Assembly (NCBI GenBank): GCA_903928445.1
Contig: CAIYRB010000060.1
Coordinates: 16,875 to 80,874, forward strand
Reading direction: 5' to 3'
Origin: an uncultured Pseudomonadota bacterium
Lineage (GTDB): Bacteria; Bdellovibrionota_B; Oligoflexia; Oligoflexales; CAIYRB01
DNA: 64,000 nucleotides
The notes beneath the pieces are model-generated. The model did no database searches. It was not told the DNA's origin and was given only the letters and a program-made list of their open reading frames with translations. Shown here in pieces: positions 1-64,000 of this stretch; position 1 is the first letter of the stretch, and each line of letters opens with the position of its first letter. Both the position numbers and the translations under genes were made by a program.

Positions 1-181
1 ATTCGCCGATCCTTTGGCCTCGAGCGGTGGGAACAAGATCCAGCTTGTAGCGCTCACCGATGACCTGGCCGCCCCACGGGGTCCTGGTCAACGGCGTGAA
101 GTTGTTTGGACTAAGCAAGATCGGCGAGCGTAGCCAATCCGGCGCCATGCCACTGCCAGCACTCACAGGCCCCTTACTCAT
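1..181 (-). CDS. Partial CDS (N-terminus only; gene continues off the window start). Cupin-type mannose-6-phosphate isomerase-like: MSKGPVSAGSGMAPDWLRSPILLSPNNFTPLTRTPWGGQVIGERYKL...
   Basis: Minus-strand ATG at 181 overlaps the gmhA TGA as TGATG. The PWGGxxIxERYKL N-terminal motif resembles type I PMI/cupin. Not in the ORF track because it is incomplete. Confidence 0.3.
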   Translation of the reverse strand, partial: MSKGPVSAGSGMAPDWLRSPILLSPNNFTPLTRTPWGGQVIGERYKLDLVPTARGQRIGE

Positions 182-780
182 CAGGCAGCTCCAGGCGCGA
201 ACAAGCTCTTTTCGCAGCACTCAATCAGGATATGAATGACCTTGATATGCAGCTCCTGGACGCGGTCTGAGTAGGGGGTCGCACTGGGCGTGCAGATGGT
301 TAGATCGGCCAGAGCACTTAGCTTGCCCTGACTTTTTCCTGTCAAAGCAATCACTTTGACACCACGTTGGCGCGCAGCAGTGGCTGCGGCTAAGACGTTT
401 GGACTAGAGCCCGAAGTGCTGATGGCAAAGAGAACGTCACCCGGGCGACCATGCGCCGCAATAAACCTGGAAAAGACCTGGTCAAAGCCGAAGTCGTTGG
501 CTGCACAGGTGAGGTGAGCTGGATCGCTGATGGCCAGGGCCGGAAGGGGGGCCCGCTCCTGGCGGAATTTACCAGAAAGCTCCTCGGCGAAATGCATGGC
601 GTCGCACATCGAGCCACCGTTGCCACAGCTATAGACGTGGCCTCCAGACTTAAAGGTCTGCACCAGCAAGTCGGCGGCGGCGGCGATTTGCCTCAGCGTC
701 GGGGCGTTCTTTTGCAGATCGCTTAGCGCCGCCTGAGCGCTCGCGAGTGCGGCGTTGATCGGATCAAGATATTCCTGCAT
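181..780 (-). CDS. gmhA: SIS-domain phosphoheptose isomerase (GmhA/DiaA-like), ~200 aa
   Basis: The ORF 181..960 contains the motif SCGNGGSMCDAMHFAEELSGKF and a VLFAISTSGSSPNV SIS fold. The likely true start is the ATG at 780 (MQEYLDP...), giving the ~200 aa typical of GmhA. Upstream residues in the track ORF are probably not translated. Confidence 0.7.
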   Translation of the reverse strand: MQEYLDPINAALASAQAALSDLQKNAPTLRQIAAAADLLVQTFKSGGHVYSCGNGGSMCDAMHFAEELSGKFRQERAPLPALAISDPAHLTCAANDFGFDQVFSRFIAAHGRPGDVLFAISTSGSSPNVLAAATAARQRGVKVIALTGKSQGKLSALADLTICTPSATPYSDRVQELHIKVIHILIECCEKSLFAPGAA

Positions 781-868
781 GGACCGTTCCCCCTTGTTTT
801 CTGAGATTACACTAGAGTGGCCGAGGGGTAAAACATCGGCTATAAGGTCAGCAAAGGGAGGGTCTAAA

Positions 869-1363
869 ATGGTCCAGCAAACGAGCATTGCCACCTTTGC
901 CGGCGGCTGTTTTTGGGGTGTGGAAGAACTTCTTCGGGACCACCCGGGAGTGACGTCCACGCGCGTCGGCTACACCGGCGGCGATTTAGTCAACCCCCGC
1001 TACGAACAGGTCAAGACCGGAACCTCCGGCCACGCCGAAGCGATCGAGGTACACTTCGATCCAAAGCGTCTGAGCTACCCTGATCTGCTGCGCTTCTTCT
1101 TTCGCTTGCACGACCCGACCACCCTCAACCGCCAAGGCAACGACCGCGGCAGCCAATACCGCTCGACGATCTTTTGCCATGATGACGCGCAACGGCAAGC
1201 AGCGGTGGCCGTGATCGCTGAGATCAACGCCTCGGGCAAATGGCCAAACCCGGTCGTCACCCAGGTGGTCCATGCCTCGACCTTCTACCCGGCGGAAGAC
1301 TACCACCAGAAATACCTAAGCAAAAATCCCGGCGGCTACACCTGCCACTTCGTCCGCGATTGA
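869..1363 (+). CDS. msrA: Peptide methionine sulfoxide reductase MsrA
   Basis: ATFAGGCFWGVEE active-site motif. ATG at 869 is preceded by AAAGGGAGG. The track ORF start at 755 is upstream of this RBS. Confidence 0.9.
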   Translation: MVQQTSIATFAGGCFWGVEELLRDHPGVTSTRVGYTGGDLVNPRYEQVKTGTSGHAEAIEVHFDPKRLSYPDLLRFFFRLHDPTTLNRQGNDRGSQYRSTIFCHDDAQRQAAVAVIAEINASGKWPNPVVTQVVHASTFYPAEDYHQKYLSKNPGGYTCHFVRD

Positions 1364-1429
1364 CCCGTCCGCAGTGGGTGGGTAAACTTGCGACCACACG
1401 ATTCTTTGCTGATCACATGGGCGACCCCA

Positions 1430-1753
1430 ATGGCTTACAAAAAATTCCTTGTCGACAACACCACCTGCTCGCGTCGCTACCACATCACCTATAACGACCA
1501 GGAACATGCGGTCGCGTCCACGAGCATCAAGTGCCAGCAATGCGGTGTCACCATTTTTAGCGCCACCAATCACCCCAAGGTGTCCTTGGCACGCGAGGAG
1601 AATCTGACCAAGACCTCCCAGCTCGCCGACATCCTCGTCAGCGACTGTTCTTTTGAAGACAGCCTGTCGCAGCGCACCATCCCAGGCCGCAAGGATCAAG
1701 ACTGCCACGTCTATCCAAGTCACGTCGTCCCCGTTACCAGACCTGGTCACTGA
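1430..1753 (+). CDS. Small Cys-rich hypothetical protein, possible zinc ribbon (CSRR...CQQCG...DCSF...DCHV)
   Basis: High GC3 codon usage in the + frame; the opposite-strand ORF 1316..1765 has poor composition. The stop TGA overlaps the ATG of the next gene as ATGA, suggesting coupling. The alternative start at 1388 is also possible. Confidence 0.45.
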   Translation: MAYKKFLVDNTTCSRRYHITYNDQEHAVASTSIKCQQCGVTIFSATNHPKVSLAREENLTKTSQLADILVSDCSFEDSLSQRTIPGRKDQDCHVYPSHVVPVTRPGH

Positions 1754-2418
1754 TGAAGCGCGCAAGCTCTGGCCACATCGTCATCATCGACCCTGCGATG
1801 CGGGCTCCTGAGCTGGCCTCGCTCAACCGCATCGCCTTGGCCTCGCCCCTTCCCGTCACCTACCATCTGCCCGCTCTGTTTGGTATGGCATCGCTGCTGC
1901 AACAGGATGTGGCCACGGCGCGCGGAGTGATCGTCCTTGGCAGCGCCTCCAGCGTCAATGATCGCCTGGAATGGCAGCTTGCCTTGGAGGCATGGTTAAG
2001 GCCACACCTCGACCAGGGCATGCCGACACTCGGCATCTGTTACGGCCATCAGATGCTCGCCCATCTCTTTGGTGGACGCGTCACCTATATGTTTGCCGAC
2101 CAGCGCAAGCATGTTGGACTCCGCCAAGTCAGCATCGACGCGACGCCGTGGTCACCAAAGATGGACGGCGCCATCGCCGTGTCGCATAACGAACACGTCG
2201 CCGCAGTGCCAGACTGCATGCGCGTGATTGCTCGCAGCAACGACGTCGCCGTCGACGGCCTCGCCCATGCGACGCTACCGATCTGGTCCTTTCAATCGCA
2301 TCCCGAAGCCACCCCGGTGTTTTTTGCCGACCGCAAGATCGACATGGTGGATCATGTTCTGGGCTTTGGTCACGATCTGGTCGACCGTTTTATCCGCTTT
2401 GCCGCCGCCCGTTCCTAG
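1753..2418 (+). CDS. Class I glutamine amidotransferase-like protein
   Basis: GICYGHQ nucleophile-elbow motif and downstream His in a GATase1-type arrangement. Confidence 0.7.
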   Translation: MKRASSGHIVIIDPAMRAPELASLNRIALASPLPVTYHLPALFGMASLLQQDVATARGVIVLGSASSVNDRLEWQLALEAWLRPHLDQGMPTLGICYGHQMLAHLFGGRVTYMFADQRKHVGLRQVSIDATPWSPKMDGAIAVSHNEHVAAVPDCMRVIARSNDVAVDGLAHATLPIWSFQSHPEATPVFFADRKIDMVDHVLGFGHDLVDRFIRFAAARS

Positions 2419-2556
2419 TCCATCCGTGGCCCTAGGCCCGGTGTGGACAGCCGCCATACTGGGCACCTTCGCCAGGGTTGTAGGCAAAAAGCGCCCGGTC
2501 TAAAAATTTTATTCCTTTAATTCCAACTACTTATCTAAAATGACGACGGATCAGCC

Positions 2557-2583
2557 TAAACTCCTTGCCGCCCTGGTCGATGA
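2557..2583 (+). promoter_or_regulatory. Candidate sigma-28 (FliA) promoter for the flagellin gene: TAAA-N15-GTCGATGA
   Basis: TAAA at 2557-2560, then 15 nt, then GTCGATGA at 2576-2583, which matches the GCCGATAA consensus at 6 of 8 positions. It lies ~55 nt upstream of the AGGAGG RBS and ATG at 2641. Confidence 0.35.
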
Positions 2584-2640
2584 GTCCCTCAGGAACACAT
2601 GATGTCGTTCCGCAGGAATTAATGACAGGAGGTCAGCGTT

Positions 2641-3573
2641 ATGGGTTTGCGTATCCGGACCAACATTGCGTCTTTGACAGCGCAACGCAGGTTAGGGAGT
2701 TCCACTGAGGCCTTACAAGCCTCTGGAAACAAGCTCGCTTCTGGCGAGCGAATCAACAAAGCAGCGGATGATGCCGCGGGCTTGGCAATCTCGGAGAACC
2801 TGCGCGCTGACGTGCGCTCTCTGAACATGGCCAAGCGCAACACACTCGATGGTGTGTCGCTGGTGCAAACGGCAGAGGGCGGTCTCATGGAGACCACCAA
2901 CATGCTGGTGCGCTTGCGGGAATTGGCGGTGCAAGCCGCCTCCGACACCATCGGCACGAAGGAACGCGGATTCCTCGACCAGGAGTACCAGTCGCTCAAA
3001 AGTGAGATCGACCGGATCGCCAGCTCGACGGAATTCAACGGGACGCGTTTGCTGGTCGGCACGACACAGATCGCTGACGACATGCACAAGGGCGAGAATC
3101 AGTTCCCGCTCGAAGTCCAGGTAGGTAAAGATTACTACCGCGAAACGGACTCGCTCGAGAACAAAGCCACCGTCAACATCATTCGCCTCGATCTAAACAA
3201 CATCAATGGCTTCTCCACCGGCGAGAACTCCCTGATGTTGGACAAGACCATGGCCGGTGAAGACGTCGCTGGGATCTCCGAGAAGCACGATGCTCAGCTG
3301 AGTATCGGCCGCCTCGACGAAGCCATCACCACGGTTAACAGCTACCGCGCTTATCTCGGCGCTGTGCAAAACCGGATGACCTCGACGATCGCTAACTTGG
3401 GCGTGCAAACCGAGAACTTGGATACGGCGCGTAGCCGGATTCGCGACACGGACTTTGCTGCTGAAACAGCAGAGTACACCAAGTCGAAGATCCTGCAGCA
3501 GGCTGGCACCTCGATCTTGGCGCAAGCCAACCAACAGCCTCAAGTGGCTCTTGGCCTACTACAGAACTTGTAA
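2641..3573 (+). CDS. fliC: Flagellin (short ~310 aa form; conserved D0/D1 N- and C-terminal helices, small variable region)
   Basis: MGLRIRTNIASLTAQRRL... N-terminus and ...QNRMTSTIANLGVQTENLDTARSRIRDTDFAAETAEYTKSKILQQAGTSILAQANQ C-terminus are canonical flagellin. AGGAGG sits 8 nt upstream of the ATG. Confidence 0.93.
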   Translation: MGLRIRTNIASLTAQRRLGSSTEALQASGNKLASGERINKAADDAAGLAISENLRADVRSLNMAKRNTLDGVSLVQTAEGGLMETTNMLVRLRELAVQAASDTIGTKERGFLDQEYQSLKSEIDRIASSTEFNGTRLLVGTTQIADDMHKGENQFPLEVQVGKDYYRETDSLENKATVNIIRLDLNNINGFSTGENSLMLDKTMAGEDVAGISEKHDAQLSIGRLDEAITTVNSYRAYLGAVQNRMTSTIANLGVQTENLDTARSRIRDTDFAAETAEYTKSKILQQAGTSILAQANQQPQVALGLLQNL

Positions 3574-3622
3574 GCGTGAATGGTTAGGGTTTTTATGTCT
3601 GACTCCTGAGTCATTAATTTAG

Positions 3623-3648
3623 CGCGGGGGGAGGTTCCCTCCCCCCGC
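3623..3648. terminator. GC-rich hairpin (11-bp stem GCGGGGGGAGG/CCTCCCCCCGC, loop TTCC) between convergent fliC and glpQ; likely bidirectional terminator
   Basis: Perfect stem read directly from the sequence. It is flanked by A/T-rich sequence on both sides and lies between two convergent stop codons. Confidence 0.45.
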
Positions 3649-3681
3649 GATATATAAATGAAACAAGAGGATCTTATGCGC

Positions 3682-4599
3682 CTATCTGCGTCCCTTTAGC
3701 TTCAAATAGGCTATGAGTGCGGCTGGGTCATCGGTAATGATACCATCAACGTTTGCGGCCAAAAGCCAATCCCAGTCGGCGACCTCGTTGGCCGTCCATG
3801 GAATCACGCGTACATGAAGACGATGTGCCTCGGCGACCGATTCAGCGGTCAACCAGTCCATCATCGGCGATAGCACAGCAGCGCTTGTTGCCTGAATCAG
3901 GCCGGGCCAAAATGGAAAATTTTCACCGATCAATGGAATCAAAGGGATCTTCGACGCCAATCGATGCACAGCAGTAAGCGTCCTATAATCAAACGACTGG
4001 ACGCTGACCCGGTCGCTAAGCCCATGCTTTGCGATCACCTGCACGAGCAGCTTGGCGAATTCCTCGGGCGTCACGCTTTGCTCAGGAAACCGCGGGACGA
4101 TCTTTGTCTCAATGTTGAAGCGAACCCGCCGCGCCTTACTGGATGGGGAAGCAGCGACCATGGCAAAGAGTTGTTCGAGGCTGGGTATAAACGTTCCTGG
4201 CACCGGCACTTGGCGGGGAAAATGCGGATGCTTCAAGCTGCCACAGTCGTAAGCTTGAACCTCTGCCAACGTCAGTTGGTGGATGCGCACGTGGTCGCCG
4301 ACTGGCTTGCCCCCTGGGGCCAAGCACAGGACCTGCGAGATCAGCGGGTCATGGGAGATCACCAGTTGTTGATCCTTGGTGACCTGGATATCGAGCTCGA
4401 GCGTATCCACTCCAGCCTCGATCGCATAACTAAACGCCGGCAGCGTATTCTCTGGCCTCAAGGCCCTGGCTCCGCGGTGTCCTTGCACTTCGATCCGCGT
4501 CGGCTGCACCGGTGCGGCCGCGGCTTGCAGCCAAGTTAAGCACGCAGCAAGTAGCGCTATACGCAGCCCTTGCATGAATGTGTTGCTTAGTCTCCGCAT
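3682..4599 (-). CDS. glpQ: Glycerophosphodiester phosphodiesterase (GlpQ/UgpQ family), secreted
   Basis: HRGARALRPENTLPAF and ELDIQVTKDQQLVISHD GDPD motifs. N-terminal signal peptide. Confidence 0.85.
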   Translation of the reverse strand: MRRLSNTFMQGLRIALLAACLTWLQAAAAPVQPTRIEVQGHRGARALRPENTLPAFSYAIEAGVDTLELDIQVTKDQQLVISHDPLISQVLCLAPGGKPVGDHVRIHQLTLAEVQAYDCGSLKHPHFPRQVPVPGTFIPSLEQLFAMVAASPSSKARRVRFNIETKIVPRFPEQSVTPEEFAKLLVQVIAKHGLSDRVSVQSFDYRTLTAVHRLASKIPLIPLIGENFPFWPGLIQATSAAVLSPMMDWLTAESVAEAHRLHVRVIPWTANEVADWDWLLAANVDGIITDDPAALIAYLKLKGRR

Positions 4600-4608
4600 C
4601 GTCCACCG

Positions 4609-4637
4609 CCTTTGAGCTAAAAGCTATAGCTCAAAGG
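4609..4637 (-). terminator. Hairpin (10-bp stem CCTTTGAGCT/AGCTCAAAGG, 9-nt loop) ~55 nt downstream of the META-domain lipoprotein gene
   Basis: Perfect inverted repeat seen in sequence. It lies between the lipoprotein gene end and the glpQ start on the minus strand. Confidence 0.3.
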
Positions 4638-4690
4638 GGTAACGAGTGGGAGGCGGCGGAGTCATTCTTAACTACAAAATAACCCTGTCT

Positions 4691-5188
4691 TTACGACGCC
4701 CGACGCGTGAAGCGCAGCGTATCCCCGGCCTCAGTCTTAATGACCAGGCTTTGCGCCTCAAGAACATAGGACTTCCAAGCTAAGCTGGGTAGATCGATCG
4801 CTGGAGACGGTTCGGGAAAACAGGCCATCTTGGTGCTCACCAAGGCCCAACCGGGGCTCTTGTTGATCAGGCCATCGGTGCCAAAAACGAATCGCGACGG
4901 TGCTCCAGAGATGCCGATCCCGCCGAAGTGATTGCAGCCGTCCGAGCCACCAACATTTTCACGATCGATGCGGAGGTAGCCAAAATGGCCGGCCTGCACC
5001 CATTCTGTCCCGACCAGAGAGGGAATCGTTGTACTTGGTCTGACTGATGAATCGTCAGACGCAGTCGCCACCTTGCTCGCGGTATGTGTGCTGCCGCAAC
5101 CACTCCCTGCCAATGTAAGGGTACACACTGACAGGACACTCAAGATGATTTGCTTTGCCACTTTATCGGCGCCGTTTAAATGCCACAT
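4691..5188 (-). CDS. META-domain (HslJ-like) lipoprotein
   Basis: LAGSGC lipobox. HFGYL and GCNHFGG motifs are typical of META/DUF306 proteins. ATG at 5188 is preceded by an AAGGGGGA RBS. The track start at 5209 is a TTG. Confidence 0.6.
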   Translation of the reverse strand: MWHLNGADKVAKQIILSVLSVCTLTLAGSGCGSTHTASKVATASDDSSVRPSTTIPSLVGTEWVQAGHFGYLRIDRENVGGSDGCNHFGGIGISGAPSRFVFGTDGLINKSPGWALVSTKMACFPEPSPAIDLPSLAWKSYVLEAQSLVIKTEAGDTLRFTRRAS

Positions 5189-5241
5189 TATAAAATCCCC
5201 CTTGGTCAAGGTTCACAGACTAAATCGGCGGGATCGTATCA

Positions 5242-5289
5242 CTAAATAGTCCCTGGCGCGAAAGAGAATTCGCGCCAGGGACTATTTAG
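5242..5289 (-). terminator. Perfect 21-bp inverted repeat (CTAAATAGTCCCTGGCGCGAA / TTCGCGCCAGGGACTATTTAG, 6-nt loop) 13 nt downstream of the amylase stop
   Basis: Exact reverse complementarity verified base by base. No U-tract follows. Position is consistent with an intrinsic terminator for the GH13 gene. Confidence 0.5.
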
Positions 5290-5301
5290 CGGCGGAAGGC
5301 C

Positions 5302-7479
5302 TCACTGTGCACACAAATGAGTTCCGTCCACCGCTGACAACGGCCCGACCATGGCAACAGGAACGTAGACCATCACGGAATTGGCTGGAATCCGCCGCGA
5401 CGCAAAGCTGAGTTCCCCAGCTGCATTGTTCTTAGGCACGGCCAAGTCGTGAGGATTCTCCAGGTTGGCGAAGGTGGCTTGACGATTCTCCACGGCTAGG
5501 TCGGGAATGGGTAGATCCTGCTCCGTGGTATTGATCAAGACCAAGGCTTCGTAGCTGCGGTGCAGGGGGTCAACCCGGGTAAAAGCCATAAATCCTGCAT
5601 TGTCCCCGGTGGACCAACGCCAGGTGATATCGCCCACGCGAAGCGGCTGACACGATTTGCGCAGCTTCAAGAACCGCCGCGCCGTCTTGTAAACAGCGTG
5701 ATCCCGATTCAAATATGGATCAACGCCGCCACCAAGATCGCCCGCTGCGGCAATGGTGCCAATGTGGGCTAGTGCGTTTATTTGCGGCAATGAGCTGCCT
5801 AAGCGAAACATCCCGCTGCGAAACATATCCTGCCGATAGTTGGCATCATTCTGGGCACTGCCCGGGCCAAAACAGCTCGGCTCAAGATCCTTTGCGTCAA
5901 CCGATGCGTCGACCGTGCCGCGCACGCAAGCGCCGTTAAAGCCCTGTTCCATCCCGTAATAAATCACCGGAATGCCTGGAGCGACTGCGAGGTAAGAAAG
6001 GGCAAGGCTGGACTTTTTCGCCGAATTATCGGCAAATCGCTGCCAGTCATGGATTTCAAGGACAGTTAAATTCAACCTCGGGTCGCCTTGACCAATCAGG
6101 TCTTGATAGTAAGAATCGTCGCGAAAGTAATGCTCAAGCACCTGCGACGAACGAACATTGTGCAACACATCGCGGGAGACTCCTGAATGCGCAAAGTCGT
6201 AGACGCCAGTAACACCAGGGTACGGAAAAGCAGGAAACTGCGCTGCCACTCTCCCCAGCGACTGGCCGCCTTGTGCTTGCGTTTCGACCCGGTGATGCCA
6301 AGACTGTGTGTTAATAGCTGGATTCATCCGGCCAAGATGCATTGAGATCGTCCGTGAACTGCCTGCCACCTCGGCTACGGTGTAAAAATGCGATTTACCC
6401 AGTGTGTTGGCATATTGGCGGATCTCTGTCGCGAAATAAGCGGAAAAGTCGGTGGTCGTATGCTTGACCGCGTCGAGCCGGAAGCCATCGACATCGGCAT
6501 AAGCGATCCAATACGCCATAAGGTTTTTGTAGATCGCTTGAAAATCGGCGTCCCTAGTGTTGAAATCCAGCATCTCGGCCGAGAAATCACCAAACCTGGC
6601 AAGAGGGCCCTCGCTGCGCATTTCCTCAAGAGAATTGGCACCACAGCGGTTTAAAAAGCGCTGCAGTTTGAAGGGAGGAAAAAAGGCCGACGAAAAGGTC
6701 AGCTCGTGCTGGTACGGCGAGGTGGCTTCGATGCCCCTAAGGTCAGCGGCGTCGAGGTCTGCGGCACACTGAGTATGATCCTGGCTCTGATGAACTTGAG
6801 CGTATTTGGTACCAGCATCACAGATATGATTGACCACGATATCGAGGACGACTCTAATCCCTCGCGCATGGGCTGCTGCTGTCAGCTTGAGCAAATCCTG
6901 AGACGTGCCAAAATCCGGATCGAGCTTGGTGAGGTCGGAGACGCAATAACCATGGTAAGCACCGCTGGCATTCATAAATATCGGTGTCAGCCACAGCGAG
7001 GTGATGCCTAAATCCGCAAGATAATCGAGCCTATTGGTGATCCCTTGGAGATCGCCGCCATGATGATATTCGCCGATACCGTGATTGCCATTGCTTACGC
7101 CTAGGCGCTGGCTGGGGGACACCACCCGAAGGTTGTTCGACGGATCACCGTCGTTAAAGCGGTCGACCATGATCTCATAAAAGATCTCGTTACCCCAAAA
7201 GTCTGGCGAGGGGAATCTCGAGCGACCGCTGCTCTTAAAGCTAAGCTCCGCATGTTTGATGCGCTGTTCTGACCAGAGGATGACTGCAGGCACACCGACC
7301 TTGGCGATGTCAGGCAATGTAGCGTCAGCGCTGGCGGTAGCACCCACACTTTCACTCACGGTGTTGGCAGTCGACCGACCACGGCATGAAATGAGACTCA
7401 TCACTACCCAAGCGACGATGATATTCACCCGCAGATGGATACTGGATTTGCTACTCTGGCGGCGCAAAAGATCGATCAT
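5302..7479 (-). CDS. Glycoside hydrolase family 13 alpha-amylase-like enzyme, probable lipoprotein/secreted
   Basis: LWLTPIF, VVLDIVVNH and GFRLDAVKH motifs match GH13 regions I and II and the catalytic-site context. N-terminal hydrophobic segment ends ...LISC. Confidence 0.85.
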   Translation of the reverse strand: MIDLLRRQSSKSSIHLRVNIIVAWVVMSLISCRGRSTANTVSESVGATASADATLPDIAKVGVPAVILWSEQRIKHAELSFKSSGRSRFPSPDFWGNEIFYEIMVDRFNDGDPSNNLRVVSPSQRLGVSNGNHGIGEYHHGGDLQGITNRLDYLADLGITSLWLTPIFMNASGAYHGYCVSDLTKLDPDFGTSQDLLKLTAAAHARGIRVVLDIVVNHICDAGTKYAQVHQSQDHTQCAADLDAADLRGIEATSPYQHELTFSSAFFPPFKLQRFLNRCGANSLEEMRSEGPLARFGDFSAEMLDFNTRDADFQAIYKNLMAYWIAYADVDGFRLDAVKHTTTDFSAYFATEIRQYANTLGKSHFYTVAEVAGSSRTISMHLGRMNPAINTQSWHHRVETQAQGGQSLGRVAAQFPAFPYPGVTGVYDFAHSGVSRDVLHNVRSSQVLEHYFRDDSYYQDLIGQGDPRLNLTVLEIHDWQRFADNSAKKSSLALSYLAVAPGIPVIYYGMEQGFNGACVRGTVDASVDAKDLEPSCFGPGSAQNDANYRQDMFRSGMFRLGSSLPQINALAHIGTIAAAGDLGGGVDPYLNRDHAVYKTARRFLKLRKSCQPLRVGDITWRWSTGDNAGFMAFTRVDPLHRSYEALVLINTTEQDLPIPDLAVENRQATFANLENPHDLAVPKNNAAGELSFASRRIPANSVMVYVPVAMVGPLSAVDGTHLCAQ

Positions 7480-7686
7480 TGGCAGCTAGAACCCTATGCT
7501 GAATGAACCAAGTTAGATCTTACAGCATAGTGACTTAAGATACTTGGTGCAAATGCCGAACGACCGGATGGCGCTTGACGATCGGAACAAAGCACAAAAA
7601 CCAAAGCGGATGCCTTGGTGAAAAACCAGGTCACCCGCAGGATCTGTTTAGCTAAGCTGAGTTAATGCCGAGGCAGCTGCGCCGTT

Positions 7687-10600
7687 TTAGGCATTAGCTC
7701 GCTTAAACCTTTGCGACAACGACGCTTGAATCTGCTCCACGACGCTAAAGGCGCAAGGGACCACGACCAGGGTCAGAGCCGTCGACAACAACAAGCCGCC
7801 GATCACCGCAACGCCGAGAGGGGAACGCGCCTCCCCACCCACACCATGACCTAGCGCTATCGGTAGCATGCCGCCACCGGCTGCAAAGGTGGTCATTAGA
7901 ATCGGACGAAGGCGGATCGGACCGGCTTCGAGTAGAGCCGCATCCACAGACATCCCCTCATGGATCTTCTGGATGGTGAAGTCGATCAGCAAAATCCCGT
8001 TCTTCGTCACGATACCCATGAGCAGAATTATCCCAATCATCGTGTAGATCGACATGATCTGACCGGTCAGGAGCAAGGAGCCAAATGCCCCCGTCAGAGA
8101 TAGCGGCAAGGCAGCCATGATCACCAGTGGCGCCAAATAACTTTCGTACTGGGCGCACAGAATCATATAAACAAGCAACACCGCCAACATCAAAGCCTTA
8201 AGCATGGCCTGTATCGAGGTTTTCATAATATCTGCCTGGCCATTCAGCGAATAACTGATCGTTCCAGGCATGTTTTTCTTCAGGTAATCATCGAGCTGGC
8301 CGACGGCCTTATTTAAATCTTTGCCGTTAAAATTCGCCAACACGGTGATCTGCCGCAGTCCATCGAAGCGATCGACGGCCGACGGTGCATTCGATGGCAC
8401 GATCTTGGCGATGGAGCCGAGCGTTAACTGCTGGCCCTTCCGACTGATCATCGTCACGCTAGCCAAATCCTCGGCACTCAGGCGATCTTTGTCGGCGATG
8501 CGCAGGCGCACGTCGAAGGATGAACCGCCGTCATCGATCTCCGAGACCTTATCACCCTCAAAGAGTGAGCGCATGATCTGACCGATTTGCGCTGCCGACA
8601 CCCCAACGTCAGCCGCTCGCAAAGGATCGACGACGATGAGGAACTCCTTTTGCGTCTTTGGCTTACTGGTCGTCACATCGACGGTTCCCGGTACACTGGT
8701 CTTAAGGAACTCAGCGACTTTGTCGGTGAAGCCAACCAATTCGGGATAGTGGTCGGATTTGAAGATATACTGGATCGGCTGAGCTTTACCGCCACCAGCC
8801 CCGCCAGCTTCGCTGACGTCAAGTTCGGAACCACCGATGGCGAATTTCGGTAGCAACTCTTCGCGCAGCCGATCCATCAATTCAAATTGGCCATAGGTCC
8901 GATCGTGTTTTGGCACCAGCAACACGTCGAGCACGGCCTTGTTGGGCTTTTTGTCCGAACTGGCGGCGATCGCCGTCACGACCTTGTCGACGCCGGGATA
9001 GGTGTGCAAAGCATCGACCAGCTCCAGACACTTCTTCTTTGTTTCTTCAATCGTCGTGCCCTCTGGCAAGACATAGTTGACGTTGAATTCCGACTTATCC
9101 TCCTTGGGAAAGAAGGCGACCGGAACATAGCGCAGCAAGACAATGCTCAGTACAAAGGTCATGAAACCGCCCAAAAGAGTCACCCCACGGTGGCTGAGAC
9201 ACCAGCCCAGGGTGCTTCTGTACGAGCTATCCAGCCAATCAAGAGAGTCTTCGATGACTTGCCAGACTTTGAGCAGTACCTTGTTTTTTGGCTTAGCACC
9301 GTGTTCGCCCGCATGAGGCTTTAGCCATTTGGCCGAAAGCATCGGCGTCAAGGTGAAGGCGACAAACAGCGACACGGCTACGGCGAAGGTCACCGTTAGA
9401 CCGAACTGGAAGAAGAAGCGGCCGATAATCCCTTCCATGAAGGCGACCGGTACGAACACGGCACAGATCGTCATCGTGGTCGCTAGCACCGCTAGTCCGA
9501 TCTCCGACGTCGCATCGTTGGCAGCCTGAGCACCGCTCTTACCCATGCCCAAATGCCGGGCGATATTTTCGATGACGATGATCGCATCGTCAATCAGCAG
9601 GCCAATCGATAGCGACAGCCCCAAAGTCGACATCTGATTGAGAGAGAAATGCATGAAATCGAGAAAGGCAAAGGTCGCGATGACGGCAGTCGGTAAGGCA
9701 ACCGCCGAGATCATCGTGATGCGCAGGTCGCGCAAAAACACCAGCACGATAAAGGTCGCGAGAATGGCACCAAGCACCAAGTCAAGCTTCACGGAATCGA
9801 TCGATCCCCTGATATATTTGGAGTTGTCCGTCACGACCTGCAACTTGACCCCTTCGGGCAAGCCCTTCCCCAGCTTGAGCAACGCCGCTTGGGTGTCCTC
9901 AGAGACCGTGTTCGTACTGGTGCCGGCCTGCTTTTGGATACTCATCAAGATGGTCGGATTATGATCGACAAAGCTCGCAGACGTCTCCTCCGCTGCTTGG
10001 TCGACAATCTGCGCAACGTCGCTGATGCGAAGACCGCTACGCGCGCCACCGATGACTGGCAAAGCGGCGATCTCGACACCGCTCGCGGTACGGTTTTTGA
10101 CGCGAAGCGTCAGGAAACTCGTCGAATTTTGCACTTTCCCAGACGGCACATCGAGGTTTTGTTGTTGGATCGACTGAATGATATCGCCCGGAGTCAGGCC
10201 AAAACTTGCTAGACGCGAGCGGTCGACAAAGATCTGTACCTCACGCTCGCGAATCCCAGCGGTCTGCACCTGCGCAACACCGGTCACCCGCTGCAGGGCT
10301 GGCAAGATCGTATCCTTGGCTAACTTCGACAAGGCTTCATAAGAGATCTTTGTATCACCCGTTAAGGCGATGCTCAGGATCGGCGCTCCACCGATATCGA
10401 GCTTCTGAATGACCGGCGTTTTTGCTTCGGCAGGGAGCTTGGATAAAGCTGCAAACACCTTGTCACGAACTTCCTGAGCGGCCTGGTCGGCCTTTTTTTC
10501 CAGCTTGAAGCTCAGCACCATGATACCAAGGCTCGGATATCCGGTGGACGACAGTTTATCGAGTCCGGAAATACCGTTGACTGCATCCTCCATCGGCTTG

Positions 10601-10791
10601 AGCACCCGCTGCTCCACCGACGTCGGGTCGGCACCCGGATATTCGATGGTCACAGTGACAACTGGAAAGTCGACATCCGGGAACTGGTCGACCGGGAGGC
10701 GGGGCAGTGAAAATAGGCCGAAGACGATCAGCACCAAGTTTAGCATCGTCGCAAAGACGGGTCGCTTAATGGACACTTCCGATAAAATCAT
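7687..10791 (-). CDS. RND efflux transporter permease (AcrB/HAE1 family), 1034 aa
   Basis: MILSEVSIKRPVFATMLNLVLIVFG N-terminus, 12-TM architecture and size. It is the last gene of the TetR-OMF-MFP-RND set. Confidence 0.93.
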   Translation of the reverse strand: MILSEVSIKRPVFATMLNLVLIVFGLFSLPRLPVDQFPDVDFPVVTVTIEYPGADPTSVEQRVLKPMEDAVNGISGLDKLSSTGYPSLGIMVLSFKLEKKADQAAQEVRDKVFAALSKLPAEAKTPVIQKLDIGGAPILSIALTGDTKISYEALSKLAKDTILPALQRVTGVAQVQTAGIREREVQIFVDRSRLASFGLTPGDIIQSIQQQNLDVPSGKVQNSTSFLTLRVKNRTASGVEIAALPVIGGARSGLRISDVAQIVDQAAEETSASFVDHNPTILMSIQKQAGTSTNTVSEDTQAALLKLGKGLPEGVKLQVVTDNSKYIRGSIDSVKLDLVLGAILATFIVLVFLRDLRITMISAVALPTAVIATFAFLDFMHFSLNQMSTLGLSLSIGLLIDDAIIVIENIARHLGMGKSGAQAANDATSEIGLAVLATTMTICAVFVPVAFMEGIIGRFFFQFGLTVTFAVAVSLFVAFTLTPMLSAKWLKPHAGEHGAKPKNKVLLKVWQVIEDSLDWLDSSYRSTLGWCLSHRGVTLLGGFMTFVLSIVLLRYVPVAFFPKEDKSEFNVNYVLPEGTTIEETKKKCLELVDALHTYPGVDKVVTAIAASSDKKPNKAVLDVLLVPKHDRTYGQFELMDRLREELLPKFAIGGSELDVSEAGGAGGGKAQPIQYIFKSDHYPELVGFTDKVAEFLKTSVPGTVDVTTSKPKTQKEFLIVVDPLRAADVGVSAAQIGQIMRSLFEGDKVSEIDDGGSSFDVRLRIADKDRLSAEDLASVTMISRKGQQLTLGSIAKIVPSNAPSAVDRFDGLRQITVLANFNGKDLNKAVGQLDDYLKKNMPGTISYSLNGQADIMKTSIQAMLKALMLAVLLVYMILCAQYESYLAPLVIMAALPLSLTGAFGSLLLTGQIMSIYTMIGIILLMGIVTKNGILLIDFTIQKIHEGMSVDAALLEAGPIRLRPILMTTFAAGGGMLPIALGHGVGGEARSPLGVAVIGGLLLSTALTLVVVPCAFSVVEQIQASLSQRFKRANA

Positions 10792-10879
10792 AACCTACCC
10801 CAAGCAAAGAGGCGCTGCAGGCGGCAGTGCCGCAGCCAGTAATCTTTAAGCACATGAAAACACCTGTTGAGCCGGCCAA

Positions 10880-11836
10880 TCAGTCGAGCGTGCCTTCCGC
10901 ATAAGAACCAGCGACAACTTTTTTGTCGAAGTTCTGAAACTTGCCGTAGACGGCAAAGGTCCGCGTCTTGTCGTTGATCACAGGAACGATCCGCGTCACT
11001 GTCGCCTTGCCGGTAAAATTGCCCGACGGCACCGAGACACTGATGGAATCGCCCAGTTTAATCTTGCCCATCAACCGTTCCGGAGCCGACAGGCTGATCT
11101 CAGGCTCCGCTTGATCGTAAATTTCCAGCACCGGTGCCGGTGGTACTGGTTGGACGCCTTCGCCGTCGTACTTAAGCTGTTCGACGACGACGCAGTCGTA
11201 AGGCGCTGTGAGCTTGGTGTCCTTTAGGGCATCTGTGGCCATCTGCAAGTCGAGCTCAGCCATCTGCAAGCCGAGGCGTGCCTGATCCGTTCCGGATTTT
11301 ACCTTATCGAAGGTCATCGCCGTTGAGGCGTTATCCTTTTGCAGCTGAAGCTCACGCTTCAACTCCTTTTCGGCCTCGGCAAGCTGCACCTTAGCATTGT
11401 CGCGGCGGACCTTCGCCAGTTCAACCCGGAGGATAAAATCACGATCATCCAAGGCCGCAAGGACCTCTCCGGCTTTGGCCGACGAACCTGGCCGTACGCC
11501 CACCGATTTGATGTATCCAGAGACGCGAAATCCAAGCTGGGCACGACGCACGGCGGCAATTTGACCAGTCAAGCGGTACTCGGCGGCAGGCTGCTGTGGC
11601 GGCTGACCGACAGGTGCTGGCGTTTCGCTCGCGGCGGGCTCGGCCACTTTGGTCGCAGGCTCCGGGGTCGCCGGCGCTGCTACCGTACCGTTGCCGCTAG
11701 CCTTAGCTGGCTCGGCCACGCCTGCTGCAGCGCTTTTGGGCGGCAAAGAGGCCTTTGCCGCGTCGTCCTGATGGCAGCCGGTCGCACCCAGCAAAAAGGT
11801 GACGATGCCAATAGATAGTTGTTTTGATAAAGACAT
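10880..11836 (-). CDS. RND efflux periplasmic adaptor (membrane fusion protein), lipoprotein
   Basis: LLGATGC lipobox, coiled-coil region, and a lipoyl/beta-barrel arrangement typical of HlyD_D23-type MFPs. GAAGGA RBS. Confidence 0.88.
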   Translation of the reverse strand: MSLSKQLSIGIVTFLLGATGCHQDDAAKASLPPKSAAAGVAEPAKASGNGTVAAPATPEPATKVAEPAASETPAPVGQPPQQPAAEYRLTGQIAAVRRAQLGFRVSGYIKSVGVRPGSSAKAGEVLAALDDRDFILRVELAKVRRDNAKVQLAEAEKELKRELQLQKDNASTAMTFDKVKSGTDQARLGLQMAELDLQMATDALKDTKLTAPYDCVVVEQLKYDGEGVQPVPPAPVLEIYDQAEPEISLSAPERLMGKIKLGDSISVSVPSGNFTGKATVTRIVPVINDKTRTFAVYGKFQNFDKKVVAGSYAEGTLD

Positions 11837-11854
11837 ATGAATTCCTTCAGTCGG

Positions 11855-13234
11855 TTAAAGTTTTGGCAGCTCAGCACCAAGCGCCTTTTGCGTCTTGAGG
11901 TGCCAGCGAACTAAATTGGTTTGAGCGGTCACCAGGCGCCCCTTAGCAGCCGTACGCGAGGTCTCGGCCAAGACCAAATCGGTGGCGGAGCGAGAACCGG
12001 TTTTAAAGCGAGCCTGCTCGATGCGGTAGGCTTCTTCCGCCTGATTCACTCCAACTTTGGCCACTGCCAGGGATTCCTGCGACGCCTTGTAGTTGGCGAT
12101 CGCCTGGAGGATATCTAGACGCACTTGCTGATCGCTGCCGCGCACCCCTTCTTCGGCCGCGATCACACCCTGGCTAGCTTGGCGCAGTTGAAACACCGAA
12201 GTACCGTTGGTCCAAAGGTCCCAACTCGCTTGCACGCCATAGGTGTGGGTAAACTTCTCGCTGCCGAAGCTGACCTCGGCCAGGTTCTTTTCTGATTTGG
12301 CAAAGATGCTGACTTGCGGCGTGAACGTCGCATAGGCCAGGTCCTTGTACATGTGGGCAACGCTGATACCGGTCTTGGCCTGCTTGGTCTCGAGACGATT
12401 ACCTAAAGCCTCATCCACAGCCTGCTTGGTTTCCGGTGGTGGCGGCACCGCGGGCAATTCACCATCCAGCGCAACCTCCTCGGTCATCGGCATGTTTAAG
12501 GCTTCGCGTAAGGCAGCAAATGCCGTATCTCGGCCGGCCCGAGCTAGGGCGACGTTACCTTTGGCCTCCGACACCGCAAGTTGCAGCTTTAGGTTGTCAC
12601 CGCGATTGACGCGACCAGCGCGCTCCATCGCGTTGCCATCCCGCGCTTGGCTCTCGGCCGCGGCGACCGAGGCTTCCGCGATCTCAAGCTGGCGTTGCGC
12701 CTGGTACGCCGTCAGCCAGGTGTCGGTCGCGCGAAACGCCACATCAGCGCGCGTCAGCTGCAGCGACTGCTCTTTTAGATCCTCTTGCAGGCCCTCATAC
12801 TTGGCCTTGACGATGAGGGCGACGGCGCCAGTGATCGGCTGTGCCACCATGATCGACGCCGTCTCCGACTTGGCCGGGCGCACGGTGATGATATTCGGAC
12901 CAAACGGCACCTTCACAGCATCGTTAAAGCGCACTTGACTGTAGGCCGCCGTCACCCGTGGACCGACGTCGGACCAGGCGCCCCGGCGGGCTTCAGTCTG
13001 GGCATTGCGTTGCGCTTCGGCCGCCTTGAGCGCAGGTGCTTGGCCCAAGGCCAAAGGCACCGCATCAGCAAGCTTGATACGCAGCGCATTGGCTGGCGCC
13101 GCTGAAGACGCCGCCACGGTGGCTTGCACCGTCCCATCGGCGCCAATGGCCACTTGCGGCGCGGCCATCACCACAGCAAGGGCCGCGGGGACTCCCCATG
13201 CGGCGATTTGTCGATAAACCATGTTTACTTTCAT
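11855..13234 (-). CDS. Outer membrane efflux protein (TolC/OprM family OMF)
   Basis: Signal peptide, two repeated coiled-coil/beta halves and ~459 aa. Start ATG at 13234 overlaps the TetR stop (ATGA). Confidence 0.85.
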   Translation of the reverse strand: MKVNMVYRQIAAWGVPAALAVVMAAPQVAIGADGTVQATVAASSAAPANALRIKLADAVPLALGQAPALKAAEAQRNAQTEARRGAWSDVGPRVTAAYSQVRFNDAVKVPFGPNIITVRPAKSETASIMVAQPITGAVALIVKAKYEGLQEDLKEQSLQLTRADVAFRATDTWLTAYQAQRQLEIAEASVAAAESQARDGNAMERAGRVNRGDNLKLQLAVSEAKGNVALARAGRDTAFAALREALNMPMTEEVALDGELPAVPPPPETKQAVDEALGNRLETKQAKTGISVAHMYKDLAYATFTPQVSIFAKSEKNLAEVSFGSEKFTHTYGVQASWDLWTNGTSVFQLRQASQGVIAAEEGVRGSDQQVRLDILQAIANYKASQESLAVAKVGVNQAEEAYRIEQARFKTGSRSATDLVLAETSRTAAKGRLVTAQTNLVRWHLKTQKALGAELPKL

Positions 13235-13992
13235 GCGTCTTGTCCTTTACCTGCGTTGCAGAGCCATTGCTCCACCTGGGCGGCTAGCTCGTCAAATTGA
13301 ACATATTTTCTGGTGGCTTTTGGCGTTAGTCCAATACCTCGAAGCATGAAACGCATCACCGGAGCGGTGAGCGCATCCTTGGATCCTCCATGATAAGGCA
13401 TGACCGGGACCAAGGGTAATTGGTACATGTTGATTGCGACCAAGGTGTGATGGCAAAACCAAAACACCAAAGCGTCGTCGGACTCATCGCTGACTAAGTC
13501 CCCCGCGGCGCGAGCTGCGGCGATACAGCGCTGAATCATACTGACCATCCGGTTGGTCACCTGATGAAAATGCTCGCGGGCAAAGGCGCCATCGTCGAGC
13601 AAGCTATGCAGCATCAGCCGGGGAAACAGCGGATCGTGGGTACCACCAAAGCCGACATGCTCAACAATCATCTTAGTCATAAAGTAGAGCAGCAAGACAA
13701 GCATCTTGGTCGAAGGCGTGATGCCCTCAAGCATGATCCGCAACTCTTCGCTAGGATTGCAGGAGAAGCGTTGCACCTCGGCGTAGAGATCGTCTTTACT
13801 TGGGAAGTGTTGATAGAGCAGTGCTTCCGATACTCCGGCTTGCTTGGCGAGTTGCTTGGTCGTAACCCCGCGAAAGCCCTCCTGCGCAAACAGCGGAACA
13901 GCGGCTTCGATGATCAAACGCCGCCGCTCTGTTGAGCTAAGACGCCTTTTTGACTCATCTTTTTTATTGGATTTGCGAGAGTTTGGCACCAT
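13231..13992 (-). CDS. TetR/AcrR family transcriptional regulator with a basic Lys/Arg-rich N-terminal extension
   Basis: HTH segment GFRGVTTKQLAKQAGVSEALLYQHFPSKDDLY is a canonical TetR_N. It is the first gene of the efflux operon, with a 4-nt overlap with the OMF gene. Confidence 0.88.
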   Translation of the reverse strand: MVPNSRKSNKKDESKRRLSSTERRRLIIEAAVPLFAQEGFRGVTTKQLAKQAGVSEALLYQHFPSKDDLYAEVQRFSCNPSEELRIMLEGITPSTKMLVLLLYFMTKMIVEHVGFGGTHDPLFPRLMLHSLLDDGAFAREHFHQVTNRMVSMIQRCIAAARAAGDLVSDESDDALVFWFCHHTLVAINMYQLPLVPVMPYHGGSKDALTAPVMRFMLRGIGLTPKATRKYVQFDELAAQVEQWLCNAGKGQDA

Positions 13993-14348
13993 ATCCCCAC
14001 CTAAGTAAGCATTAACTTACCATGGCTAGATAGACTTGCCTAGGGGCCAAAGCATGCTCAATGTAGCCAATTTACACTTGCACCTGTGCCGTCATTGATC
14101 CACCAACCATGATGACCTACGTCTCGTTCGAACGGATGAAACGCTGCGCTAGGATCATACACCGCAGCTAGTTTGGCTGCTGCCACCACAAACTTGCAAC
14201 TGGGAGTGGGCCACAAGCACACATATAGACCATACTAATATATGGCTTTTATCTCTTCGACTCAGGCTTGGTTGTAACTTTTTCGGTGTCCAGGTAGACC
14301 TTTTGGATCCTAGCGCAACTGCTTGTATCCACTATCCAGGGATTATAC

Positions 14349-16449
<2,101 letters not shown>

Positions 16450-16458
16450 GGAGCGAGC

Positions 16459-16899
16459 ATGACCTTTCAAAAGCCCAGCAAGGACGAGCTAAAAAAGACC
16501 CTGACGCCCGAGCAGTACGCGGTAACGCAGGAAGAAGGGACCGAGCCGCCCTTCCGCAACGCCTTTTACAACCACACGGCACCCGGCTTGTACGTCGATC
16601 TGATCTCAGGCGAAGCACTATTTAGCTCGCTCGATAAATTTGACGCCGGTTGCGGCTGGCCGAGCTTCACCCAACCCGTACCTGGAGTTGAGATCCGGGA
16701 AAAAACCGATCGCCGCCACGGCATGGTCCGCACCGAAGTTCGCTCGGTGCAGGCGGACTCACACCTTGGTCACGTCTTTGAAGATGGACCAGGCGAAAGC
16801 GGCCTGCGCTACTGCATCAACTCCGCAGCGCTGCGCTTTATACCAGTAGACGAACTGGAAGCTGCAGGCTACGGCGCCTATCTCAAGCTCTTCCGGTAA
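16459..16899 (+). CDS. msrB: Peptide methionine (R)-S-oxide reductase MsrB
   Basis: CGWPSF and RYCINSAAL motifs. AAGGAG RBS. Confidence 0.92.
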
Positions 16900-16901
16900 A
16901 T

Positions 16902-17462
16902 CTATTGAGCTTCGAGGCCTTCAAGATCACCACGCAATTGCCTGGCAAACAGTAGGTGGCGAGCGGCGGCGGTCCGGGCCTTAGCGCTTAATTCGCGCAG
17001 CACTGACAGGTCAGCGGCTTGGTCGAGCAAGGTGATCAGTGCATACTGAGCGTCGATCTGCTGCTGCAAATAGACATGATTAAAGGCACTGCCATAGGTT
17101 GCGCGTAGAGTCTGAAGGTCCTGACTGCTGCGCCGCCCTTGGGCCTGGCTGGCGGTGCTTTCAGCGGCGACAAGGCCGCTACTAGCGACCAGCGCGCTCA
17201 CCTCAAGGCGCAGTTGGGTACTGTCTCTTAGAATATCGTCCGCCATGCCTTTGACGCGGATATTGTGCGACGTAGCGATGGCTTCTGTCGCGGAGTCGGC
17301 ATCGAAAGACAGCGCTAGATTGAGAATCTGCAGCAGCTCGGGGTCATGAATGCTGGCCGTCGGCTGTGTGGTCGAGTCGGCGGAAAGGGTCGCAGCCGAT
17401 GCAAAGGTCGGCGTCAGAAGCGCAGTGGCTAGCAGGAGGCGAGCTGGGGTGCGGCGAATCAT
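16902..17462 (-). CDS. Secreted DUF4142-like protein (hypothetical)
   Basis: Signal peptide followed by an all-alpha region with two repeated halves, reminiscent of DUF4142. The domain call is an inference from memory. Confidence 0.45.
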   Translation of the reverse strand: MIRRTPARLLLATALLTPTFASAATLSADSTTQPTASIHDPELLQILNLALSFDADSATEAIATSHNIRVKGMADDILRDSTQLRLEVSALVASSGLVAAESTASQAQGRRSSQDLQTLRATYGSAFNHVYLQQQIDAQYALITLLDQAADLSVLRELSAKARTAAARHLLFARQLRGDLEGLEAQ

Positions 17463-17664
17463 AAATAAATCTCCAGTGTGGGGAAGCGAAAAGGAAAAAT
17501 ACCACCGGGTATACCCCCGGGAAAAGCCAGAAATGGGCTGCCGTCGGGACGGCCTCGCAAACAGCCACTGGTTGGAGTAGGACCAATCGACGCAGAGCTA
17601 TGCTTGCCTTCCTCGTTCACAGTCCTGTACATCCTCGAAATCACAAGCTACGAGTGAAAATTCG

Positions 17665-18267
17665 CTAGCTTTTGACCAAAGAGTAAATACCTGCGCCGGC
17701 CATCGCCACCGCCCCGAGCCGATGCACCAATTTGGCATCAAGATACTCCCTGCCAACTCGTCCAAGCATAGCTCCCAGTCCGGCAGCAGCCCATAATGCC
17801 AGCGTCGCCGCCAAGCCAATGGTCCAAAGATTACCAAATTTGGCAACCAAGGCCGCCGTCGCCAACTGCGACAGATCTCCCCACTCAGCAACGAAGATCG
17901 TCACAAAAGCCAGCCATAGAGTCGGCCAAAAGCGTTCACCCGGAGACGACTTGGCGCCAACCCCGACCACCGCTGCGGCCGCGGCCTCATCGTGCTTGCG
18001 CCAGATCTGCACGGCAAAGATAAAAAACAGCAGCGCCGAACCATAACGAATCACCTGCGCAGGTACCAGCGTCAAGACGCTGCCAAACACCAGGGCTATC
18101 ATGGTTTGAATGAGAAAAGCCAAAGCAGCGCCGACGAAAATGGCCGCCGGGCGATGGCTGGCGGCCAAGAGGAGCACCGCAAAAATCGTCTTATCGGGAA
18201 GTTCCGCCAAGAATATCAGCGCAAAGGTCGACGAGAACAAAGACCACGAGATCGACATGAGCGGCAT
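17665..18267 (-). CDS. GDT1/UPF0016 (TMEM165) family cation transporter
   Basis: Two ExGD(K/L)(T/S) signature motifs (ELPDKT and EWGDLSQ) in a 6-TM protein. Start chosen at the ATG at 18267; the track ORF begins at a TTG at 18306. Confidence 0.7.
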   Translation of the reverse strand: MPLMSISWSLFSSTFALIFLAELPDKTIFAVLLLAASHRPAAIFVGAALAFLIQTMIALVFGSVLTLVPAQVIRYGSALLFFIFAVQIWRKHDEAAAAAVVGVGAKSSPGERFWPTLWLAFVTIFVAEWGDLSQLATAALVAKFGNLWTIGLAATLALWAAAGLGAMLGRVGREYLDAKLVHRLGAVAMAGAGIYSLVKS

Positions 18268-18340
18268 CACCAACAGAACGTTAAAGACGCTCGATCCTAC
18301 CCGCAAAAATACGCCTTTTCAGTAAATTCTTTGCGCACCC

Positions 18341-19540
18341 TCAGGCTGCCTGGCCGTATTTCGCCTTAAATTCTCCTTCAAGTTGGTCAAATCGCTGCTT
18401 AAGATCCTCGTTGACCAAGTACCTTGGTTTCCAATAGACGCTAATTTTTGACCATTCGAGCATCGACAACGCGAAATAGGTCCGTAGGTGACTGACCAGA
18501 TCCACCCCTTGCTCAGCCCAACAGGCTTGCGCCACCTGTATTTCCACATACCGCTCAAAGCTACACGGCTCGATCGTCGTGTCACCGAGCGGCCCAAAAT
18601 CAGAGGTGGCAAAAGCGGGTCCACTATCACCACCAATTTGGTTTGACACTGCAAGCGGCTCCTCACCTGTAGCGGCTGAGCCACCACCGGTGTATTCGCC
18701 GTCATCGCTACGGCCCGCAGATCCGATCGCGTTGCGACGCTTCAAGTAAACAAAGGTCCCTGCAGTCGCGGTGGTGAAAAGGGTGAACACCAGCAAGATC
18801 CGCCATATGCTGCTGCCATTGGCCTCATCACCTTCCAAGGCTGGATCCGCACCATCAGCCATTTTATCGGCTGCCAATTCCTGCGGCGACTTGGCGGAAA
18901 GTCCTTTTGGCGCGGCTTTAGGGCTGGCGACTTCCTTATGTTCTGCGACTGGCGGTGCTAGTGTTGGCTTCGCCACCGAGTTTTTCACATCCGCGACCGG
19001 GGCGACGGGCTGCTTGGCGGCCTTGGGCTTGCCGTGCGCCACTGCGCCCTTATGGTGCTTCTTGGACTTACCACTGCTTCGCCATTTTGCTGGCGACTTT
19101 TTCCCGACCTTGCCATGACTAACTTTACTTTGTTTATGGCTCTTACCAGGAGAAGAAGCCGCGTGCTTGGCACCAGGCGACTGTTGCGGCTGCACTGTCG
19201 GTTGCGCTGTGACCGCACCCGAAGTCCCGCCACCACTCGCGGGTGCAGCTGCTGCGGTAGCTGACTGCGGTTTCGCGACCGCTGGCTTTGCGGTGGCATT
19301 CGCCACCACGGGCTTAGCGACAGCGGCTGGCTTAGCGACAGAGGCTGGTTTGGCCACCGCGACTGGTTTGGCGACTGGAGCTTTGAGTCCGCCGCCTATG
19401 CCTTTTAGCTTGACCTTCGACTCTAGTTTTGGTGCCGATGCGTCCTCAGCATGAGCCCGCAAGGATCCAGTAAACATAAGCAGGGTCGCCAGCAGGGCGA
19501 ACTTTAGGCCAAACATCGAACGGATATAAAATCGACTCAT
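18341..19540 (-). CDS. Membrane-anchored Lys/Ala/Pro-rich repeat protein (AKP(A/V)xVAKP tandem repeats, then a basic K/H-rich stretch, one TM helix, and a C-terminal globular domain)
   Basis: N-terminal hydrophobic signal/anchor, low-complexity repeats encoded by a DNA tandem repeat, TM segment ILLVFTLFTTATAGTFVYL and a conserved-looking C-terminus. ATG at 19540 is preceded by GGAAGGTG. Confidence 0.6.
   Translation of the reverse strand: MSRFYIRSMFGLKFALLATLLMFTGSLRAHAEDASAPKLESKVKLKGIGGGLKAPVAKPVAVAKPASVAKPAAVAKPVVANATAKPAVAKPQSATAAAAPASGGGTSGAVTAQPTVQPQQSPGAKHAASSPGKSHKQSKVSHGKVGKKSPAKWRSSGKSKKHHKGAVAHGKPKAAKQPVAPVADVKNSVAKPTLAPPVAEHKEVASPKAAPKGLSAKSPQELAADKMADGADPALEGDEANGSSIWRILLVFTLFTTATAGTFVYLKRRNAIGSAGRSDDGEYTGGGSAATGEEPLAVSNQIGGDSGPAFATSDFGPLGDTTIEPCSFERYVEIQVAQACWAEQGVDLVSHLRTYFALSMLEWSKISVYWKPRYLVNEDLKQRFDQLEGEFKAKYGQAA
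19290..19395. repeat. In-frame tandem nucleotide repeat (~15-18 bp units, GGCTTAGCGACAG.GGCTGG...) encoding the AKPxxVAKP repeats
   Basis: Repeated GCGACAGCGGCTGGCTTAGCGACAGAGGCTGGTTTGGCCACCGCGACTGGTTTGGCGACTGG seen directly in the sequence. Confidence 0.5.
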
Positions 19541-19693
19541 AGCACCTTCCAACGCAAATGGGAGTCTCAGCATTGGTGTCGGCAAATCCTGCCAATGACT
19601 TAAGCGAAGGGATGTTTACTGACTTGGCAGGGAGACAAAAAGCCGAAGCTATTCAGCTTCTGTTAGGCAGTTACGCAATGCATCAATGTTGCC

Positions 19694-20668
19694 TCACGAG
19701 CCAAGCACCAAGACCGGACCGACCGCAGTGGCACAGGTTAGACGAACACGGTAGCCTGCCTGCGGCTGATCGATGCTATTGCTGTTGGCAGCACAGGCGC
19801 TAAAGCTGTCGGCCGCGTTTGGCGCACACTCATAAATGCGCTGGCTGCCATAAGGGCAGTCGTCTTGTTTGATCAAATCGACGATATGCCGGTGGTGGGC
19901 ATCGCTGATGTCGCGCAGCATCAACGGCTGATAACCGTCTGGAACACCATACCAGAACAGACTAAGCGGCGGGCCGACCCGATCTGGACAGCTCGCTTGC
20001 ACCGTCAGAAACTGCAGACCGAGCGCCAGCTGCTCTTTGGCGATGGAAAATGAGGTGCCGCCGGCGTCGCAGCTTACCCAAAACCAGCCAGTGCGGCTAT
20101 CGACCTTGCATTTGACCTGGGGTTGGTCGCAGCTCGGCTTGCCTATCATTTTGAAGCGCACGGTGAAATCTTTGCCCAGGGACCAATTGCCGCCATTGCT
20201 GAAGTTCGGGTCATCCAGTGCCAAGGCCAGCGAATTTGGCCCTGAGGTAGAGATCAGCGCTCCCGTCACACCAGGTGCCACGGTGAATACCGGCGACTCC
20301 CCCACGGCAGTCACGGCGTTGCCGGTCAGTGCAGTGACTGAAATCTTATGGTCGCCAGCGCTTGGCTTAGCGTACAGCCCGCCATCGCTACATGGAATCA
20401 ACGGCAGCTGGTCCAAACTGCATTCCAGCGTCGAGCCATCCGGGATGCCGCTGACATGAAGCAGTAAGCCGTCCTCGCGCAGATCGGCGTTGATGCTCAA
20501 GATACCGAGGGAGGAGCTTTGCGCCTCCAGCTGCCTGCCATTATCAAGGATAGCGGCCTGGCGCTGATCCTTCTTGACCTTTGTGCAAGCGCTGGCCAGC
20601 AAGGCGCCAGGTGCGATAAACCAGATCCATAGGGTCGACTTGATCAAGCTGTCACACCAGCAATGCAC
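19694..20668 (-). CDS. Hypothetical Cys-rich lipoprotein
   Basis: Lipobox LLASAC. Track start is a GTG at 20668; a TTG at 20647 would give a cleaner signal peptide (M)IKSTLWIWFIAPGALLASAC. At least 10 Cys in the mature part, suggesting disulfide-rich periplasmic or surface localisation. Confidence 0.5.
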   Translation of the reverse strand: MHCWCDSLIKSTLWIWFIAPGALLASACTKVKKDQRQAAILDNGRQLEAQSSSLGILSINADLREDGLLLHVSGIPDGSTLECSLDQLPLIPCSDGGLYAKPSAGDHKISVTALTGNAVTAVGESPVFTVAPGVTGALISTSGPNSLALALDDPNFSNGGNWSLGKDFTVRFKMIGKPSCDQPQVKCKVDSRTGWFWVSCDAGGTSFSIAKEQLALGLQFLTVQASCPDRVGPPLSLFWYGVPDGYQPLMLRDISDAHHRHIVDLIKQDDCPYGSQRIYECAPNAADSFSACAANSNSIDQPQAGYRVRLTCATAVGPVLVLGS

Positions 20669-20693
20669 ATCTGCTCCTCATAAGCCCAAAGGC

Positions 20694-22235
20694 CTATTTT
20701 TTCGCTCCTTGGCGAGGCGACTCACTAGCCAAAGCTGCTGCCGGAGCGCGGGGCGGCACTTTGATGACGTAGCCAGCGGGTAGCATCCTTACTGATCTTA
20801 GCATCGAAGAAGCAATATCGGGATTAAGTTCTGCAATTTGCGTCGTCGAGGTGGCGTAGGTGCGGAGGACTTCGCGCATCGAGGTCGACTTGGTCAGGCG
20901 AACCGGCGTAAACACCAAGGCCTGGACGGTTGGTACCTCGGGAAAGATCCGGTTCGAATCCTTGAGCGTTGCCAGGACGCCGAGAAAGCTGGCGTAGAAG
21001 TTCTTCGAGGCGAAGCCAAACTGGTTACCGCGGTAACGATTGATTAAATCAACAATATCGCGTGAGTGAACGGCCTGGGTGGCGCGACGGATACCGCCGA
21101 CCCCGTGGTTATAAGCAGTGATCGCCAAAGGCCAGCTTCCGGTCAGTGAGTAGTTCAGGCGCAGCAGCTTAGCTGCGGCGCGACTCGCTTTGATCGGATC
21201 GTTGCGCTCATCGATGCCGTCAAACATCTTCAGGTACTGCTTACCCGTAGCTGGCATGATTTGATAAACGCCCGAGGCACCGACCTTTGATTGTGCCTTG
21301 AGGTTAAAGGACGACTCGACAAAGGCCAGGCGAGTGACTTCCACTGGAATGTCTTGAGCGGCAAACTCCTTCTCGATCGCTGGCAGATATTTTGGCGCAG
21401 TCAGTAAACCACCAGCGATAAAGTCGCGTTGTCCGCGCTGCAGGCGCAACGTCTGATAAGCGACTAGGTATTTACCCGGGTCTTTGATATGAGCCATCGA
21501 CGCTGCCACGCGCTTCATGGCTGGGGTGAATCGCTCTTCGTGGGCCCGGCTATTGTGCATTGCTAGAAGCAGCTTGCGATATAACTCGCGCTCACTCTTC
21601 GCCACCTTCTTGATCTGCTTCTCACGCGCTACTGGGCCTAGGTCGCTGCCAAGACGTGAACCGTCAAAAGCCTCAAGCACGACCTCGGGATACTCGGCTA
21701 CATGCATCACATACTGTTCCTTGCCCCAGAGAGAATAAATACGGCGCCAAAAGTTGTAGCGACGCGCAATCGACGCCGGGACCTTGAAGGCCTCGCTGAT
21801 TTCGACCGCTTCACCGTCATGGACATAGGCGTTTTCTGAGCAGTGGAGGTAAAGCACGCTGATCTTGCCTTCGTCACGAATGTGAATCGGCAAGCATTCG
21901 TCGGCATGATCGACGGTATGGGTCTGACCGAGATAATCGGTGGTGTCCTGTTCAACCTGTGCGGAAGGCGCGATCAGCGGTCCAGTGGACACTTTGGCCC
22001 GATGCAGCTTACTGCGAGCGAAGAGTAGCGAAGAATCTACACTTGGCGCCACCCGTACCACCGCGACTAGCAGGCTCGTCGCCAGAGCCAGAAGGGCAAA
22101 TCCAAAGTAAGCGTTGTTGCGTGATGCATTAGACAAAATCGGCGACTTCAAGGGGACCTCTTGTACGGCAGCAGGAGTGTGGAAGGACAGAGAGCAAAGG
22201 CAGCGGGGAGAGAAGAAGGTACCCAGATAAGGCAA
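20694..22235 (-). CDS. Membrane-bound lytic murein transglycosylase (SLT domain, MltD-like) with a C-terminal LysM-like region
   Basis: ESSFNLKAQSKVGASGVYQIMPATG and AYNHGVGG SLT catalytic motifs, with an N-terminal TM anchor. The start is uncertain; the track start is a TTG. Confidence 0.8.
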   Translation of the reverse strand: MPYLGTFFSPRCLCSLSFHTPAAVQEVPLKSPILSNASRNNAYFGFALLALATSLLVAVVRVAPSVDSSLLFARSKLHRAKVSTGPLIAPSAQVEQDTTDYLGQTHTVDHADECLPIHIRDEGKISVLYLHCSENAYVHDGEAVEISEAFKVPASIARRYNFWRRIYSLWGKEQYVMHVAEYPEVVLEAFDGSRLGSDLGPVAREKQIKKVAKSERELYRKLLLAMHNSRAHEERFTPAMKRVAASMAHIKDPGKYLVAYQTLRLQRGQRDFIAGGLLTAPKYLPAIEKEFAAQDIPVEVTRLAFVESSFNLKAQSKVGASGVYQIMPATGKQYLKMFDGIDERNDPIKASRAAAKLLRLNYSLTGSWPLAITAYNHGVGGIRRATQAVHSRDIVDLINRYRGNQFGFASKNFYASFLGVLATLKDSNRIFPEVPTVQALVFTPVRLTKSTSMREVLRTYATSTTQIAELNPDIASSMLRSVRMLPAGYVIKVPPRAPAAALASESPRQGAKK

Positions 22236-22632
22236 CCCACCTTAGCTGGGCCTTGGGAGGGCTCAGCATCGGCAGGAAGCATAGAGCAAGTTCTGTTCCA
22301 TCGCGGTGCCACGGGTAAGTCGCTGAATAGATTCAGTCACCAAGGTTCTTACACTGTGCGCCGCACTGACGAAAAAGGCACAAGTGCATCATTCCTAGAC
22401 GATTCACCGGTCTTGCCGAGATGACTCGCTACCAGCCAGCGCCACGGCCTGGGCATGCGTCAAAGTCCGCGTCAAGACTTTGATCCCGGCCCAAGATGCG
22501 AGGATTGCGGTAAAAACGGCGGCCTTTTTCGCCGCGGCGCGAACGTGTCAAAAAGCTGACAACCTTTCGTCAAAGCCAATGATTTCTTAGAATAAATCAT
22601 GCACTCAATGCTCGGGGCGGAGACGATAGACC

Positions 22633-23634
22633 ATGGCAACTAATAAGTACACCGGCGCCCAAAAGGCCGCGATCCTGCTGCTCTCCTTTGGCGAGGACGT
22701 GTCTGCCGAGATCTTTAAGAACATGACCGAGTTTGAAATCAAGCGCATCGGCTCGGCCATGAGCCGGCTCGGCCGCCTTGAACAAGAGATCGTCGACGAG
22801 GTCATGCTTGAGTTTTACGAGATCCTTCAGCAAAACAAAAAGTTTTTTTATGGTGGCAACGAATTCACCATGAAGGTCATCGGCAGCGCCTTTAAGGGCG
22901 GAGATGCCGACGAGCTGATCGATCAGTTGGCCCTTGGCTCCGCAGCAAACCTAGACTCGCTCGAGCTCATCGACCCACGCACCCTATCGACGTTTATTCG
23001 CAACGAACATCCCCAGACCATCGCGCTAATTTTGGCCCATTTAGACCCAAAGAAGTGCGGCGAAACGCTGAAACTCCTACCAGAAAGCCTACATACGGAA
23101 ATACTGCTTAGAATCGCCAACCTCGACGCCGTCGCCCCGGAGATCATCGACGAAATCGATGATGTCTTGCGCAATGAGATCCAAGCCATGGGCTCGATCC
23201 ATACGCAAAAGATCGGCGGGGTCGAACCTTTGGCCGAAATGCTCAACCTGATCGACAAGGCTACCGAAGAGCAGATTCTCGACAACCTAGAAGAGCGCGA
23301 CCCGGATCTGGCCGAACAGATCAGACAGCTCATGTTCACCTTCGATGATCTGATTAAAATCGACGACCGCGGCATCCAGGAACTGGTCAAAGGCGTTTCC
23401 AACGACAAATGGAAGATTGCGCTCAAGACCTCATCGGAAGCGGTACGCGAACTTATCTTTAAAAATATGTCGGAACGCGCCGCAAAGATGCTTAAAGAAG
23501 ATATGGAAGCGATGTCAGCCGTCAAGCTGTCGGATGTCGAGACGATCCAATTCGAGGTCGTGCAGATCGCCCGGAAGCTCGAGGCCGAGGGCAAGATCAT
23601 CATCGCCAGCGGTGGCGACACCTCGTACGTTTAG
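22633..23634 (+). CDS. fliG: Flagellar motor switch protein FliG (full length; N-terminal, middle and C-terminal domains)
   Basis: KAAILLLSFGEDVSAEIFKNMTEFEI..., TLSTFIRNEHPQTIALILAHL and MFTFDDLIKIDDRGIQELV motifs. GGAGACGA RBS. It is not adjacent to fliF or fliH. Confidence 0.9.
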   Translation: MATNKYTGAQKAAILLLSFGEDVSAEIFKNMTEFEIKRIGSAMSRLGRLEQEIVDEVMLEFYEILQQNKKFFYGGNEFTMKVIGSAFKGGDADELIDQLALGSAANLDSLELIDPRTLSTFIRNEHPQTIALILAHLDPKKCGETLKLLPESLHTEILLRIANLDAVAPEIIDEIDDVLRNEIQAMGSIHTQKIGGVEPLAEMLNLIDKATEEQILDNLEERDPDLAEQIRQLMFTFDDLIKIDDRGIQELVKGVSNDKWKIALKTSSEAVRELIFKNMSERAAKMLKEDMEAMSAVKLSDVETIQFEVVQIARKLEAEGKIIIASGGDTSYV

Positions 23635-23636
23635 AG

Positions 23637-24065
23637 CTAAAAATCCTTGCCTAGTCCTAACCCGAGCAGCAGAATCGTTAAAACCACTGCCGAAACGACG
23701 GTATAGATCAGGTCTTTTTGCACGGCAAAGACGACCATGGTCATGGCGACCCGGGCCACGGGCAAAGCGATCAACAGTGCTAGTCCCAAGTCCATGACGA
23801 CGTCTGGACCGGCGAGACAGGTCCAAAGCGGCGAATGGGCAAAGCATTGGAGTGGCGGCAAGGCTGGCACAAGATGCCCGCTGATGATCTGTTGAATAAA
23901 AGATCCTAGATGCGACACCCCCTGGGTGCCGGCGGCCAAACTCATACAGATGCCCACTGCGATCACCAGCGTGCAGAGGATCACGCCGTAGCGCAGCAGA
24001 TTAGCGGTCAATAACTCCACACGACTGGGCGACGGCAGGCCAGGACGGTCGGTCTCAGATACCAC
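23637..24065 (-). CDS. DUF1634-like small membrane protein (the usual partner of TauE/SafE exporters)
   Basis: ~140 aa, three TM segments, immediately downstream of the TauE gene in the same orientation. Family assignment is an inference. Confidence 0.55.
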   Translation of the reverse strand: MVSETDRPGLPSPSRVELLTANLLRYGVILCTLVIAVGICMSLAAGTQGVSHLGSFIQQIISGHLVPALPPLQCFAHSPLWTCLAGPDVVMDLGLALLIALPVARVAMTMVVFAVQKDLIYTVVSAVVLTILLLGLGLGKDF

Positions 24066-24078
24066 GTGTTTCCCCTAA

Positions 24079-24957
24079 CTAACCGAGTTTTAGGTTTAAA
24101 CCGCGCAACAGCATCTGCGCCGCCACGACGATGATGACGACCACAAAGTACTTACGGATCCGTGCACTGGACATGCGCATCATCAACCACGAGCCAAGCC
24201 AAGCACCGAGCACGACCCCGACGGCCACTGGTGCGGCAAGCGAAGGCAAAATCCAACCGCGCATAAAATAGGCGCCGGCACTCGCTGCCGCTGTCACGCC
24301 CATCATAAAGTTGGAGGTCGCACTGGACACCTTGATCGGCAGCTTCATCGCCTGATCCATTGCCGGCACCTTAAGCACGCCGCTGCCAATACCAAGCAGC
24401 GCCGATATCAAGCCAGCTCCAAGCATCAAGGCGAGGCCTAGCGGGACATGATAAACCTGGTAAGCGACCTCCCTTTGCAACAGGGCATCGGGATAAGACG
24501 CATTCAGGCGCAACCGCGTCGCCAATGGGTCTGGCGCACGAACTTCATGGCCCAGATCCTGTGGCTTACGGCCTCGCACCATGGCGACACCAGAATACAA
24601 AAGGATCACGGCGAACAACAAAAACAGCTGATCCGTACTGATCATGGTCGTCAGCATCGCCCCGGCAAAGGCGCCGATCGTGGTCCCTACCTCAAGCAGC
24701 ATCGCGACCCGGATATTGGTGATGCGGTCTTTGACATAGGTCGCGGCGGCGCCCGATGAGGTGGCGATTACCGAGACGATGCTGGCACCAACGGCATAGC
24801 GAATATTGATGCCAAAGAGCAGGGTCAACGCCGGGATGATGACGATACCGCCACCTAGGCCCAAGATCGCCCCGATGCCCCCGGCAACGGCACCGACGAC
24901 GAGCAGCAGTAATTCAAACACCGCCGGATTGGCGATCACGCTATGCAATGAATCCAA
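24079..24957 (-). CDS. TauE/SafE (DUF81) family sulfite/anion exporter
   Basis: Two repeated 4-TM halves, each with a G-rich GxGGG motif (LGLGGGIVIIPAL and LGIGSGVLKVPAM). Confidence 0.85.
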   Translation of the reverse strand: MDSLHSVIANPAVFELLLLVVGAVAGGIGAILGLGGGIVIIPALTLLFGINIRYAVGASIVSVIATSSGAAATYVKDRITNIRVAMLLEVGTTIGAFAGAMLTTMISTDQLFLLFAVILLYSGVAMVRGRKPQDLGHEVRAPDPLATRLRLNASYPDALLQREVAYQVYHVPLGLALMLGAGLISALLGIGSGVLKVPAMDQAMKLPIKVSSATSNFMMGVTAAASAGAYFMRGWILPSLAAPVAVGVVLGAWLGSWLMMRMSSARIRKYFVVVIIVVAAQMLLRGLNLKLG

Positions 24958-25115
24958 GTCCTGAAAGTCCTCGAAAGGGCCGCCACAAGGCTGGCGAACA
25001 AAAGTCGTGAGACCTACAGGTACCAGGTGTCGACGGAGTCCGGCAACCGTCGATCGTCACAACTGCGACCGAGGCTGACCGCTAGGGTGCCGTTTGCCGC
25101 CTATTCACCTGGTCT

Positions 25116-25772
25116 CTAGCGCTTTCTCACCAGAAAAATACCGTCGGCAATAGGAAGAAGATTGCTATCGACCCTTTGATCCAGGCGAATCCTTTCGTTG
25201 AGCCGACGAATTGCCAGGGTCGATTCGCTCACATCAGATGGATCGACGACGTGACCGCTCCACAGCACATTATCAACGAGTAGGGCGCCGTTTGGGCGCA
25301 GCAATGCGATGCTTTTCTCATAGTAGACTTCGTAGTTTTCTTTATCGGCATCGATGAAAATGAGGTCAAAACTTCCGGTGCCGTACTGTTGCTCCAAATC
25401 GCCTAAGGTGTCGATTGCCGGGCCCAGAACAATTCTGGCTTTTTGACCGAGACCCGCCAAGCGTTGGTAGCGCCTCGCGACCTCAGTTGTTTCTTCGTCC
25501 ACATCGCAAGAGATGATCTGACCATCCTCAGGAAGGGCCAAGCCGAGGCAGATCGAACTATATCCCGTGAAACATCCGATCTCGAGGATGCGCTTTGCAC
25601 CGATCAACCTTGCGAGAGTATGCATGAAGACGCCTTGTTCAGGGCTTATCTGCATGCCAGCATCCGTCCTTCGACTGGTCTCGGCTTGCAGCTCGGGGAG
25701 GACCTGATGGAGCAATATCTGGTGCTGCGAAACATAGTTATAAAGGTCAGGAGTCATGCTGATGAGTTTCAT
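25116..25772 (-). CDS. Class I SAM-dependent O-methyltransferase (caffeoyl-CoA OMT-like, Methyltransf_3)
   Basis: ILEIGCFTGYSS SAM motif I and DLIFIDADKENY motif with metal-binding Asp residues. Confidence 0.85.
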   Translation of the reverse strand: MKLISMTPDLYNYVSQHQILLHQVLPELQAETSRRTDAGMQISPEQGVFMHTLARLIGAKRILEIGCFTGYSSICLGLALPEDGQIISCDVDEETTEVARRYQRLAGLGQKARIVLGPAIDTLGDLEQQYGTGSFDLIFIDADKENYEVYYEKSIALLRPNGALLVDNVLWSGHVVDPSDVSESTLAIRRLNERIRLDQRVDSNLLPIADGIFLVRKR

Positions 25773-25871
25773 CGTTGGTACCTAAATTATGGTTAGTTCG
25801 TGAAAAATAAAGGAGGTCAGCGCACCTAGCGATGTGCGTTAAAGGGTTCAAAAACCTCCCGGCAACCAGCT

Positions 25872-26651
25872 CTAAAACCGATCCTTCAGCTGCCGCAGTG
25901 CCGCAAAAGCCACCGTAGCCGAGCTGGACGATGGTAGTTTGAGGTGTCGCAACACCTCGCCAGCTAACGGGCGCAAGAACGGATTAGTGGCCAGCTCTAG
26001 TCCTACCGAGGATGGGACTGTCGGCTGTGGCACCGGCCCAGCGCGCAGCTCAGCCACCGCCTTGGCACGCTGCTGCAAAGCCTGATTGTCTGGATCAACC
26101 GTCAGCGCAAAGGCCGCGTTTGCCGCCGTGTATTCGTGGCCGCAACAGACCAGGGTGGCGGGAGGTAATGCCGCGAGTCGACTCAGCGAGGTCCACATCT
26201 GCTCTGGACTACCTTCGAATAAGCGCCCACAACCAAGGGAAAACAGCGTATCGCCGCAAAACACCGCCGCTGGTTCGGTAAACACAAAGGCAATATGCCC
26301 AAGGGTGTGTCCTGGAATGGCGATGACCTTGGCGGTGAAGCGTCCAACCCTGTACGTGTCGCCCTCAACCAATCCGCGGTCCAGTCCAACGATGCGGTGA
26401 CGATCGGCCTCGGCGCCGATGATGTGGCAGCCAAACGCTTCCTTGAGGCCGAGGTTACCGCCGGTGTGATCCGGATGGTGGTGGGTGTTGAGCACGGCAT
26501 CAAGGCGCAGATGGCGTTGGCGCAAGTAGGCCACAACCGGCGCAGCCTCGGATGGATCGACGACGACGGTGACGTCTTGATCGACGTCGCGGATCAGCCA
26601 CGCGTAGTTATCGGAAAGCAAGGGAATTGGCGTAATTTCTAAAGCTGTCAT
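25872..26651 (-). CDS. gloB: Hydroxyacylglutathione hydrolase (glyoxalase II)
   Basis: THHHPDHTGG metallo-beta-lactamase motif, conserved GH..GH residues and a C-terminal HAGH substrate-binding domain. Confidence 0.88.
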   Translation of the reverse strand: MTALEITPIPLLSDNYAWLIRDVDQDVTVVVDPSEAAPVVAYLRQRHLRLDAVLNTHHHPDHTGGNLGLKEAFGCHIIGAEADRHRIVGLDRGLVEGDTYRVGRFTAKVIAIPGHTLGHIAFVFTEPAAVFCGDTLFSLGCGRLFEGSPEQMWTSLSRLAALPPATLVCCGHEYTAANAAFALTVDPDNQALQQRAKAVAELRAGPVPQPTVPSSVGLELATNPFLRPLAGEVLRHLKLPSSSSATVAFAALRQLKDRF

Positions 26652-26829
26652 GGCGTTCTTGGCCTCGGTTGGTGCTTCTTAACAGGGCCTTTAATCATCG
26701 CCCACCCCCTGGCAACGAGAATGGGAATGGGAAAAATCCAGGGAGCCTCTAGGGCAGTGAAACACCGCCGTATTAGCATCTCTGGATTTCGAGCAAGGCG
26801 ACGTTAAAATCGTGGCCTGCAGGAGATCA

Positions 26830-26906
26830 TGGTGGGGATACACAGATTCGAACTGTGGACCCCGCCCGTGTGAAGGGCGTACTCTAACCAACTGAGCTAT
26901 ATCCCC
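26830..26906 (-). tRNA. tRNA-Val (anticodon CAC), 77 nt including encoded CCA
   Basis: Manual reverse complement gives GGGGATATAGCTCAGTTGGTTAGAGTACGCCCTTCACACGGGCGGGGTCCACAGTTCGAATCTGTGTATCCCCACCA. The cloverleaf folds with anticodon loop TTCACAC. Confidence 0.85.
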
Positions 26907-27078
26907 ATGGCACCCTTAGGAGGAGGCATCCTAGCCGCCCCACTACTTTTGTCACCAATAAAATCAAATCCCCTAAAGATTTCCCTCGAATCGTGTAGAA
27001 TGGGGCCGTAAGGGCCGATCTCCAAAGGGCTTTTAATTTTGGCGACGGGCGGCGCCGTGGTCATCAGCAGTCATTTTA

Positions 27079-29655
27079 TTGGTTATGGTTAGAAATATTT
27101 TAACGCTCAATCCTCGAATGCTCCGCACCGCTGGGATGGCCGCTTTAGGGCTGTTGTTTAGCGCGGTGCTGTGGCTGCTCTATCGTGAGTTAAAGCACGT
27201 CGATGTGCATCAGGTGATGGATCACGCTCGGGCGCTGTCACCCTGGCAACTTGCAGCGGCGATGGCGCTGACGACCTTGAGTTATCTGACGCTGACCGCC
27301 TTCGATTACTTCGGACTAAAGTATGCGGACAGACCGCTGCCTTTTCGCCAGACGGCGTTCGCTTCATTTATATCTTACGTGTTTAGTCATAATATTGGTT
27401 TATCCATCTTTGGTAGTCTGGCATTTCGCTACCGGATCTACTCGACCTTTGAGTTATCGGCCATCGACGTCACTAAAGTGGCAGTGTTCTGCGGTGTCAC
27501 CTTCTGGCTCGGACTGCTGACAGTTGGAGGAGTCACGTGGGTCGGTTGGCCGCCACCCGATATGGCGTTTTTTCCGATTGAACCCTGGGTATACCAGGCC
27601 GCGGGCGCGGTGTTTTTAATGGCGGGGGCAATGTACTTGCTCCTTTGCGCGCGAGGTGGCCAGCGTCTTAAGTTGATGCGCTGGGAGTTTCCCTTACCGC
27701 CACTGCGCCTCGCTCTCAGTCAATGCGCCATCGCCGCGCTAGATTGGCTCTTGGCAAGCACGACGCTTTACGTGTTGATGCCGGACCATTTACCCATCAG
27801 CTGGATGACCTTTGTCAGCCTCTACGCCTTCTCGGCAGTCGCCGTGGCCGTCGCCCACGTGCCAGCCGGGCTCGGCGTGATCGAAACGATCATGCTCGCG
27901 GCATTTACGAGTCTGAAAGATCCCGGCGCCATCCTTGGTTCGCTGCTGGTCTACCGCGCGATCTACTACTTAGTCCCTTTGGTCGTCGCCGTCGTTTGGT
28001 TGAGTCTGTTTGAACTTGGCAAAGCCAGCGGACATATACGCAGCGTCACCTTAAACGCTAAGCGGTGGTTTGACGCCATTATTCCGCGGATTTTTTCGAT
28101 CCTCGTGTTTGGTGCCGGAATCATCCTGCTGCTATCAGGGGCCTTACCGGCGGTCGACGAGCGGCGGGTCTGGCTGGCGCAAAAGATGCCGCTGGCCTTT
28201 GTCGAAATCACCCACCTTCTCGCCAGCATCACCGGCGCTGCCCTGCTCGTCGTTGCGCGCGGCCTGCAAAAGCGCCTTGACGGTGCCTACGTCCTTACCT
28301 GTGCCTTGCTGGGGGCTGGGATCTTATTCTCCCTAGCCAAAGGCATCGACTACGAAGAGGCCTTGATCCTCGCCGTTGCTCTGCTGCTGCTGATGCCGTG
28401 CAGGCATTATTTTTATCGCAAGGCGTCGCTGCTTGATCAGCGCTTTTCGCCTGAGTGGACGGTGGCGATCACTACCTCACTCATGGCGATGATCTGGCTT
28501 GGGTGGTTCGCTAATAAGCACGTGGAATACCGCGATTCCCTGTGGTGGACGTTCACCTTCGCCGCAGACGCACCTCGGGCGCTGCGCGCAGAAGTGGCGG
28601 CGGTGGCCAGCACCCTGGTCCTCGTCGTCATGTATATGCTACGGCCCTCGCGCGAACCAACGGTGCTTAAGCCCTGCGGACCAGAAGCCTTGGCCATCAT
28701 CAAGCAATGCCCGCGGACCTATGCCAACCTCGCCTTGCTGCAAGACAAGTCGATTCTGATGAACGCGGAGCGCAGCGGCTTTATCATGTATGCCAATGAA
28801 GGACGCAGCTGGGTGGCCATGGGCGATCCGATCGGCCCAGAGCACACCCATCAGGACTTGATTTGGCGCTTTCGTGACCTCGTCGATCGTTACGACGGGT
28901 GGCCGGTGTTTTATCAAGTCGATGTCGATCACCTAAGACTCTATGTCGAAGCCGGTCTTTCGCTGCTCAAAATCGGTGAAGAGGCCATCGTCGACCTGCC
29001 ACGCTTTACGCTCAAAGGGAGTCCATTTAAGGCCTTTCGCAACGTCATGAATCGGCTGCAGCATGAGGGCTGGCAACTCGAAGTGTTACCAGCCTCAGCG
29101 GTAGACCCGCAGATCTTGGACCTTAAACGCATCTCCGATGAATGGTTAAGGCACAAGGGGGTCAAAGAAAAGCGCTTCTCACTTGGACACTTTGACCCCG
29201 ACTATTTGCGCTATTTTCCACTGGCCGTCATCAGAAGAGAGGGGCACATCGTTTGCTTCGCCAATCTCTGGGAAGCCGAAGACAAAGGCGAACTATCGTT
29301 TGACCTTATGCGCTTTAGCGCCGATGCCCCAGCAGGCGTCATGGATTTCCTGATGATCTCACTGATCTCCTGGGGCAGAGACGCTGGTTACCAGCGCTTC
29401 AACCTCGGCATGGCACCGTTTTCTGGTATGGAAAGTCGACCGCTCGCGCCGCTATGGAGTCGGCTCGGCGCCACGCTGTTCGAGCGTGGCGAGCGCCTTT
29501 ATCATTTTCAAGGGCTGCGAGACTACAAGGACAAATTCGCGCCCGAGTGGCGTTCGAAGTACATCGCCAGCCCTCCAGGTCGGAAGTTGCCATACATCCT
29601 CGCCAACATCGCCACCTTGATCAACACCGGATTCAAAGGAGCTATCACGCGGTGA
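27079..29655 (+). CDS. mprF: Bifunctional aminoacyl-phosphatidylglycerol synthase/flippase (MprF/LpiA family)
   Basis: N-terminal ~14-TM flippase domain plus a C-terminal DUF2156-type aa-PG synthase domain (...FDLMRFSADAPAGVMDFLMISLISWGRDAGYQRFNLGMAPFSG...). The ATG at 27085 is the likely start. Confidence 0.88.
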   Translation: MVMVRNILTLNPRMLRTAGMAALGLLFSAVLWLLYRELKHVDVHQVMDHARALSPWQLAAAMALTTLSYLTLTAFDYFGLKYADRPLPFRQTAFASFISYVFSHNIGLSIFGSLAFRYRIYSTFELSAIDVTKVAVFCGVTFWLGLLTVGGVTWVGWPPPDMAFFPIEPWVYQAAGAVFLMAGAMYLLLCARGGQRLKLMRWEFPLPPLRLALSQCAIAALDWLLASTTLYVLMPDHLPISWMTFVSLYAFSAVAVAVAHVPAGLGVIETIMLAAFTSLKDPGAILGSLLVYRAIYYLVPLVVAVVWLSLFELGKASGHIRSVTLNAKRWFDAIIPRIFSILVFGAGIILLLSGALPAVDERRVWLAQKMPLAFVEITHLLASITGAALLVVARGLQKRLDGAYVLTCALLGAGILFSLAKGIDYEEALILAVALLLLMPCRHYFYRKASLLDQRFSPEWTVAITTSLMAMIWLGWFANKHVEYRDSLWWTFTFAADAPRALRAEVAAVASTLVLVVMYMLRPSREPTVLKPCGPEALAIIKQCPRTYANLALLQDKSILMNAERSGFIMYANEGRSWVAMGDPIGPEHTHQDLIWRFRDLVDRYDGWPVFYQVDVDHLRLYVEAGLSLLKIGEEAIVDLPRFTLKGSPFKAFRNVMNRLQHEGWQLEVLPASAVDPQILDLKRISDEWLRHKGVKEKRFSLGHFDPDYLRYFPLAVIRREGHIVCFANLWEAEDKGELSFDLMRFSADAPAGVMDFLMISLISWGRDAGYQRFNLGMAPFSGMESRPLAPLWSRLGATLFERGERLYHFQGLRDYKDKFAPEWRSKYIASPPGRKLPYILANIATLINTGFKGAITR

Positions 29656-31292
29656 ATCAGCTCAAGGTTAAGTCGTGGCTGTTGATCCTAACCCTGGTGA
29701 GCCCTGCTTGCGCCGGCAACAGCACCGTCGTTGCTCCTCCTGCCGTCGTCAGTCCGCCACCGCCCACCACCCTGCAAAGCCCTGGCGCGGCGGGCAACGG
29801 CTCGGCGCCGAAGGTCACTGGCGTTAAACCTCGCTCTGCGCCTACGCCGCCTGCCTCGGCCAAGGATGGGTTGGTGACCGGAATCAGCTTTGGCCGCTTT
29901 GGCACCGTCGCGGTCTATAAACCAAAAGCCCCGACCCAAGTCGTCTTGTTTCTTTCTGGTGACGGTGGCTGGAACCAAGGCGTGATCGATATGGCCCAAA
30001 TGCTTTATCGCAAGGACTACTTGGTGATCGGCGTCGATGTGCCGCGGTATTTGGCGGCGAAGGCAAAGGGCAAAGAGTCGTGCATCTATCCACCAGCGGA
30101 TTTGCAAGCTCTCACCCAAGTCGTGCTGCGGCGACTGGGCATACGCCGCTACCTGCGGCCGATCCTGGTCGGCTACTCCTCCGGCGCCACGCTGGCATAC
30201 GCCGCTTTGGCAGCGGCTCCGGCTGGGACCTTCGACGGTGCGATCAGCCTTGGCTTTTGTCCCGATATCGCCAGTCGCAAGCCTTTATGCAAAGGCGACG
30301 GCCTCGCCAGTAAACCGCACCGCACGGCCAAGAAAGGTGCACATCGAGGCTACGACGTGCTGCCAAGTCGGCAGTTGCCGGCACTATGGGTGGCGTTGCA
30401 CGGTCGCGTCGATCAAGTCTGCACCCTGAAGCAAACAGAAGCGTTCGTCGCCGCCTCGGGCAATGCGCGACTGGTGGCCTTGGACTTGGTGGGCCACGGA
30501 TTTGGCGCGCAAAGGCGCTGGCAGATGGAATTTGAACGCGCCGTTCGCGATGTCAGCGCGACGGCCTTTGTCCGGCGCGCCCAGATCAACACCGCGCAGA
30601 GTCTAGGCAGGAGCACGGACACTGCGAAGGCCGCAGCGCCTAACCTAGACGACGTCGATTTACCGCTGGTCGAAGTCACGGCGCCGCTCGAGGCGCCAAA
30701 AACCGATTATCTGGCGGTCTTGATTTCCGGTGATGGTGGCTGGGCTGGGCTAGACCGCGACGTTGCAGATGGCCTGTCTGAGGCGGGCGTACCGGTCATC
30801 GGATTGGACTCGCTGCAGTATTTCTGGAGCGAACGCACTCCGGACGGCAGCGGCGCTGATCTGCAACGACTGCTCACCTATTACCTAAATGAATGGCACA
30901 AGCAAAAGGCCATCGTCATCGGCTACTCCTTTGGGGCCGAGGTTTTGCCGTTCATGGTCTCGCGCCTATCAGGGGCAACCAAGGCTGCCGTACCGCTAGT
31001 GGCTCTCATCAGCCCTTCGGCCAAAGCCAGCTTTGAATTCCAAATCGCTGAATGGTTTGATGACGACGATGCCGATGAAGGCCAACTGGTGGCGCCGGAA
31101 TTGGCCAAGCTCAAGGACCTTAAGCGCTTGTGCTTCTTCGGTGCCAACGATCACAAAGCGCTTTGCCCGAAGCTTCTAGGCGGCGTCCAGGCAGTCAAGC
31201 TGCCGGGTGGCCACAGGCTCAGCGAGAGTAGCGAAGGCATCGCCGCAGTCGTGCTGCAGGCCATCGGCCTCCATCCCGCGCCGGAGCAATAA
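29652..31292 (+). CDS. VirJ/AcvB-family protein (alpha/beta-hydrolase virulence factor family, putative aminoacyl-PG hydrolase), lipoprotein
   Basis: GTG at 29652 overlaps the mprF stop (GTGA). Signal peptide plus lipobox LVSPAC. Two tandem alpha/beta-hydrolase-like halves with GYSSGAT and GYSFGAE nucleophile elbows, as in AcvB/VirJ. The mprF-acvB operon arrangement is established in rhizobia and Pseudomonas. Confidence 0.75.
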   Translation: MNQLKVKSWLLILTLVSPACAGNSTVVAPPAVVSPPPPTTLQSPGAAGNGSAPKVTGVKPRSAPTPPASAKDGLVTGISFGRFGTVAVYKPKAPTQVVLFLSGDGGWNQGVIDMAQMLYRKDYLVIGVDVPRYLAAKAKGKESCIYPPADLQALTQVVLRRLGIRRYLRPILVGYSSGATLAYAALAAAPAGTFDGAISLGFCPDIASRKPLCKGDGLASKPHRTAKKGAHRGYDVLPSRQLPALWVALHGRVDQVCTLKQTEAFVAASGNARLVALDLVGHGFGAQRRWQMEFERAVRDVSATAFVRRAQINTAQSLGRSTDTAKAAAPNLDDVDLPLVEVTAPLEAPKTDYLAVLISGDGGWAGLDRDVADGLSEAGVPVIGLDSLQYFWSERTPDGSGADLQRLLTYYLNEWHKQKAIVIGYSFGAEVLPFMVSRLSGATKAAVPLVALISPSAKASFEFQIAEWFDDDDADEGQLVAPELAKLKDLKRLCFFGANDHKALCPKLLGGVQAVKLPGGHRLSESSEGIAAVVLQAIGLHPAPEQ

Positions 31293-31341
31293 ATGGCATC
31301 AGACTTTTTTTCGCCAAGCGTGATCGTCTCCGCACTGCGCT

Positions 31342-31752
31342 TTAGGCTAGCGCCAGCTCTGCCTCTTGACCTTGCTCCAAGTCCGCCAGCATCAGCAACC
31401 GTGGCGCCTCTCCTTTGTAATAAGCAATGAAGTTGGTCGAGACAAAAAACTCCTGCACGACATAAGTCGCCAACTCGGCATCCGTGACGATCTGCTCGGC
31501 CATCGTCTGGAAGTAGCTCACCAGTGTAAGGTGCCGTCCTGCCCCACCCAAGCTCAAGGTGAAGTCCTCGACCAGCGCCCTATCGGCAGGTGTCAAGGCC
31601 ACGTGCGCGACAAGGATGCGCATCACCGCATCGGCGGCGTCGGGCGCGGCAAGAAAGCGGTAAAGCCTTGTGTGCGCCAAGGCGGACGCTTGGGCCACGG
31701 CCGTAACACCGAGAAAACCGGCCCCGTTCCAACGCTGATCCATGTTGGTCAC
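31342..31752 (-). CDS. Hypothetical protein (no recognisable domain)
   Basis: Minus-strand ORF with plausible composition. The overlapping + ORF 31366..31779 is Arg-rich junk. Confidence 0.4.
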   Translation of the reverse strand: MTNMDQRWNGAGFLGVTAVAQASALAHTRLYRFLAAPDAADAVMRILVAHVALTPADRALVEDFTLSLGGAGRHLTLVSYFQTMAEQIVTDAELATYVVQEFFVSTNFIAYYKGEAPRLLMLADLEQGQEAELALA

Positions 31753-31889
31753 TCCTGTAAAAGAGGGTGCTTTACCTAATCACGTCAGGACCCACCGCAG
31801 CAGCCCTCTGACGCCACCACGATGCCACCGTCCACGCGAGACTTTGGTCTATGATAAACCATAGATCTACCTATGATAAAATCCATACT

Positions 31890-33167
31890 ATGAAGCACGT
31901 GCCGCCGCCTCTACCGACGATCGCGAGTCTTGCCTGGTTGAGCTTCGCGCTGGCCTTGACTCCCAGCGCACTAGCGGCTGACTTCCTCATGCCAGGAATC
32001 CAGGCCAAGGCAGCGGCAGGAGCTGGCCAAACCGTCTCGCGCGGCGCCACATCGATGTATTTTAACCCAGCAAACCTCAGCACCGCCCGGGGTGTGCAGC
32101 CCGAAATCGATCTGTCGATGGCGCAGATCACCTACACCTACCAAAACTCGGATACGGGCACCTACGTCCCAGCTGTCCTCACTGCGACGACGCCACTGGC
32201 CAGCCTCGGCTTGGCGTGGAAGCCCATACCGCAGCTTGTACTTGGCCTCGCCATGCTGCCCCTTGGCAATGGTAGCGCCCAGGTCGATAATGGCGTACCG
32301 GCGCAAATTACCCCGGGCACGATTGAAGCCTCGAATGTCACCCGTAAACAAACGGCCTTTCGTGCCGCGGTCGGTTCATCCGTTCAGTTCAACAAAATGT
32401 TTGCGATTGGCGTCAGCCTGCTTTACTACAGCGACCAGTCGAAGGTCACGCTGGTTAAGTCTGGCACTGACCGAGTCACCTTAAACGCCGATTACAAGGG
32501 CACCTCGAAACAGTACGTGTTCGGCACTCGGCTCAACCTGCCATACAGCGTGACCGTCGGCCTCAGCTACAAGACCGCCGCGACTAGACCCTACGCCGGG
32601 ACCCTCGCGGTGAACACCGCTTCAAGTAATGCCACCGAACCAAACTTTCAAAACCAGGACTTCAAGGGGGTCGGTTTTGATCCGGCGCAGATCGGCTTTG
32701 GTATCGAAGGGCGGGTTGGCCATGTCGGCGCCTTTTTTGATTTTGTGCGGGAGAAATGGAGCGCTGGACGCACCACCTACAAGCAAGGCTTAGGCACCGA
32801 TGGGGACGCGACCGATTTTATCGACACCAACGATATCACCGTCGGTGCCCGGGTTTGGCTAACGCCACAGCATCGCCTGGAAGCAGCCTTTGGCATGGAC
32901 GGCGGCAATATGCGCGCAGGTGATCCGGTAGACACGACGAGCAACAAATTCCCCTCAGTCCGCGGGGTCCGCATCGGGCAGCTCGAAGCCGTCCCGCGCA
33001 ACATCTTTTCCGGTGGCTACCGCTACTCAACGGGACGCAGCTCCTACATCGAGATGGCGGCGGTATATATGTACGGGGCACTACTGGTGCCAGATGGATT
33101 TTACCAACCTGGCACCTATAGTCTAAAAGTCATCATGGGAAGCGCTGGAGTTTCCTACAGCTTCTAG
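31890..33167 (+). CDS. Outer-membrane beta-barrel transporter of the FadL/TodX family
   Basis: Signal peptide ending ALA-ADF, an N-terminal SMYFNPANL hatch motif and a C-terminal aromatic residue (...SYSF). Confidence 0.7.
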   Translation: MKHVPPPLPTIASLAWLSFALALTPSALAADFLMPGIQAKAAAGAGQTVSRGATSMYFNPANLSTARGVQPEIDLSMAQITYTYQNSDTGTYVPAVLTATTPLASLGLAWKPIPQLVLGLAMLPLGNGSAQVDNGVPAQITPGTIEASNVTRKQTAFRAAVGSSVQFNKMFAIGVSLLYYSDQSKVTLVKSGTDRVTLNADYKGTSKQYVFGTRLNLPYSVTVGLSYKTAATRPYAGTLAVNTASSNATEPNFQNQDFKGVGFDPAQIGFGIEGRVGHVGAFFDFVREKWSAGRTTYKQGLGTDGDATDFIDTNDITVGARVWLTPQHRLEAAFGMDGGNMRAGDPVDTTSNKFPSVRGVRIGQLEAVPRNIFSGGYRYSTGRSSYIEMAAVYMYGALLVPDGFYQPGTYSLKVIMGSAGVSYSF

Positions 33168-33180
33168 GCTGAACCCCGGC

Positions 33181-34146
33181 TTACTTCGCCGTCGCCGTGG
33201 TGTACATAAATTTGATCGTTGCATTGGCGATATCGCTCACGGTCTGGATCGCAATCGTCGCGAAGCCGTGGTCCTCTGCGGCAATCTGGACGACGGTCAG
33301 GAGGTAGCCAACACCGTTGATGTCAAACCCCGCCGTGAGCAACTGGTAGTCCTTCATCGTCTCGACCGATTTCTTAAGCTGCGAGGTGTACATGTAGTAG
33401 CCACCACCTAAGTCATACTGATCGACCTGGGTGACATAGTCGGTCTTGATGGTGACGATGGCCACGGCCTTGCTTGAGATGTTCTCGATCGTCCAGCCAC
33501 GCACCCAGCCCTTATCAGGATTGGACGCTTCTGGTACCGAAGTGATGGCACCAGGGGTGTCACCTTGGTTTTTAACCAACTGGATCGCATTGGCGACTTT
33601 GCCCTGGCCGAGGGCGCCGCCGGCAAACTCGTCTTTGGAGGTCAGCGGCAATTTGATGCCTACGCCGAAAAAGGCGGTGACGGTACCACTGGGGTCGGCG
33701 ATTGGATTGATCATCTGCAGCGCAGGGGAGCCGGTACCGGCGTAAGCTGTTTTGACCAAGGTGTCGGCAAGAAACGTCGTCGCTTTGCCGTTGGCACAAA
33801 GCTGGGCGAAGGGCTTCACCATTCCGGTCGTCTTGACGACGGACGTCGCCCCAGCAGCCGCGCACCAACCGCTAGCGGTTGTAGCCGTCGCGCCAGTCGC
33901 AGGAGCCTTCGAAGTTGTAGGATCGACAGGTGTCGTCGTCGGACCCCCAGGAGCGGCAGGAGCGCCAGGGGTAGGTGCCGGCGCCCCGGGAGTCCCCGCT
34001 ATAGTGGAGTCTGTGCCGTTAGCATTGGCTCCGCCAGCCCTCGAGGCATTGGAGTTGCCGGCAGGAGTCGGCGCCGTGCTGCAACCCCAAGCTGTCGCAA
34101 GCAAGAGCACCACTGAACTGAAAATGATGGGGGTTTTAACGACCAT
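33181..34146 (-). CDS. Hypothetical lipoprotein with a Pro/Thr/Ala-rich linker
   Basis: Start at MVVKTPIIFSSVVLLLATAWGCS (lipobox), followed by a low-complexity PT linker and a ~200-aa globular domain. Confidence 0.55.
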   Translation of the reverse strand: MVVKTPIIFSSVVLLLATAWGCSTAPTPAGNSNASRAGGANANGTDSTIAGTPGAPAPTPGAPAAPGGPTTTPVDPTTSKAPATGATATTASGWCAAAGATSVVKTTGMVKPFAQLCANGKATTFLADTLVKTAYAGTGSPALQMINPIADPSGTVTAFFGVGIKLPLTSKDEFAGGALGQGKVANAIQLVKNQGDTPGAITSVPEASNPDKGWVRGWTIENISSKAVAIVTIKTDYVTQVDQYDLGGGYYMYTSQLKKSVETMKDYQLLTAGFDINGVGYLLTVVQIAAEDHGFATIAIQTVSDIANATIKFMYTTATAK

Positions 34147-34357
34147 AACAGAACGCCTCCGGCTCGTGCTGGCCTCCAGCGCCAGCATCGCTGATTGATG
34201 AACTAAGACCCCTATCGGAAAAGCCGGTAAAAAACTTTAGCCGAACCCTGACGCTCGGTGTCTAAGCCATAAAAAACAGGAGGTTGTAAGTTATGATAAA
34301 ATGCGGCAGGCCAGAACGGCGTGGTCGCTTTCGGGCTGGTGGCCCAGCGGCCGAGGA

Positions 34358-34434
34358 TGGTAGGGGCACACAGATTCGAACTGTGGACCTATACGGTGTA
34401 AACGTATCGCTCTAACCAACTGAGCTATACCCCC
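34358..34434 (-). tRNA. tRNA-Val (anticodon TAC), 77 nt including encoded CCA
   Basis: Manual reverse complement gives GGGGGTATAGCTCAGTTGGTTAGAGCGATACGTTTACACCGTATAGGTCCACAGTTCGAATCTGTGTGCCCCTACCA. The D- and T-arms are identical to the other tRNA-Val. Confidence 0.85.
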
Positions 34435-34482
34435 AAACCTATCACCAGCGATCTTTGCTTGTCGCAAAGACACCCGCATCTG

Positions 34483-35538
34483 TCAATTGCTATTGCGAAG
34501 GAGCCTGTCAATGGACTCTGTGTACGGCGGCTTCAGGACACCCTTCTCGGTGATCAGTCCGGCAATAAGCGCAGCCGGCGTCACATCGAAGGACGGATTG
34601 TAGACAGGAGCGTCCACGGGCGTCATCTGCCTGCCCCCGGTGTAGCGAATCTCGTCTGGGCTACGCTCCTCCACAGGAATCTCCGCTCCGGTGGCCAAAG
34701 TCGTATCGAAGGTGGCGAGCGGCGCCGCGACATAAAATGGAATGCCATGATGGCGGCACTGCACGGCAAGGCCATAGGTGCCGATCTTGTTGGCGGTGTC
34801 GCCGTTGGCAGCAATGCGATCGGCACCAACGATCACCCAGTCAACTTGTCGCAACTGCATGAGATAAGCTGCCGCTGAATCGGCGATCACTTTGTAGGGA
34901 ATCCCCTCCGAGCGCAACTCAAAGGCAGTCAGGCGCGAGCCCTGCAGGTACGGCCGCGTCTCGTCGGCATAGACCAGCTCGACTTGGCCCGCGGCGTGCA
35001 ACGAGCGAATCACACCTAAGGCCGTGCCATACCCCGCCGTGGCAAGACTACCGGTGTTACAATGGGTCAGAATCCGCAACTTGCGCCCTTCGGCTAACTT
35101 GGCACCATGGGCGCCGATCGCCTGGCAGGTCTTTAGGTCGTCCGCGGCCAAGTCTTCGGCAAGCTTGACGATCTCCTCTGCTGCCGCGGTGATGGACATG
35201 GTCGAGGCCAGCGTGGCACCGAGCCGGCGCATGTGGTCTAGGGCGTAAAACAAGTTCACCGCGGTTGGACGCGTCCGAGCCAAGCGGCTGATGCCAGCGT
35301 GAAAGCGCGCTCTGTACTCGTCCCACGTGCCACCGCCAAGGCTTGCAGCCTGAACGTCCAATGCGAGGCCGTAAGCGGCCGCACAGCCGATCGCCGGTGC
35401 GCCTCGGATTACCATGTCCTCGATCGCCAAGGCGACGGACTCAAGACCCCGGCATTCGAGCCAAACCTCCTCTTGCGGCAGCAGGCGTTGGTCGATAAGG
35501 CGCAATATTCCCTTGGTAAACTGCATCGCTGCAAACAT
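34483..35538 (-). CDS. mtnA: S-methyl-5-thioribose-1-phosphate isomerase (MtnA, eIF-2B alpha/beta/delta-like family)
   Basis: RLIDQRLLPQEEVWLEC N-terminus and THCNTGSLATAGYGTALGVIR region. Start chosen at the ATG at 35538; the track ORF is longer. Confidence 0.85.
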   Translation of the reverse strand: MFAAMQFTKGILRLIDQRLLPQEEVWLECRGLESVALAIEDMVIRGAPAIGCAAAYGLALDVQAASLGGGTWDEYRARFHAGISRLARTRPTAVNLFYALDHMRRLGATLASTMSITAAAEEIVKLAEDLAADDLKTCQAIGAHGAKLAEGRKLRILTHCNTGSLATAGYGTALGVIRSLHAAGQVELVYADETRPYLQGSRLTAFELRSEGIPYKVIADSAAAYLMQLRQVDWVIVGADRIAANGDTANKIGTYGLAVQCRHHGIPFYVAAPLATFDTTLATGAEIPVEERSPDEIRYTGGRQMTPVDAPVYNPSFDVTPAALIAGLITEKGVLKPPYTESIDRLLRNSN

Positions 35539-35641
35539 GTTGATTCCCGCGCTTCCCCTCGCTGCACCTGGACTGGAAGCGAGGGCTGCAGTATAGCGCA
35601 TGTTTGCCGCGGTGCAAGGCGCTTATACGCGCCAGCCAGGA

Positions 35642-36937
35642 CTAAACCGCCTCGTCATCGTCTAGATCCAGACCCAGCGGCTCATCGCCTTCACTGTACA
35701 TGGTCTCGGGCTTCTTGCTGGTCTTCTTGGTGGTTCTGGCCGCCATGTTGAGCGGAGCAGCACCCTCGCTGGACTGGGCTTTGGTCTTCTTAGCGCGCTT
35801 TGACTGCATTGCGGACGACTCCGAGTTAAGGCTCGAAAAGTGCGAGGACTGGGCACTCGGCTGCGGCTTTGCTGTGAACTGCGACAAGGCAGAGCCGGTA
35901 GTGCTGCTCATCCTCGTCGCGGGAAGGCTGCCTTCGAGGGTACCGTCGCTGTCACCGTCAGCATAGTCACGGTATTGGCGCGCGGCTCGGTAGCGCCTAA
36001 ACAAAATAAGTCCTGTTGATAGCAAGACAGTGGCAACAGCCGCAGCGGCCCCGTAGATGACCTCAGTAAAGCGCCCCGGTGTCGGTGCGCCGAGTTGGAC
36101 TGAAATCATCGAGTCCCATGCTTCGGTGAGAAACTGGTTGGCCGCTTCACTTTCAAAATGTTCCGCGACGTCGGTATAGGTCATGAGATAATGCCGACCC
36201 GCCGAGGAGACCAAAATATGCGCCTGCATCAAAGCGACATTATCCAGATTGAACTCGCTGTAAAACAGCAGTCCCTGGCGACCATCAGCCATATCGATCA
36301 CTAAATGATTGCGGATGCGGTAGCCTTCGATCGCGGCCGAAGTGGCGGCAAACTTACGGGTGATGACCTCTTCGTATTCTTTCGCCGTGGTCTCATCGAT
36401 AAAACGGGGGTTGCTAAAGCTGGCGACTTGAATCGTGCGCTGGTATTTCACGCCGTCTTGATGCGGCATCTGCATGAGTAGTGTCAGGTCGCCCAGGTGC
36501 TCATACACCTCCCAACCTTTTGGCGGCGTCACGGAAAAATCACCATCGCGGACCGACAGCCGCTCACCGCCGGAGATAAGGTCGGGCTTACCTGCCGTTT
36601 CAGGATTGATGCTGGGAGCTACGGCAACAGCCGGACTTGATGCAGGCGGATCGGCAACTGCAGGTACCTGGTGGGGATCTTCTCCAGTGACGCTGTCCGT
36701 GCGAGGTGGCGCCTGCTCGCTGGCAGACTTAACGGCAGCAGGATCTGCCGGGGCGGCAGACGGCACCGCGTCGGGCGTAACTTCTGGCGTCGCGGCTTCG
36801 GCTTCCATAACCTCCGGCTCGCCTTGGACTTGACTAGGGTCACCTTCTACCGGCTGGGTTTGTGCCCCGCCGCTATTACCAATGAGCAGCCCAGTCCAGG
36901 CTACACATGTGAGCACCATCCAAGGAATGATACGCAT
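35642..36937 (-). CDS. Membrane-anchored hypothetical protein: signal peptide, Pro/Ala/Glu-rich linker, ~170-aa periplasmic domain (possibly PsbP/DcrB-like), single TM, acidic/basic cytoplasmic tail
   Basis: Architecture read from the sequence (TM segment VIYGAAAAVATVLLSTGLILF). The domain guess is an inference. Confidence 0.5.
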   Translation of the reverse strand: MRIIPWMVLTCVAWTGLLIGNSGGAQTQPVEGDPSQVQGEPEVMEAEAATPEVTPDAVPSAAPADPAAVKSASEQAPPRTDSVTGEDPHQVPAVADPPASSPAVAVAPSINPETAGKPDLISGGERLSVRDGDFSVTPPKGWEVYEHLGDLTLLMQMPHQDGVKYQRTIQVASFSNPRFIDETTAKEYEEVITRKFAATSAAIEGYRIRNHLVIDMADGRQGLLFYSEFNLDNVALMQAHILVSSAGRHYLMTYTDVAEHFESEAANQFLTEAWDSMISVQLGAPTPGRFTEVIYGAAAAVATVLLSTGLILFRRYRAARQYRDYADGDSDGTLEGSLPATRMSSTTGSALSQFTAKPQPSAQSSHFSSLNSESSAMQSKRAKKTKAQSSEGAAPLNMAARTTKKTSKKPETMYSEGDEPLGLDLDDDEAV

Positions 36938-36949
36938 GGGATTCCTTTC

Positions 36950-38449
36950 TTAGGCCGTGGGCCGACGACTTTCGGCGGAGCCGCGCCGCCGTTCAATCAT
37001 ATCATCACGACTCATCCGCACGGCATCCTCGATGATGTCGATGGCGTAGTTATCGAGCTCGTAGACACCGTAGTTAATATGCTGATCACGCCGCTTATTT
37101 TTAGTATTTTTTTGTTTATTTGATAGCGCTTTTGGCTCTTTTTGCGTTTGAATATCGACCGGTAGACCATCGGTAAGTCGCGTCACTAAACGCAGGGCAC
37201 TGTGATAACCATGCGTCGGATGCCAAATCGGGTCGCTATCGAGCGTGTAAATGGCGACGATGCGCCACTGCGCACTGCCTTGCGGATCAACCTGCGTCGT
37301 CGTGGCAAAAAAGCAAAAATCTCCCGCCTTCGGCTCCGGTCCCATCGGCCTGAGCAAGCGATCAATGCTACCAACAGGACTGGTCAAAAGCTCGTGGTAA
37401 CGACGTGGCGACAGACTAACCAACCATTTGCGTGTCATGCGGGGAATAGTCAGAGCCGGATCAAGCTCCTCCCCGCGCATCTCGTCTTCAGCATCGGCAA
37501 GCTGCAGACTGACATGCGAGGTCGGTAGACCAGCGACCTTGAGCAGCGCGACGGAGCGCTTAAGCCAAGTTGTTGCAGCTTTTAGATCGCCGCCTTTTGC
37601 CAAACAGTGCCCAAGCAAACCAGCGACCTCGGGATCGTCTTCACCGTGCTTTTTCACCACAGCTTGGAGGATCTGCCGAGCTTGCGGATAATTCTTGTCT
37701 TCATACAATGCGTAAGCCCAAAAATACGCGTAGTCCATCGAGTCGGGGTATAGTTCGACTAAGTGCGCCGCGGCGATAGCCGCAGCTTGGTAGTCGCCTT
37801 GGTCGATGTGCTGGTGGTAGTCGAACAAATAGGGCAACACCGCGTCATGGGATTGCTCGCGCAGAGTCAGCAGTAGCCGCGCCAGTGCGCTCTGGTGCTG
37901 GCCGAGCAAAAGACCCCGGGCTAGGGTTTGCCAGTGATAATAATCGGTCAATGGCAAGGGGCTGCGCGCAAGCGCTGGGTCTTCATGACCCGGCGAGCGG
38001 CTTGCCACTAGCTGCACCAGCTCAAGGCTGTAAGGACTCGGCTCGTCGCCTTGAACGGCGCGGGCGAGGAGCCGAGCGGCGCCAAGCTCATCGCATTCGA
38101 AATGGGCAATCCCGCGCAGCGCGGCAAAGGTCGGTTGCACCTCCTCGTCGCCCTGGCCAAGCCGAAAAAGATGTTGGCTTAGCTGCCTAAGCCCAGCGTG
38201 ATCCTGCTGCTCGGCGAGGGCCTCGATCCACAACCTGTAGGAAGCAAAGCGTTGCACGGCCGGAACATCCTCCGCCGCCAATGCCGCAGCGACTTTATCC
38301 GCTGCCTCGGCATACTCACCCGCCCACATCAAGCGCAACGCTTCGCCGTAGGCGCCTTGTCCTTTCGCATAAGCTTGATCCGGGGTTAGTAGCGACCTTT
38401 TGCTGATGACACAAAGATTTTGGACACTGGTGAGCAGATTCCCTGGCAT
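36950..38449 (-). CDS. TPR-repeat protein with a C-terminal PUA-like (EVE/ASCH-like) domain
   Basis: The N-terminal ~330 aa form TPR-like helical repeats. C-terminal W-x-L-S-P...AGDFCFF...WRIVAIYTL follows the EVE-fold pattern. The EVE call is a low-confidence inference. Confidence 0.5.
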   Translation of the reverse strand: MPGNLLTSVQNLCVISKRSLLTPDQAYAKGQGAYGEALRLMWAGEYAEAADKVAAALAAEDVPAVQRFASYRLWIEALAEQQDHAGLRQLSQHLFRLGQGDEEVQPTFAALRGIAHFECDELGAARLLARAVQGDEPSPYSLELVQLVASRSPGHEDPALARSPLPLTDYYHWQTLARGLLLGQHQSALARLLLTLREQSHDAVLPYLFDYHQHIDQGDYQAAAIAAAHLVELYPDSMDYAYFWAYALYEDKNYPQARQILQAVVKKHGEDDPEVAGLLGHCLAKGGDLKAATTWLKRSVALLKVAGLPTSHVSLQLADAEDEMRGEELDPALTIPRMTRKWLVSLSPRRYHELLTSPVGSIDRLLRPMGPEPKAGDFCFFATTTQVDPQGSAQWRIVAIYTLDSDPIWHPTHGYHSALRLVTRLTDGLPVDIQTQKEPKALSNKQKNTKNKRRDQHINYGVYELDNYAIDIIEDAVRMSRDDMIERRRGSAESRRPTA

Positions 38450-38607
38450 GGGAGAGGACCCTCCAAGACTGGTTGGCGCGAGTAGCGTAACGTCTGGAGG
38501 ATATGTCGACAGGTAGCGTCAAAACTTTAGACGGCGTGATTTGGTAAATAATCAAAGCCAATAAACAAACATAGCGCAACGAGAAGCTTGCAGGCTGAGA
38601 TATAAAC

Positions 38608-38892
38608 TCAGCTTGCCCTGCGCACCTTCGAGCGACCAGGAGTGGCGTGCTTCGATCCTCCGGCTGTTTTCACGCCAGCGCCGACCAGCAATGCCTCGGC
38701 GACGTCGCTTGCTCTATCGATGAGCGTTTCGCGCAGCTCGTTGTAGCACTCGTCGCACAGCGGCTGATCGACAGCGGCGGCTTGAACTTCATTCCAGATC
38801 ACCAGGACGGTCCATGCTTCGACGCTAAATTCGCGCTTGCGGCATTTTGACTCGACGGTGCAATTACTACAAATCTGGGACAAACTTTGCAT
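38608..38892 (-). CDS. Small zinc-ribbon-like protein (CSNC...C...CDEC)
   Basis: ATG at 38892 is preceded by GGGGGA. Four Cys are arranged as two CxxC-type pairs. Confidence 0.4.
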   Translation of the reverse strand: MQSLSQICSNCTVESKCRKREFSVEAWTVLVIWNEVQAAAVDQPLCDECYNELRETLIDRASDVAEALLVGAGVKTAGGSKHATPGRSKVRRAS

Positions 38893-39260
38893 GGCTTTAG
38901 ATCCCCCGACCCGTTCGATTTTGAACCTCACAACATCACCCCTGTTAGTGGTCGTTTTGGCACAACTAACGCGGGCAGCGTCAGTCATGAACAGAGCAAC
39001 TACGGCTGCAGCTATCGGTCGATTCGACCTATAACTTTAGGCTTCCTTGAGTATTGTCGAAATCCTCCAAAGAAATCAGAGGAATCCAACGTCACCCCAG
39101 GGGTCACCGGCAACCATGCTTAGCAATAAAATATGTTCGTCTTAGCTCGAGACCTATTCTCCATAAAACGCCCCACCCGTCAATGTATTTCTCCATTCGG
39201 CGAAGGATTTTTCCTTACCAAAACGGGAAGGTAGGGTCTGCGACAAGCTCTGGTACAGGC

Positions 39261-41630
39261 TTAATTCGCCTTCAAATAGGGCGCGCCCTCAAAGTAGTAC
39301 TTGAGGACGTCTTGCTTCATCGTGTGCAAGCGCAGACTCTCGCTGGCGGTCGATAAAAGCGGCTTCCAGACTTGATTGGCGAGCTCGCGACTGCCGTTTC
39401 TGTAATGCAGTAGACCATGCAAATAGCGCGCTTCCGTGCTCAACTCGGGTGGTAATTCAGAAAGCACCGCCGTCGCCTGCCTTATAAGGCCGGCCCTGAG
39501 ATAGCAGTGAGCTAAAACTTTTAGGTTTTTCTGACTGCGCTCACGGTTTAGATCGATCGCCAACTTGGCGTATTCGACCGCCTTATCGATGGATTTGCCG
39601 CGCCAGGCAAAACAATCGGCCAGCTCCAGATAGGCTTTTGCTTGGTCCATAGGCGGCAAGGCCGGAAAAAGCAGCATCTGTTCAAACCAAACGGTTGCCG
39701 TCTCTAGCTGCCACAATTCCTTGAACAAGATCCCGAGTGCCCAATAAATATCAGGACTATCAAAATTGGTGTTGAGCAACTTCATAAAGTCGTAGGTAGC
39801 ACGTCCCGCGTCGTACTTGCACGCGGCCTGAACCAGAGCCAAAAGTGGCGCCGGTGCGCCGCTGGCATATAAATAGCGTAGCTTGCGCCGCGCATAGACC
39901 AGCTCATAGGCATGCTGTTCGAGCATAAGTCCGGTGCGCTGATCAAAATCCACCCAGGATTCTGGCGACTCATCACCATTGCTTAGACCTGCTAACATGG
40001 CATCGACTTCTTTTAGGTCGGCATCCAGCGGCGCGAGATGCATGAGGCTGGTAATCTCTGACAGCAGGTAAGCGACGTTCCATGGGTCCATCGTCTGCAC
40101 CTTGCGAAGCAGCTGCAGCGACATGTGAAAATCGTGCTTTTGCGCATAGAAATTCGACTTTAGCCAATAGATTTCGGCTTGACTAGTGGTCGGCAAACCC
40201 GCGGTCGTATGGATCGAACTTAGGATCTCCATGGCTAGGTCAGCGCTTTTATATTGCATGACAAAGGCCGCATACTTCAGCGCCGTCACCCGGTTGCCGC
40301 GGTCAAGCTGATACATGGCGTCGTAGTGTTTACCGGCGCGATCGATATTGCCTAAGCGTAGATAAACGTCGGCAATATGCCCTTGCACTTCGGCGTCACC
40401 GCTAAATTTCGCCAGCAGACTATGCAGTAAGGCCAGCAACTCAACTTTGTCGCCGCTGTTTTCGACTAACTGCCGCAGCCGCTCCCGACCAATAAGGTAC
40501 TCCTCGACATTGACACCGCCGAGCTTCAGGTTGGCTACCAGGAGACAAAAGCGCACATCTGGGTTTTCTGGATGAGCCTGGTAGGCCTCGGTAAACATCG
40601 ATTGCGCGAGCTGGTGCTCGCCAAGCCCAAGCAACAGACTGCCAATCTTTTGCACCACCCCCTGCGATGCGCCTTCGGAACTCAAAATGCGCTGATAAAA
40701 TGGCAAGGCTGGGGTCAGACCCTCAAAGTCCTCGGTAACTTTAGCGATAAAATAGAGGACGTTTTCCTTGGTGCGTGGGTCATCCAGTGCGCCTCCGGCC
40801 AAGGCATGGGCCCGACTCTTTTGGATCTCGCTATGAACATGATCACCCTGGGCCGCCTGGATGCGCGCCATGGCGAGCATTTCGTAGATCTGAATCTCCA
40901 GGGGGCAAACACCCTTATGTTCCACCCACCAGGCCGACAAGGCTTGGATGGCCGCCTCGGCTTCGAGGTAGCGCTCACGTTGGAGAAACTCCGTGGATAG
41001 CTGCCTATGGGTTTCAAAATTGCCATAAACATTGAACGGCGCGGCCTGTTCAAAGAGGTAGAAGAACTGGTCACCACGGCGCTCGTCACCCATCTGGTAA
41101 TGGACCTGACTCAGCCCAAAGTAGGCAACAAACCATTCGGGATCAAGATTCAGCGCCTGCTGGTAGTTAAAAACAGCTCGCTCAAAGTTGCCTTGCTGCT
41201 CCATGCTGCAGCCAATGCCATAGTATGCCGGCGCGCTGGCGCCGTGGCGCCGCATGATATCCTGAAAGACGCTCGTCGCCTCACTTGGGGTGATCAGCTC
41301 ACCTTGCTGTTCGACGAATGCCAAGCAGAGTTCAACGGCGCCATGATCGCGCTCTGCCTGCATGCGCTGCAAATAGTGGGTACGCAGCTTGGCCAAACTC
41401 TTGAGCATGGTGCCGAGCTCGATGCGCCGCATGTGCACCAGAAGCTCTGCGCCACCTTCTGGAGTCTGCAGTAATTGATCGAGCATCTGCTCCGCCTCGC
41501 CATAGCGTTTGACGAAGATGAGCTTGTTCGCTTCCGCTAGCTTTTGTGCGATAGCCTTTTGCATGCCGCTCCCTAGACGAGAGCCGCACCTGTGGCCCAC
41601 GTAACTAAGGTATCGGCCTAACGCGATCAA
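39261..41630 (-). CDS. Large TPR-repeat protein (~770-790 aa), cytoplasmic
   Basis: Recurrent 34-residue helical repeats with W/LG/Y/A/F/A/P spacing throughout. An alternative ATG at 41564 is possible. Confidence 0.7.
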   Translation of the reverse strand: MIALGRYLSYVGHRCGSRLGSGMQKAIAQKLAEANKLIFVKRYGEAEQMLDQLLQTPEGGAELLVHMRRIELGTMLKSLAKLRTHYLQRMQAERDHGAVELCLAFVEQQGELITPSEATSVFQDIMRRHGASAPAYYGIGCSMEQQGNFERAVFNYQQALNLDPEWFVAYFGLSQVHYQMGDERRGDQFFYLFEQAAPFNVYGNFETHRQLSTEFLQRERYLEAEAAIQALSAWWVEHKGVCPLEIQIYEMLAMARIQAAQGDHVHSEIQKSRAHALAGGALDDPRTKENVLYFIAKVTEDFEGLTPALPFYQRILSSEGASQGVVQKIGSLLLGLGEHQLAQSMFTEAYQAHPENPDVRFCLLVANLKLGGVNVEEYLIGRERLRQLVENSGDKVELLALLHSLLAKFSGDAEVQGHIADVYLRLGNIDRAGKHYDAMYQLDRGNRVTALKYAAFVMQYKSADLAMEILSSIHTTAGLPTTSQAEIYWLKSNFYAQKHDFHMSLQLLRKVQTMDPWNVAYLLSEITSLMHLAPLDADLKEVDAMLAGLSNGDESPESWVDFDQRTGLMLEQHAYELVYARRKLRYLYASGAPAPLLALVQAACKYDAGRATYDFMKLLNTNFDSPDIYWALGILFKELWQLETATVWFEQMLLFPALPPMDQAKAYLELADCFAWRGKSIDKAVEYAKLAIDLNRERSQKNLKVLAHCYLRAGLIRQATAVLSELPPELSTEARYLHGLLHYRNGSRELANQVWKPLLSTASESLRLHTMKQDVLKYYFEGAPYLKAN

Positions 41631-41726
41631 ACCTTACTGCCAGTCCTCCAGCTAGATTTAGCACAAAACCGCTCAGGGACGAGGAAGGTTCTGGTTACCT
41701 GGGGTTAGCCTAAGAACAGGTGCGAA

Positions 41727-41820
41727 AAATTCCCTGCCTCCCTACTGCCGCGCCTCCGTGGTCAAACCCAAACGCCGACTTTTAACCACAGAGGCGCGGC
41801 AGTAGGGAGACAGGGAATTT
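41727..41820 (-). terminator. Very long near-perfect inverted repeat (35-36-bp arms, 22-nt loop) 13 nt downstream of the acyl-CoA dehydrogenase stop; hairpin terminator or REP-like element
   Basis: Arms are 41728-41762 and 41785-41819. The two non-Watson-Crick positions become G-U pairs only in the minus-strand transcript, matching the orientation of the flanking genes. Confidence 0.55.
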
Positions 41821-41832
41821 ACCGACTAGCCT

Positions 41833-43023
41833 CTAAGCGCCAAAGGCTTGCTTGCCGGCGATCTCAGCGCCGACGATCAACAGATGGATATCGTTGGTTC
41901 CCTCGTAGGTAAACACCGTCTCTAGATTACACATGTGGCGCATCGCTTTGTACTCGATCATGATGCCGTTACCACCGAGGATGTCCCGACAGGTGCGTGC
42001 AGTCTCTAGCGCCATCTCGACGTTGTTTTGCTTGCCCATGCTGACATGTGCAAAGTGCAGCTGCCCGGCATTTTTCAGCTGACCGAGGCGCAAAGCCAAG
42101 AGTTTACCCTGGGTCAGACGCGACAGCATGATAGCTAACTTGCGCTGTACCAGCTGGGTATGACCGATTGGCCTTTTAAAGGTGACACGGTCACTGGCAT
42201 AGGCCACAGCTTCGTCAAAGCATGCTTCGGCGGCTCCGAGCACGCCCCAGGCGATGCCGTAGCGCGCCTGCGTTAAGCAGCTAAGCGGTGATTTCAAGCC
42301 ATGGGATAGCGGCAGTACGGCGTCTTTGGGCAGCTTTAAATGGTCAAAATACAGCTCCGAAGTCACCGAGGCGCGCAGCGACAACTTACCTTCCATCTTG
42401 CGCGCGGTGAAGCCGGGAGTCTTCGTCGGCACGACAAAGCCGCGAATGCCGTCCGTCGTCGCCGCCCACACCACCGCGACATCGGCGAGGTTGCCATTGG
42501 TGATCCACATCTTCGATCCATTCAGTTCCCAATGGTCTCCCTTATCCTCAGCCCGTGTCTGCATGGCGCCGGGATCGGAGCCGCCATTGGCCTCAGTCAA
42601 GCCAAAACAGCCGACCGCCTGGCCGCTGCCGAGTTTTGGTAGCCACTCCTGCTTTTGGGCTTCGCTGCCAAAGGCGTGTATTGGAAACATGACCAATGCG
42701 CCCTGCACCGAGGCGAAGCTGCGAATCCCCGAGTCACAGCGCTCCAGCTCTTGCATGACTAGACCGTAGGAAATATGGTCCATGCCCGGTAAGCCGTAGC
42801 CCTTGAGATTCGACCCAAGCAGACCTAGGGCGCCCAGCTTAGGGATGATCTCGGTGGGAAAGCGCTCCTCCAGATAAGCGGTGCGAATCTTGGGTTCGAC
42901 CTCTTTGGCGACAAAATCGCGCACCGTGCTTTGCACTAAACGCTGCTCCTCAGTCAGCAGCTCCTGAATCTGCAGAAAGTCGGGAAATGGCGAGGTATGT
43001 GGCGAAGTATATGGTGAAGTCAT
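41833..43023 (-). CDS. Acyl-CoA dehydrogenase (glutaryl-CoA dehydrogenase-like)
   Basis: GCFGLTEANGGSDPG, MWITNG and YEGTNDIHLLIVG motifs of the ACAD fold. Size ~396 aa. Confidence 0.88.
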   Translation of the reverse strand: MTSPYTSPHTSPFPDFLQIQELLTEEQRLVQSTVRDFVAKEVEPKIRTAYLEERFPTEIIPKLGALGLLGSNLKGYGLPGMDHISYGLVMQELERCDSGIRSFASVQGALVMFPIHAFGSEAQKQEWLPKLGSGQAVGCFGLTEANGGSDPGAMQTRAEDKGDHWELNGSKMWITNGNLADVAVVWAATTDGIRGFVVPTKTPGFTARKMEGKLSLRASVTSELYFDHLKLPKDAVLPLSHGLKSPLSCLTQARYGIAWGVLGAAEACFDEAVAYASDRVTFKRPIGHTQLVQRKLAIMLSRLTQGKLLALRLGQLKNAGQLHFAHVSMGKQNNVEMALETARTCRDILGGNGIMIEYKAMRHMCNLETVFTYEGTNDIHLLIVGAEIAGKQAFGA

Positions 43024-43064
43024 GGTAGTCCTCCTGAATGCAGCATGGAAAGATAAGCGACCGG

Positions 43065-43739
43065 CTAGCGCGGCTTACGCCGCACGCTAGCATAATAAGC
43101 AAAGCGCGCAACGATAGACACCAAGGCCACCAAAGCCACTACCGCATGCGTCTGGCGCTGCGGCGGCGCTAGGGTAAGACCGTACAGCGCGGCCCAAGCC
43201 AAGATCAGGCAGAGCCCGGCACCGAGCTCTCGCTGACGCCCACGCAGCAAGGCCTGGCGCCAAGCAAAGCGCGGCTGCGGCCCGGTCGCCGCCAGCGAGT
43301 ATGGCCACAGCCGCGGCAGCAGCGCTGGCACCTCGCCGCGGTAGAGCGTGTAGGCCGGCCCAATCTGGGCGGCCGCAGCGGCTTCTGCGCGCAGGTAAGC
43401 CCTGCCGTGCAGGATGGCCATCGCCACCAAGAACACCGCTGTGACAGGTGCGTTACGGCCCGCCAAACACAGGCCAAAAAAAAGCAACAGCGTACCGAGC
43501 AAATACGGATGGCGCAGCCAACGAAACGGACCGACGAACTGCTCTGCGTTACGCAGGTAGCCCGCAGACCAAACGCGCAGGACCAAGCCAAGGGCGCTGA
43601 CAACTGCGCCACACAGCAGTGACTGCGGCGTTGGCACAGCACAGATAAACACCGCAGCAACCACGACAAACTCGACCAGGCCGCGCACCGAGACGTGAAA
43701 CCAACGATGCAGCCATGATTCAAATACGGCCATGCTCAT
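43065..43739 (-). CDS. Isoprenylcysteine carboxyl methyltransferase / phospholipid methyltransferase family membrane protein
   Basis: Multi-TM protein with RHPYLLG and downstream E motifs (ICMT/PEMT class VI-like). Start chosen at the ATG at 43739 to avoid overlap with the upstream gene. Confidence 0.55.
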   Translation of the reverse strand: MSMAVFESWLHRWFHVSVRGLVEFVVVAAVFICAVPTPQSLLCGAVVSALGLVLRVWSAGYLRNAEQFVGPFRWLRHPYLLGTLLLFFGLCLAGRNAPVTAVFLVAMAILHGRAYLRAEAAAAAQIGPAYTLYRGEVPALLPRLWPYSLAATGPQPRFAWRQALLRGRQRELGAGLCLILAWAALYGLTLAPPQRQTHAVVALVALVSIVARFAYYASVRRKPR

Positions 43740-43780
43740 ATCCTCTGCCGTTGCCAGCTTGCCACTAGTGCCGCGCCAGG

Positions 43781-44677
43781 TCAGATTGTCTCCCGCCAAC
43801 GCTTGTAGGTCCAGGTCCATTGCTCCGGATAGGCGCGAATGACCCGTTCAATCGCCTCGGCGCAGCGTGCCGTCACGGCGCCTTCCGCTGTGGGCTGAGC
43901 GCCGCCTGGACCCGCCGGACCCGCCGGACCAAACAAGGTTTCGCTGAGCAAACGGTAGGTCAATGGGCCCTCTCTGACGCAGAAGATGGCGATCACTGGA
44001 CACCCGACCTTACGTGCCAACTTCTCCGGCCCAAAGACAAACTCGGTGGCCACCCCAAGAAAAGGCACGACCGGGCCACTTCGCCCCTCTGGCTTTTGAT
44101 CCATGACAAAGCCAAGCGCTTCACGGCGGCGAAGGGCTTCAAGCATATCGCGCAGCAGCGTCTTTTTATCCGTCCATAAAACATGGGTCCCCATGCGCCC
44201 TCGCAGCACGCCGAGAAAGGCCGTAAGCAGCTTGCTGCGCGATGGCTTAGCCAGCACATGAAGCGGTTTGCTGGCTGCTTTTTGGGCATAAGAAGCGCAC
44301 AGCTCCCAGCTGCCCAGATGCGCCGTCACCAACATATGGCCGAGTCCCGCCGCCTCCGCCGCGGCGATCTGCGCCTTCAGCTCATCAAAACCAAGCACCT
44401 TGATACAGCCAGGCCGGCGAATCTGGCGCAGGGTTTCCAGTGCAATCAGGAATTGCTGGCGAAAGACTTGGGCCGCGAACATCTTGGCGAATTCACTGTG
44501 GCGCGGCAACGAGTAAACTCGCTGCAGATTGAGAAACAGGCGACGCCGGGACCGCCGCGCCAGACGCAGGTGCAACCAGCCGCCGACACTTGCCACGGCC
44601 TCCAACCACGGCGCCGGCAGGTGCGCCAATGCAACCCACACCAGGGTGAGGAGCCGTAGCTGCAGATTCGGACTCAT
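43781..44677 (-). CDS. Lipid A biosynthesis acyltransferase (LpxL/HtrB-type lysophospholipid acyltransferase family)
   Basis: N-terminal TM, HLGSWE (HX4E acyltransferase motif) and later conserved VPFLGVATEF/PEG blocks. ATG at 44677. Confidence 0.75.
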   Translation of the reverse strand: MSPNLQLRLLTLVWVALAHLPAPWLEAVASVGGWLHLRLARRSRRRLFLNLQRVYSLPRHSEFAKMFAAQVFRQQFLIALETLRQIRRPGCIKVLGFDELKAQIAAAEAAGLGHMLVTAHLGSWELCASYAQKAASKPLHVLAKPSRSKLLTAFLGVLRGRMGTHVLWTDKKTLLRDMLEALRRREALGFVMDQKPEGRSGPVVPFLGVATEFVFGPEKLARKVGCPVIAIFCVREGPLTYRLLSETLFGPAGPAGPGGAQPTAEGAVTARCAEAIERVIRAYPEQWTWTYKRWRETI

Positions 44678-44684
44678 AGCTCGC

Positions 44685-45587
44685 TCACCGCGGCGCGGTC
44701 GCCTGAGCAAAAAAGCTCGCCGCTCTATAGGAACTACGTACCAGCGGTCCGGATGCGACGGAAAGAAAGCCCATGGCTTTGGCCTTCGCCGCAAGGAGGT
44801 CAAACTCCTCCGGCGGCACCCAACGCTTGATGCTCAAATGCTGCTTGGTCGGCCGCATGTATTGGCCAATCGTCACAAACTCGACGCCGTGCTCGCGCAG
44901 GTCGCCGAGAGCTTCCAAGGCCTCGTCCAAGGTTTCGCCTAAGCCGAGCATCAACGCGCTTTTGGTATAGACACGGTAGTCGGCCTGCTGCCTGACTAGG
45001 CGCAACACCTCGAGCGACTGGCGGTAACTAGCACGGGCGTCGCGCACGCGTGGCGTCAAACGCTCGACGGTTTCCAGGTTGTGGGCAAAGACCTCGGGCC
45101 GAGCCGCGACGATCGCCTGCAGCGAAGGCACCTTTTGCTGGAAATCTCCCGCGAGAATTTCTAGCGTAATCTCCGGGCTCAAGGCCCGCACTTCGCGGAT
45201 CACCGCCGCGACATGGGCGGCTCCACCGTCGGGCAGATCGTCTCGGTCGACCATGGTGATAACGGCATATTTAAGCCCCATGGCCTTGGCTGACTCCGCC
45301 GTCTGGCGCGGTTCCTTGGCATCCAACCAACCACCGGGGTTACCGGTTTTAATGTGGCAAAAGCGGCAGGCGCGGGTGCAGGTATCGCCAAGCACCATGA
45401 AGGTCGCCGTGCCCTCGCTCCAGCACTGCGAGATATTCGGGCACTTGGCCTCCTCACAGACGGTAAACAATTGCCGCTGGCGAAGGTCGCGCTTGATCTG
45501 GAAGTAGATGTCTCCAGACGGGATCTTGGTCTTAAGCCAGTCGGGTTTACCGATGTGGAGGGGTGCCGGGGGCTGCGTTTCGCTCAT
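44685..45587 (-). CDS. lipA: Lipoyl synthase
   Basis: Two Fe-S Cys clusters: CEEAKCPNISQC and CTRACRFC (radical-SAM CxxxCxxC). Confidence 0.93.
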   Translation of the reverse strand: MSETQPPAPLHIGKPDWLKTKIPSGDIYFQIKRDLRQRQLFTVCEEAKCPNISQCWSEGTATFMVLGDTCTRACRFCHIKTGNPGGWLDAKEPRQTAESAKAMGLKYAVITMVDRDDLPDGGAAHVAAVIREVRALSPEITLEILAGDFQQKVPSLQAIVAARPEVFAHNLETVERLTPRVRDARASYRQSLEVLRLVRQQADYRVYTKSALMLGLGETLDEALEALGDLREHGVEFVTIGQYMRPTKQHLSIKRWVPPEEFDLLAAKAKAMGFLSVASGPLVRSSYRAASFFAQATAPR

Positions 45588-45827
45588 GCCATTGTGCTTT
45601 CTAAGGGTGCTTTCTCAGTGCGTTCTCAGGGCGTTACAAGGGCGGGTGGGGGTGTCCACGAGCAGCGCCGAAGGCCGCTGCTTTTAAGATGTGCCACCGG
45701 TCCATAATAGGCTAAAAGGGGGCGCCGCGCATGCCTGCCACGACCACCGACGAGCCTAGCGTTATTCGGCAAAAACGTCTACACCTGGCAACCCCAAGAC
45801 CGCCCCCTCACGGAGACCGCACCGCCG

Positions 45828-46982
45828 ATGCTACCGCCTAACCAACGCTCGATCAATATACCCGGTCGGATGCTCGATGCCTGGCGCACCGCCATCCTCG
45901 GTATGGCAAAATTGCCTAGGGGCACCCCGCGTGCCGAATTCACACCGGATGAACTACTGAGCAAGGTGCAGAAACAAGAGACCAAGACCGTTATTGAGCT
46001 GTGGGAAACCTTCACCCAGGAACGCTCAAATCTATCGCGTGGACTCCTCGGCAACGCCCGCCAGACGGTGGCGTACCTGCTTGGCTTTCATTTGGTGAAC
46101 GCGGCGCGGGCGATGCTGCTCCTCAGGCGACTCGACGAACGCCACGACCTGAGCGCCTGGGTCAAGCGCCTGGCCGCCTCGCCACATCCCGTACTCTGGC
46201 ATGACCTGGGATGCGGCACGGGTGCCATCGCGCAAACCATCGGCGACTTTCTCGTGCACTCGGGACTGCCCGTTGGTCGCCTTGAATTGCACCTCTACGA
46301 CGGGGTTGGCACCCTGCTCGATGCCGCCACGGCGGTGTTGACCGCTGCCGGACTAGCCGCGAAAACGCACCGCGTCGGCTTGGAAAGCCTCGACCCAGCG
46401 CGTCTGGTGGCGCCGTCCGATCCGCGGGTGCGCGGCTTTTCCCTGGGGTATGTCTGGAACGAGCTAGAAAAAAATCCTCAGGCGCGGTCTCGACTCAAGG
46501 CGATCTTCTCGTCGCAGGTCGCAGGCAAGACCTTGCTGTTACTACTGGAACCAGCGACGCAGGCGCAGTCGCGCGCGGCGATGGAGCTACGCGACGAACT
46601 GGTGGCCTTTGGCTACCTGCCCCTCTACCCTTGCCCGCATGCAGCACCCTGTCCGATGCTCAACCTCAGCCGCGACTGGTGCTTTGCCGAAGGCGAATGG
46701 CAGCAGCCAAAGCCGATGCAGCTTTTAGACAAGGCCCTGCGCATCGACCGCACCCGCCTCAATGGGACGCTCATGGCCTTTGCCTCGCCGACTCTGGCCG
46801 CTGATTTGGCACTAAAGAACGATTCCAGTGTCGACAGAGGCGCAGTCATCGTCGGAAGGCCCGAGCGGGTCGACCAAAAGGGCACGGTCGACTACCTTTT
46901 GTGCGAAGCCGGCGCCTTGCGCAAAGCGCCAGTCAAGGCAGGAACTCCCGCCCAAGCCCGCGGTACGATGATAAATAATTGA
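45828..46982 (+). CDS. Class I SAM-dependent methyltransferase of the Rsm22-like family (COG5459) with a C-terminal Cys cluster
   Basis: HDLGCGTG SAM motif I and C-terminal YPCPHAAPCP...DWCFAEGEW. Confidence 0.55.
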   Translation: MLPPNQRSINIPGRMLDAWRTAILGMAKLPRGTPRAEFTPDELLSKVQKQETKTVIELWETFTQERSNLSRGLLGNARQTVAYLLGFHLVNAARAMLLLRRLDERHDLSAWVKRLAASPHPVLWHDLGCGTGAIAQTIGDFLVHSGLPVGRLELHLYDGVGTLLDAATAVLTAAGLAAKTHRVGLESLDPARLVAPSDPRVRGFSLGYVWNELEKNPQARSRLKAIFSSQVAGKTLLLLLEPATQAQSRAAMELRDELVAFGYLPLYPCPHAAPCPMLNLSRDWCFAEGEWQQPKPMQLLDKALRIDRTRLNGTLMAFASPTLAADLALKNDSSVDRGAVIVGRPERVDQKGTVDYLLCEAGALRKAPVKAGTPAQARGTMINN

Positions 46983-47149
46983 TATTCATGATCTAAACAA
47001 GGGTCTGGCGACCCTAGGCACGGGCCGCCGACAAAAGATTCGAATCGTCAAGCGGCTTCGAGTATATTCCGCCAGGGTTTTTTACCTAGTCTACCGGGTG
47101 TACCCAGCGCCTTGCGCCCAGGATACCGCAAACGATACGAGGAAAGTCG

Positions 47150-47815
47150 ATGCTACACGATCAACCGGATGGATGCGAGACACCAGGCGTAGACCCAAGC
47201 AACTCGAGTCTGCCCGCCCCCCTTCGTGGTCTGCACCGCTTACCGCAATCAGCAACCCACCCCAACCAGCTGAGCAATGCCGAAATGGCGGGCTTGCTGC
47301 TACTCTCCGCCACCCCCGAGGATCCCGATCGCCAAGGCTTGAAGGCGACTCCAGCGCGCTACGCGAAGGCCATGACGCAGCTACTTAGCGGCTACCACAC
47401 GACGCCTGAAGCGGTGGCTGGCTCCGGCGTTTTCAGCTCCGAGAGCAACGGTCTGGTGTCGGTGCGAGAGGTCGAGTTTTATAGTTTATGTGAACACCAT
47501 ATGCTGCCATTTTGGGGCAAGATCAGCGTCGCCTACTACCCTGGTGAGCAGATCGTCGGGCTGTCGAAGATTCCCCGGCTCATCAACATGTACGCGCGGC
47601 GCCTGCAGGTCCAGGAGCGCTTAACGCAGCAGGTTGCCGATGCCCTCTTTGGCCTGATAAAACCACGTGCCGTCGTCGTGCGCGCCACCGCTCAGCACCT
47701 GTGTATGATGATGCGCGGAGTCGAAAAGCAGCGATCGGAAACCGTCACCGAGGCAGGCTCAGGACTTAGTCAGCTCAGCGACCTTGAAATATCGCGCCTC
47801 TATGCTGCTTTGTAG
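47150..47815 (+). CDS. folE: GTP cyclohydrolase I
   Basis: FYSLCEHHMLPFWGK and the VRATAQHLCMMMRGV zinc site (CEHH...C). GAGGAAAG RBS. Confidence 0.9.
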   Translation: MLHDQPDGCETPGVDPSNSSLPAPLRGLHRLPQSATHPNQLSNAEMAGLLLLSATPEDPDRQGLKATPARYAKAMTQLLSGYHTTPEAVAGSGVFSSESNGLVSVREVEFYSLCEHHMLPFWGKISVAYYPGEQIVGLSKIPRLINMYARRLQVQERLTQQVADALFGLIKPRAVVVRATAQHLCMMMRGVEKQRSETVTEAGSGLSQLSDLEISRLYAAL

Positions 47816-47954
47816 GAGGCGGCCAAGGCCTGACCCGGTACTGCACTTAGGCGGTATCTCGACGCTAACCCCGTTTTGCTGCCGTTTGCGCAAGCGGGGG
47901 CGCGGGGACCAGGTTTAAGGGCCGTGGCCTTTTGACCGATGCATAGCCTACGCT

Positions 47955-49661
47955 ATGCTGCCATCACGTCTAAAACTCCGCAGACCTCTGCTAGGGCTTA
48001 TCCTGGCCATGACAGGTTACGCTTGTTCGATCTCCGATAATTTATTGCCGCAGGGGCCTTCCACACCGGCGCCAGCGCCAGCAACACCTGCTAAAAAACC
48101 CGACGACACTGCCGACGAGGGCAAAACCATCCCGCTAGGAGCGCCGCAGCTGGTGCGCCGCCTGGCGCTCGACTTGACCATGCACTTGCCAAGTAGTGCC
48201 GACAGTAGCCTCGCCAGCGCCGCTTCCGCAGGTATCGTCCAAGTCGCCAGCGCCTACTTGAACGACCGCGCCAGTGCCCAGGCACTGGCCGCGTTGCACC
48301 CGCGCATGTGGCACCTAGACAGTCATGTTCTAGTCGACCTTGATCGCTTTGCCGCAGCGGGCGACAGCAGCCTTACAGCGGCCTTGACCACGGCGACGCG
48401 CCAAGCGATCGTCCAGCAACCCAGCTTGGCGGTGCGCTACGTCTTGGAACAACACCTACCCTGGCACCGGCTCTATGAAACCGCACAGGTCATCGTCCCA
48501 TCAACTCTGCTAAGCCTCTGGGGAGCCAGCGACCTCGGTGCAGCCTTTACCGGTGGGTCAGGCCGCCTGGCCACGGCCTTTGGCCAGGCCACCGCCGCGG
48601 GCCTGTTGGTTGATCCGGGCCTTCTCGCCAGCATCAACAGCGACAGCGGGATTTACCAACGCACCGGCCGGTTGTTCAAAGAATTGCTCTGCATCGCGCC
48701 AACTCTACCGTCAGTCCATAACTTTGGCGCTTTAGAAGACAGCGAGATCGCTGGCGACTTAAACGCCTTATCGCTTAGCAAAAAAGAATGCGCCGGCTGC
48801 CATGCACTTTTCGCGGGCGCGCGCCAAGCCTACAGCGGCTTCGCTAACGGTGACTCGTTCGCGGCCTGGCTCCAGCCACCGGCGGCGCTTGACACGACCA
48901 CCGGCATCTATGCGAGCACGTCGTTCCAGGGCTTGGCAGCACTCGGCACGCTGGTCGGCAGCGATGCGCGGATGCGACGCTGTGAGATTTTACGCCTGTT
49001 CGAAGAACTCTACCAACGCAGCCATACCAACGCCGACCAGACCTTGGTGGCCGTCGCTCTAGACGCTTTCGAAAGAAATGGTGAGAGCCTCACCGCGGCA
49101 GCCCGCGAATTAGTGATTGCCTCTGACTACGCGACATCGCCGATCGGTTCCAGCGTCAAGGGCCCAGGCAAGCGCGGCCGAAGCGGCGTCAAAGTTCTCG
49201 GCAGAGCGCAGTGGGAAGCGCTATTCGCAGCCGTTCTACCGCAAAATAGTTTATTGTTTACAGACGATCTCGACCCCGGTCAAAGTGAAAGCTTTACGAG
49301 CTCGGACCGAGTTCCTAGTGGAGTCTATTGGCACGCGGTCGACCGCTTGGCTAGGCAGGGGGCGACGGCCGTCGTGTCTGAGGAGCTAGCCGATTCGGCT
49401 CTGGCGACCAATCGCCACCTGCTCACCACCCTACCCGACGGCGCCGCGACGGGCGCGAGCGCGATCACCGTGGCCAAACAGATTCAGGACCTATGGCTGC
49501 GCCTAACCGGCACGCCGCTTACGGACAAAGACCAAATCTATATCGACCTACAGGCGCTATGGACCAAGATCAGCCCAGATGGCACTGCCGATTCCTCGCG
49601 CAAGGCATGGGGCCTACTCCTGACCGCCGTTTTTAGTCACCCAGCCTTGGTGACCTATTGA
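47955..49661 (+). CDS. Secreted/lipoprotein-type hypothetical protein with a single CxxCH motif (SKKECAGCHALF); possibly DUF1800-like, the usual partner of DUF1501 proteins
   Basis: Signal peptide. The position immediately upstream of and overlapping (TGA/TTG) the DUF1501-like gene mirrors the widespread DUF1800-DUF1501 pairing. The family call is from memory only. Confidence 0.45.
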   Translation: MLPSRLKLRRPLLGLILAMTGYACSISDNLLPQGPSTPAPAPATPAKKPDDTADEGKTIPLGAPQLVRRLALDLTMHLPSSADSSLASAASAGIVQVASAYLNDRASAQALAALHPRMWHLDSHVLVDLDRFAAAGDSSLTAALTTATRQAIVQQPSLAVRYVLEQHLPWHRLYETAQVIVPSTLLSLWGASDLGAAFTGGSGRLATAFGQATAAGLLVDPGLLASINSDSGIYQRTGRLFKELLCIAPTLPSVHNFGALEDSEIAGDLNALSLSKKECAGCHALFAGARQAYSGFANGDSFAAWLQPPAALDTTTGIYASTSFQGLAALGTLVGSDARMRRCEILRLFEELYQRSHTNADQTLVAVALDAFERNGESLTAAARELVIASDYATSPIGSSVKGPGKRGRSGVKVLGRAQWEALFAAVLPQNSLLFTDDLDPGQSESFTSSDRVPSGVYWHAVDRLARQGATAVVSEELADSALATNRHLLTTLPDGAATGASAITVAKQIQDLWLRLTGTPLTDKDQIYIDLQALWTKISPDGTADSSRKAWGLLLTAVFSHPALVTY

Positions 49662-49666
49662 GGACC

Positions 49667-50917
49667 ATGAATAAGCTATTTAAAATGTTCACTCGCTCGA
49701 CCAACCGACACTTGGCAGTGCTGTGTCTAGGCCTCGCTTCGAGCACCCAGGCCGTCGCCGCTGCGCCCTTTCTACTCGTCGTCTACGCCAGCGGCGGCTG
49801 GGATCCATCGATGGTGTTTGACGGCAAACCGGACGCGTCGACGGTCGACTCCGAAAGCGGGCAAAGCCAAGCGACCGGTGGTGGTGGCATCACCTACACC
49901 GACCACGCCGATCGCCCCGCGGTCCATAGCTTTTTTACCACCTACGGCGACCGCAGCGCTATCATCAATGGCTTGTTTATCGGCGGCATGGACCGCTTCA
50001 CCGCACAAAAGCAGTTGTTCACCATCGTCCCAACCAGCAAGGTGCGACGGGTCGATTGGGCGACGCTGTACGCCGACTCCAGCGGCTTTGCCGGAGACCT
50101 GCCGCACGTGGTTTTTCAAGCACCGTATGCGCCAGGCGAATATCTGGATAAAGCGACGCACCTAAGCGCAGCGACCATCGCGGAATATCAAGCCGCAGTG
50201 CCAAACAGTCTGGACTTTGGCAGCGGCGGCGAAGACGCGCTCAAGGCCATGCGCGCAGCAGCCATGGTGAAGATCATGAACAACGTGGTCGAAAGCAGCC
50301 TCGACTTTGACAAGCTCAAAGCTCTGGCCACAAGCAATGCTAACGAGGCGAAATTGACCGCTCAACTCAAGACAGCGATCACTTCCGTCGGCGACCAAGG
50401 CACAAGCGACACCTTCGCCTACCAGGCCAAGCTAGCTATAGCGCTGTTCGCGCAAGGAGCATCGATCGCCGCCACCGTTCAAGCCGGCGCCACCGGCGCC
50501 TGGGCCACCACCAAGAATCACGTCAGCGTACAATCGAGCGCCTACCAAAGCCTCTTCGCCGACCTTACGGCGATTTTAAGCTACGCCCAAAGTCGCGGGA
50601 TCAGCGACAGGCTGACGCTCGTCGTGATGAGCGACGGCGGTCGCGCGCCAAGGCTTAACGCCGATGCCGGTAAGGGTCCCTGGCCCTATACCTCCATGCT
50701 CCTATGGGGAGCAGGTATCAATGGCGGCACAGTCATCGGTCTGACCGATGGCTTCCTGCGCGGCCTGCCGGTCGATCCGATCTTTGGCGGCGCGGGCAAG
50801 CCAAGCTCGATCCTTTTGACCCCGGCCAACATCTGGGGCGCTTTGTATACCAAGGCTGGATACAGCACCACCGCGCTTCTCGGGGACACGGCGCCGCTAG
50901 CACAGGTGATTAAGTAA
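49667..50917 (+). CDS. DUF1501-like (sulfatase/alkaline-phosphatase-fold-like) secreted protein
   Basis: Signal peptide. N-terminal LLVVYASGGWDPS and C-terminal LVVMSDGGRAP/GxxxxG blocks resemble DUF1501 signatures. ATG at 49667 with a GAGGA RBS. Confidence 0.5.
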   Translation: MNKLFKMFTRSTNRHLAVLCLGLASSTQAVAAAPFLLVVYASGGWDPSMVFDGKPDASTVDSESGQSQATGGGGITYTDHADRPAVHSFFTTYGDRSAIINGLFIGGMDRFTAQKQLFTIVPTSKVRRVDWATLYADSSGFAGDLPHVVFQAPYAPGEYLDKATHLSAATIAEYQAAVPNSLDFGSGGEDALKAMRAAAMVKIMNNVVESSLDFDKLKALATSNANEAKLTAQLKTAITSVGDQGTSDTFAYQAKLAIALFAQGASIAATVQAGATGAWATTKNHVSVQSSAYQSLFADLTAILSYAQSRGISDRLTLVVMSDGGRAPRLNADAGKGPWPYTSMLLWGAGINGGTVIGLTDGFLRGLPVDPIFGGAGKPSSILLTPANIWGALYTKAGYSTTALLGDTAPLAQVIK

Positions 50918-50920
50918 ATC

Positions 50921-51406
50921 ATGCCAACACCCCGCCCAACCTACCGCTCCTTAGCTTGGACTGCTCCAGCCCGCCGGCGCATGGCGGCGAGGATCCTAGC
51001 TGTCCTCCTTTTTGCTACCTTGGCGCACTGTGGTGGCCCCAGTGGCTCGGCCTATGACGATTCCCCACCGCCGCCTCCCGAAATCCCTAACACCAAAGCT
51101 TACCCGGCCCCGTCCAATCTCACCTGCAGCACTGGTTCTGCGCTCACATATACCTCATTTGGCAGCAGTTTCTTGCTGAAGTATTGCCGTTCTTGCCACA
51201 GCTCTAGCGTCGTCGGGGCCGACCGTCGCGGCGCCACAGTCGGCGCGAATTTCGATAGCGCCGTGGACGCTCAGGTCTGGCGAAGCACCATCCTTGGGCG
51301 CATCAGCGGTGGCAAAAAAATGCCACCTGCGGGCGATATCGATGCGCCGGATCTGAAAGCGGCCAAGGACTGGCTGGGCTGCGGCGCCCCAAGCGCGCCG
51401 GAGTGA
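50921..51406 (+). CDS. Small lipoprotein with a CxxCH motif (FLLKYCRSCHSS), putative c-type heme or metal-binding domain
   Basis: Lipobox LAHCGG, a Pro-rich linker and a single CxxCH preceded by an aromatic residue, as in PSCyt-type domains. Confidence 0.45.
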   Translation: MPTPRPTYRSLAWTAPARRRMAARILAVLLFATLAHCGGPSGSAYDDSPPPPPEIPNTKAYPAPSNLTCSTGSALTYTSFGSSFLLKYCRSCHSSSVVGADRRGATVGANFDSAVDAQVWRSTILGRISGGKKMPPAGDIDAPDLKAAKDWLGCGAPSAPE

Positions 51407-51466
51407 CCAAGTGGTGCCCGGGAATCCCGTATTGACTAACGCACTCGGCTGCGATTAGTAGGATCC

Positions 51467-52621
51467 ATGCAATTTGATGTATTCCATTCCCTAGGTCGAA
51501 TCGACGATGCCGCCGAGCCGCGCACCGATCGCCAGGTCTTTGCGCAATTTTTCGCCGAAGTGGCCGCCGCCGACCGTCTTGGCTACGGCACGATGTGGGT
51601 GGCGGAGTCGCACTTTTCCAGCGAAGTGCAAAAACACGGCGCTGCGCCGGTGATCCCCCATTACCGTGGCGAGGTTGGACTCAACTGCGACTCCCTGCAG
51701 CTCGGCCAGCTGATCCTCGAACGCACCAAGCGCCTGGGCTTTGGCACTGCCATCATGAATATCGTTGGCGGCAACGGCGGCCCCATCGCCGCTGCCGACC
51801 GGGTGCGCACTCTGGCGTGGTTAAACTCGCTGCGTGATGAACCACGCCGCCTCAGCATTGGTATCGCCTCCGGCCGCTTTCCCTATATCAATCGACCTTT
51901 CGGCATCGTGCCGCGCAGTCAAATCGAAGTCGACCGTTGGCCAGAAGCTCAGGCCTTGATCTTTATCGAAGCCTTGACCATCTTTTTACGCCTGCTGAGC
52001 GGCGACACCCTCGGCAGCCAAGACCTGGACCTACGCGACCTTCGCTACGCTGACGCGACGCCCTACACGCGCCGCTGGGAGTTTGAACGGCTTAAGTTGG
52101 TGCCAGAGATGAGCCCGGCTGAATGGACCCGCTGCCTGCGCATCGTCCTCGGTTCGGCAAGCCCACAGGCCCTTGCGACCGGCTTCAAATGGGCCGATGT
52201 GGATGTCTTCAACCTCTCTTTTACGCCACCCGCCGCCATCGAAAAGCTGCATGTAGACCTGGCCTCTCGCTGCACGGCGCCGCGCCTACCATGGCATCGC
52301 TCGCGTTTACCCCGCACCGTAATGGTCTTCATCGACCGCGACCCAGGCGTCGCCGAGGCGCGTGCCTCCGCCTGCTTTGACACCTATATCGAAGCGATGC
52401 GCGGTACTGCCCAAGTTCCAGACAAAGGGGTGTTGATGCAGCGAGCCTTGATCGGCACCGCCGCCGATATCCGCGCCCAGTTAGCACCGGGCGCACGTCA
52501 CGGCTTTCACCCGGACGACCGCTTGATGCTCTGGTTTGAATTCAATCAAACCAACGGCAGCCAGATCCTCGACCAAATGGAACGCTTTTCCGACCAGGTC
52601 CTACCCTACGTCACCGTTTGA
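51467..52621 (+). CDS. LLM-class (luciferase-like) flavin-dependent oxidoreductase
   Basis: N-terminal MQFDVFHS...LGYGTMWVAESHF TIM-barrel signature of the bacterial luciferase family. Confidence 0.7.
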   Translation: MQFDVFHSLGRIDDAAEPRTDRQVFAQFFAEVAAADRLGYGTMWVAESHFSSEVQKHGAAPVIPHYRGEVGLNCDSLQLGQLILERTKRLGFGTAIMNIVGGNGGPIAAADRVRTLAWLNSLRDEPRRLSIGIASGRFPYINRPFGIVPRSQIEVDRWPEAQALIFIEALTIFLRLLSGDTLGSQDLDLRDLRYADATPYTRRWEFERLKLVPEMSPAEWTRCLRIVLGSASPQALATGFKWADVDVFNLSFTPPAAIEKLHVDLASRCTAPRLPWHRSRLPRTVMVFIDRDPGVAEARASACFDTYIEAMRGTAQVPDKGVLMQRALIGTAADIRAQLAPGARHGFHPDDRLMLWFEFNQTNGSQILDQMERFSDQVLPYVTV

Positions 52622-52627
52622 GGCTTT

Positions 52628-53644
52628 ATGGCGTTACGCACCGATATTCCGACCCTCGTCGCCAACCTGAGCCCGCTGTTCGCTCTGGCCAGAAAAGGCA
52701 TCGCCGAAGTCGTCATCAGCGGTGTCAGCTACTACAAAGCCGAGGGCCAAAAACGTATCCTCGGCAGCGACCCCGCGGTCATGCTCATCGCTCGCTCACT
52801 GCTCAAACCATGGCAGTTTCTCGCCGCCGACGTCGCCGGTAGCGAGCCGTTTTGGGCGCTTGGGCTTGCTTCGCATTCCGGTCAGCCACACCACATGGAG
52901 CAGCTCCAACTGCTTGGCGCCGTAGCCGGTGCCGGCGAAAACGAGATCGTCTGCCCGCGCTGCTTTCCACTCGACGCCGGCATCAATTCCATGATGCGCA
53001 ATGCCAAAATGCAGCCGTCGCGCCTCCACCATCCGTGTTCCGGCAAGCACCTGACTGCCCTTGCCGCCTGCCGGCATTTTGGCTATCCGCTGGAACGCTA
53101 CTGGGAGACAGACCATCCCCTGCAAAAGCGCTTCGCCAACCTCATCGGCCAACTGGTCGGCGAGCGCCCGGTGTGGATGACCGATAGCTGCGGTCTGCCG
53201 ACGCTCGCCATCAGCGCCAAGGCCCATCTCAATCTTTGGGAGCGGCTGCTGCTAAGCGAAGACCCGCACTACCAACACCTAAAAAATCTGTGGCTACACA
53301 ACATCCGCTTAGTCGGAGGCTACGGCCGGCTCGAATCCGAACTGATGGAAGCCACAGGCGGCAAGGTGCTAGCTAAGGAGGGCGCCGACGGCCTGTTGGT
53401 TGTCGCCGCTTTTCCAACCGCCAGCGAAGCAGCCGCGGTGTGCTTAATAAAACTGGCCTCTGGCTACAGCGCCACCTACCTGGCCCTAGCCCTCTGGGGC
53501 GTCCTTAAGCGTACTCCTGAACTTGGCTCATCCATGCAGCTGGTCGCCGATTATCTCAGCTCACGCCTCGAGACCTGGGTACCCGGCGATCAAGAGCTGA
53601 TCTTACCGCCTTTTGCTCCGCCGTCTGCCGAGGTCGCGCAGTGA
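52628..53644 (+). CDS. Asparaginase-family protein (Asparaginase_II / PF06089-like)
   Basis: SHSGQPHH, CSGKH, DSCGLPT and KEGADG blocks resemble the L-asparaginase II (Rhizobium-type) family. Confidence 0.6.
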   Translation: MALRTDIPTLVANLSPLFALARKGIAEVVISGVSYYKAEGQKRILGSDPAVMLIARSLLKPWQFLAADVAGSEPFWALGLASHSGQPHHMEQLQLLGAVAGAGENEIVCPRCFPLDAGINSMMRNAKMQPSRLHHPCSGKHLTALAACRHFGYPLERYWETDHPLQKRFANLIGQLVGERPVWMTDSCGLPTLAISAKAHLNLWERLLLSEDPHYQHLKNLWLHNIRLVGGYGRLESELMEATGGKVLAKEGADGLLVVAAFPTASEAAAVCLIKLASGYSATYLALALWGVLKRTPELGSSMQLVADYLSSRLETWVPGDQELILPPFAPPSAEVAQ

Positions 53645-54609
53645 AGACCCATGATTTAACCGTCGACGCTGATCATAGCGGTAAACGCCTTGACGTTTTT
53701 CTCTCGGAGTCGGGACTGGACCTTTCCAAACGCAAGATTCGCCAGGTGATCGACGTCGGAGGCGTCTACGTCAATCGCAAGCGGGTGCGCGTCGCCTCGC
53801 GCCAGGTCACCAGGGGCGATAAGGTCCGTTTTGAATACAACGAAAACGCCCTGAGACAATTAAAAACGCAGCGTCCCGAGTTCAAGTCCGACGACCTGCT
53901 GTGGCGAGGCGAGCACGTCATCGCCGTCAATAAGCCACCAGGAATGGCCGCACAAGCGACCAAAGACCAATCGATCATGCACGTCGTGCCGTGCCTGGCG
54001 GCTCTGTTAAAAACACTAAAGACGCCGCACCAAAAACTAGTCCTAGTTCACCGCTTGGACAAAGAAACCTCCGGCGTCTTGTTGGTGGCCGAAGGCACTC
54101 CGCGCGCCACCTGGCTCACCGAGCAATTTAAACAGCGCTTAGTTGAAAAGACCTATCTCGCCCTATGCCACGGCATTCCTAAACAAATGGAATTTACAGA
54201 AAACGCCTACCTTTCCGAAATCGACAAGCGCACCGGAGACGTTCGTGCCGTCCGCGCCGGTGGACGCCAGGCGATGACCCGGTTCAAAGTCTTGGCCATG
54301 CATAAGGAGCTGGGCGTGTCCTTGATCGCCTGCTATCCGCACACCGGCCGTAGTCACCAAATTCGCGTCCACCTTCAGATCAACGATCTGCCGATCATCG
54401 GTGACAAGCGCTATAATACACCTGGAAGCAAGCCGCTACCTCCGGCCTTGGCCGAGCTGGGCGCGGTGCATCACTTCCTGCATGCGCGCGAACTCGCCTT
54501 TACGCCGGCGCCAGGGGCGGCGCGTCAGGTGGTAAAGGCGCCGCTGCCGCAGCGCTTTGGCGCTTTTATGGACGCCGTAGGCTTTCATGCGACGAGTGGC
54601 CAGGCCTAA
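53641..54609 (+). CDS. RluA-family 23S rRNA pseudouridine synthase (RluC/RluD-like) with an N-terminal S4 domain
   Basis: HRLDKETSGVLLVA catalytic Asp motif. GTG start overlaps the previous stop. Confidence 0.88.
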   Translation: MKTHDLTVDADHSGKRLDVFLSESGLDLSKRKIRQVIDVGGVYVNRKRVRVASRQVTRGDKVRFEYNENALRQLKTQRPEFKSDDLLWRGEHVIAVNKPPGMAAQATKDQSIMHVVPCLAALLKTLKTPHQKLVLVHRLDKETSGVLLVAEGTPRATWLTEQFKQRLVEKTYLALCHGIPKQMEFTENAYLSEIDKRTGDVRAVRAGGRQAMTRFKVLAMHKELGVSLIACYPHTGRSHQIRVHLQINDLPIIGDKRYNTPGSKPLPPALAELGAVHHFLHARELAFTPAPGAARQVVKAPLPQRFGAFMDAVGFHATSGQA

Positions 54610-54791
54610 CACCGCTCTGCTGAAGCTAGTTAAACGAGCGCCTTGCGACAAGTTTCCGGACTTGGCGGTCTGCTCGCAGTAAGCCCAAGACACAGAAAGC
54701 TTAGCGTTCCGGGCGCGGGATCTTTGATCAACGAGAAGATGGTTTTCGATCACGAGGCGACTGCGTTCGACATCTCCCCAGCTGGTTGGAT

Positions 54792-56150
54792 TTATCCAAT
54801 GGCTGAGTCTTCTTCGGGCAGCGGTGGAGCCCCTAGCGAGCGAAGGCGCTTGTCGATGAGCATTTTCAATTGGTCGACTTTGCCCTGGGGCACGACGGAC
54901 TGGCGCATGAGCGCAACGATGTCTGCGCCTCGCTTGGCTACCCGACCGAGTACCTCGTCGACGCGTTGCGCTTTCACTCCCGAGTCTTCGGCTTCCTGTT
55001 TCAAGTCTACCACCAGAATATTTCTCTTCTTATGGTTGATGAAGAGGGCGGAAGCGTTGGCGCTCGGTTTCCCAAGGAACTGATTTGGTAAGATATCGTA
55101 GGCCGGGGACAGCGTGTAGAAGGGAGTGCGGCCATCACCTGACGTGCCGATGATAGCGTGGTTCTTTAGGTGAGCGTCGCTGTTTCCAAAAACCAAGTTC
55201 AGGACTGTCAGTTCGATCAACCGTTCGAGGTCACGAGCTCGTGTTCTAGGAGAAGCATACGTCTTTATGGTTTTTGCTATGTCAGAAACTCGGCCCTCGA
55301 ACTTCTCGTTACCTAGACTGGATTTTTGGTGCAACTGGGCGAAGTCCTCGAAGTGGAGCTTCTCGCCGCCGCGTACGCGGTCGAAACGGCGGGTTAGGTA
55401 GGCCAGCTCGCCACTCTCAATCTCGACCAGTCCGGACGCGGCAGTCTGCACCCCCAGCAGGGTGAACAGCTTCATCCAGAGCTGCTCGATTTCCGGCACC
55501 GCCTGAACACCTTGTACTTGAGGCTTTAGGATGAAGTGAAAGTCGGCCTCTGGATAGTAGACTGGGAGCTTGGGTTGAACTCCGGGAATAGCGATGCCGC
55601 TGGAAATGGAGTCAATCGCCAGGCGCTCAAAGTCTTGCGGACCGAAGGGGAACAGCGGGGGCTCTTCAGTGCCAAAGAAGGACAGTGAACAGGCTTCATG
55701 ATAGCTTCGATTATGTCCCTTGCTTGGCAGCCGCTGCAGGCAAAGTAGGCAGCGGTCGCGCCGCCTAAGTCTCGCCGCGAAGCCGGTCCGGGTAACGGTT
55801 GTCGGTCGCATCTCGGCAGGACGGAGGGCGTCTTCGGCGGCTATTTCTACATCACCGATGGAGTGCGAGCATTTTTTGACGAGGTAGTCGATGACGCCGG
55901 CCGGAGCTTCCGTGTCGGTGCCAACGCCTTCGGCCAGGCGCCGTAGCCAGCCTTCGTACATCAGACCTTCGAAGAATGGATGGACCCTGCCTACGCTCTT
56001 ATAGTCCTTGGTGGTTGCTGGCATGAGCAAGCTCAGCGGAGGCGCCGCTGCAGGATAAGTTGGTTCGTATGCAAAGACGTAATCGGAGTCTCGCCTTTCC
56101 AGGACTCCGGCGTAAACTCCTGCCACGAAGATTTTTGCTCGCTCAGCCAC
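54792..56150 (-). CDS. hipA: HipA-family Ser/Thr kinase toxin (type II TA), full length with N-terminal HipA_N domain
   Basis: GVQPKL P-loop-like motif, GNSDAHLKNHAI catalytic motif and SPAYDILP. GTG start overlaps the upstream HTH gene by 8 nt. Contains a C-x2-C...H...C insertion (CLLCLQRLPSKGHNRSYHEAC). Confidence 0.88.
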   Translation of the reverse strand: MAERAKIFVAGVYAGVLERRDSDYVFAYEPTYPAAAPPLSLLMPATTKDYKSVGRVHPFFEGLMYEGWLRRLAEGVGTDTEAPAGVIDYLVKKCSHSIGDVEIAAEDALRPAEMRPTTVTRTGFAARLRRRDRCLLCLQRLPSKGHNRSYHEACSLSFFGTEEPPLFPFGPQDFERLAIDSISSGIAIPGVQPKLPVYYPEADFHFILKPQVQGVQAVPEIEQLWMKLFTLLGVQTAASGLVEIESGELAYLTRRFDRVRGGEKLHFEDFAQLHQKSSLGNEKFEGRVSDIAKTIKTYASPRTRARDLERLIELTVLNLVFGNSDAHLKNHAIIGTSGDGRTPFYTLSPAYDILPNQFLGKPSANASALFINHKKRNILVVDLKQEAEDSGVKAQRVDEVLGRVAKRGADIVALMRQSVVPQGKVDQLKMLIDKRLRSLGAPPLPEEDSAIG

Positions 56151-56469
56151 GGTTCGTCTCCTGGGACCCGCGGCGCCTAGGCACGATGGTCAGCTCACTA
56201 TCAAGATACGAGACGATTTTCATGACGGTCACAAGGTTTACGCGCATGTCGCCTTGCTCAATTTTCCTAAGGGAGTTGAGGCTGACCCCGGCATCGCGAG
56301 CCAGCTCTGCTTGCGTCATTCCGGCGGTAACCCGGGCCTCGGCCAAGGCACGGGCCACGGCTGACAGGCCTTCCTTTTTCCGATGCCGAGCCTTGATAGG
56401 AGGCAGGAGCGCGCTGACCGCCGCATCGAGGGGCGAGGAGCTTGCTTTGGGGGGCTTAGTCCTGGGCAT
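56143..56469 (-). CDS. hipB: XRE-family helix-turn-helix antitoxin (HipB-like)
   Basis: HTH TQAELARDAGVSLNSLRKIEQG. It lies immediately upstream of and overlapping hipA. Confidence 0.8.
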   Translation of the reverse strand: MPRTKPPKASSSPLDAAVSALLPPIKARHRKKEGLSAVARALAEARVTAGMTQAELARDAGVSLNSLRKIEQGDMRVNLVTVMKIVSYLDSELTIVPRRRGSQETNRG

Positions 56470-56559
56470 GGCGGCGGTTTTTCCAATTTTGCAATTTTTT
56501 AAGGCTATGATCTATCTTCGGATGTCATTACCTACTACTTGAATATATTATATCGAAAT

Positions 56560-56625
56560 AAATGCAATAGCGTGACCAAGTAACTTATTATATTTAAAAA
56601 TGGGCAATAGATCGTGACCAAGTGG
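56560..56625. promoter_or_regulatory. AT-rich promoter/operator region of hipBA with two direct repeats GCAATAG(AT)CGTGACCAAGT
   Basis: Repeats at 56564-56581 and 56605-56624. Local GC is ~35% against ~60% for the genome. Confidence 0.3.
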
Positions 56626-56816
56626 CTGCCCCCTAGTCCCACTCGTGAGGTGAGGTAGTCGTCTCGGTGGGTTAGCGGAAGTGACTGACCCGAATGGCGT
56701 CGATGCCTCGCTCGTTGTGGCGCCGGCCGCATCGTAGTCAAGAACAGATAAGGATTGTGCTAGGATCAATCATCAACAAACACGTTAAGACGATTTTGTA
56801 ACGGGATCAATCACCG

Positions 56817-58226
56817 ATGAATATTCGTTCCTTTTGCGACGATGTGTTGGCTGACCGAGACTGCGTGGCCTTAGCCGCTCTCATACGTAACGGCGAAATC
56901 AATTCGCACGAAGTCGTCGAAGCCGCGATCAAGCGGGCGCAGGCCGTCAACCCCATGCTCAATGCCATTAGCGTCGAGGATTTTGCGAATTCCCTCGCTA
57001 GCGCAGCAAAACACGAAGTCAAAAGCCACGCTTCCATCTTTTCTGGACTACCAACCTTTATCAAAGACAACGAACAGGTTCGAGGCTTGCCGACGCGGCT
57101 GGGGTCGCGCGCGACCTCCGACGCATTCGCCACGCAGTCGTCAAAATTCATCGAAGAATACCTGGCTCTGGGACTTATCAATCTGGGTAAGACCACCATG
57201 CCGGAGTTTGGCCTAACGGCCACCACCGAGTCGCTTCTCCACGGAGCCACGAGAAATCCGTGGAATAGCGACTATATTTGCGGTGGTTCATCTGGCGGTG
57301 CGGCGGCATTAGTGGCCGCTGGCGTCGTGCCGATAGCCCATGGCAATGATGGCGGCGGGTCGATCCGGATACCCGCTGCCTGCTGCGGACTGATTGGAAT
57401 GAAACCTACAAGGGGTCGATTAACCGCGTTACAGGGCACGGAAACCTTACCGATCAATTTGGTGCAACAAGGAGTTCTGACGCGCAGCGTCCGCGATACC
57501 GCCGCCTTTTTCGCGGCGGCGGAACGCGTTTACCGTAACCCTTCTTTGCCGGGCATTGGCGACGTCACGCGCCCAGGCAAAAGGCGCCTCCACATCGGCT
57601 TTTTTACCGAATATCCAAGCCGTCAATCGGTTCATCCCGAAAATAGAGACGTCACGGTAAAGGCCGCGCAACTTTGCGCCAGCATGGGACACAGGGTCGA
57701 AGAGGTCCCAACGCCTATTCCCGCGTCGCTGGAGGATGATTTTAAGTTCTACTGGGAGATGATCGCCTTTTCCATGCACCATTTTAGCAAGGCGACGCTT
57801 GGATATTCTTTGGATAAAGCACAACTTGAGCCCTTTACTCGCGGCCTCAGTCGACTCTTTTTTAAGAGATTTTATAAACTTCCCTACGCCATTCGGCGCC
57901 TCAAGGCTGCGGCTCGCGCCCTCACCGCCACATATGAGCGGTACGATGTTATAATCTCGCCAGTCCACGGTCACCCGACGCCAAAGATCGGTGAACTCAG
58001 TTCTTATATTGACGCCGAGTCGTCTCTGCGTAAGTTGTCTGATTTCGCACCGTTCACCCAGGAGCAAAATGTGACCGGCGCGCCGGCCATTTCGTTGCCG
58101 ATGGGTTCATGCAGCAATGGCCTGCCCTTGGGTGTCCAGTTTGCAACTGGGTTTGGTCAAGACCAAGGGCTCTTGGCGCTGGCCTTGGAAATCGAAGAAG
58201 CCGTCACCTGGTCGCGGATCGCTTGA
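56817..58226 (+). CDS. Amidase-signature family amidase
   Basis: GGSSGGAAALVAAG...GNDGGGSIRIPAACCG, giving the Ser-cisSer-Lys triad context. Confidence 0.88.
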   Translation: MNIRSFCDDVLADRDCVALAALIRNGEINSHEVVEAAIKRAQAVNPMLNAISVEDFANSLASAAKHEVKSHASIFSGLPTFIKDNEQVRGLPTRLGSRATSDAFATQSSKFIEEYLALGLINLGKTTMPEFGLTATTESLLHGATRNPWNSDYICGGSSGGAAALVAAGVVPIAHGNDGGGSIRIPAACCGLIGMKPTRGRLTALQGTETLPINLVQQGVLTRSVRDTAAFFAAAERVYRNPSLPGIGDVTRPGKRRLHIGFFTEYPSRQSVHPENRDVTVKAAQLCASMGHRVEEVPTPIPASLEDDFKFYWEMIAFSMHHFSKATLGYSLDKAQLEPFTRGLSRLFFKRFYKLPYAIRRLKAAARALTATYERYDVIISPVHGHPTPKIGELSSYIDAESSLRKLSDFAPFTQEQNVTGAPAISLPMGSCSNGLPLGVQFATGFGQDQGLLALALEIEEAVTWSRIA

Positions 58227-58494
58227 TCTTGCCTGTAGTGGCAACACACATTTCCCACTTATCCCCAGATTCCAAACACCTCTTAGGAGAGTACACTGTT
58301 CAGCCCGTTACTCACATATCCGGTGGATTTAATTCAACTCAACTCGAAATAGCCGCAGCTTAGCATCCAGGCCAATTATTTCCTTCCCACGCAAGCCGTC
58401 GAAAGTACTCATTTTTGCCGGGTTTCTAAAGAAATCTTCAACATCTGCCGATAAGGTGGTTACATGAAGAGACTACGCCTTAGAGGAGCGCATC

Positions 58495-59499
58495 ATGATC
58501 CTTAAAACCATCATCCGTGGTACCCAGATTGCACTTATAGGAATTGCGATCATCAGCTGCGGCAATCCAAACGCTAGCAATCCACTAGGCGATGTTGATC
58601 TTACTGGCGCTGCTGCAGACCTGAATAGCCTACTAGAGCAGACACAGAAATCACCTGCGTTCGTGAGCAACATTGCTAAAGCCGGCAGCTCCACAGTTGG
58701 AGGGTTCGCCTCTTCACTTACTACAGGTCTGTCAGATGACAGCTTCGCCTTCAATGGAAAAACTTTCGGTAAACTTAAAACCTCGCTGAATACGAACTCC
58801 AAAACGCTAGCTGCTTTTGAATCTATAGGTAAACCCTTCAAATCGATGAACGACCTGTTCGCCGCGCATGGTTTAAAAGGCGCAATCAAAGTTGATGAGA
58901 TCAAGGCTTATGTGAAGGTTGCAAGCGCAGCGCTCACCGCACTATCGCAACCAAAGGCTTCAGTGCCTCGCCTAGACACAGCAACAATGGTCCGCGCACT
59001 ACGCGTCTCGGTCGCGCTATCCATTGTCGCAGCGAAGAAAAGTAGCGCGGGCCTGAACCTAGACGATAAACCAACATGGGGATATGCGAGTGAGTGCAGC
59101 ACCTACAACCAGAGCGCTACTAACAACAAAAACTGGATGTGCTATCAAAAAGAAATTGGCGGATCGATTGGCTATATCAGCGCTGGCAACAAAAAGCAGT
59201 GGGAGGACGCTTTCGATCCGAGTAGACACTTTAAGATTTGCGATGCAGCGTCGGCACCCCAAGGCAGCGGTGCCTGGGGATGGATTGCCGACCCGAGCGC
59301 CCCGGGTGGCGGAGAATCTTGCCACGTAGATATACCCGTGACTGATTCAAGTCTTCAGAAAATTTGCGCTAAATATAAGGACATTGACTCGGGAGACTGC
59401 AAGCCTAGCACAGACCAAAAGACTGGTGATACTTCAGCCACCAAGCCTGGGAATTCAAAAAGTCCCGACAATTCGGCTGGCGCAGCTGACCAGCCGTAA
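58495..59499 (+). CDS. Hypothetical lipoprotein, low-GC gene (~48% GC)
   Basis: Lipobox IISC, AGAGGAG RBS, Cys-rich C-terminal half, no recognisable domain. Confidence 0.5.
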   Translation: MILKTIIRGTQIALIGIAIISCGNPNASNPLGDVDLTGAAADLNSLLEQTQKSPAFVSNIAKAGSSTVGGFASSLTTGLSDDSFAFNGKTFGKLKTSLNTNSKTLAAFESIGKPFKSMNDLFAAHGLKGAIKVDEIKAYVKVASAALTALSQPKASVPRLDTATMVRALRVSVALSIVAAKKSSAGLNLDDKPTWGYASECSTYNQSATNNKNWMCYQKEIGGSIGYISAGNKKQWEDAFDPSRHFKICDAASAPQGSGAWGWIADPSAPGGGESCHVDIPVTDSSLQKICAKYKDIDSGDCKPSTDQKTGDTSATKPGNSKSPDNSAGAADQP

Positions 59500-59672
59500 G
59501 AAATAATATTCCGAATGGTCAGATATGAAGGCGAACATCAGCCTAAGAATCAAGGTCCCTTGAGTATCTGATGAGTATAGGAGAAACAAGTTCGCCACGA
59601 GGCGTCTTTATTGTCGGGGTGTCTGATCCTTGCAGCTTTTGACAGCAAATAGCACCGTTCTGGAGGGATGCA

Positions 59673-60140
59673 ATGAGCGAGATGACAAAAATGGCGATCA
59701 GCTATGCCATATTAGTGGCCAGCACCGTTGCGTTGGTCGGTTGCGGTACCAGCAAGAAAAGCGAATCAGCGGCCGCGCCAGCCGTGGACCCGAAAGCAAG
59801 CCCAGCCAAAAGCAACAACGAAGGCGCCTGGGCGCCGCTCACAGCACAGGTGATCGACTACGATGGAAATTCGGACCTGTCCTGCACCCCTGGACGGTCA
59901 GTCTATCGTATTTTTCTCAAGACCGGTTTCGTAATCGACGAAAGGGTAGCGACCATCGATCATTCCTGTACCGAGACTGTGCAACACGTTGGCTTCGTCT
60001 GCACGCCGAGTGGGCCATACTACAAGCTTGAGGGCACAGCGGATGGGCAGCTCATGGGCGCTGGCAACCTCGGCGTCTATCAGAATCAGAAGGATTGCCA
60101 GGGCTACGCGAACGCGTTGAGGAATAAATCACCCCGCTAG
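59673..60140 (+). CDS. Hypothetical small lipoprotein
   Basis: Lipobox LVGC, GGAGGG RBS, six Cys in the mature part. Confidence 0.5.
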   Translation: MSEMTKMAISYAILVASTVALVGCGTSKKSESAAAPAVDPKASPAKSNNEGAWAPLTAQVIDYDGNSDLSCTPGRSVYRIFLKTGFVIDERVATIDHSCTETVQHVGFVCTPSGPYYKLEGTADGQLMGAGNLGVYQNQKDCQGYANALRNKSPR

Positions 60141-60297
60141 CCGTTCCGGCATAAAGATAGAAGGCTCTGGCCAGCCGCTTTTGCGCCGCCTGCTTGCTGA
60201 TCCCGTAGTGGGCGCCGATTTTGGCGAGACCCCAGTCGGGATGGGCGATTTGGAGTGCTGCAGTCTGGATTGCAGGATGAAGCCCTGGTACAGTCAT
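60052..60297 (-). pseudogene. Short ORF encoding an HTH remnant (GLAKIGAHYGISKQAAQKRLARA; sigma-70 region-4, transposase or excisionase-type), probably a gene fragment
   Basis: ATG at 60297. A convincing HTH occupies the first ~50 codons, but the remainder overlaps the convergent lipoprotein gene and looks non-coding. It may be a mobile-element relic or a very small DNA-binding protein. Confidence 0.3.
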
Positions 60298-60397
60298 GGG
60301 ACGGGGTGCTCATAATTTTTTGGTGTAGCAACCGGGATTGTTGTGGATAAGTTGGCTGGATCGTCAACCGGTTAGGCGCCTAGGTTTGACTCGCAGG

Positions 60398-60526
60398 GTG
60401 TATCAAGAAAACACTTATGCCGGCGAAGACCTCGAGACGGTAGCGAAGCTGATCGACAACCTTGACGTCGTGAAGTATGGCAAGAGCCGCGCCGATAAAC
60501 ATCCATTCTGGAGATCCTATGAATAA
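60398..60526 (+). CDS. Candidate small ORF (~42 aa from GTG; VYQENTYAGEDLETVAKLIDNLDVVKYGKSRADKHPFWRSYE) overlapping the SPFH start
   Basis: GC3-rich, protein-like composition. Its stop TAA overlaps the SPFH ATG by 8 nt. Start codon uncertain (GTG at 60398, TTG at 60386 or 60338). Confidence 0.25.
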   Translation: MYQENTYAGEDLETVAKLIDNLDVVKYGKSRADKHPFWRSYE

Positions 60527-61451
60527 CCAACAAACGCTCCATCTAAATCTCGTTCCTTTACAACGAAACCTCGGCCCAATCCTAAGTGCCGCTGCACTAA
60601 TAGCAGTCCTTATTGTCGGATCAAGCTCCTTCTCAGTGATTGAACCCGGCAATACCGGGGTCGTCTTCAATCTCTGGACTGGATCGCTAAGAACCGTGGG
60701 ACAAGGGATGATCTGGCGCATTCCTTTTATTACTCGGGTCCAGAGTTACCCTACGGCTCTTCGCACATATACGATGGTCGCCCGCGCTAACGAAGGCTCC
60801 GCGACGGGAGATGACAGTATCGATTTGCCGACCCAGGAAGGCCAACACATCCGCCAAGACATTTCCGTCACGTATAACACCTCCGAGGAGCGGGCGGCCG
60901 ATGTCTTCCGCGCCTTTCGCGGTGCCGATATGGCTGAGATCGAGGCGACCTTCATCCGCCGCACGGTGATCACCGTCGCACAAAATACCGCCGGCCAGGT
61001 GTCACTTGGCGAGCTGATCTCCTCTAAGCGTGGTCAGCTGCAAACATCAATTCAAAACAGTCTGACAACCGAACTTAGCAAAATGGGATTTTTGCTGGAT
61101 AAAGTGAATTTAGGTGCCAGCCACCTGCCGCAATCGATCGAAAAGCAAATGCAAGAAAAGATGGGCGCACAGCAACAGGCGCAGCAGGCGGAATACGAAC
61201 TACAAAAGCAGCAAACCTTAGCCAAAGCGACCGTGGCTAAGGCCGAGGGCGACGCCCAAGCCATTATGGTCCGCGCCAAAGGCGAGGCAGAGGCTAACCG
61301 ACTACTGCAATCGACACTAAATGAAAACATCATTCAGAATCGGGCCATTGAGAAATGGGACGGGGTTCTGCCGCAAGTCACCAGCGGGGCAACTCCATTC
61401 GTCAATTTGCGAGCGATGAAAGGGGACAGACACGGTGGTGCGCCGGAGTAA
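60519..61451 (+). CDS. SPFH/Band-7 (prohibitin/stomatin-like) membrane protein with a Gln-rich coiled-coil tail
   Basis: N-terminal TM, then VIEPGNTGVVFNLWTG SPFH core and a C-terminal QQQAQQAEYELQKQQ coiled coil. GGAGA RBS before the ATG at 60519. The alternative ATG at 60477 is possible. Confidence 0.85.
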   Translation: MNNQQTLHLNLVPLQRNLGPILSAAALIAVLIVGSSSFSVIEPGNTGVVFNLWTGSLRTVGQGMIWRIPFITRVQSYPTALRTYTMVARANEGSATGDDSIDLPTQEGQHIRQDISVTYNTSEERAADVFRAFRGADMAEIEATFIRRTVITVAQNTAGQVSLGELISSKRGQLQTSIQNSLTTELSKMGFLLDKVNLGASHLPQSIEKQMQEKMGAQQQAQQAEYELQKQQTLAKATVAKAEGDAQAIMVRAKGEAEANRLLQSTLNENIIQNRAIEKWDGVLPQVTSGATPFVNLRAMKGDRHGGAPE

Positions 61452-61923
61452 TTCGCAGGGCTACAGGCCGCATTAAGGGTATTCACCATGATGTTGCTAT
61501 TGTTTGCTCGGAAAAATCCACCGGGAAGGGCCGCCGCTATTTTGCATGCTCGAACACCAAGTTTCAGTCGGAGTCATCACAAGGGCCGAATGCCAGCCAC
61601 ACTGGGACTAGCGCCCCCATCAATATAGCCGATTGTCCAGCTGCGGCCGCCAGTGGTCTTAAGCCCCCTATTTTCGTTGGCGGCCTAGTATCCATGGACC
61701 GTTCACGTCAGCACAGTCGGCCACGCGTCGGGTCTGAGTGATTTACCTCGTGTGCCAACGCCTATGACCGCCCGAGCTAGATGCCGTCAATTAAGTGTGC
61801 CCGCCTGTGAAGGTTATCTATTAATAAACTAATCGGGCTAATTTAAATGTCGTGTTGATTTTATTGGACTATTTCGATAATATCGATCAGTAGCATTTCA
61901 CTTTTTGTGAGGAAAACAGAGCT

Positions 61924-63111
61924 GTGATCGAGCGATTTTTAAACCTCAGTCGCATCCTCGGCGACCAGAATTCCGCCCTACTTTTCGGGCCACGCGGCAC
62001 CGGCAAGACGCACCTCATCAAGCATTTTCTTGCCACGCGATCATCAGCTCTGACCATCGACCTCTTGGATCCTCGCGAGCACAACCGCTACCTCCTAAAT
62101 CCCGCACAACTCATTCGCGACGTCGAAGGCGCGATGGTCGAGCAACGCGACACGCCACTATTGGTGTGTATCGATGAAGTGCAGAAGATTCCTCCGCTTC
62201 TCGACGAGGTACACCTCCTGCTAGAACGGTTTCGCGGCCGCGTACGATTTCTCCTCACCGGCTCCAGCGCCCGTAAACTAAAGCGCGTCGGTGTCAATCT
62301 CCTCGCGGGACGTGCATGGACGTTAAAGCTCCACCCGTTCACGACTCTTGAAATGGAGATTGACCTCGACCGCGCTTTGCAATTCGGCACATTACCGATG
62401 GCAGCACTCGCCTCGCAGCGCCCCTTTCGTTACCTAGAAAGCTACTGCGCCACTTACCTACAGGAAGAAATACAGCAAGAGGCTTTGGTGCGAAACGTTC
62501 AAGCCTTCCACCGATTTCTCGAGGTTGCCGCGCAAATGAATGGCGCTCCCGTACAGTATGCAAAGGTCGCCCGTGATTGCCATGTCGCACCGAACACCGT
62601 GCGCGACTACTTCGATATTTTGGTCGATACCTACCTCGCTTTCCGCCTGGAACCATGGAGTTTTTCTGTGCGGACACAGCTCCGCACTAACCCCAAATAT
62701 TACTTGTTCGATACTGGCGTGCTTAATACTTTGCGCGGCGAACTCCGCGCTGACGTCAAGGTCTCGGGGTTTCGGACGGGGGCACTCTTTGAAAGCTTCA
62801 TGGTCACCGAGTTGATTCGCTTGAACGATTATCTCGAGACCGGGTTTAAGTTTTATCATTGGCGCACCGACCGCGGAAAAGAGGTGGATTGTGTCTTAAG
62901 CCGTGGCCCCAGCGACCAAGCGCGGGCCATTGAGCTGAAGAACGCCGAGACACCCAGCGAACTCGACCTTGCCGGCCTCATCAGCTTTGCTGACGAGCAT
63001 CCCACAGCGGCGCTCTATTGCCTTTGCCGCACCCCGAGGCCTTACAAGCTGGGCAAAATTGACGTCTTGCCGTGGAGGGAAGGGCTGCGCGCTGTTATCG
63101 AAAGAGCCTGA
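61924..63111 (+). CDS. AAA-family ATPase with C-terminal DUF4143 domain (COG1373-type)
   Basis: Walker A LLFGPRGTGKTH and Walker B LLVCIDEVQ, with a downstream DUF4143-like region. GTG start. AT-rich promoter containing a TCGATA-A-TATCGA palindrome. Confidence 0.8.
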   Translation: MIERFLNLSRILGDQNSALLFGPRGTGKTHLIKHFLATRSSALTIDLLDPREHNRYLLNPAQLIRDVEGAMVEQRDTPLLVCIDEVQKIPPLLDEVHLLLERFRGRVRFLLTGSSARKLKRVGVNLLAGRAWTLKLHPFTTLEMEIDLDRALQFGTLPMAALASQRPFRYLESYCATYLQEEIQQEALVRNVQAFHRFLEVAAQMNGAPVQYAKVARDCHVAPNTVRDYFDILVDTYLAFRLEPWSFSVRTQLRTNPKYYLFDTGVLNTLRGELRADVKVSGFRTGALFESFMVTELIRLNDYLETGFKFYHWRTDRGKEVDCVLSRGPSDQARAIELKNAETPSELDLAGLISFADEHPTAALYCLCRTPRPYKLGKIDVLPWREGLRAVIERA

Positions 63112-63200
63112 TAGAGTCCCCCCCACGACTATTAAGGGAAGTCAAGAAAAGGGTGTGGAGGCAAGTCAAGTGCTTTACCGATTGGTTTAAGCTAAAGGGC

Positions 63201-64000
63201 ATGGCTAGCTTCGGCTCATTCGAGCGCCGTCAGAGTGCGAGCCTAGGTCCGACCGTGCCCAAACAAGGTGACGCTGCAGGCTGGAACACTAGCTTTTTCC
63301 ACGGCCGCTTTAAAAAATACTCTGCCACGCTCGCCGACCAATCCTACATCTTCAAGGTCAAAGAGGAGATTGCGCCCGAGCTACCTGACGTCGAGTATCT
63401 CTGCAACCAAATCGCCAAAAGTTGCAGCTTACCGGTCCCGCCCTTCTACATGGTCAAGTTCGGAGGTGAGCGCGCGTTTGTCACCAAAAACTTCATCAGA
63501 AAGAATGCGGGCGCGGTCAACCTCGTGCATATTTACCATCACCTAGATCCAGACGGGCGCTATGACTGTGAAGCTCTGCTAAAATCAATCCTTCACGAAA
63601 CAAGGCGTCACGCCGATGCAGTCATTTTTATGTCCACCTGTCTTTTCGATTCCATCATCGGCAATCACGACCGCCATGGGCGAAACCTCGGCCTACTCGT
63701 TACGACCAAAGGCACCGTGCTCGCGCCGATCTACGACAATACATCCGCCCTGGGACTTGAGTACGGCGAGTTTCTTAGAGCCGACTGGAATCCCAAGGGC
63801 AAGATCGCCGCAAACATGACGTCGGAGCCGACGGCCAAGGATTACGTCATCGAGTTCCGGCGTTTGGGCTACGGGGCCGAAGTCACCAAGTTCGTTCAGC
63901 GCCTAAACGTCGACAAGATCACGGCGATCATCGGCGCTTCGTTCTGCTCTGATCTGATGAAGGATGCGATGAAGCGGCTTGTCATTAACCGAATCGACGA
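63201..64000 (+). CDS. HipA-like kinase (C-terminal kinase core only, HipT/YjjJ-like); partial, continues beyond window end
   Basis: Frame absent from the ORF track because no stop falls within the window. ATG at 63201 after AAAGGG. Motifs FDSIIGNHDRHGRNLGLLV and APIYDNTSALG match the HipA catalytic and activation-loop blocks. No HipA N-terminal domain. Confidence 0.7.
   Translation, partial: MASFGSFERRQSASLGPTVPKQGDAAGWNTSFFHGRFKKYSATLADQSYIFKVKEEIAPELPDVEYLCNQIAKSCSLPVPPFYMVKFGGERAFVTKNFIRKNAGAVNLVHIYHHLDPDGRYDCEALLKSILHETRRHADAVIFMSTCLFDSIIGNHDRHGRNLGLLVTTKGTVLAPIYDNTSALGLEYGEFLRADWNPKGKIAANMTSEPTAKDYVIEFRRLGYGAEVTKFVQRLNVDKITAIIGASFCSDLMKDAMKRLVINRID

What the first reader, a model, noticed from the sequence alone, without database searches (positions are those of the whole stretch)
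54610..64000. Compositionally patchy accessory block at the 3' end: hipBA, amidase, low-GC lipoproteins, HTH relic, SPFH, ATPase, second HipA-like
After rluA (ends 54609) the gene content changes from housekeeping to a toxin-antitoxin pair, orphan lipoproteins and ATPase/kinase genes. Intergenic regions at 56470-56816 and 61790-61920 are strongly AT-rich, and the lipoprotein genes at 58495-60140 are ~48-50% GC against ~60% genome-wide. A probable HTH gene remnant lies at 60052-60297. This looks like horizontally acquired material, though no integrase or tRNA boundary is visible within the window.
Basis: seen in the sequence. Interest (0 to 1): 0.6.

Follow-up and report, generated by a model that had tools for sequence, protein, structure and literature searches.

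The report
Mosaic toxin-antitoxin/defence flexible region after rluA
The last 9.4 kb of the window is a real but ordinary "flexible" stretch of chromosome in an uncultured freshwater bacterium related to Oligoflexia, where toxin-antitoxin and candidate anti-phage genes are gained, lost and truncated between conserved genes; it is not one imported island.

Summary
The gene list is confirmed. It holds hipBA, an amidase, two lipoproteins, a fragment of an HTH gene, an SPFH gene, an AAA_14/DUF4143 ATPase and a second Hip kinase on the + strand.

The composition signal is weak. The region is 54.0% GC against 57.6% for the rest of the window. Only lipoprotein 1 is atypical in GC and codon usage.

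The comparative evidence is strong. A sister species at about 92% nucleotide identity loses homology just before the rluA stop codon, at window 54604. Strains of the same species at about 99% identity differ by a hipA deletion, a 2.8 kb ECF-sigma cassette that is deleted in the window and leaves a 48-nt scar, an IS insertion, and a swap of the ATPase cassette for RES-Xre and VapBC cassettes.

The amidase and SPFH genes are vertically inherited backbone. Lipoprotein 1 is a lineage-specific gene that sits elsewhere in the sister species. The ATPase matches PADLOC candidate PDC-S01, is strain-specific and has no relative above 57% identity, so it is the best candidate for horizontal transfer. Its cassette cut off the promoter and first 26 codons of a hipJS-like kinase (PADLOC PDC-M03A).

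Verdict: a cassette-wise mosaic flexible region with no sign of an integrase-type island. Its parts are new members of known kinds. Interest is modest.

The parts
53641..54609 (+). RluA-family pseudouridine synthase with an S4 domain. It is the last gene of the conserved core and marks the left boundary of the flexible region.
   Evidence: Pfam match. Homology with sister-species contig L016 ends at 54604. The gene trio upstream is conserved in the Pseudobacteriovorax MAG L017.
54792..56150 (-). hipA toxin kinase of 452 aa. It consists of a Couple_hipA domain (residues 6-103), a CxxC...HxxC motif (134-157) and a HipA_C core (187-407). The gene appears intact.
   Evidence: Pfam match. The colinear alignment to the short kinase includes the CxxC motif. 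Positions 54671-56082 are deleted in strain contigs L004, L005 and L006, leaving a 45-aa stub.
56143..56469 (-). hipB antitoxin with an XRE-type HTH, 108 aa, overlapping hipA by 8 nt. It is kept in every strain variant seen.
   Evidence: HTH_3 at 8.6e-11. couple_hipB at 4.4e-13, below the curated cut-off. Present in the contigs.
56470..56816 (.). Intergenic stretch of 45% GC that is a deletion scar. Positions 56700-56747 are a 48-nt internal relic of an MBL-fold (Lactamase_B) gene. Other strains and the sister species carry a cassette of MBL, zf-HC2 anti-sigma, ECF sigma and small ORFs here.
   Evidence: The 48 nt are 100% identical to L004 7979-8026 and 96% identical to L020 5719-5766. The cassette genes are listed. 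Direct repeats lie upstream of hipB at 56546-56623.
56817..58226 (+). Amidase-signature amidase of 469 aa. It is a conserved backbone gene.
   Evidence: Pfam and NCBIfam matches. It is 92% nt and 96% aa identical in sister-species contigs L019 and L020. Crude dN/dS is 0.12.
58234..58275 (+). A 42-nt motif that occurs once in the window and twice in the variable segment of strain contig L008. There it lies 87 nt upstream of an ORF with a faint resemblance to an IS91-family (Y2_Tnp) transposase fragment.
   Evidence: The Y2_Tnp match has E=0.078, which is not significant.
58404..58420 (.). Empty site of an insertion sequence. In the GROS21 strains an element with imperfect terminal inverted repeats of about 29 bp (GCTMTGTCCGGAT...) is inserted here, and many metagenome contigs break at this point.
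58495..59499 (+). Lipoprotein 1, 334 aa, with lipobox IISC. It is a lineage-restricted orphan family, low in GC and fast evolving, and has been relocated relative to the sister species.
   Evidence: Only 3 clusters are found among 5.8 billion proteins. The ortholog in L031 (87.9% nt over window 58388-59425) lies between ABC-transporter and ADH genes and is 48.5% GC. Codon-usage z is 2.7.
59673..60140 (+). Lipoprotein 2, 155 aa, with lipobox LVGC. It has no family match and is 56.6% GC.
   Evidence: tblastn finds no copy in L031, the only sister-species locus searched for lipoprotein 2, and the gene gave no match in sister-species L020 in the window-protein tblastn.
60052..60297 (-). 5' fragment, about 50 codons, of an HTH and coiled-coil gene whose family is 126-148 aa long. 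The rest of the ORF is read-through antisense to lipoprotein 2.
   Evidence: P0261 is 60% identical over residues 1-50 and P0265 is 51% identical over 1-51. The HTH matches are below threshold.
60456..60498 (.). A 43-nt relic that matches the 3' end of a 141-aa gene. In the sister species that gene lies, together with a response-regulator/GGDEF gene, between VapBC and SPFH.
   Evidence: 95% identical to L020 10848-10891.
60519..61451 (+). SPFH/Band_7 protein of 310 aa. It is a conserved backbone gene. The start at 60519 is preferred over 60477.
   Evidence: Pfam match. Homology with L020 starts at 60498 and the L020 ORF starts MNNQQT. It is 96% aa identical with crude dN/dS 0.08.
61585..63160 (+). 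Strain-specific cassette made of an AT-rich leader (61790-61920 is 33.6% GC) and an AAA_14+DUF4143 ATPase gene (61924-63111), which is a PADLOC PDC-S01 candidate defence gene. There are no terminal repeats.
   Evidence: The left junction is 61584/61585 against L008, L009 and L010. The right junction is 63160/63161 against L030. PDC-S01 matches at 3e-62. The best relatives are at most 57% identical and come from other phyla. No terminal inverted or direct repeats are found.
63161..64000 (+). Short Hip kinase, hipJS-like and matching PDC-M03A, truncated at the 5' end. It has lost its promoter and codons 1-26, which include the CxxC motif. An in-frame ATG at 63201 could give a product of about 274 aa. 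The catalytic motifs IGNHDRHGRN and YDNTS are present. The last 8 codons and the downstream partner gene (HipS-like domain plus predicted HTH) lie beyond the window end.
   Evidence: PDC-M03A matches at 1.5e-20. The partner gene is seen in L008, L029, L035 and L036.

Best explanation
The window's 3' end is a chromosomal flexible region, a small islet rich in toxin-antitoxin and defence genes. It begins at the stop codon of rluA in an uncultured freshwater bacterium whose nearest named relative is the Oligoflexia genus Pseudobacteriovorax (phylum Bdellovibrionota).

The region is a mosaic of two kinds of sequence. The first is vertically inherited backbone: the amidase and SPFH genes. The second is a set of independently exchanged cassettes:
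- hipBA;
- an ECF-sigma / anti-sigma / MBL cassette, deleted in this strain;
- two lipoprotein genes plus an HTH gene fragment;
- a PDC-S01-type ATPase-nuclease gene;
- a hipJS-like kinase / HipS-HTH module.

The cassettes turn over by illegitimate recombination, deletion and IS activity, and there is no sign of an integrase. This is inferred from sharp junctions that lack repeats, from scars of 43-48 nt, and from IS elements seen in other strains.

In functional terms, hipBA appears to be an intact type II TA module. By analogy with E. coli HipBA, HipA would phosphorylate an aminoacyl-tRNA synthetase and HipB would neutralise HipA and repress the operon. This was not tested. The ATPase is a candidate single-gene anti-phage defence. 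The second kinase has been beheaded by the ATPase cassette and is probably decaying or silenced.
For: Left boundary. Sister-species contig L016 is 92.6% identical over 44187-54604 and shares nothing further. What follows rluA there is a small secreted protein and a DUF4423 gene split by an IS21 element.

Backbone. In sister-species contig L020 the amidase and SPFH genes are 92% identical at the nucleotide level, with different cassettes between and around them: VapBC, a GGDEF response regulator, BrnTA, HEPN/MNT, IS66 fragments and the ECF cassette. Crude dN/dS is 0.08-0.12, the same as for rluA.

Variants within the species at about 99% identity:
- a hipA deletion;
- a 2.8 kb ECF cassette, with a 48-nt relic left in the window;
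- an IS insertion with terminal inverted repeats;
- replacement of 61585-63655 by 5.4 kb carrying RES-Xre, PIN-MazE and thioredoxin-like genes.

Kinase truncation. The intact allele in L030 is 98.2% identical, and its homology with the window starts at 63161, which is codon 27.

Defence and TA character. PADLOC matches PDC-S01 at 3e-62, PDC-M03A at 1.5e-20 and PDC-M03B at 3.9e-11.

The ATPase has no relative above 57% identity among 5.8 billion proteins, and the named hits come from Elusimicrobia, Planctomycetes, Nitrospira and CPR bacteria.

No att-like repeats, tRNA genes or integrase are present. No phage or plasmid DNA matches the region.
Against: The right-hand boundary was not seen, because the window ends inside the kinase gene. 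An integrase or att site further on cannot be excluded.

All the comparison sequences are metagenome contigs or MAGs. It is therefore unproven which variants sit together in one strain, and whether rluA and the amidase are linked in the sister species.

The direction of several events (gain, loss or relocation) is inferred only from relics and from one outgroup.

Codon usage of hipA, the ATPase and the kinase is typical of the host. Composition therefore gives no independent support for foreign origin.

No function was tested.
Confidence: 0.75

Rival explanations
1. The block is a single integrative genomic island (or ICE, or prophage) inserted next to rluA, with its integrase and second att site lying beyond the window end.
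For: Synteny breaks sharply at the rluA stop codon. The block is accessory-type gene content with slightly lower GC. The right end was not observed.
Against: The amidase and SPFH genes inside the block show the same 92% identity and low dN/dS with the sister species as the flanking core genes do. The variants have at least five independent internal junctions rather than all-or-none presence. There is no tRNA, integrase, att-like repeat, or phage or plasmid similarity.
Confidence: 0.07
2. The block is ordinary core chromosome. The composition dips are normal variance and the gene content is just a run of unrelated housekeeping and stress genes.
For: GC3 and codon usage lie within the window's range for 7 of the 9 genes. 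The stretch at 2.5-12 kb, which holds AcrB and amylase genes, is nearly as low in GC. The amidase and SPFH genes are conserved.
Against: Sister-species homology stops at rluA. Strain-level presence/absence affects hipA, the ECF cassette, the ATPase and the kinase. Lipoprotein 1 sits in another locus in the sister species.
Confidence: 0.1
3. The arrangement in the window is an assembly or binning chimera of co-occurring strains and does not exist in any real chromosome.
For: Many contigs break at 58411-58463, at 61584 and at 61897, which shows that several strains share the assembly graph at these points.
Against: Independent assemblies reproduce the window's joins. L001 covers 43659-61897 at 99.87%, L002 covers 43650-58463 and L012 covers 58497-61897 at 100%. 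A contig from sample ERZ1426548 carries SPFH, a 395-aa ATPase and the kinase at exactly the window's spacing.
Confidence: 0.05

Closest known systems
Flexible genomic islands and defence/TA islands of bacterial chromosomes (cassette-wise variable hot spots between conserved genes)
   Same: The region varies between strains and carries a high density of TA modules: hipBA and a hipJS-like module here, and RES-Xre, VapBC, BrnTA and HEPN/MNT in related contigs. It also carries candidate defence genes and has IS elements nearby.
   Different: No integrase, tRNA or flanking repeats were seen. Conserved backbone genes are interleaved with the cassettes. Much of the window's present state reflects deletions. 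Composition is barely atypical.
E. coli K-12 hipBA type II toxin-antitoxin module
   Same: The gene order is hipB then hipA, with overlapping genes. The antitoxin carries an XRE-type HTH. The kinase has Couple_hipA and HipA_C domains.
   Different: The match to the Pfam HipA_C domain is clear (1.1e-39), but direct identity to E. coli HipA was not measured. There is no Pfam HipA_N match. A CxxC...HxxC motif lies between the N-terminal subdomain and the kinase core. The target and the toxicity are untested.
hipJS / hipIN modules of Hip-tree clade XI (Gerdes et al. 2021, PMC8262856), which correspond to PADLOC candidate PDC-M03
   Same: The kinase is a short core kinase of about 300-313 aa that lacks N-subdomain 1. 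It is followed by an overlapping gene for a protein with a HipS-like (Couple_hipA) domain.
   Different: The partner protein is 208-215 aa and has a C-terminal domain that is probably an XRE-like HTH, not HIRAN and not HipS alone. The kinase family has an N-terminal CxxC...HxxC motif that the paper does not mention. The window copy has lost its first 26 codons and its promoter. Placement within the HipJ or HipI clade was not tested.
PADLOC PDC-S01 (AAA_14 ATPase fused to a DUF4143 PD-(D/E)xK-like domain)
   Same: The profile matches strongly (3e-62) and the two-domain architecture is the same. PMC12988326 describes it as the fourth most common candidate defence, with many transfers between domains of life.
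   Different: The defence function of PDC-S01 has not been validated. This copy has no relative above 57% identity, and its cassette replaced the 5' end of a toxin gene.
Legionella pneumophila HipBST (HipT, Lpg2370)
   Same: It is the closest solved structure to the short kinase (E=1.1e-8 over residues 84-303). The HipA architecture is likewise split into a kinase and a HipS-like protein.
   Different: The gene order is reversed, with the kinase first. The HipB-like HTH appears to be fused to HipS rather than encoded by a separate gene.

Membership tests
Classical integrase-mediated genomic island | An integrase or recombinase gene at one end | tested here: not met
   No match among the ORFs of 54610-64000. 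The right end lies outside the window, so this is only a partial test.
Classical integrase-mediated genomic island | Insertion at a tRNA or tmRNA gene, or flanking direct repeats (att sites) | tested here: not met
   The only tRNAs are at 26.8 and 34.4 kb. No repeats flank the block or its cassettes.
Classical integrase-mediated genomic island | Composition clearly different from the host genome | tested here: inconclusive
   54.0% against 57.6% GC. Gene GC differs at p=0.019 and GC3 at p=0.13. Only lipoprotein 1 is out of range.
Classical integrase-mediated genomic island | Present or absent as one unit in related genomes | tested here: not met
   The amidase and SPFH genes are conserved in the sister species while the cassettes vary independently.
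Flexible / variable chromosomal region | Synteny break against close relatives at a defined boundary | tested here: met
   L016 homology ends at 54604. The order in L017 diverges after rluA.
Flexible / variable chromosomal region | Presence/absence polymorphism within the species | tested here: met
   Contigs about 99% identical differ by the hipA deletion, the ECF cassette, the IS insertion and the ATPase/TA cassette swap.
hipBA type II TA | An HTH antitoxin gene directly upstream of, and overlapping, a HipA kinase gene | tested here: met
   hipB at 56143-56469 overlaps hipA at 54792-56150 by 8 nt.
hipBA type II TA | A kinase with an N-terminal Couple_hipA subdomain and a HipA_C core with catalytic motifs | tested here: met
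   Couple_hipA at 7e-13 and HipA_C at 1e-39. The GNSDAHLKN motif and the YD of the Mg-binding motif are visible in the translation and in the alignment.
hipBA type II TA | Toxicity of HipA and its neutralisation by HipB | not testable with these tools
   This needs expression experiments.
hipJS-like module / PADLOC PDC-M03 | A short core kinase lacking N-subdomain 1, with the conserved kinase motifs | tested here: met
   HipA_C at 9e-22 and PDC-M03A at 1.5e-20. The motifs IGNHDRHGRN and YDNTS are present.
hipJS-like module / PADLOC PDC-M03 | A downstream, overlapping gene for a protein with a HipS-like domain | tested here: inconclusive
   It lies beyond the window end. It is present in the near-identical contigs L008 and L030 and in L029, L035 and L036. 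PDC-M03B matches at 3.9e-11.
hipJS-like module / PADLOC PDC-M03 | A complete kinase gene with its own start codon and promoter | tested here: not met
   Homology of the window to the intact allele L030 begins at codon 27. The upstream sequence is the ATPase cassette.
hipJS-like module / PADLOC PDC-M03 | Phylogenetic placement within the HipJ or HipI clade of Gerdes et al. | not tested
Only the gene organisation was compared.
PADLOC PDC-S01 | A single gene encoding an AAA_14 ATPase with a DUF4143 domain that matches the PDC-S01 profiles | tested here: met
   AAA_14 at 1.3e-19 and DUF4143 at 1.1e-34. PDC-S01 at 3e-62.
PADLOC PDC-S01 | Anti-phage activity | not testable with these tools
   PMC12988326 states that validation is pending for most PDC candidates.

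The most novel reading that the evidence does not exclude
Two unrelated DUF4143 ATPase (PDC-S01-type) gene cassettes landed on opposite flanks of the same hipJS-like module in different strains. One removed the toxin's promoter and first 26 codons (the window). The other removed the 3' third of the HipS-HTH gene (L008). This could mean that PDC-S01 genes are themselves mobile cassettes that preferentially capture or disarm TA loci. Alternatively, the window's ATPase followed by the beheaded kinase (with HipS-HTH expected downstream, as in L008 and L030, though the window strain's downstream sequence was not seen) could work as a new chimeric operon in which the ATPase promoter now drives a kinase that lacks its Zn-ribbon.
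Probability: 0.1. Interest if true: 0.55.

Novelty: new member of a known kind. Interest (0 to 1): 0.3.

Why it matters
The main value is as a worked example. It shows that synteny and strain-level comparison identify a flexible region where composition alone cannot.

It also documents a natural series of toxin-gene decay with the antitoxin retained. hipA is deleted while hipB is kept. The short Hip kinase is truncated at codon 27 in one strain and at about codon 190 in another, while its partner gene persists. This fits models in which chromosomal TA modules erode from the toxin side.

It adds one uncharacterised variant of the split Hip systems: a kinase with an N-terminal CxxC...HxxC motif and a downstream HipS-HTH fusion, which is shared with Legionella and Bdellovibrionota. 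No member of Hip clade XI had been tested experimentally as of Gerdes et al. 2021.

Nothing here overturns current understanding.

Tried and rejected
- Exact-sequence look-ups of the ATPase and of lipoprotein 1 found nothing on record. The sequence beyond the window end in the same strain could therefore not be obtained.
- Rfam found only the two tRNA-Val genes.
- The repeat search over 54-64 kb gave only short, chance-level pairs. There are no att-like repeats and no terminal inverted or direct repeats at the ends of the ATPase cassette.
- The promoter and terminator scan gave no more hits than shuffled sequence.
- DNA searches against phages and plasmids matched only the conserved amidase-signature segment. 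PHROGs gave nothing for the lipoproteins or the HTH fragment, though it matched the SPFH protein strongly (see Noticed in passing). A prophage or plasmid origin was therefore rejected.
- The idea that the last ORF is a circularly permuted kinase fused to HipS was rejected. The frames differ, the kinase stops 8 codons past the window end, and the HipS-like protein is a separate overlapping gene.
- The idea that the ATPase downstream of hipS in L008 is the same gene as the window's, inverted, was rejected. tblastn finds no similarity.
- The idea that the low GC of lipoprotein 1 shows foreign origin was rejected. The sister-species ortholog, in a housekeeping locus, is equally low in GC.
- An IS91-family origin for the 42-nt motif remains only a lead. 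The Y2_Tnp match has E=0.078.

Full report
OBSERVATION

- An S4 plus PseudoU_synth_2 pseudouridine synthase ends at 54609.
- hipA (54792-56150) and hipB (56143-56469) lie on the minus strand in classical hipB-then-hipA order, overlapping by 8 nt.
- An amidase-signature amidase lies at 56817-58226.
- Two lipoprotein genes lie at 58495-59499 and 59673-60140, with lipoboxes IISC and LVGC.
- A small minus-strand ORF lies at 60052-60297.
- An SPFH/Band_7 gene follows.
- An AAA_14+DUF4143 ATPase lies at 61924-63111.
- A HipA_C kinase ORF runs off the window end on the plus strand.

There is no tRNA, integrase or Rfam element in the block.

The small ORF really is a gene fragment. A full HMMER scan of 1.84 billion representatives finds proteins of 126-148 aa that match only its first 50 residues. 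These carry sub-threshold HTH signals. The remaining 30 codons run antisense into lipoprotein 2.

COMPOSITION

- The window averages 57.1% GC. The block is 54.0% and the rest is 57.6%.
- The block is the lowest 9.4 kb window, but 2.5-12 kb is 55.1% and encodes an amylase and an AcrB-type pump.
- Among genes, only lipoprotein 1 (50.6% GC, GC3 50.3%) falls outside the range of the 44 other genes. Lipoprotein 2 is 56.6%.
- Gene GC differs weakly between the block and the rest (Mann-Whitney p=0.019). GC3 does not (p=0.13).
- Codon-usage distance is unremarkable for hipA, the amidase, SPFH, the ATPase and the kinase (z from -0.65 to 0.33). It is high only for lipoprotein 1 (z=2.7) and the short hipB.
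- The tetranucleotide correlation dips to 0.83-0.85 in the block, but 5-10 kb reaches 0.856.
- The intergenic stretch 56470-56816 is 45% GC, at the low edge of normal for intergenic DNA. The stretch 61790-61920 is 33.6% GC and is truly AT-rich.

Composition alone would not justify calling this an island.

COMPARISON WITH RELATIVES

The nearest genome in the GTDB species set is a Lac Pavin sediment MAG (L016). The next is a Pseudobacteriovorax MAG (L017, 57% RluA identity), which places the organism near the Oligoflexia in phylum Bdellovibrionota.

L016 is 92.6% identical to the window over 44187-54604 and then shares nothing with it. What follows rluA there is a small secreted protein and a DUF4423 gene interrupted by an IS21 element. 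L017 keeps the trio of luciferase-like gene, asparaginase II and rluA, and then diverges.

A JGI contig of the sister species (L020) shows that the amidase and SPFH genes are 92% identical at the nucleotide level and 96% at the protein level. That matches the core flank. Crude dN/dS is 0.08-0.12, as for rluA.

Around and between these two genes the sister species carries different cassettes:
- upstream: VapBC, HEPN/MNT, IS66 fragments, BrnTA, an MBL / anti-sigma / ECF-sigma cassette and a fatty-acid hydroxylase;
- between the amidase and SPFH: VapBC, a 141-aa gene and a response-regulator/GGDEF gene;
- downstream: HupE, an MFS transporter and a DUF4143 paralog.

The amidase and SPFH genes are thus vertically inherited backbone, not imports.

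STRAIN VARIANTS WITHIN THE SPECIES

Metagenome contigs 99% or more identical to the window reveal at least five independent junctions.

1. In L004, L005 and L006, positions 54671-56082 are missing. This is nearly all of hipA. A 45-aa stub and an intact hipB remain.

2. The same contigs carry 2.8 kb between hipB and the amidase, encoding an MBL-fold protein, a zf-HC2 anti-sigma factor, an ECF sigma factor and small ORFs. The window retains a 48-nt internal piece of the MBL gene at 56700-56747. This piece is 100% identical to L004 7979-8026. The window strain therefore lost the cassette through two deletions of 890 and 1905 bp. The "AT-rich intergenic region" is a deletion scar.

3. At about 58411, the GROS21 strains carry an element with imperfect terminal inverted repeats of about 29 bp. 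The window has the empty site. This explains why many contigs break there.

4. A 43-nt relic at 60456-60498 matches the 3' end of the sister species' 141-aa gene. This is a second scar.

5. In L008, L009 and L010, window 61585-63655 is replaced by 5.4 kb carrying RES-Xre, PIN-MazE, a thioredoxin-like gene and unknown ORFs. Homology resumes at the kinase catalytic motif.

LIPOPROTEIN 1

Only three clusters exist among 5.8 billion proteins, at 100%, 85% and 83% identity. The sister-species ortholog is 87.9% identical at the nucleotide level over window 58388-59425. It lies in a different locus with a housekeeping look, among ABC-transporter, ADH, patatin and OPT genes. It is itself 48.5% GC.

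The low GC is therefore intrinsic to this fast-evolving, lineage-specific gene. The gene has been relocated, not imported from far away.

ATPASE CASSETTE AND THE SECOND KINASE

The ATPase matches PADLOC candidate PDC-S01 at 3e-62. PMC12988326 describes PDC-S01 as an ATPase fused to a PD-(D/E)xK domain, very common, often transferred between domains of life, and not experimentally validated. The best relatives of the window's copy are at most 57% identical, and the named ones come from other phyla. The copy is absent from L008-type and L030-type strains. This makes it the best candidate for recent transfer in the block, although its composition is typical of the host.

The cassette (61585-63160) has no terminal repeats.

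Its right junction falls inside the kinase gene. Full-length relatives are 300-313 aa and begin with a CxxC...HxxC motif. The intact allele in L030 is 98.2% identical, but only from window 63161, which is codon 27.

The window copy has therefore lost its promoter and its first 26 codons. An in-frame ATG at 63201 is a substitution relative to the relatives, which have I or R at that position. It could give a product of about 274 aa that keeps all the core motifs.

The differences from L030 are 12 in codons that change the amino acid and 3 in synonymous codons. This suggests relaxed constraint, but it rests on only 15 changes.

The kinase stops 8 codons past the window end, and an overlapping gene follows. 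In L029, L035 and L036 that partner is 208-215 aa. [quoted passage not shown] The support for the HTH is weak: a weak HTH_3 hit in the Legionella-type partner and E=0.45 against CylR2.

PADLOC calls the pair PDC-M03A/B. The gene organisation corresponds to the kinase-first hipJS and hipIN modules of Hip-tree clade XI (Gerdes et al. 2021). The closest solved structure is Legionella HipT.

In L008 the partner gene is itself cut at about codon 150 by a segment carrying a different, convergent DUF4143 ATPase.

HipA (452 aa) aligns colinearly with the short kinase from the shared CxxC motif onward (22% identity, E=8e-8). The two modules are thus fused and split versions of one architecture.

INTERPRETATION

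The block is a flexible chromosomal region in which TA and candidate defence cassettes are exchanged, relocated, deleted and truncated between conserved backbone genes. There is no sign of site-specific integration. The junctions are sharp and lack repeats, relics of 43-48 nt remain, and IS elements (IS21, IS66 fragments and an unclassified element with terminal inverted repeats) occur in related contigs.

Both Hip toxins are lost or truncated in some strains while their antitoxin genes persist.

A single integrase-borne island, an ordinary core region and an assembly chimera are each much less likely. Independent assemblies reproduce every join in the window.

LIMITS

- The right boundary is outside the window.
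- All the comparison sequences are metagenomic.
- The direction of some events is inferred.
- No function was tested.

NOVELTY AND INTEREST

The parts are new members of known kinds: hipBA, PDC-S01, a hipJS-like/PDC-M03 module, and a flexible TA/defence islet. Interest is modest at 0.3.

The most novel reading still open is that PDC-S01 cassettes target or rewire this TA module. It has a probability of about 0.1.

Noticed in passing
window 56546-56623: Two direct repeat units of about 36-38 nt, spaced 40-42 nt apart (TATTATAT..AAATG.GCAATAG..CGTGACCAAGT), lie upstream of hipB. They may be HipB operators or a duplicated promoter.
   Followed up: partly
window 56763-56772 and 56804-56813: An exact 10-nt direct repeat, GGATCAATCA, occurs twice 41 nt apart, just upstream of the amidase start codon.
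   Followed up: no
window 58234-58275; L008 4724-4765 and 8233-8274: A 42-nt motif with a sharp left edge lies immediately downstream of the amidase gene. In strain contig L008 it recurs twice as the start of a longer repeat. At the first copy it is followed by a 148-aa ORF with a faint match to an IS91-family (Y2_Tnp) transposase C-terminus (E=0.078, not significant); the region after the second copy is full of stop codons.
   Followed up: partly
window 54792-56150 (HipA residues 134-157); P0001 residues 8-30: Both Hip kinases carry a CxxC...HxxC motif directly before the kinase core, which may be a Zn-ribbon. The motif is not mentioned in Gerdes et al. 2021. Its CxxC half is the part deleted from the window's short kinase.
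   Followed up: partly
L029 1162-1809; L035 3609-4244; L036 5902-6528: The partner of the short kinase is a protein of 208-215 aa with a HipS-like domain and what is probably an XRE-type HTH. This would be a HipS-HipB fusion encoded downstream of the kinase. The pair is conserved in Legionella-type and Bdellovibrionota-type contigs.
   Followed up: partly
L004 7099-9766 against L020 4839-7506: The ECF-sigma / anti-sigma / MBL cassette is 95.4% identical between a strain of this species and the sister species. The neighbouring amidase is about 92% identical. This hints at recombination between the species or at stronger constraint on the cassette.
   Followed up: no
L016 11020-14642: In the sister-species MAG, an IS21 element (istA of 513 aa and istB of 270 aa) splits a DUF4423 gene a short distance downstream of rluA.
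   Followed up: partly
L008 about 8990-9000, against window about 63955: A 5-nt duplication (CTGAT) in L008 frameshifts the remaining 3' part of the already truncated kinase gene.
   Followed up: yes
window 61897: Two independent assemblies (L001 and L012) both end exactly at 61897, which is 27 nt before the ATPase start codon. This suggests a further strain branch point or a repeat that was not resolved here.
   Followed up: no
window 60519-61451: The conserved SPFH protein matches PHROG 200 strongly (6e-59; annotated there as a lipoprotein). No NfeD partner gene is adjacent.
   Followed up: no
window 58495-59499: Lipoprotein 1 is only about 85% identical at the protein level to its sister-species ortholog, against 96% for the neighbouring backbone genes. 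It is a rapidly evolving surface-protein candidate.
   Followed up: partly
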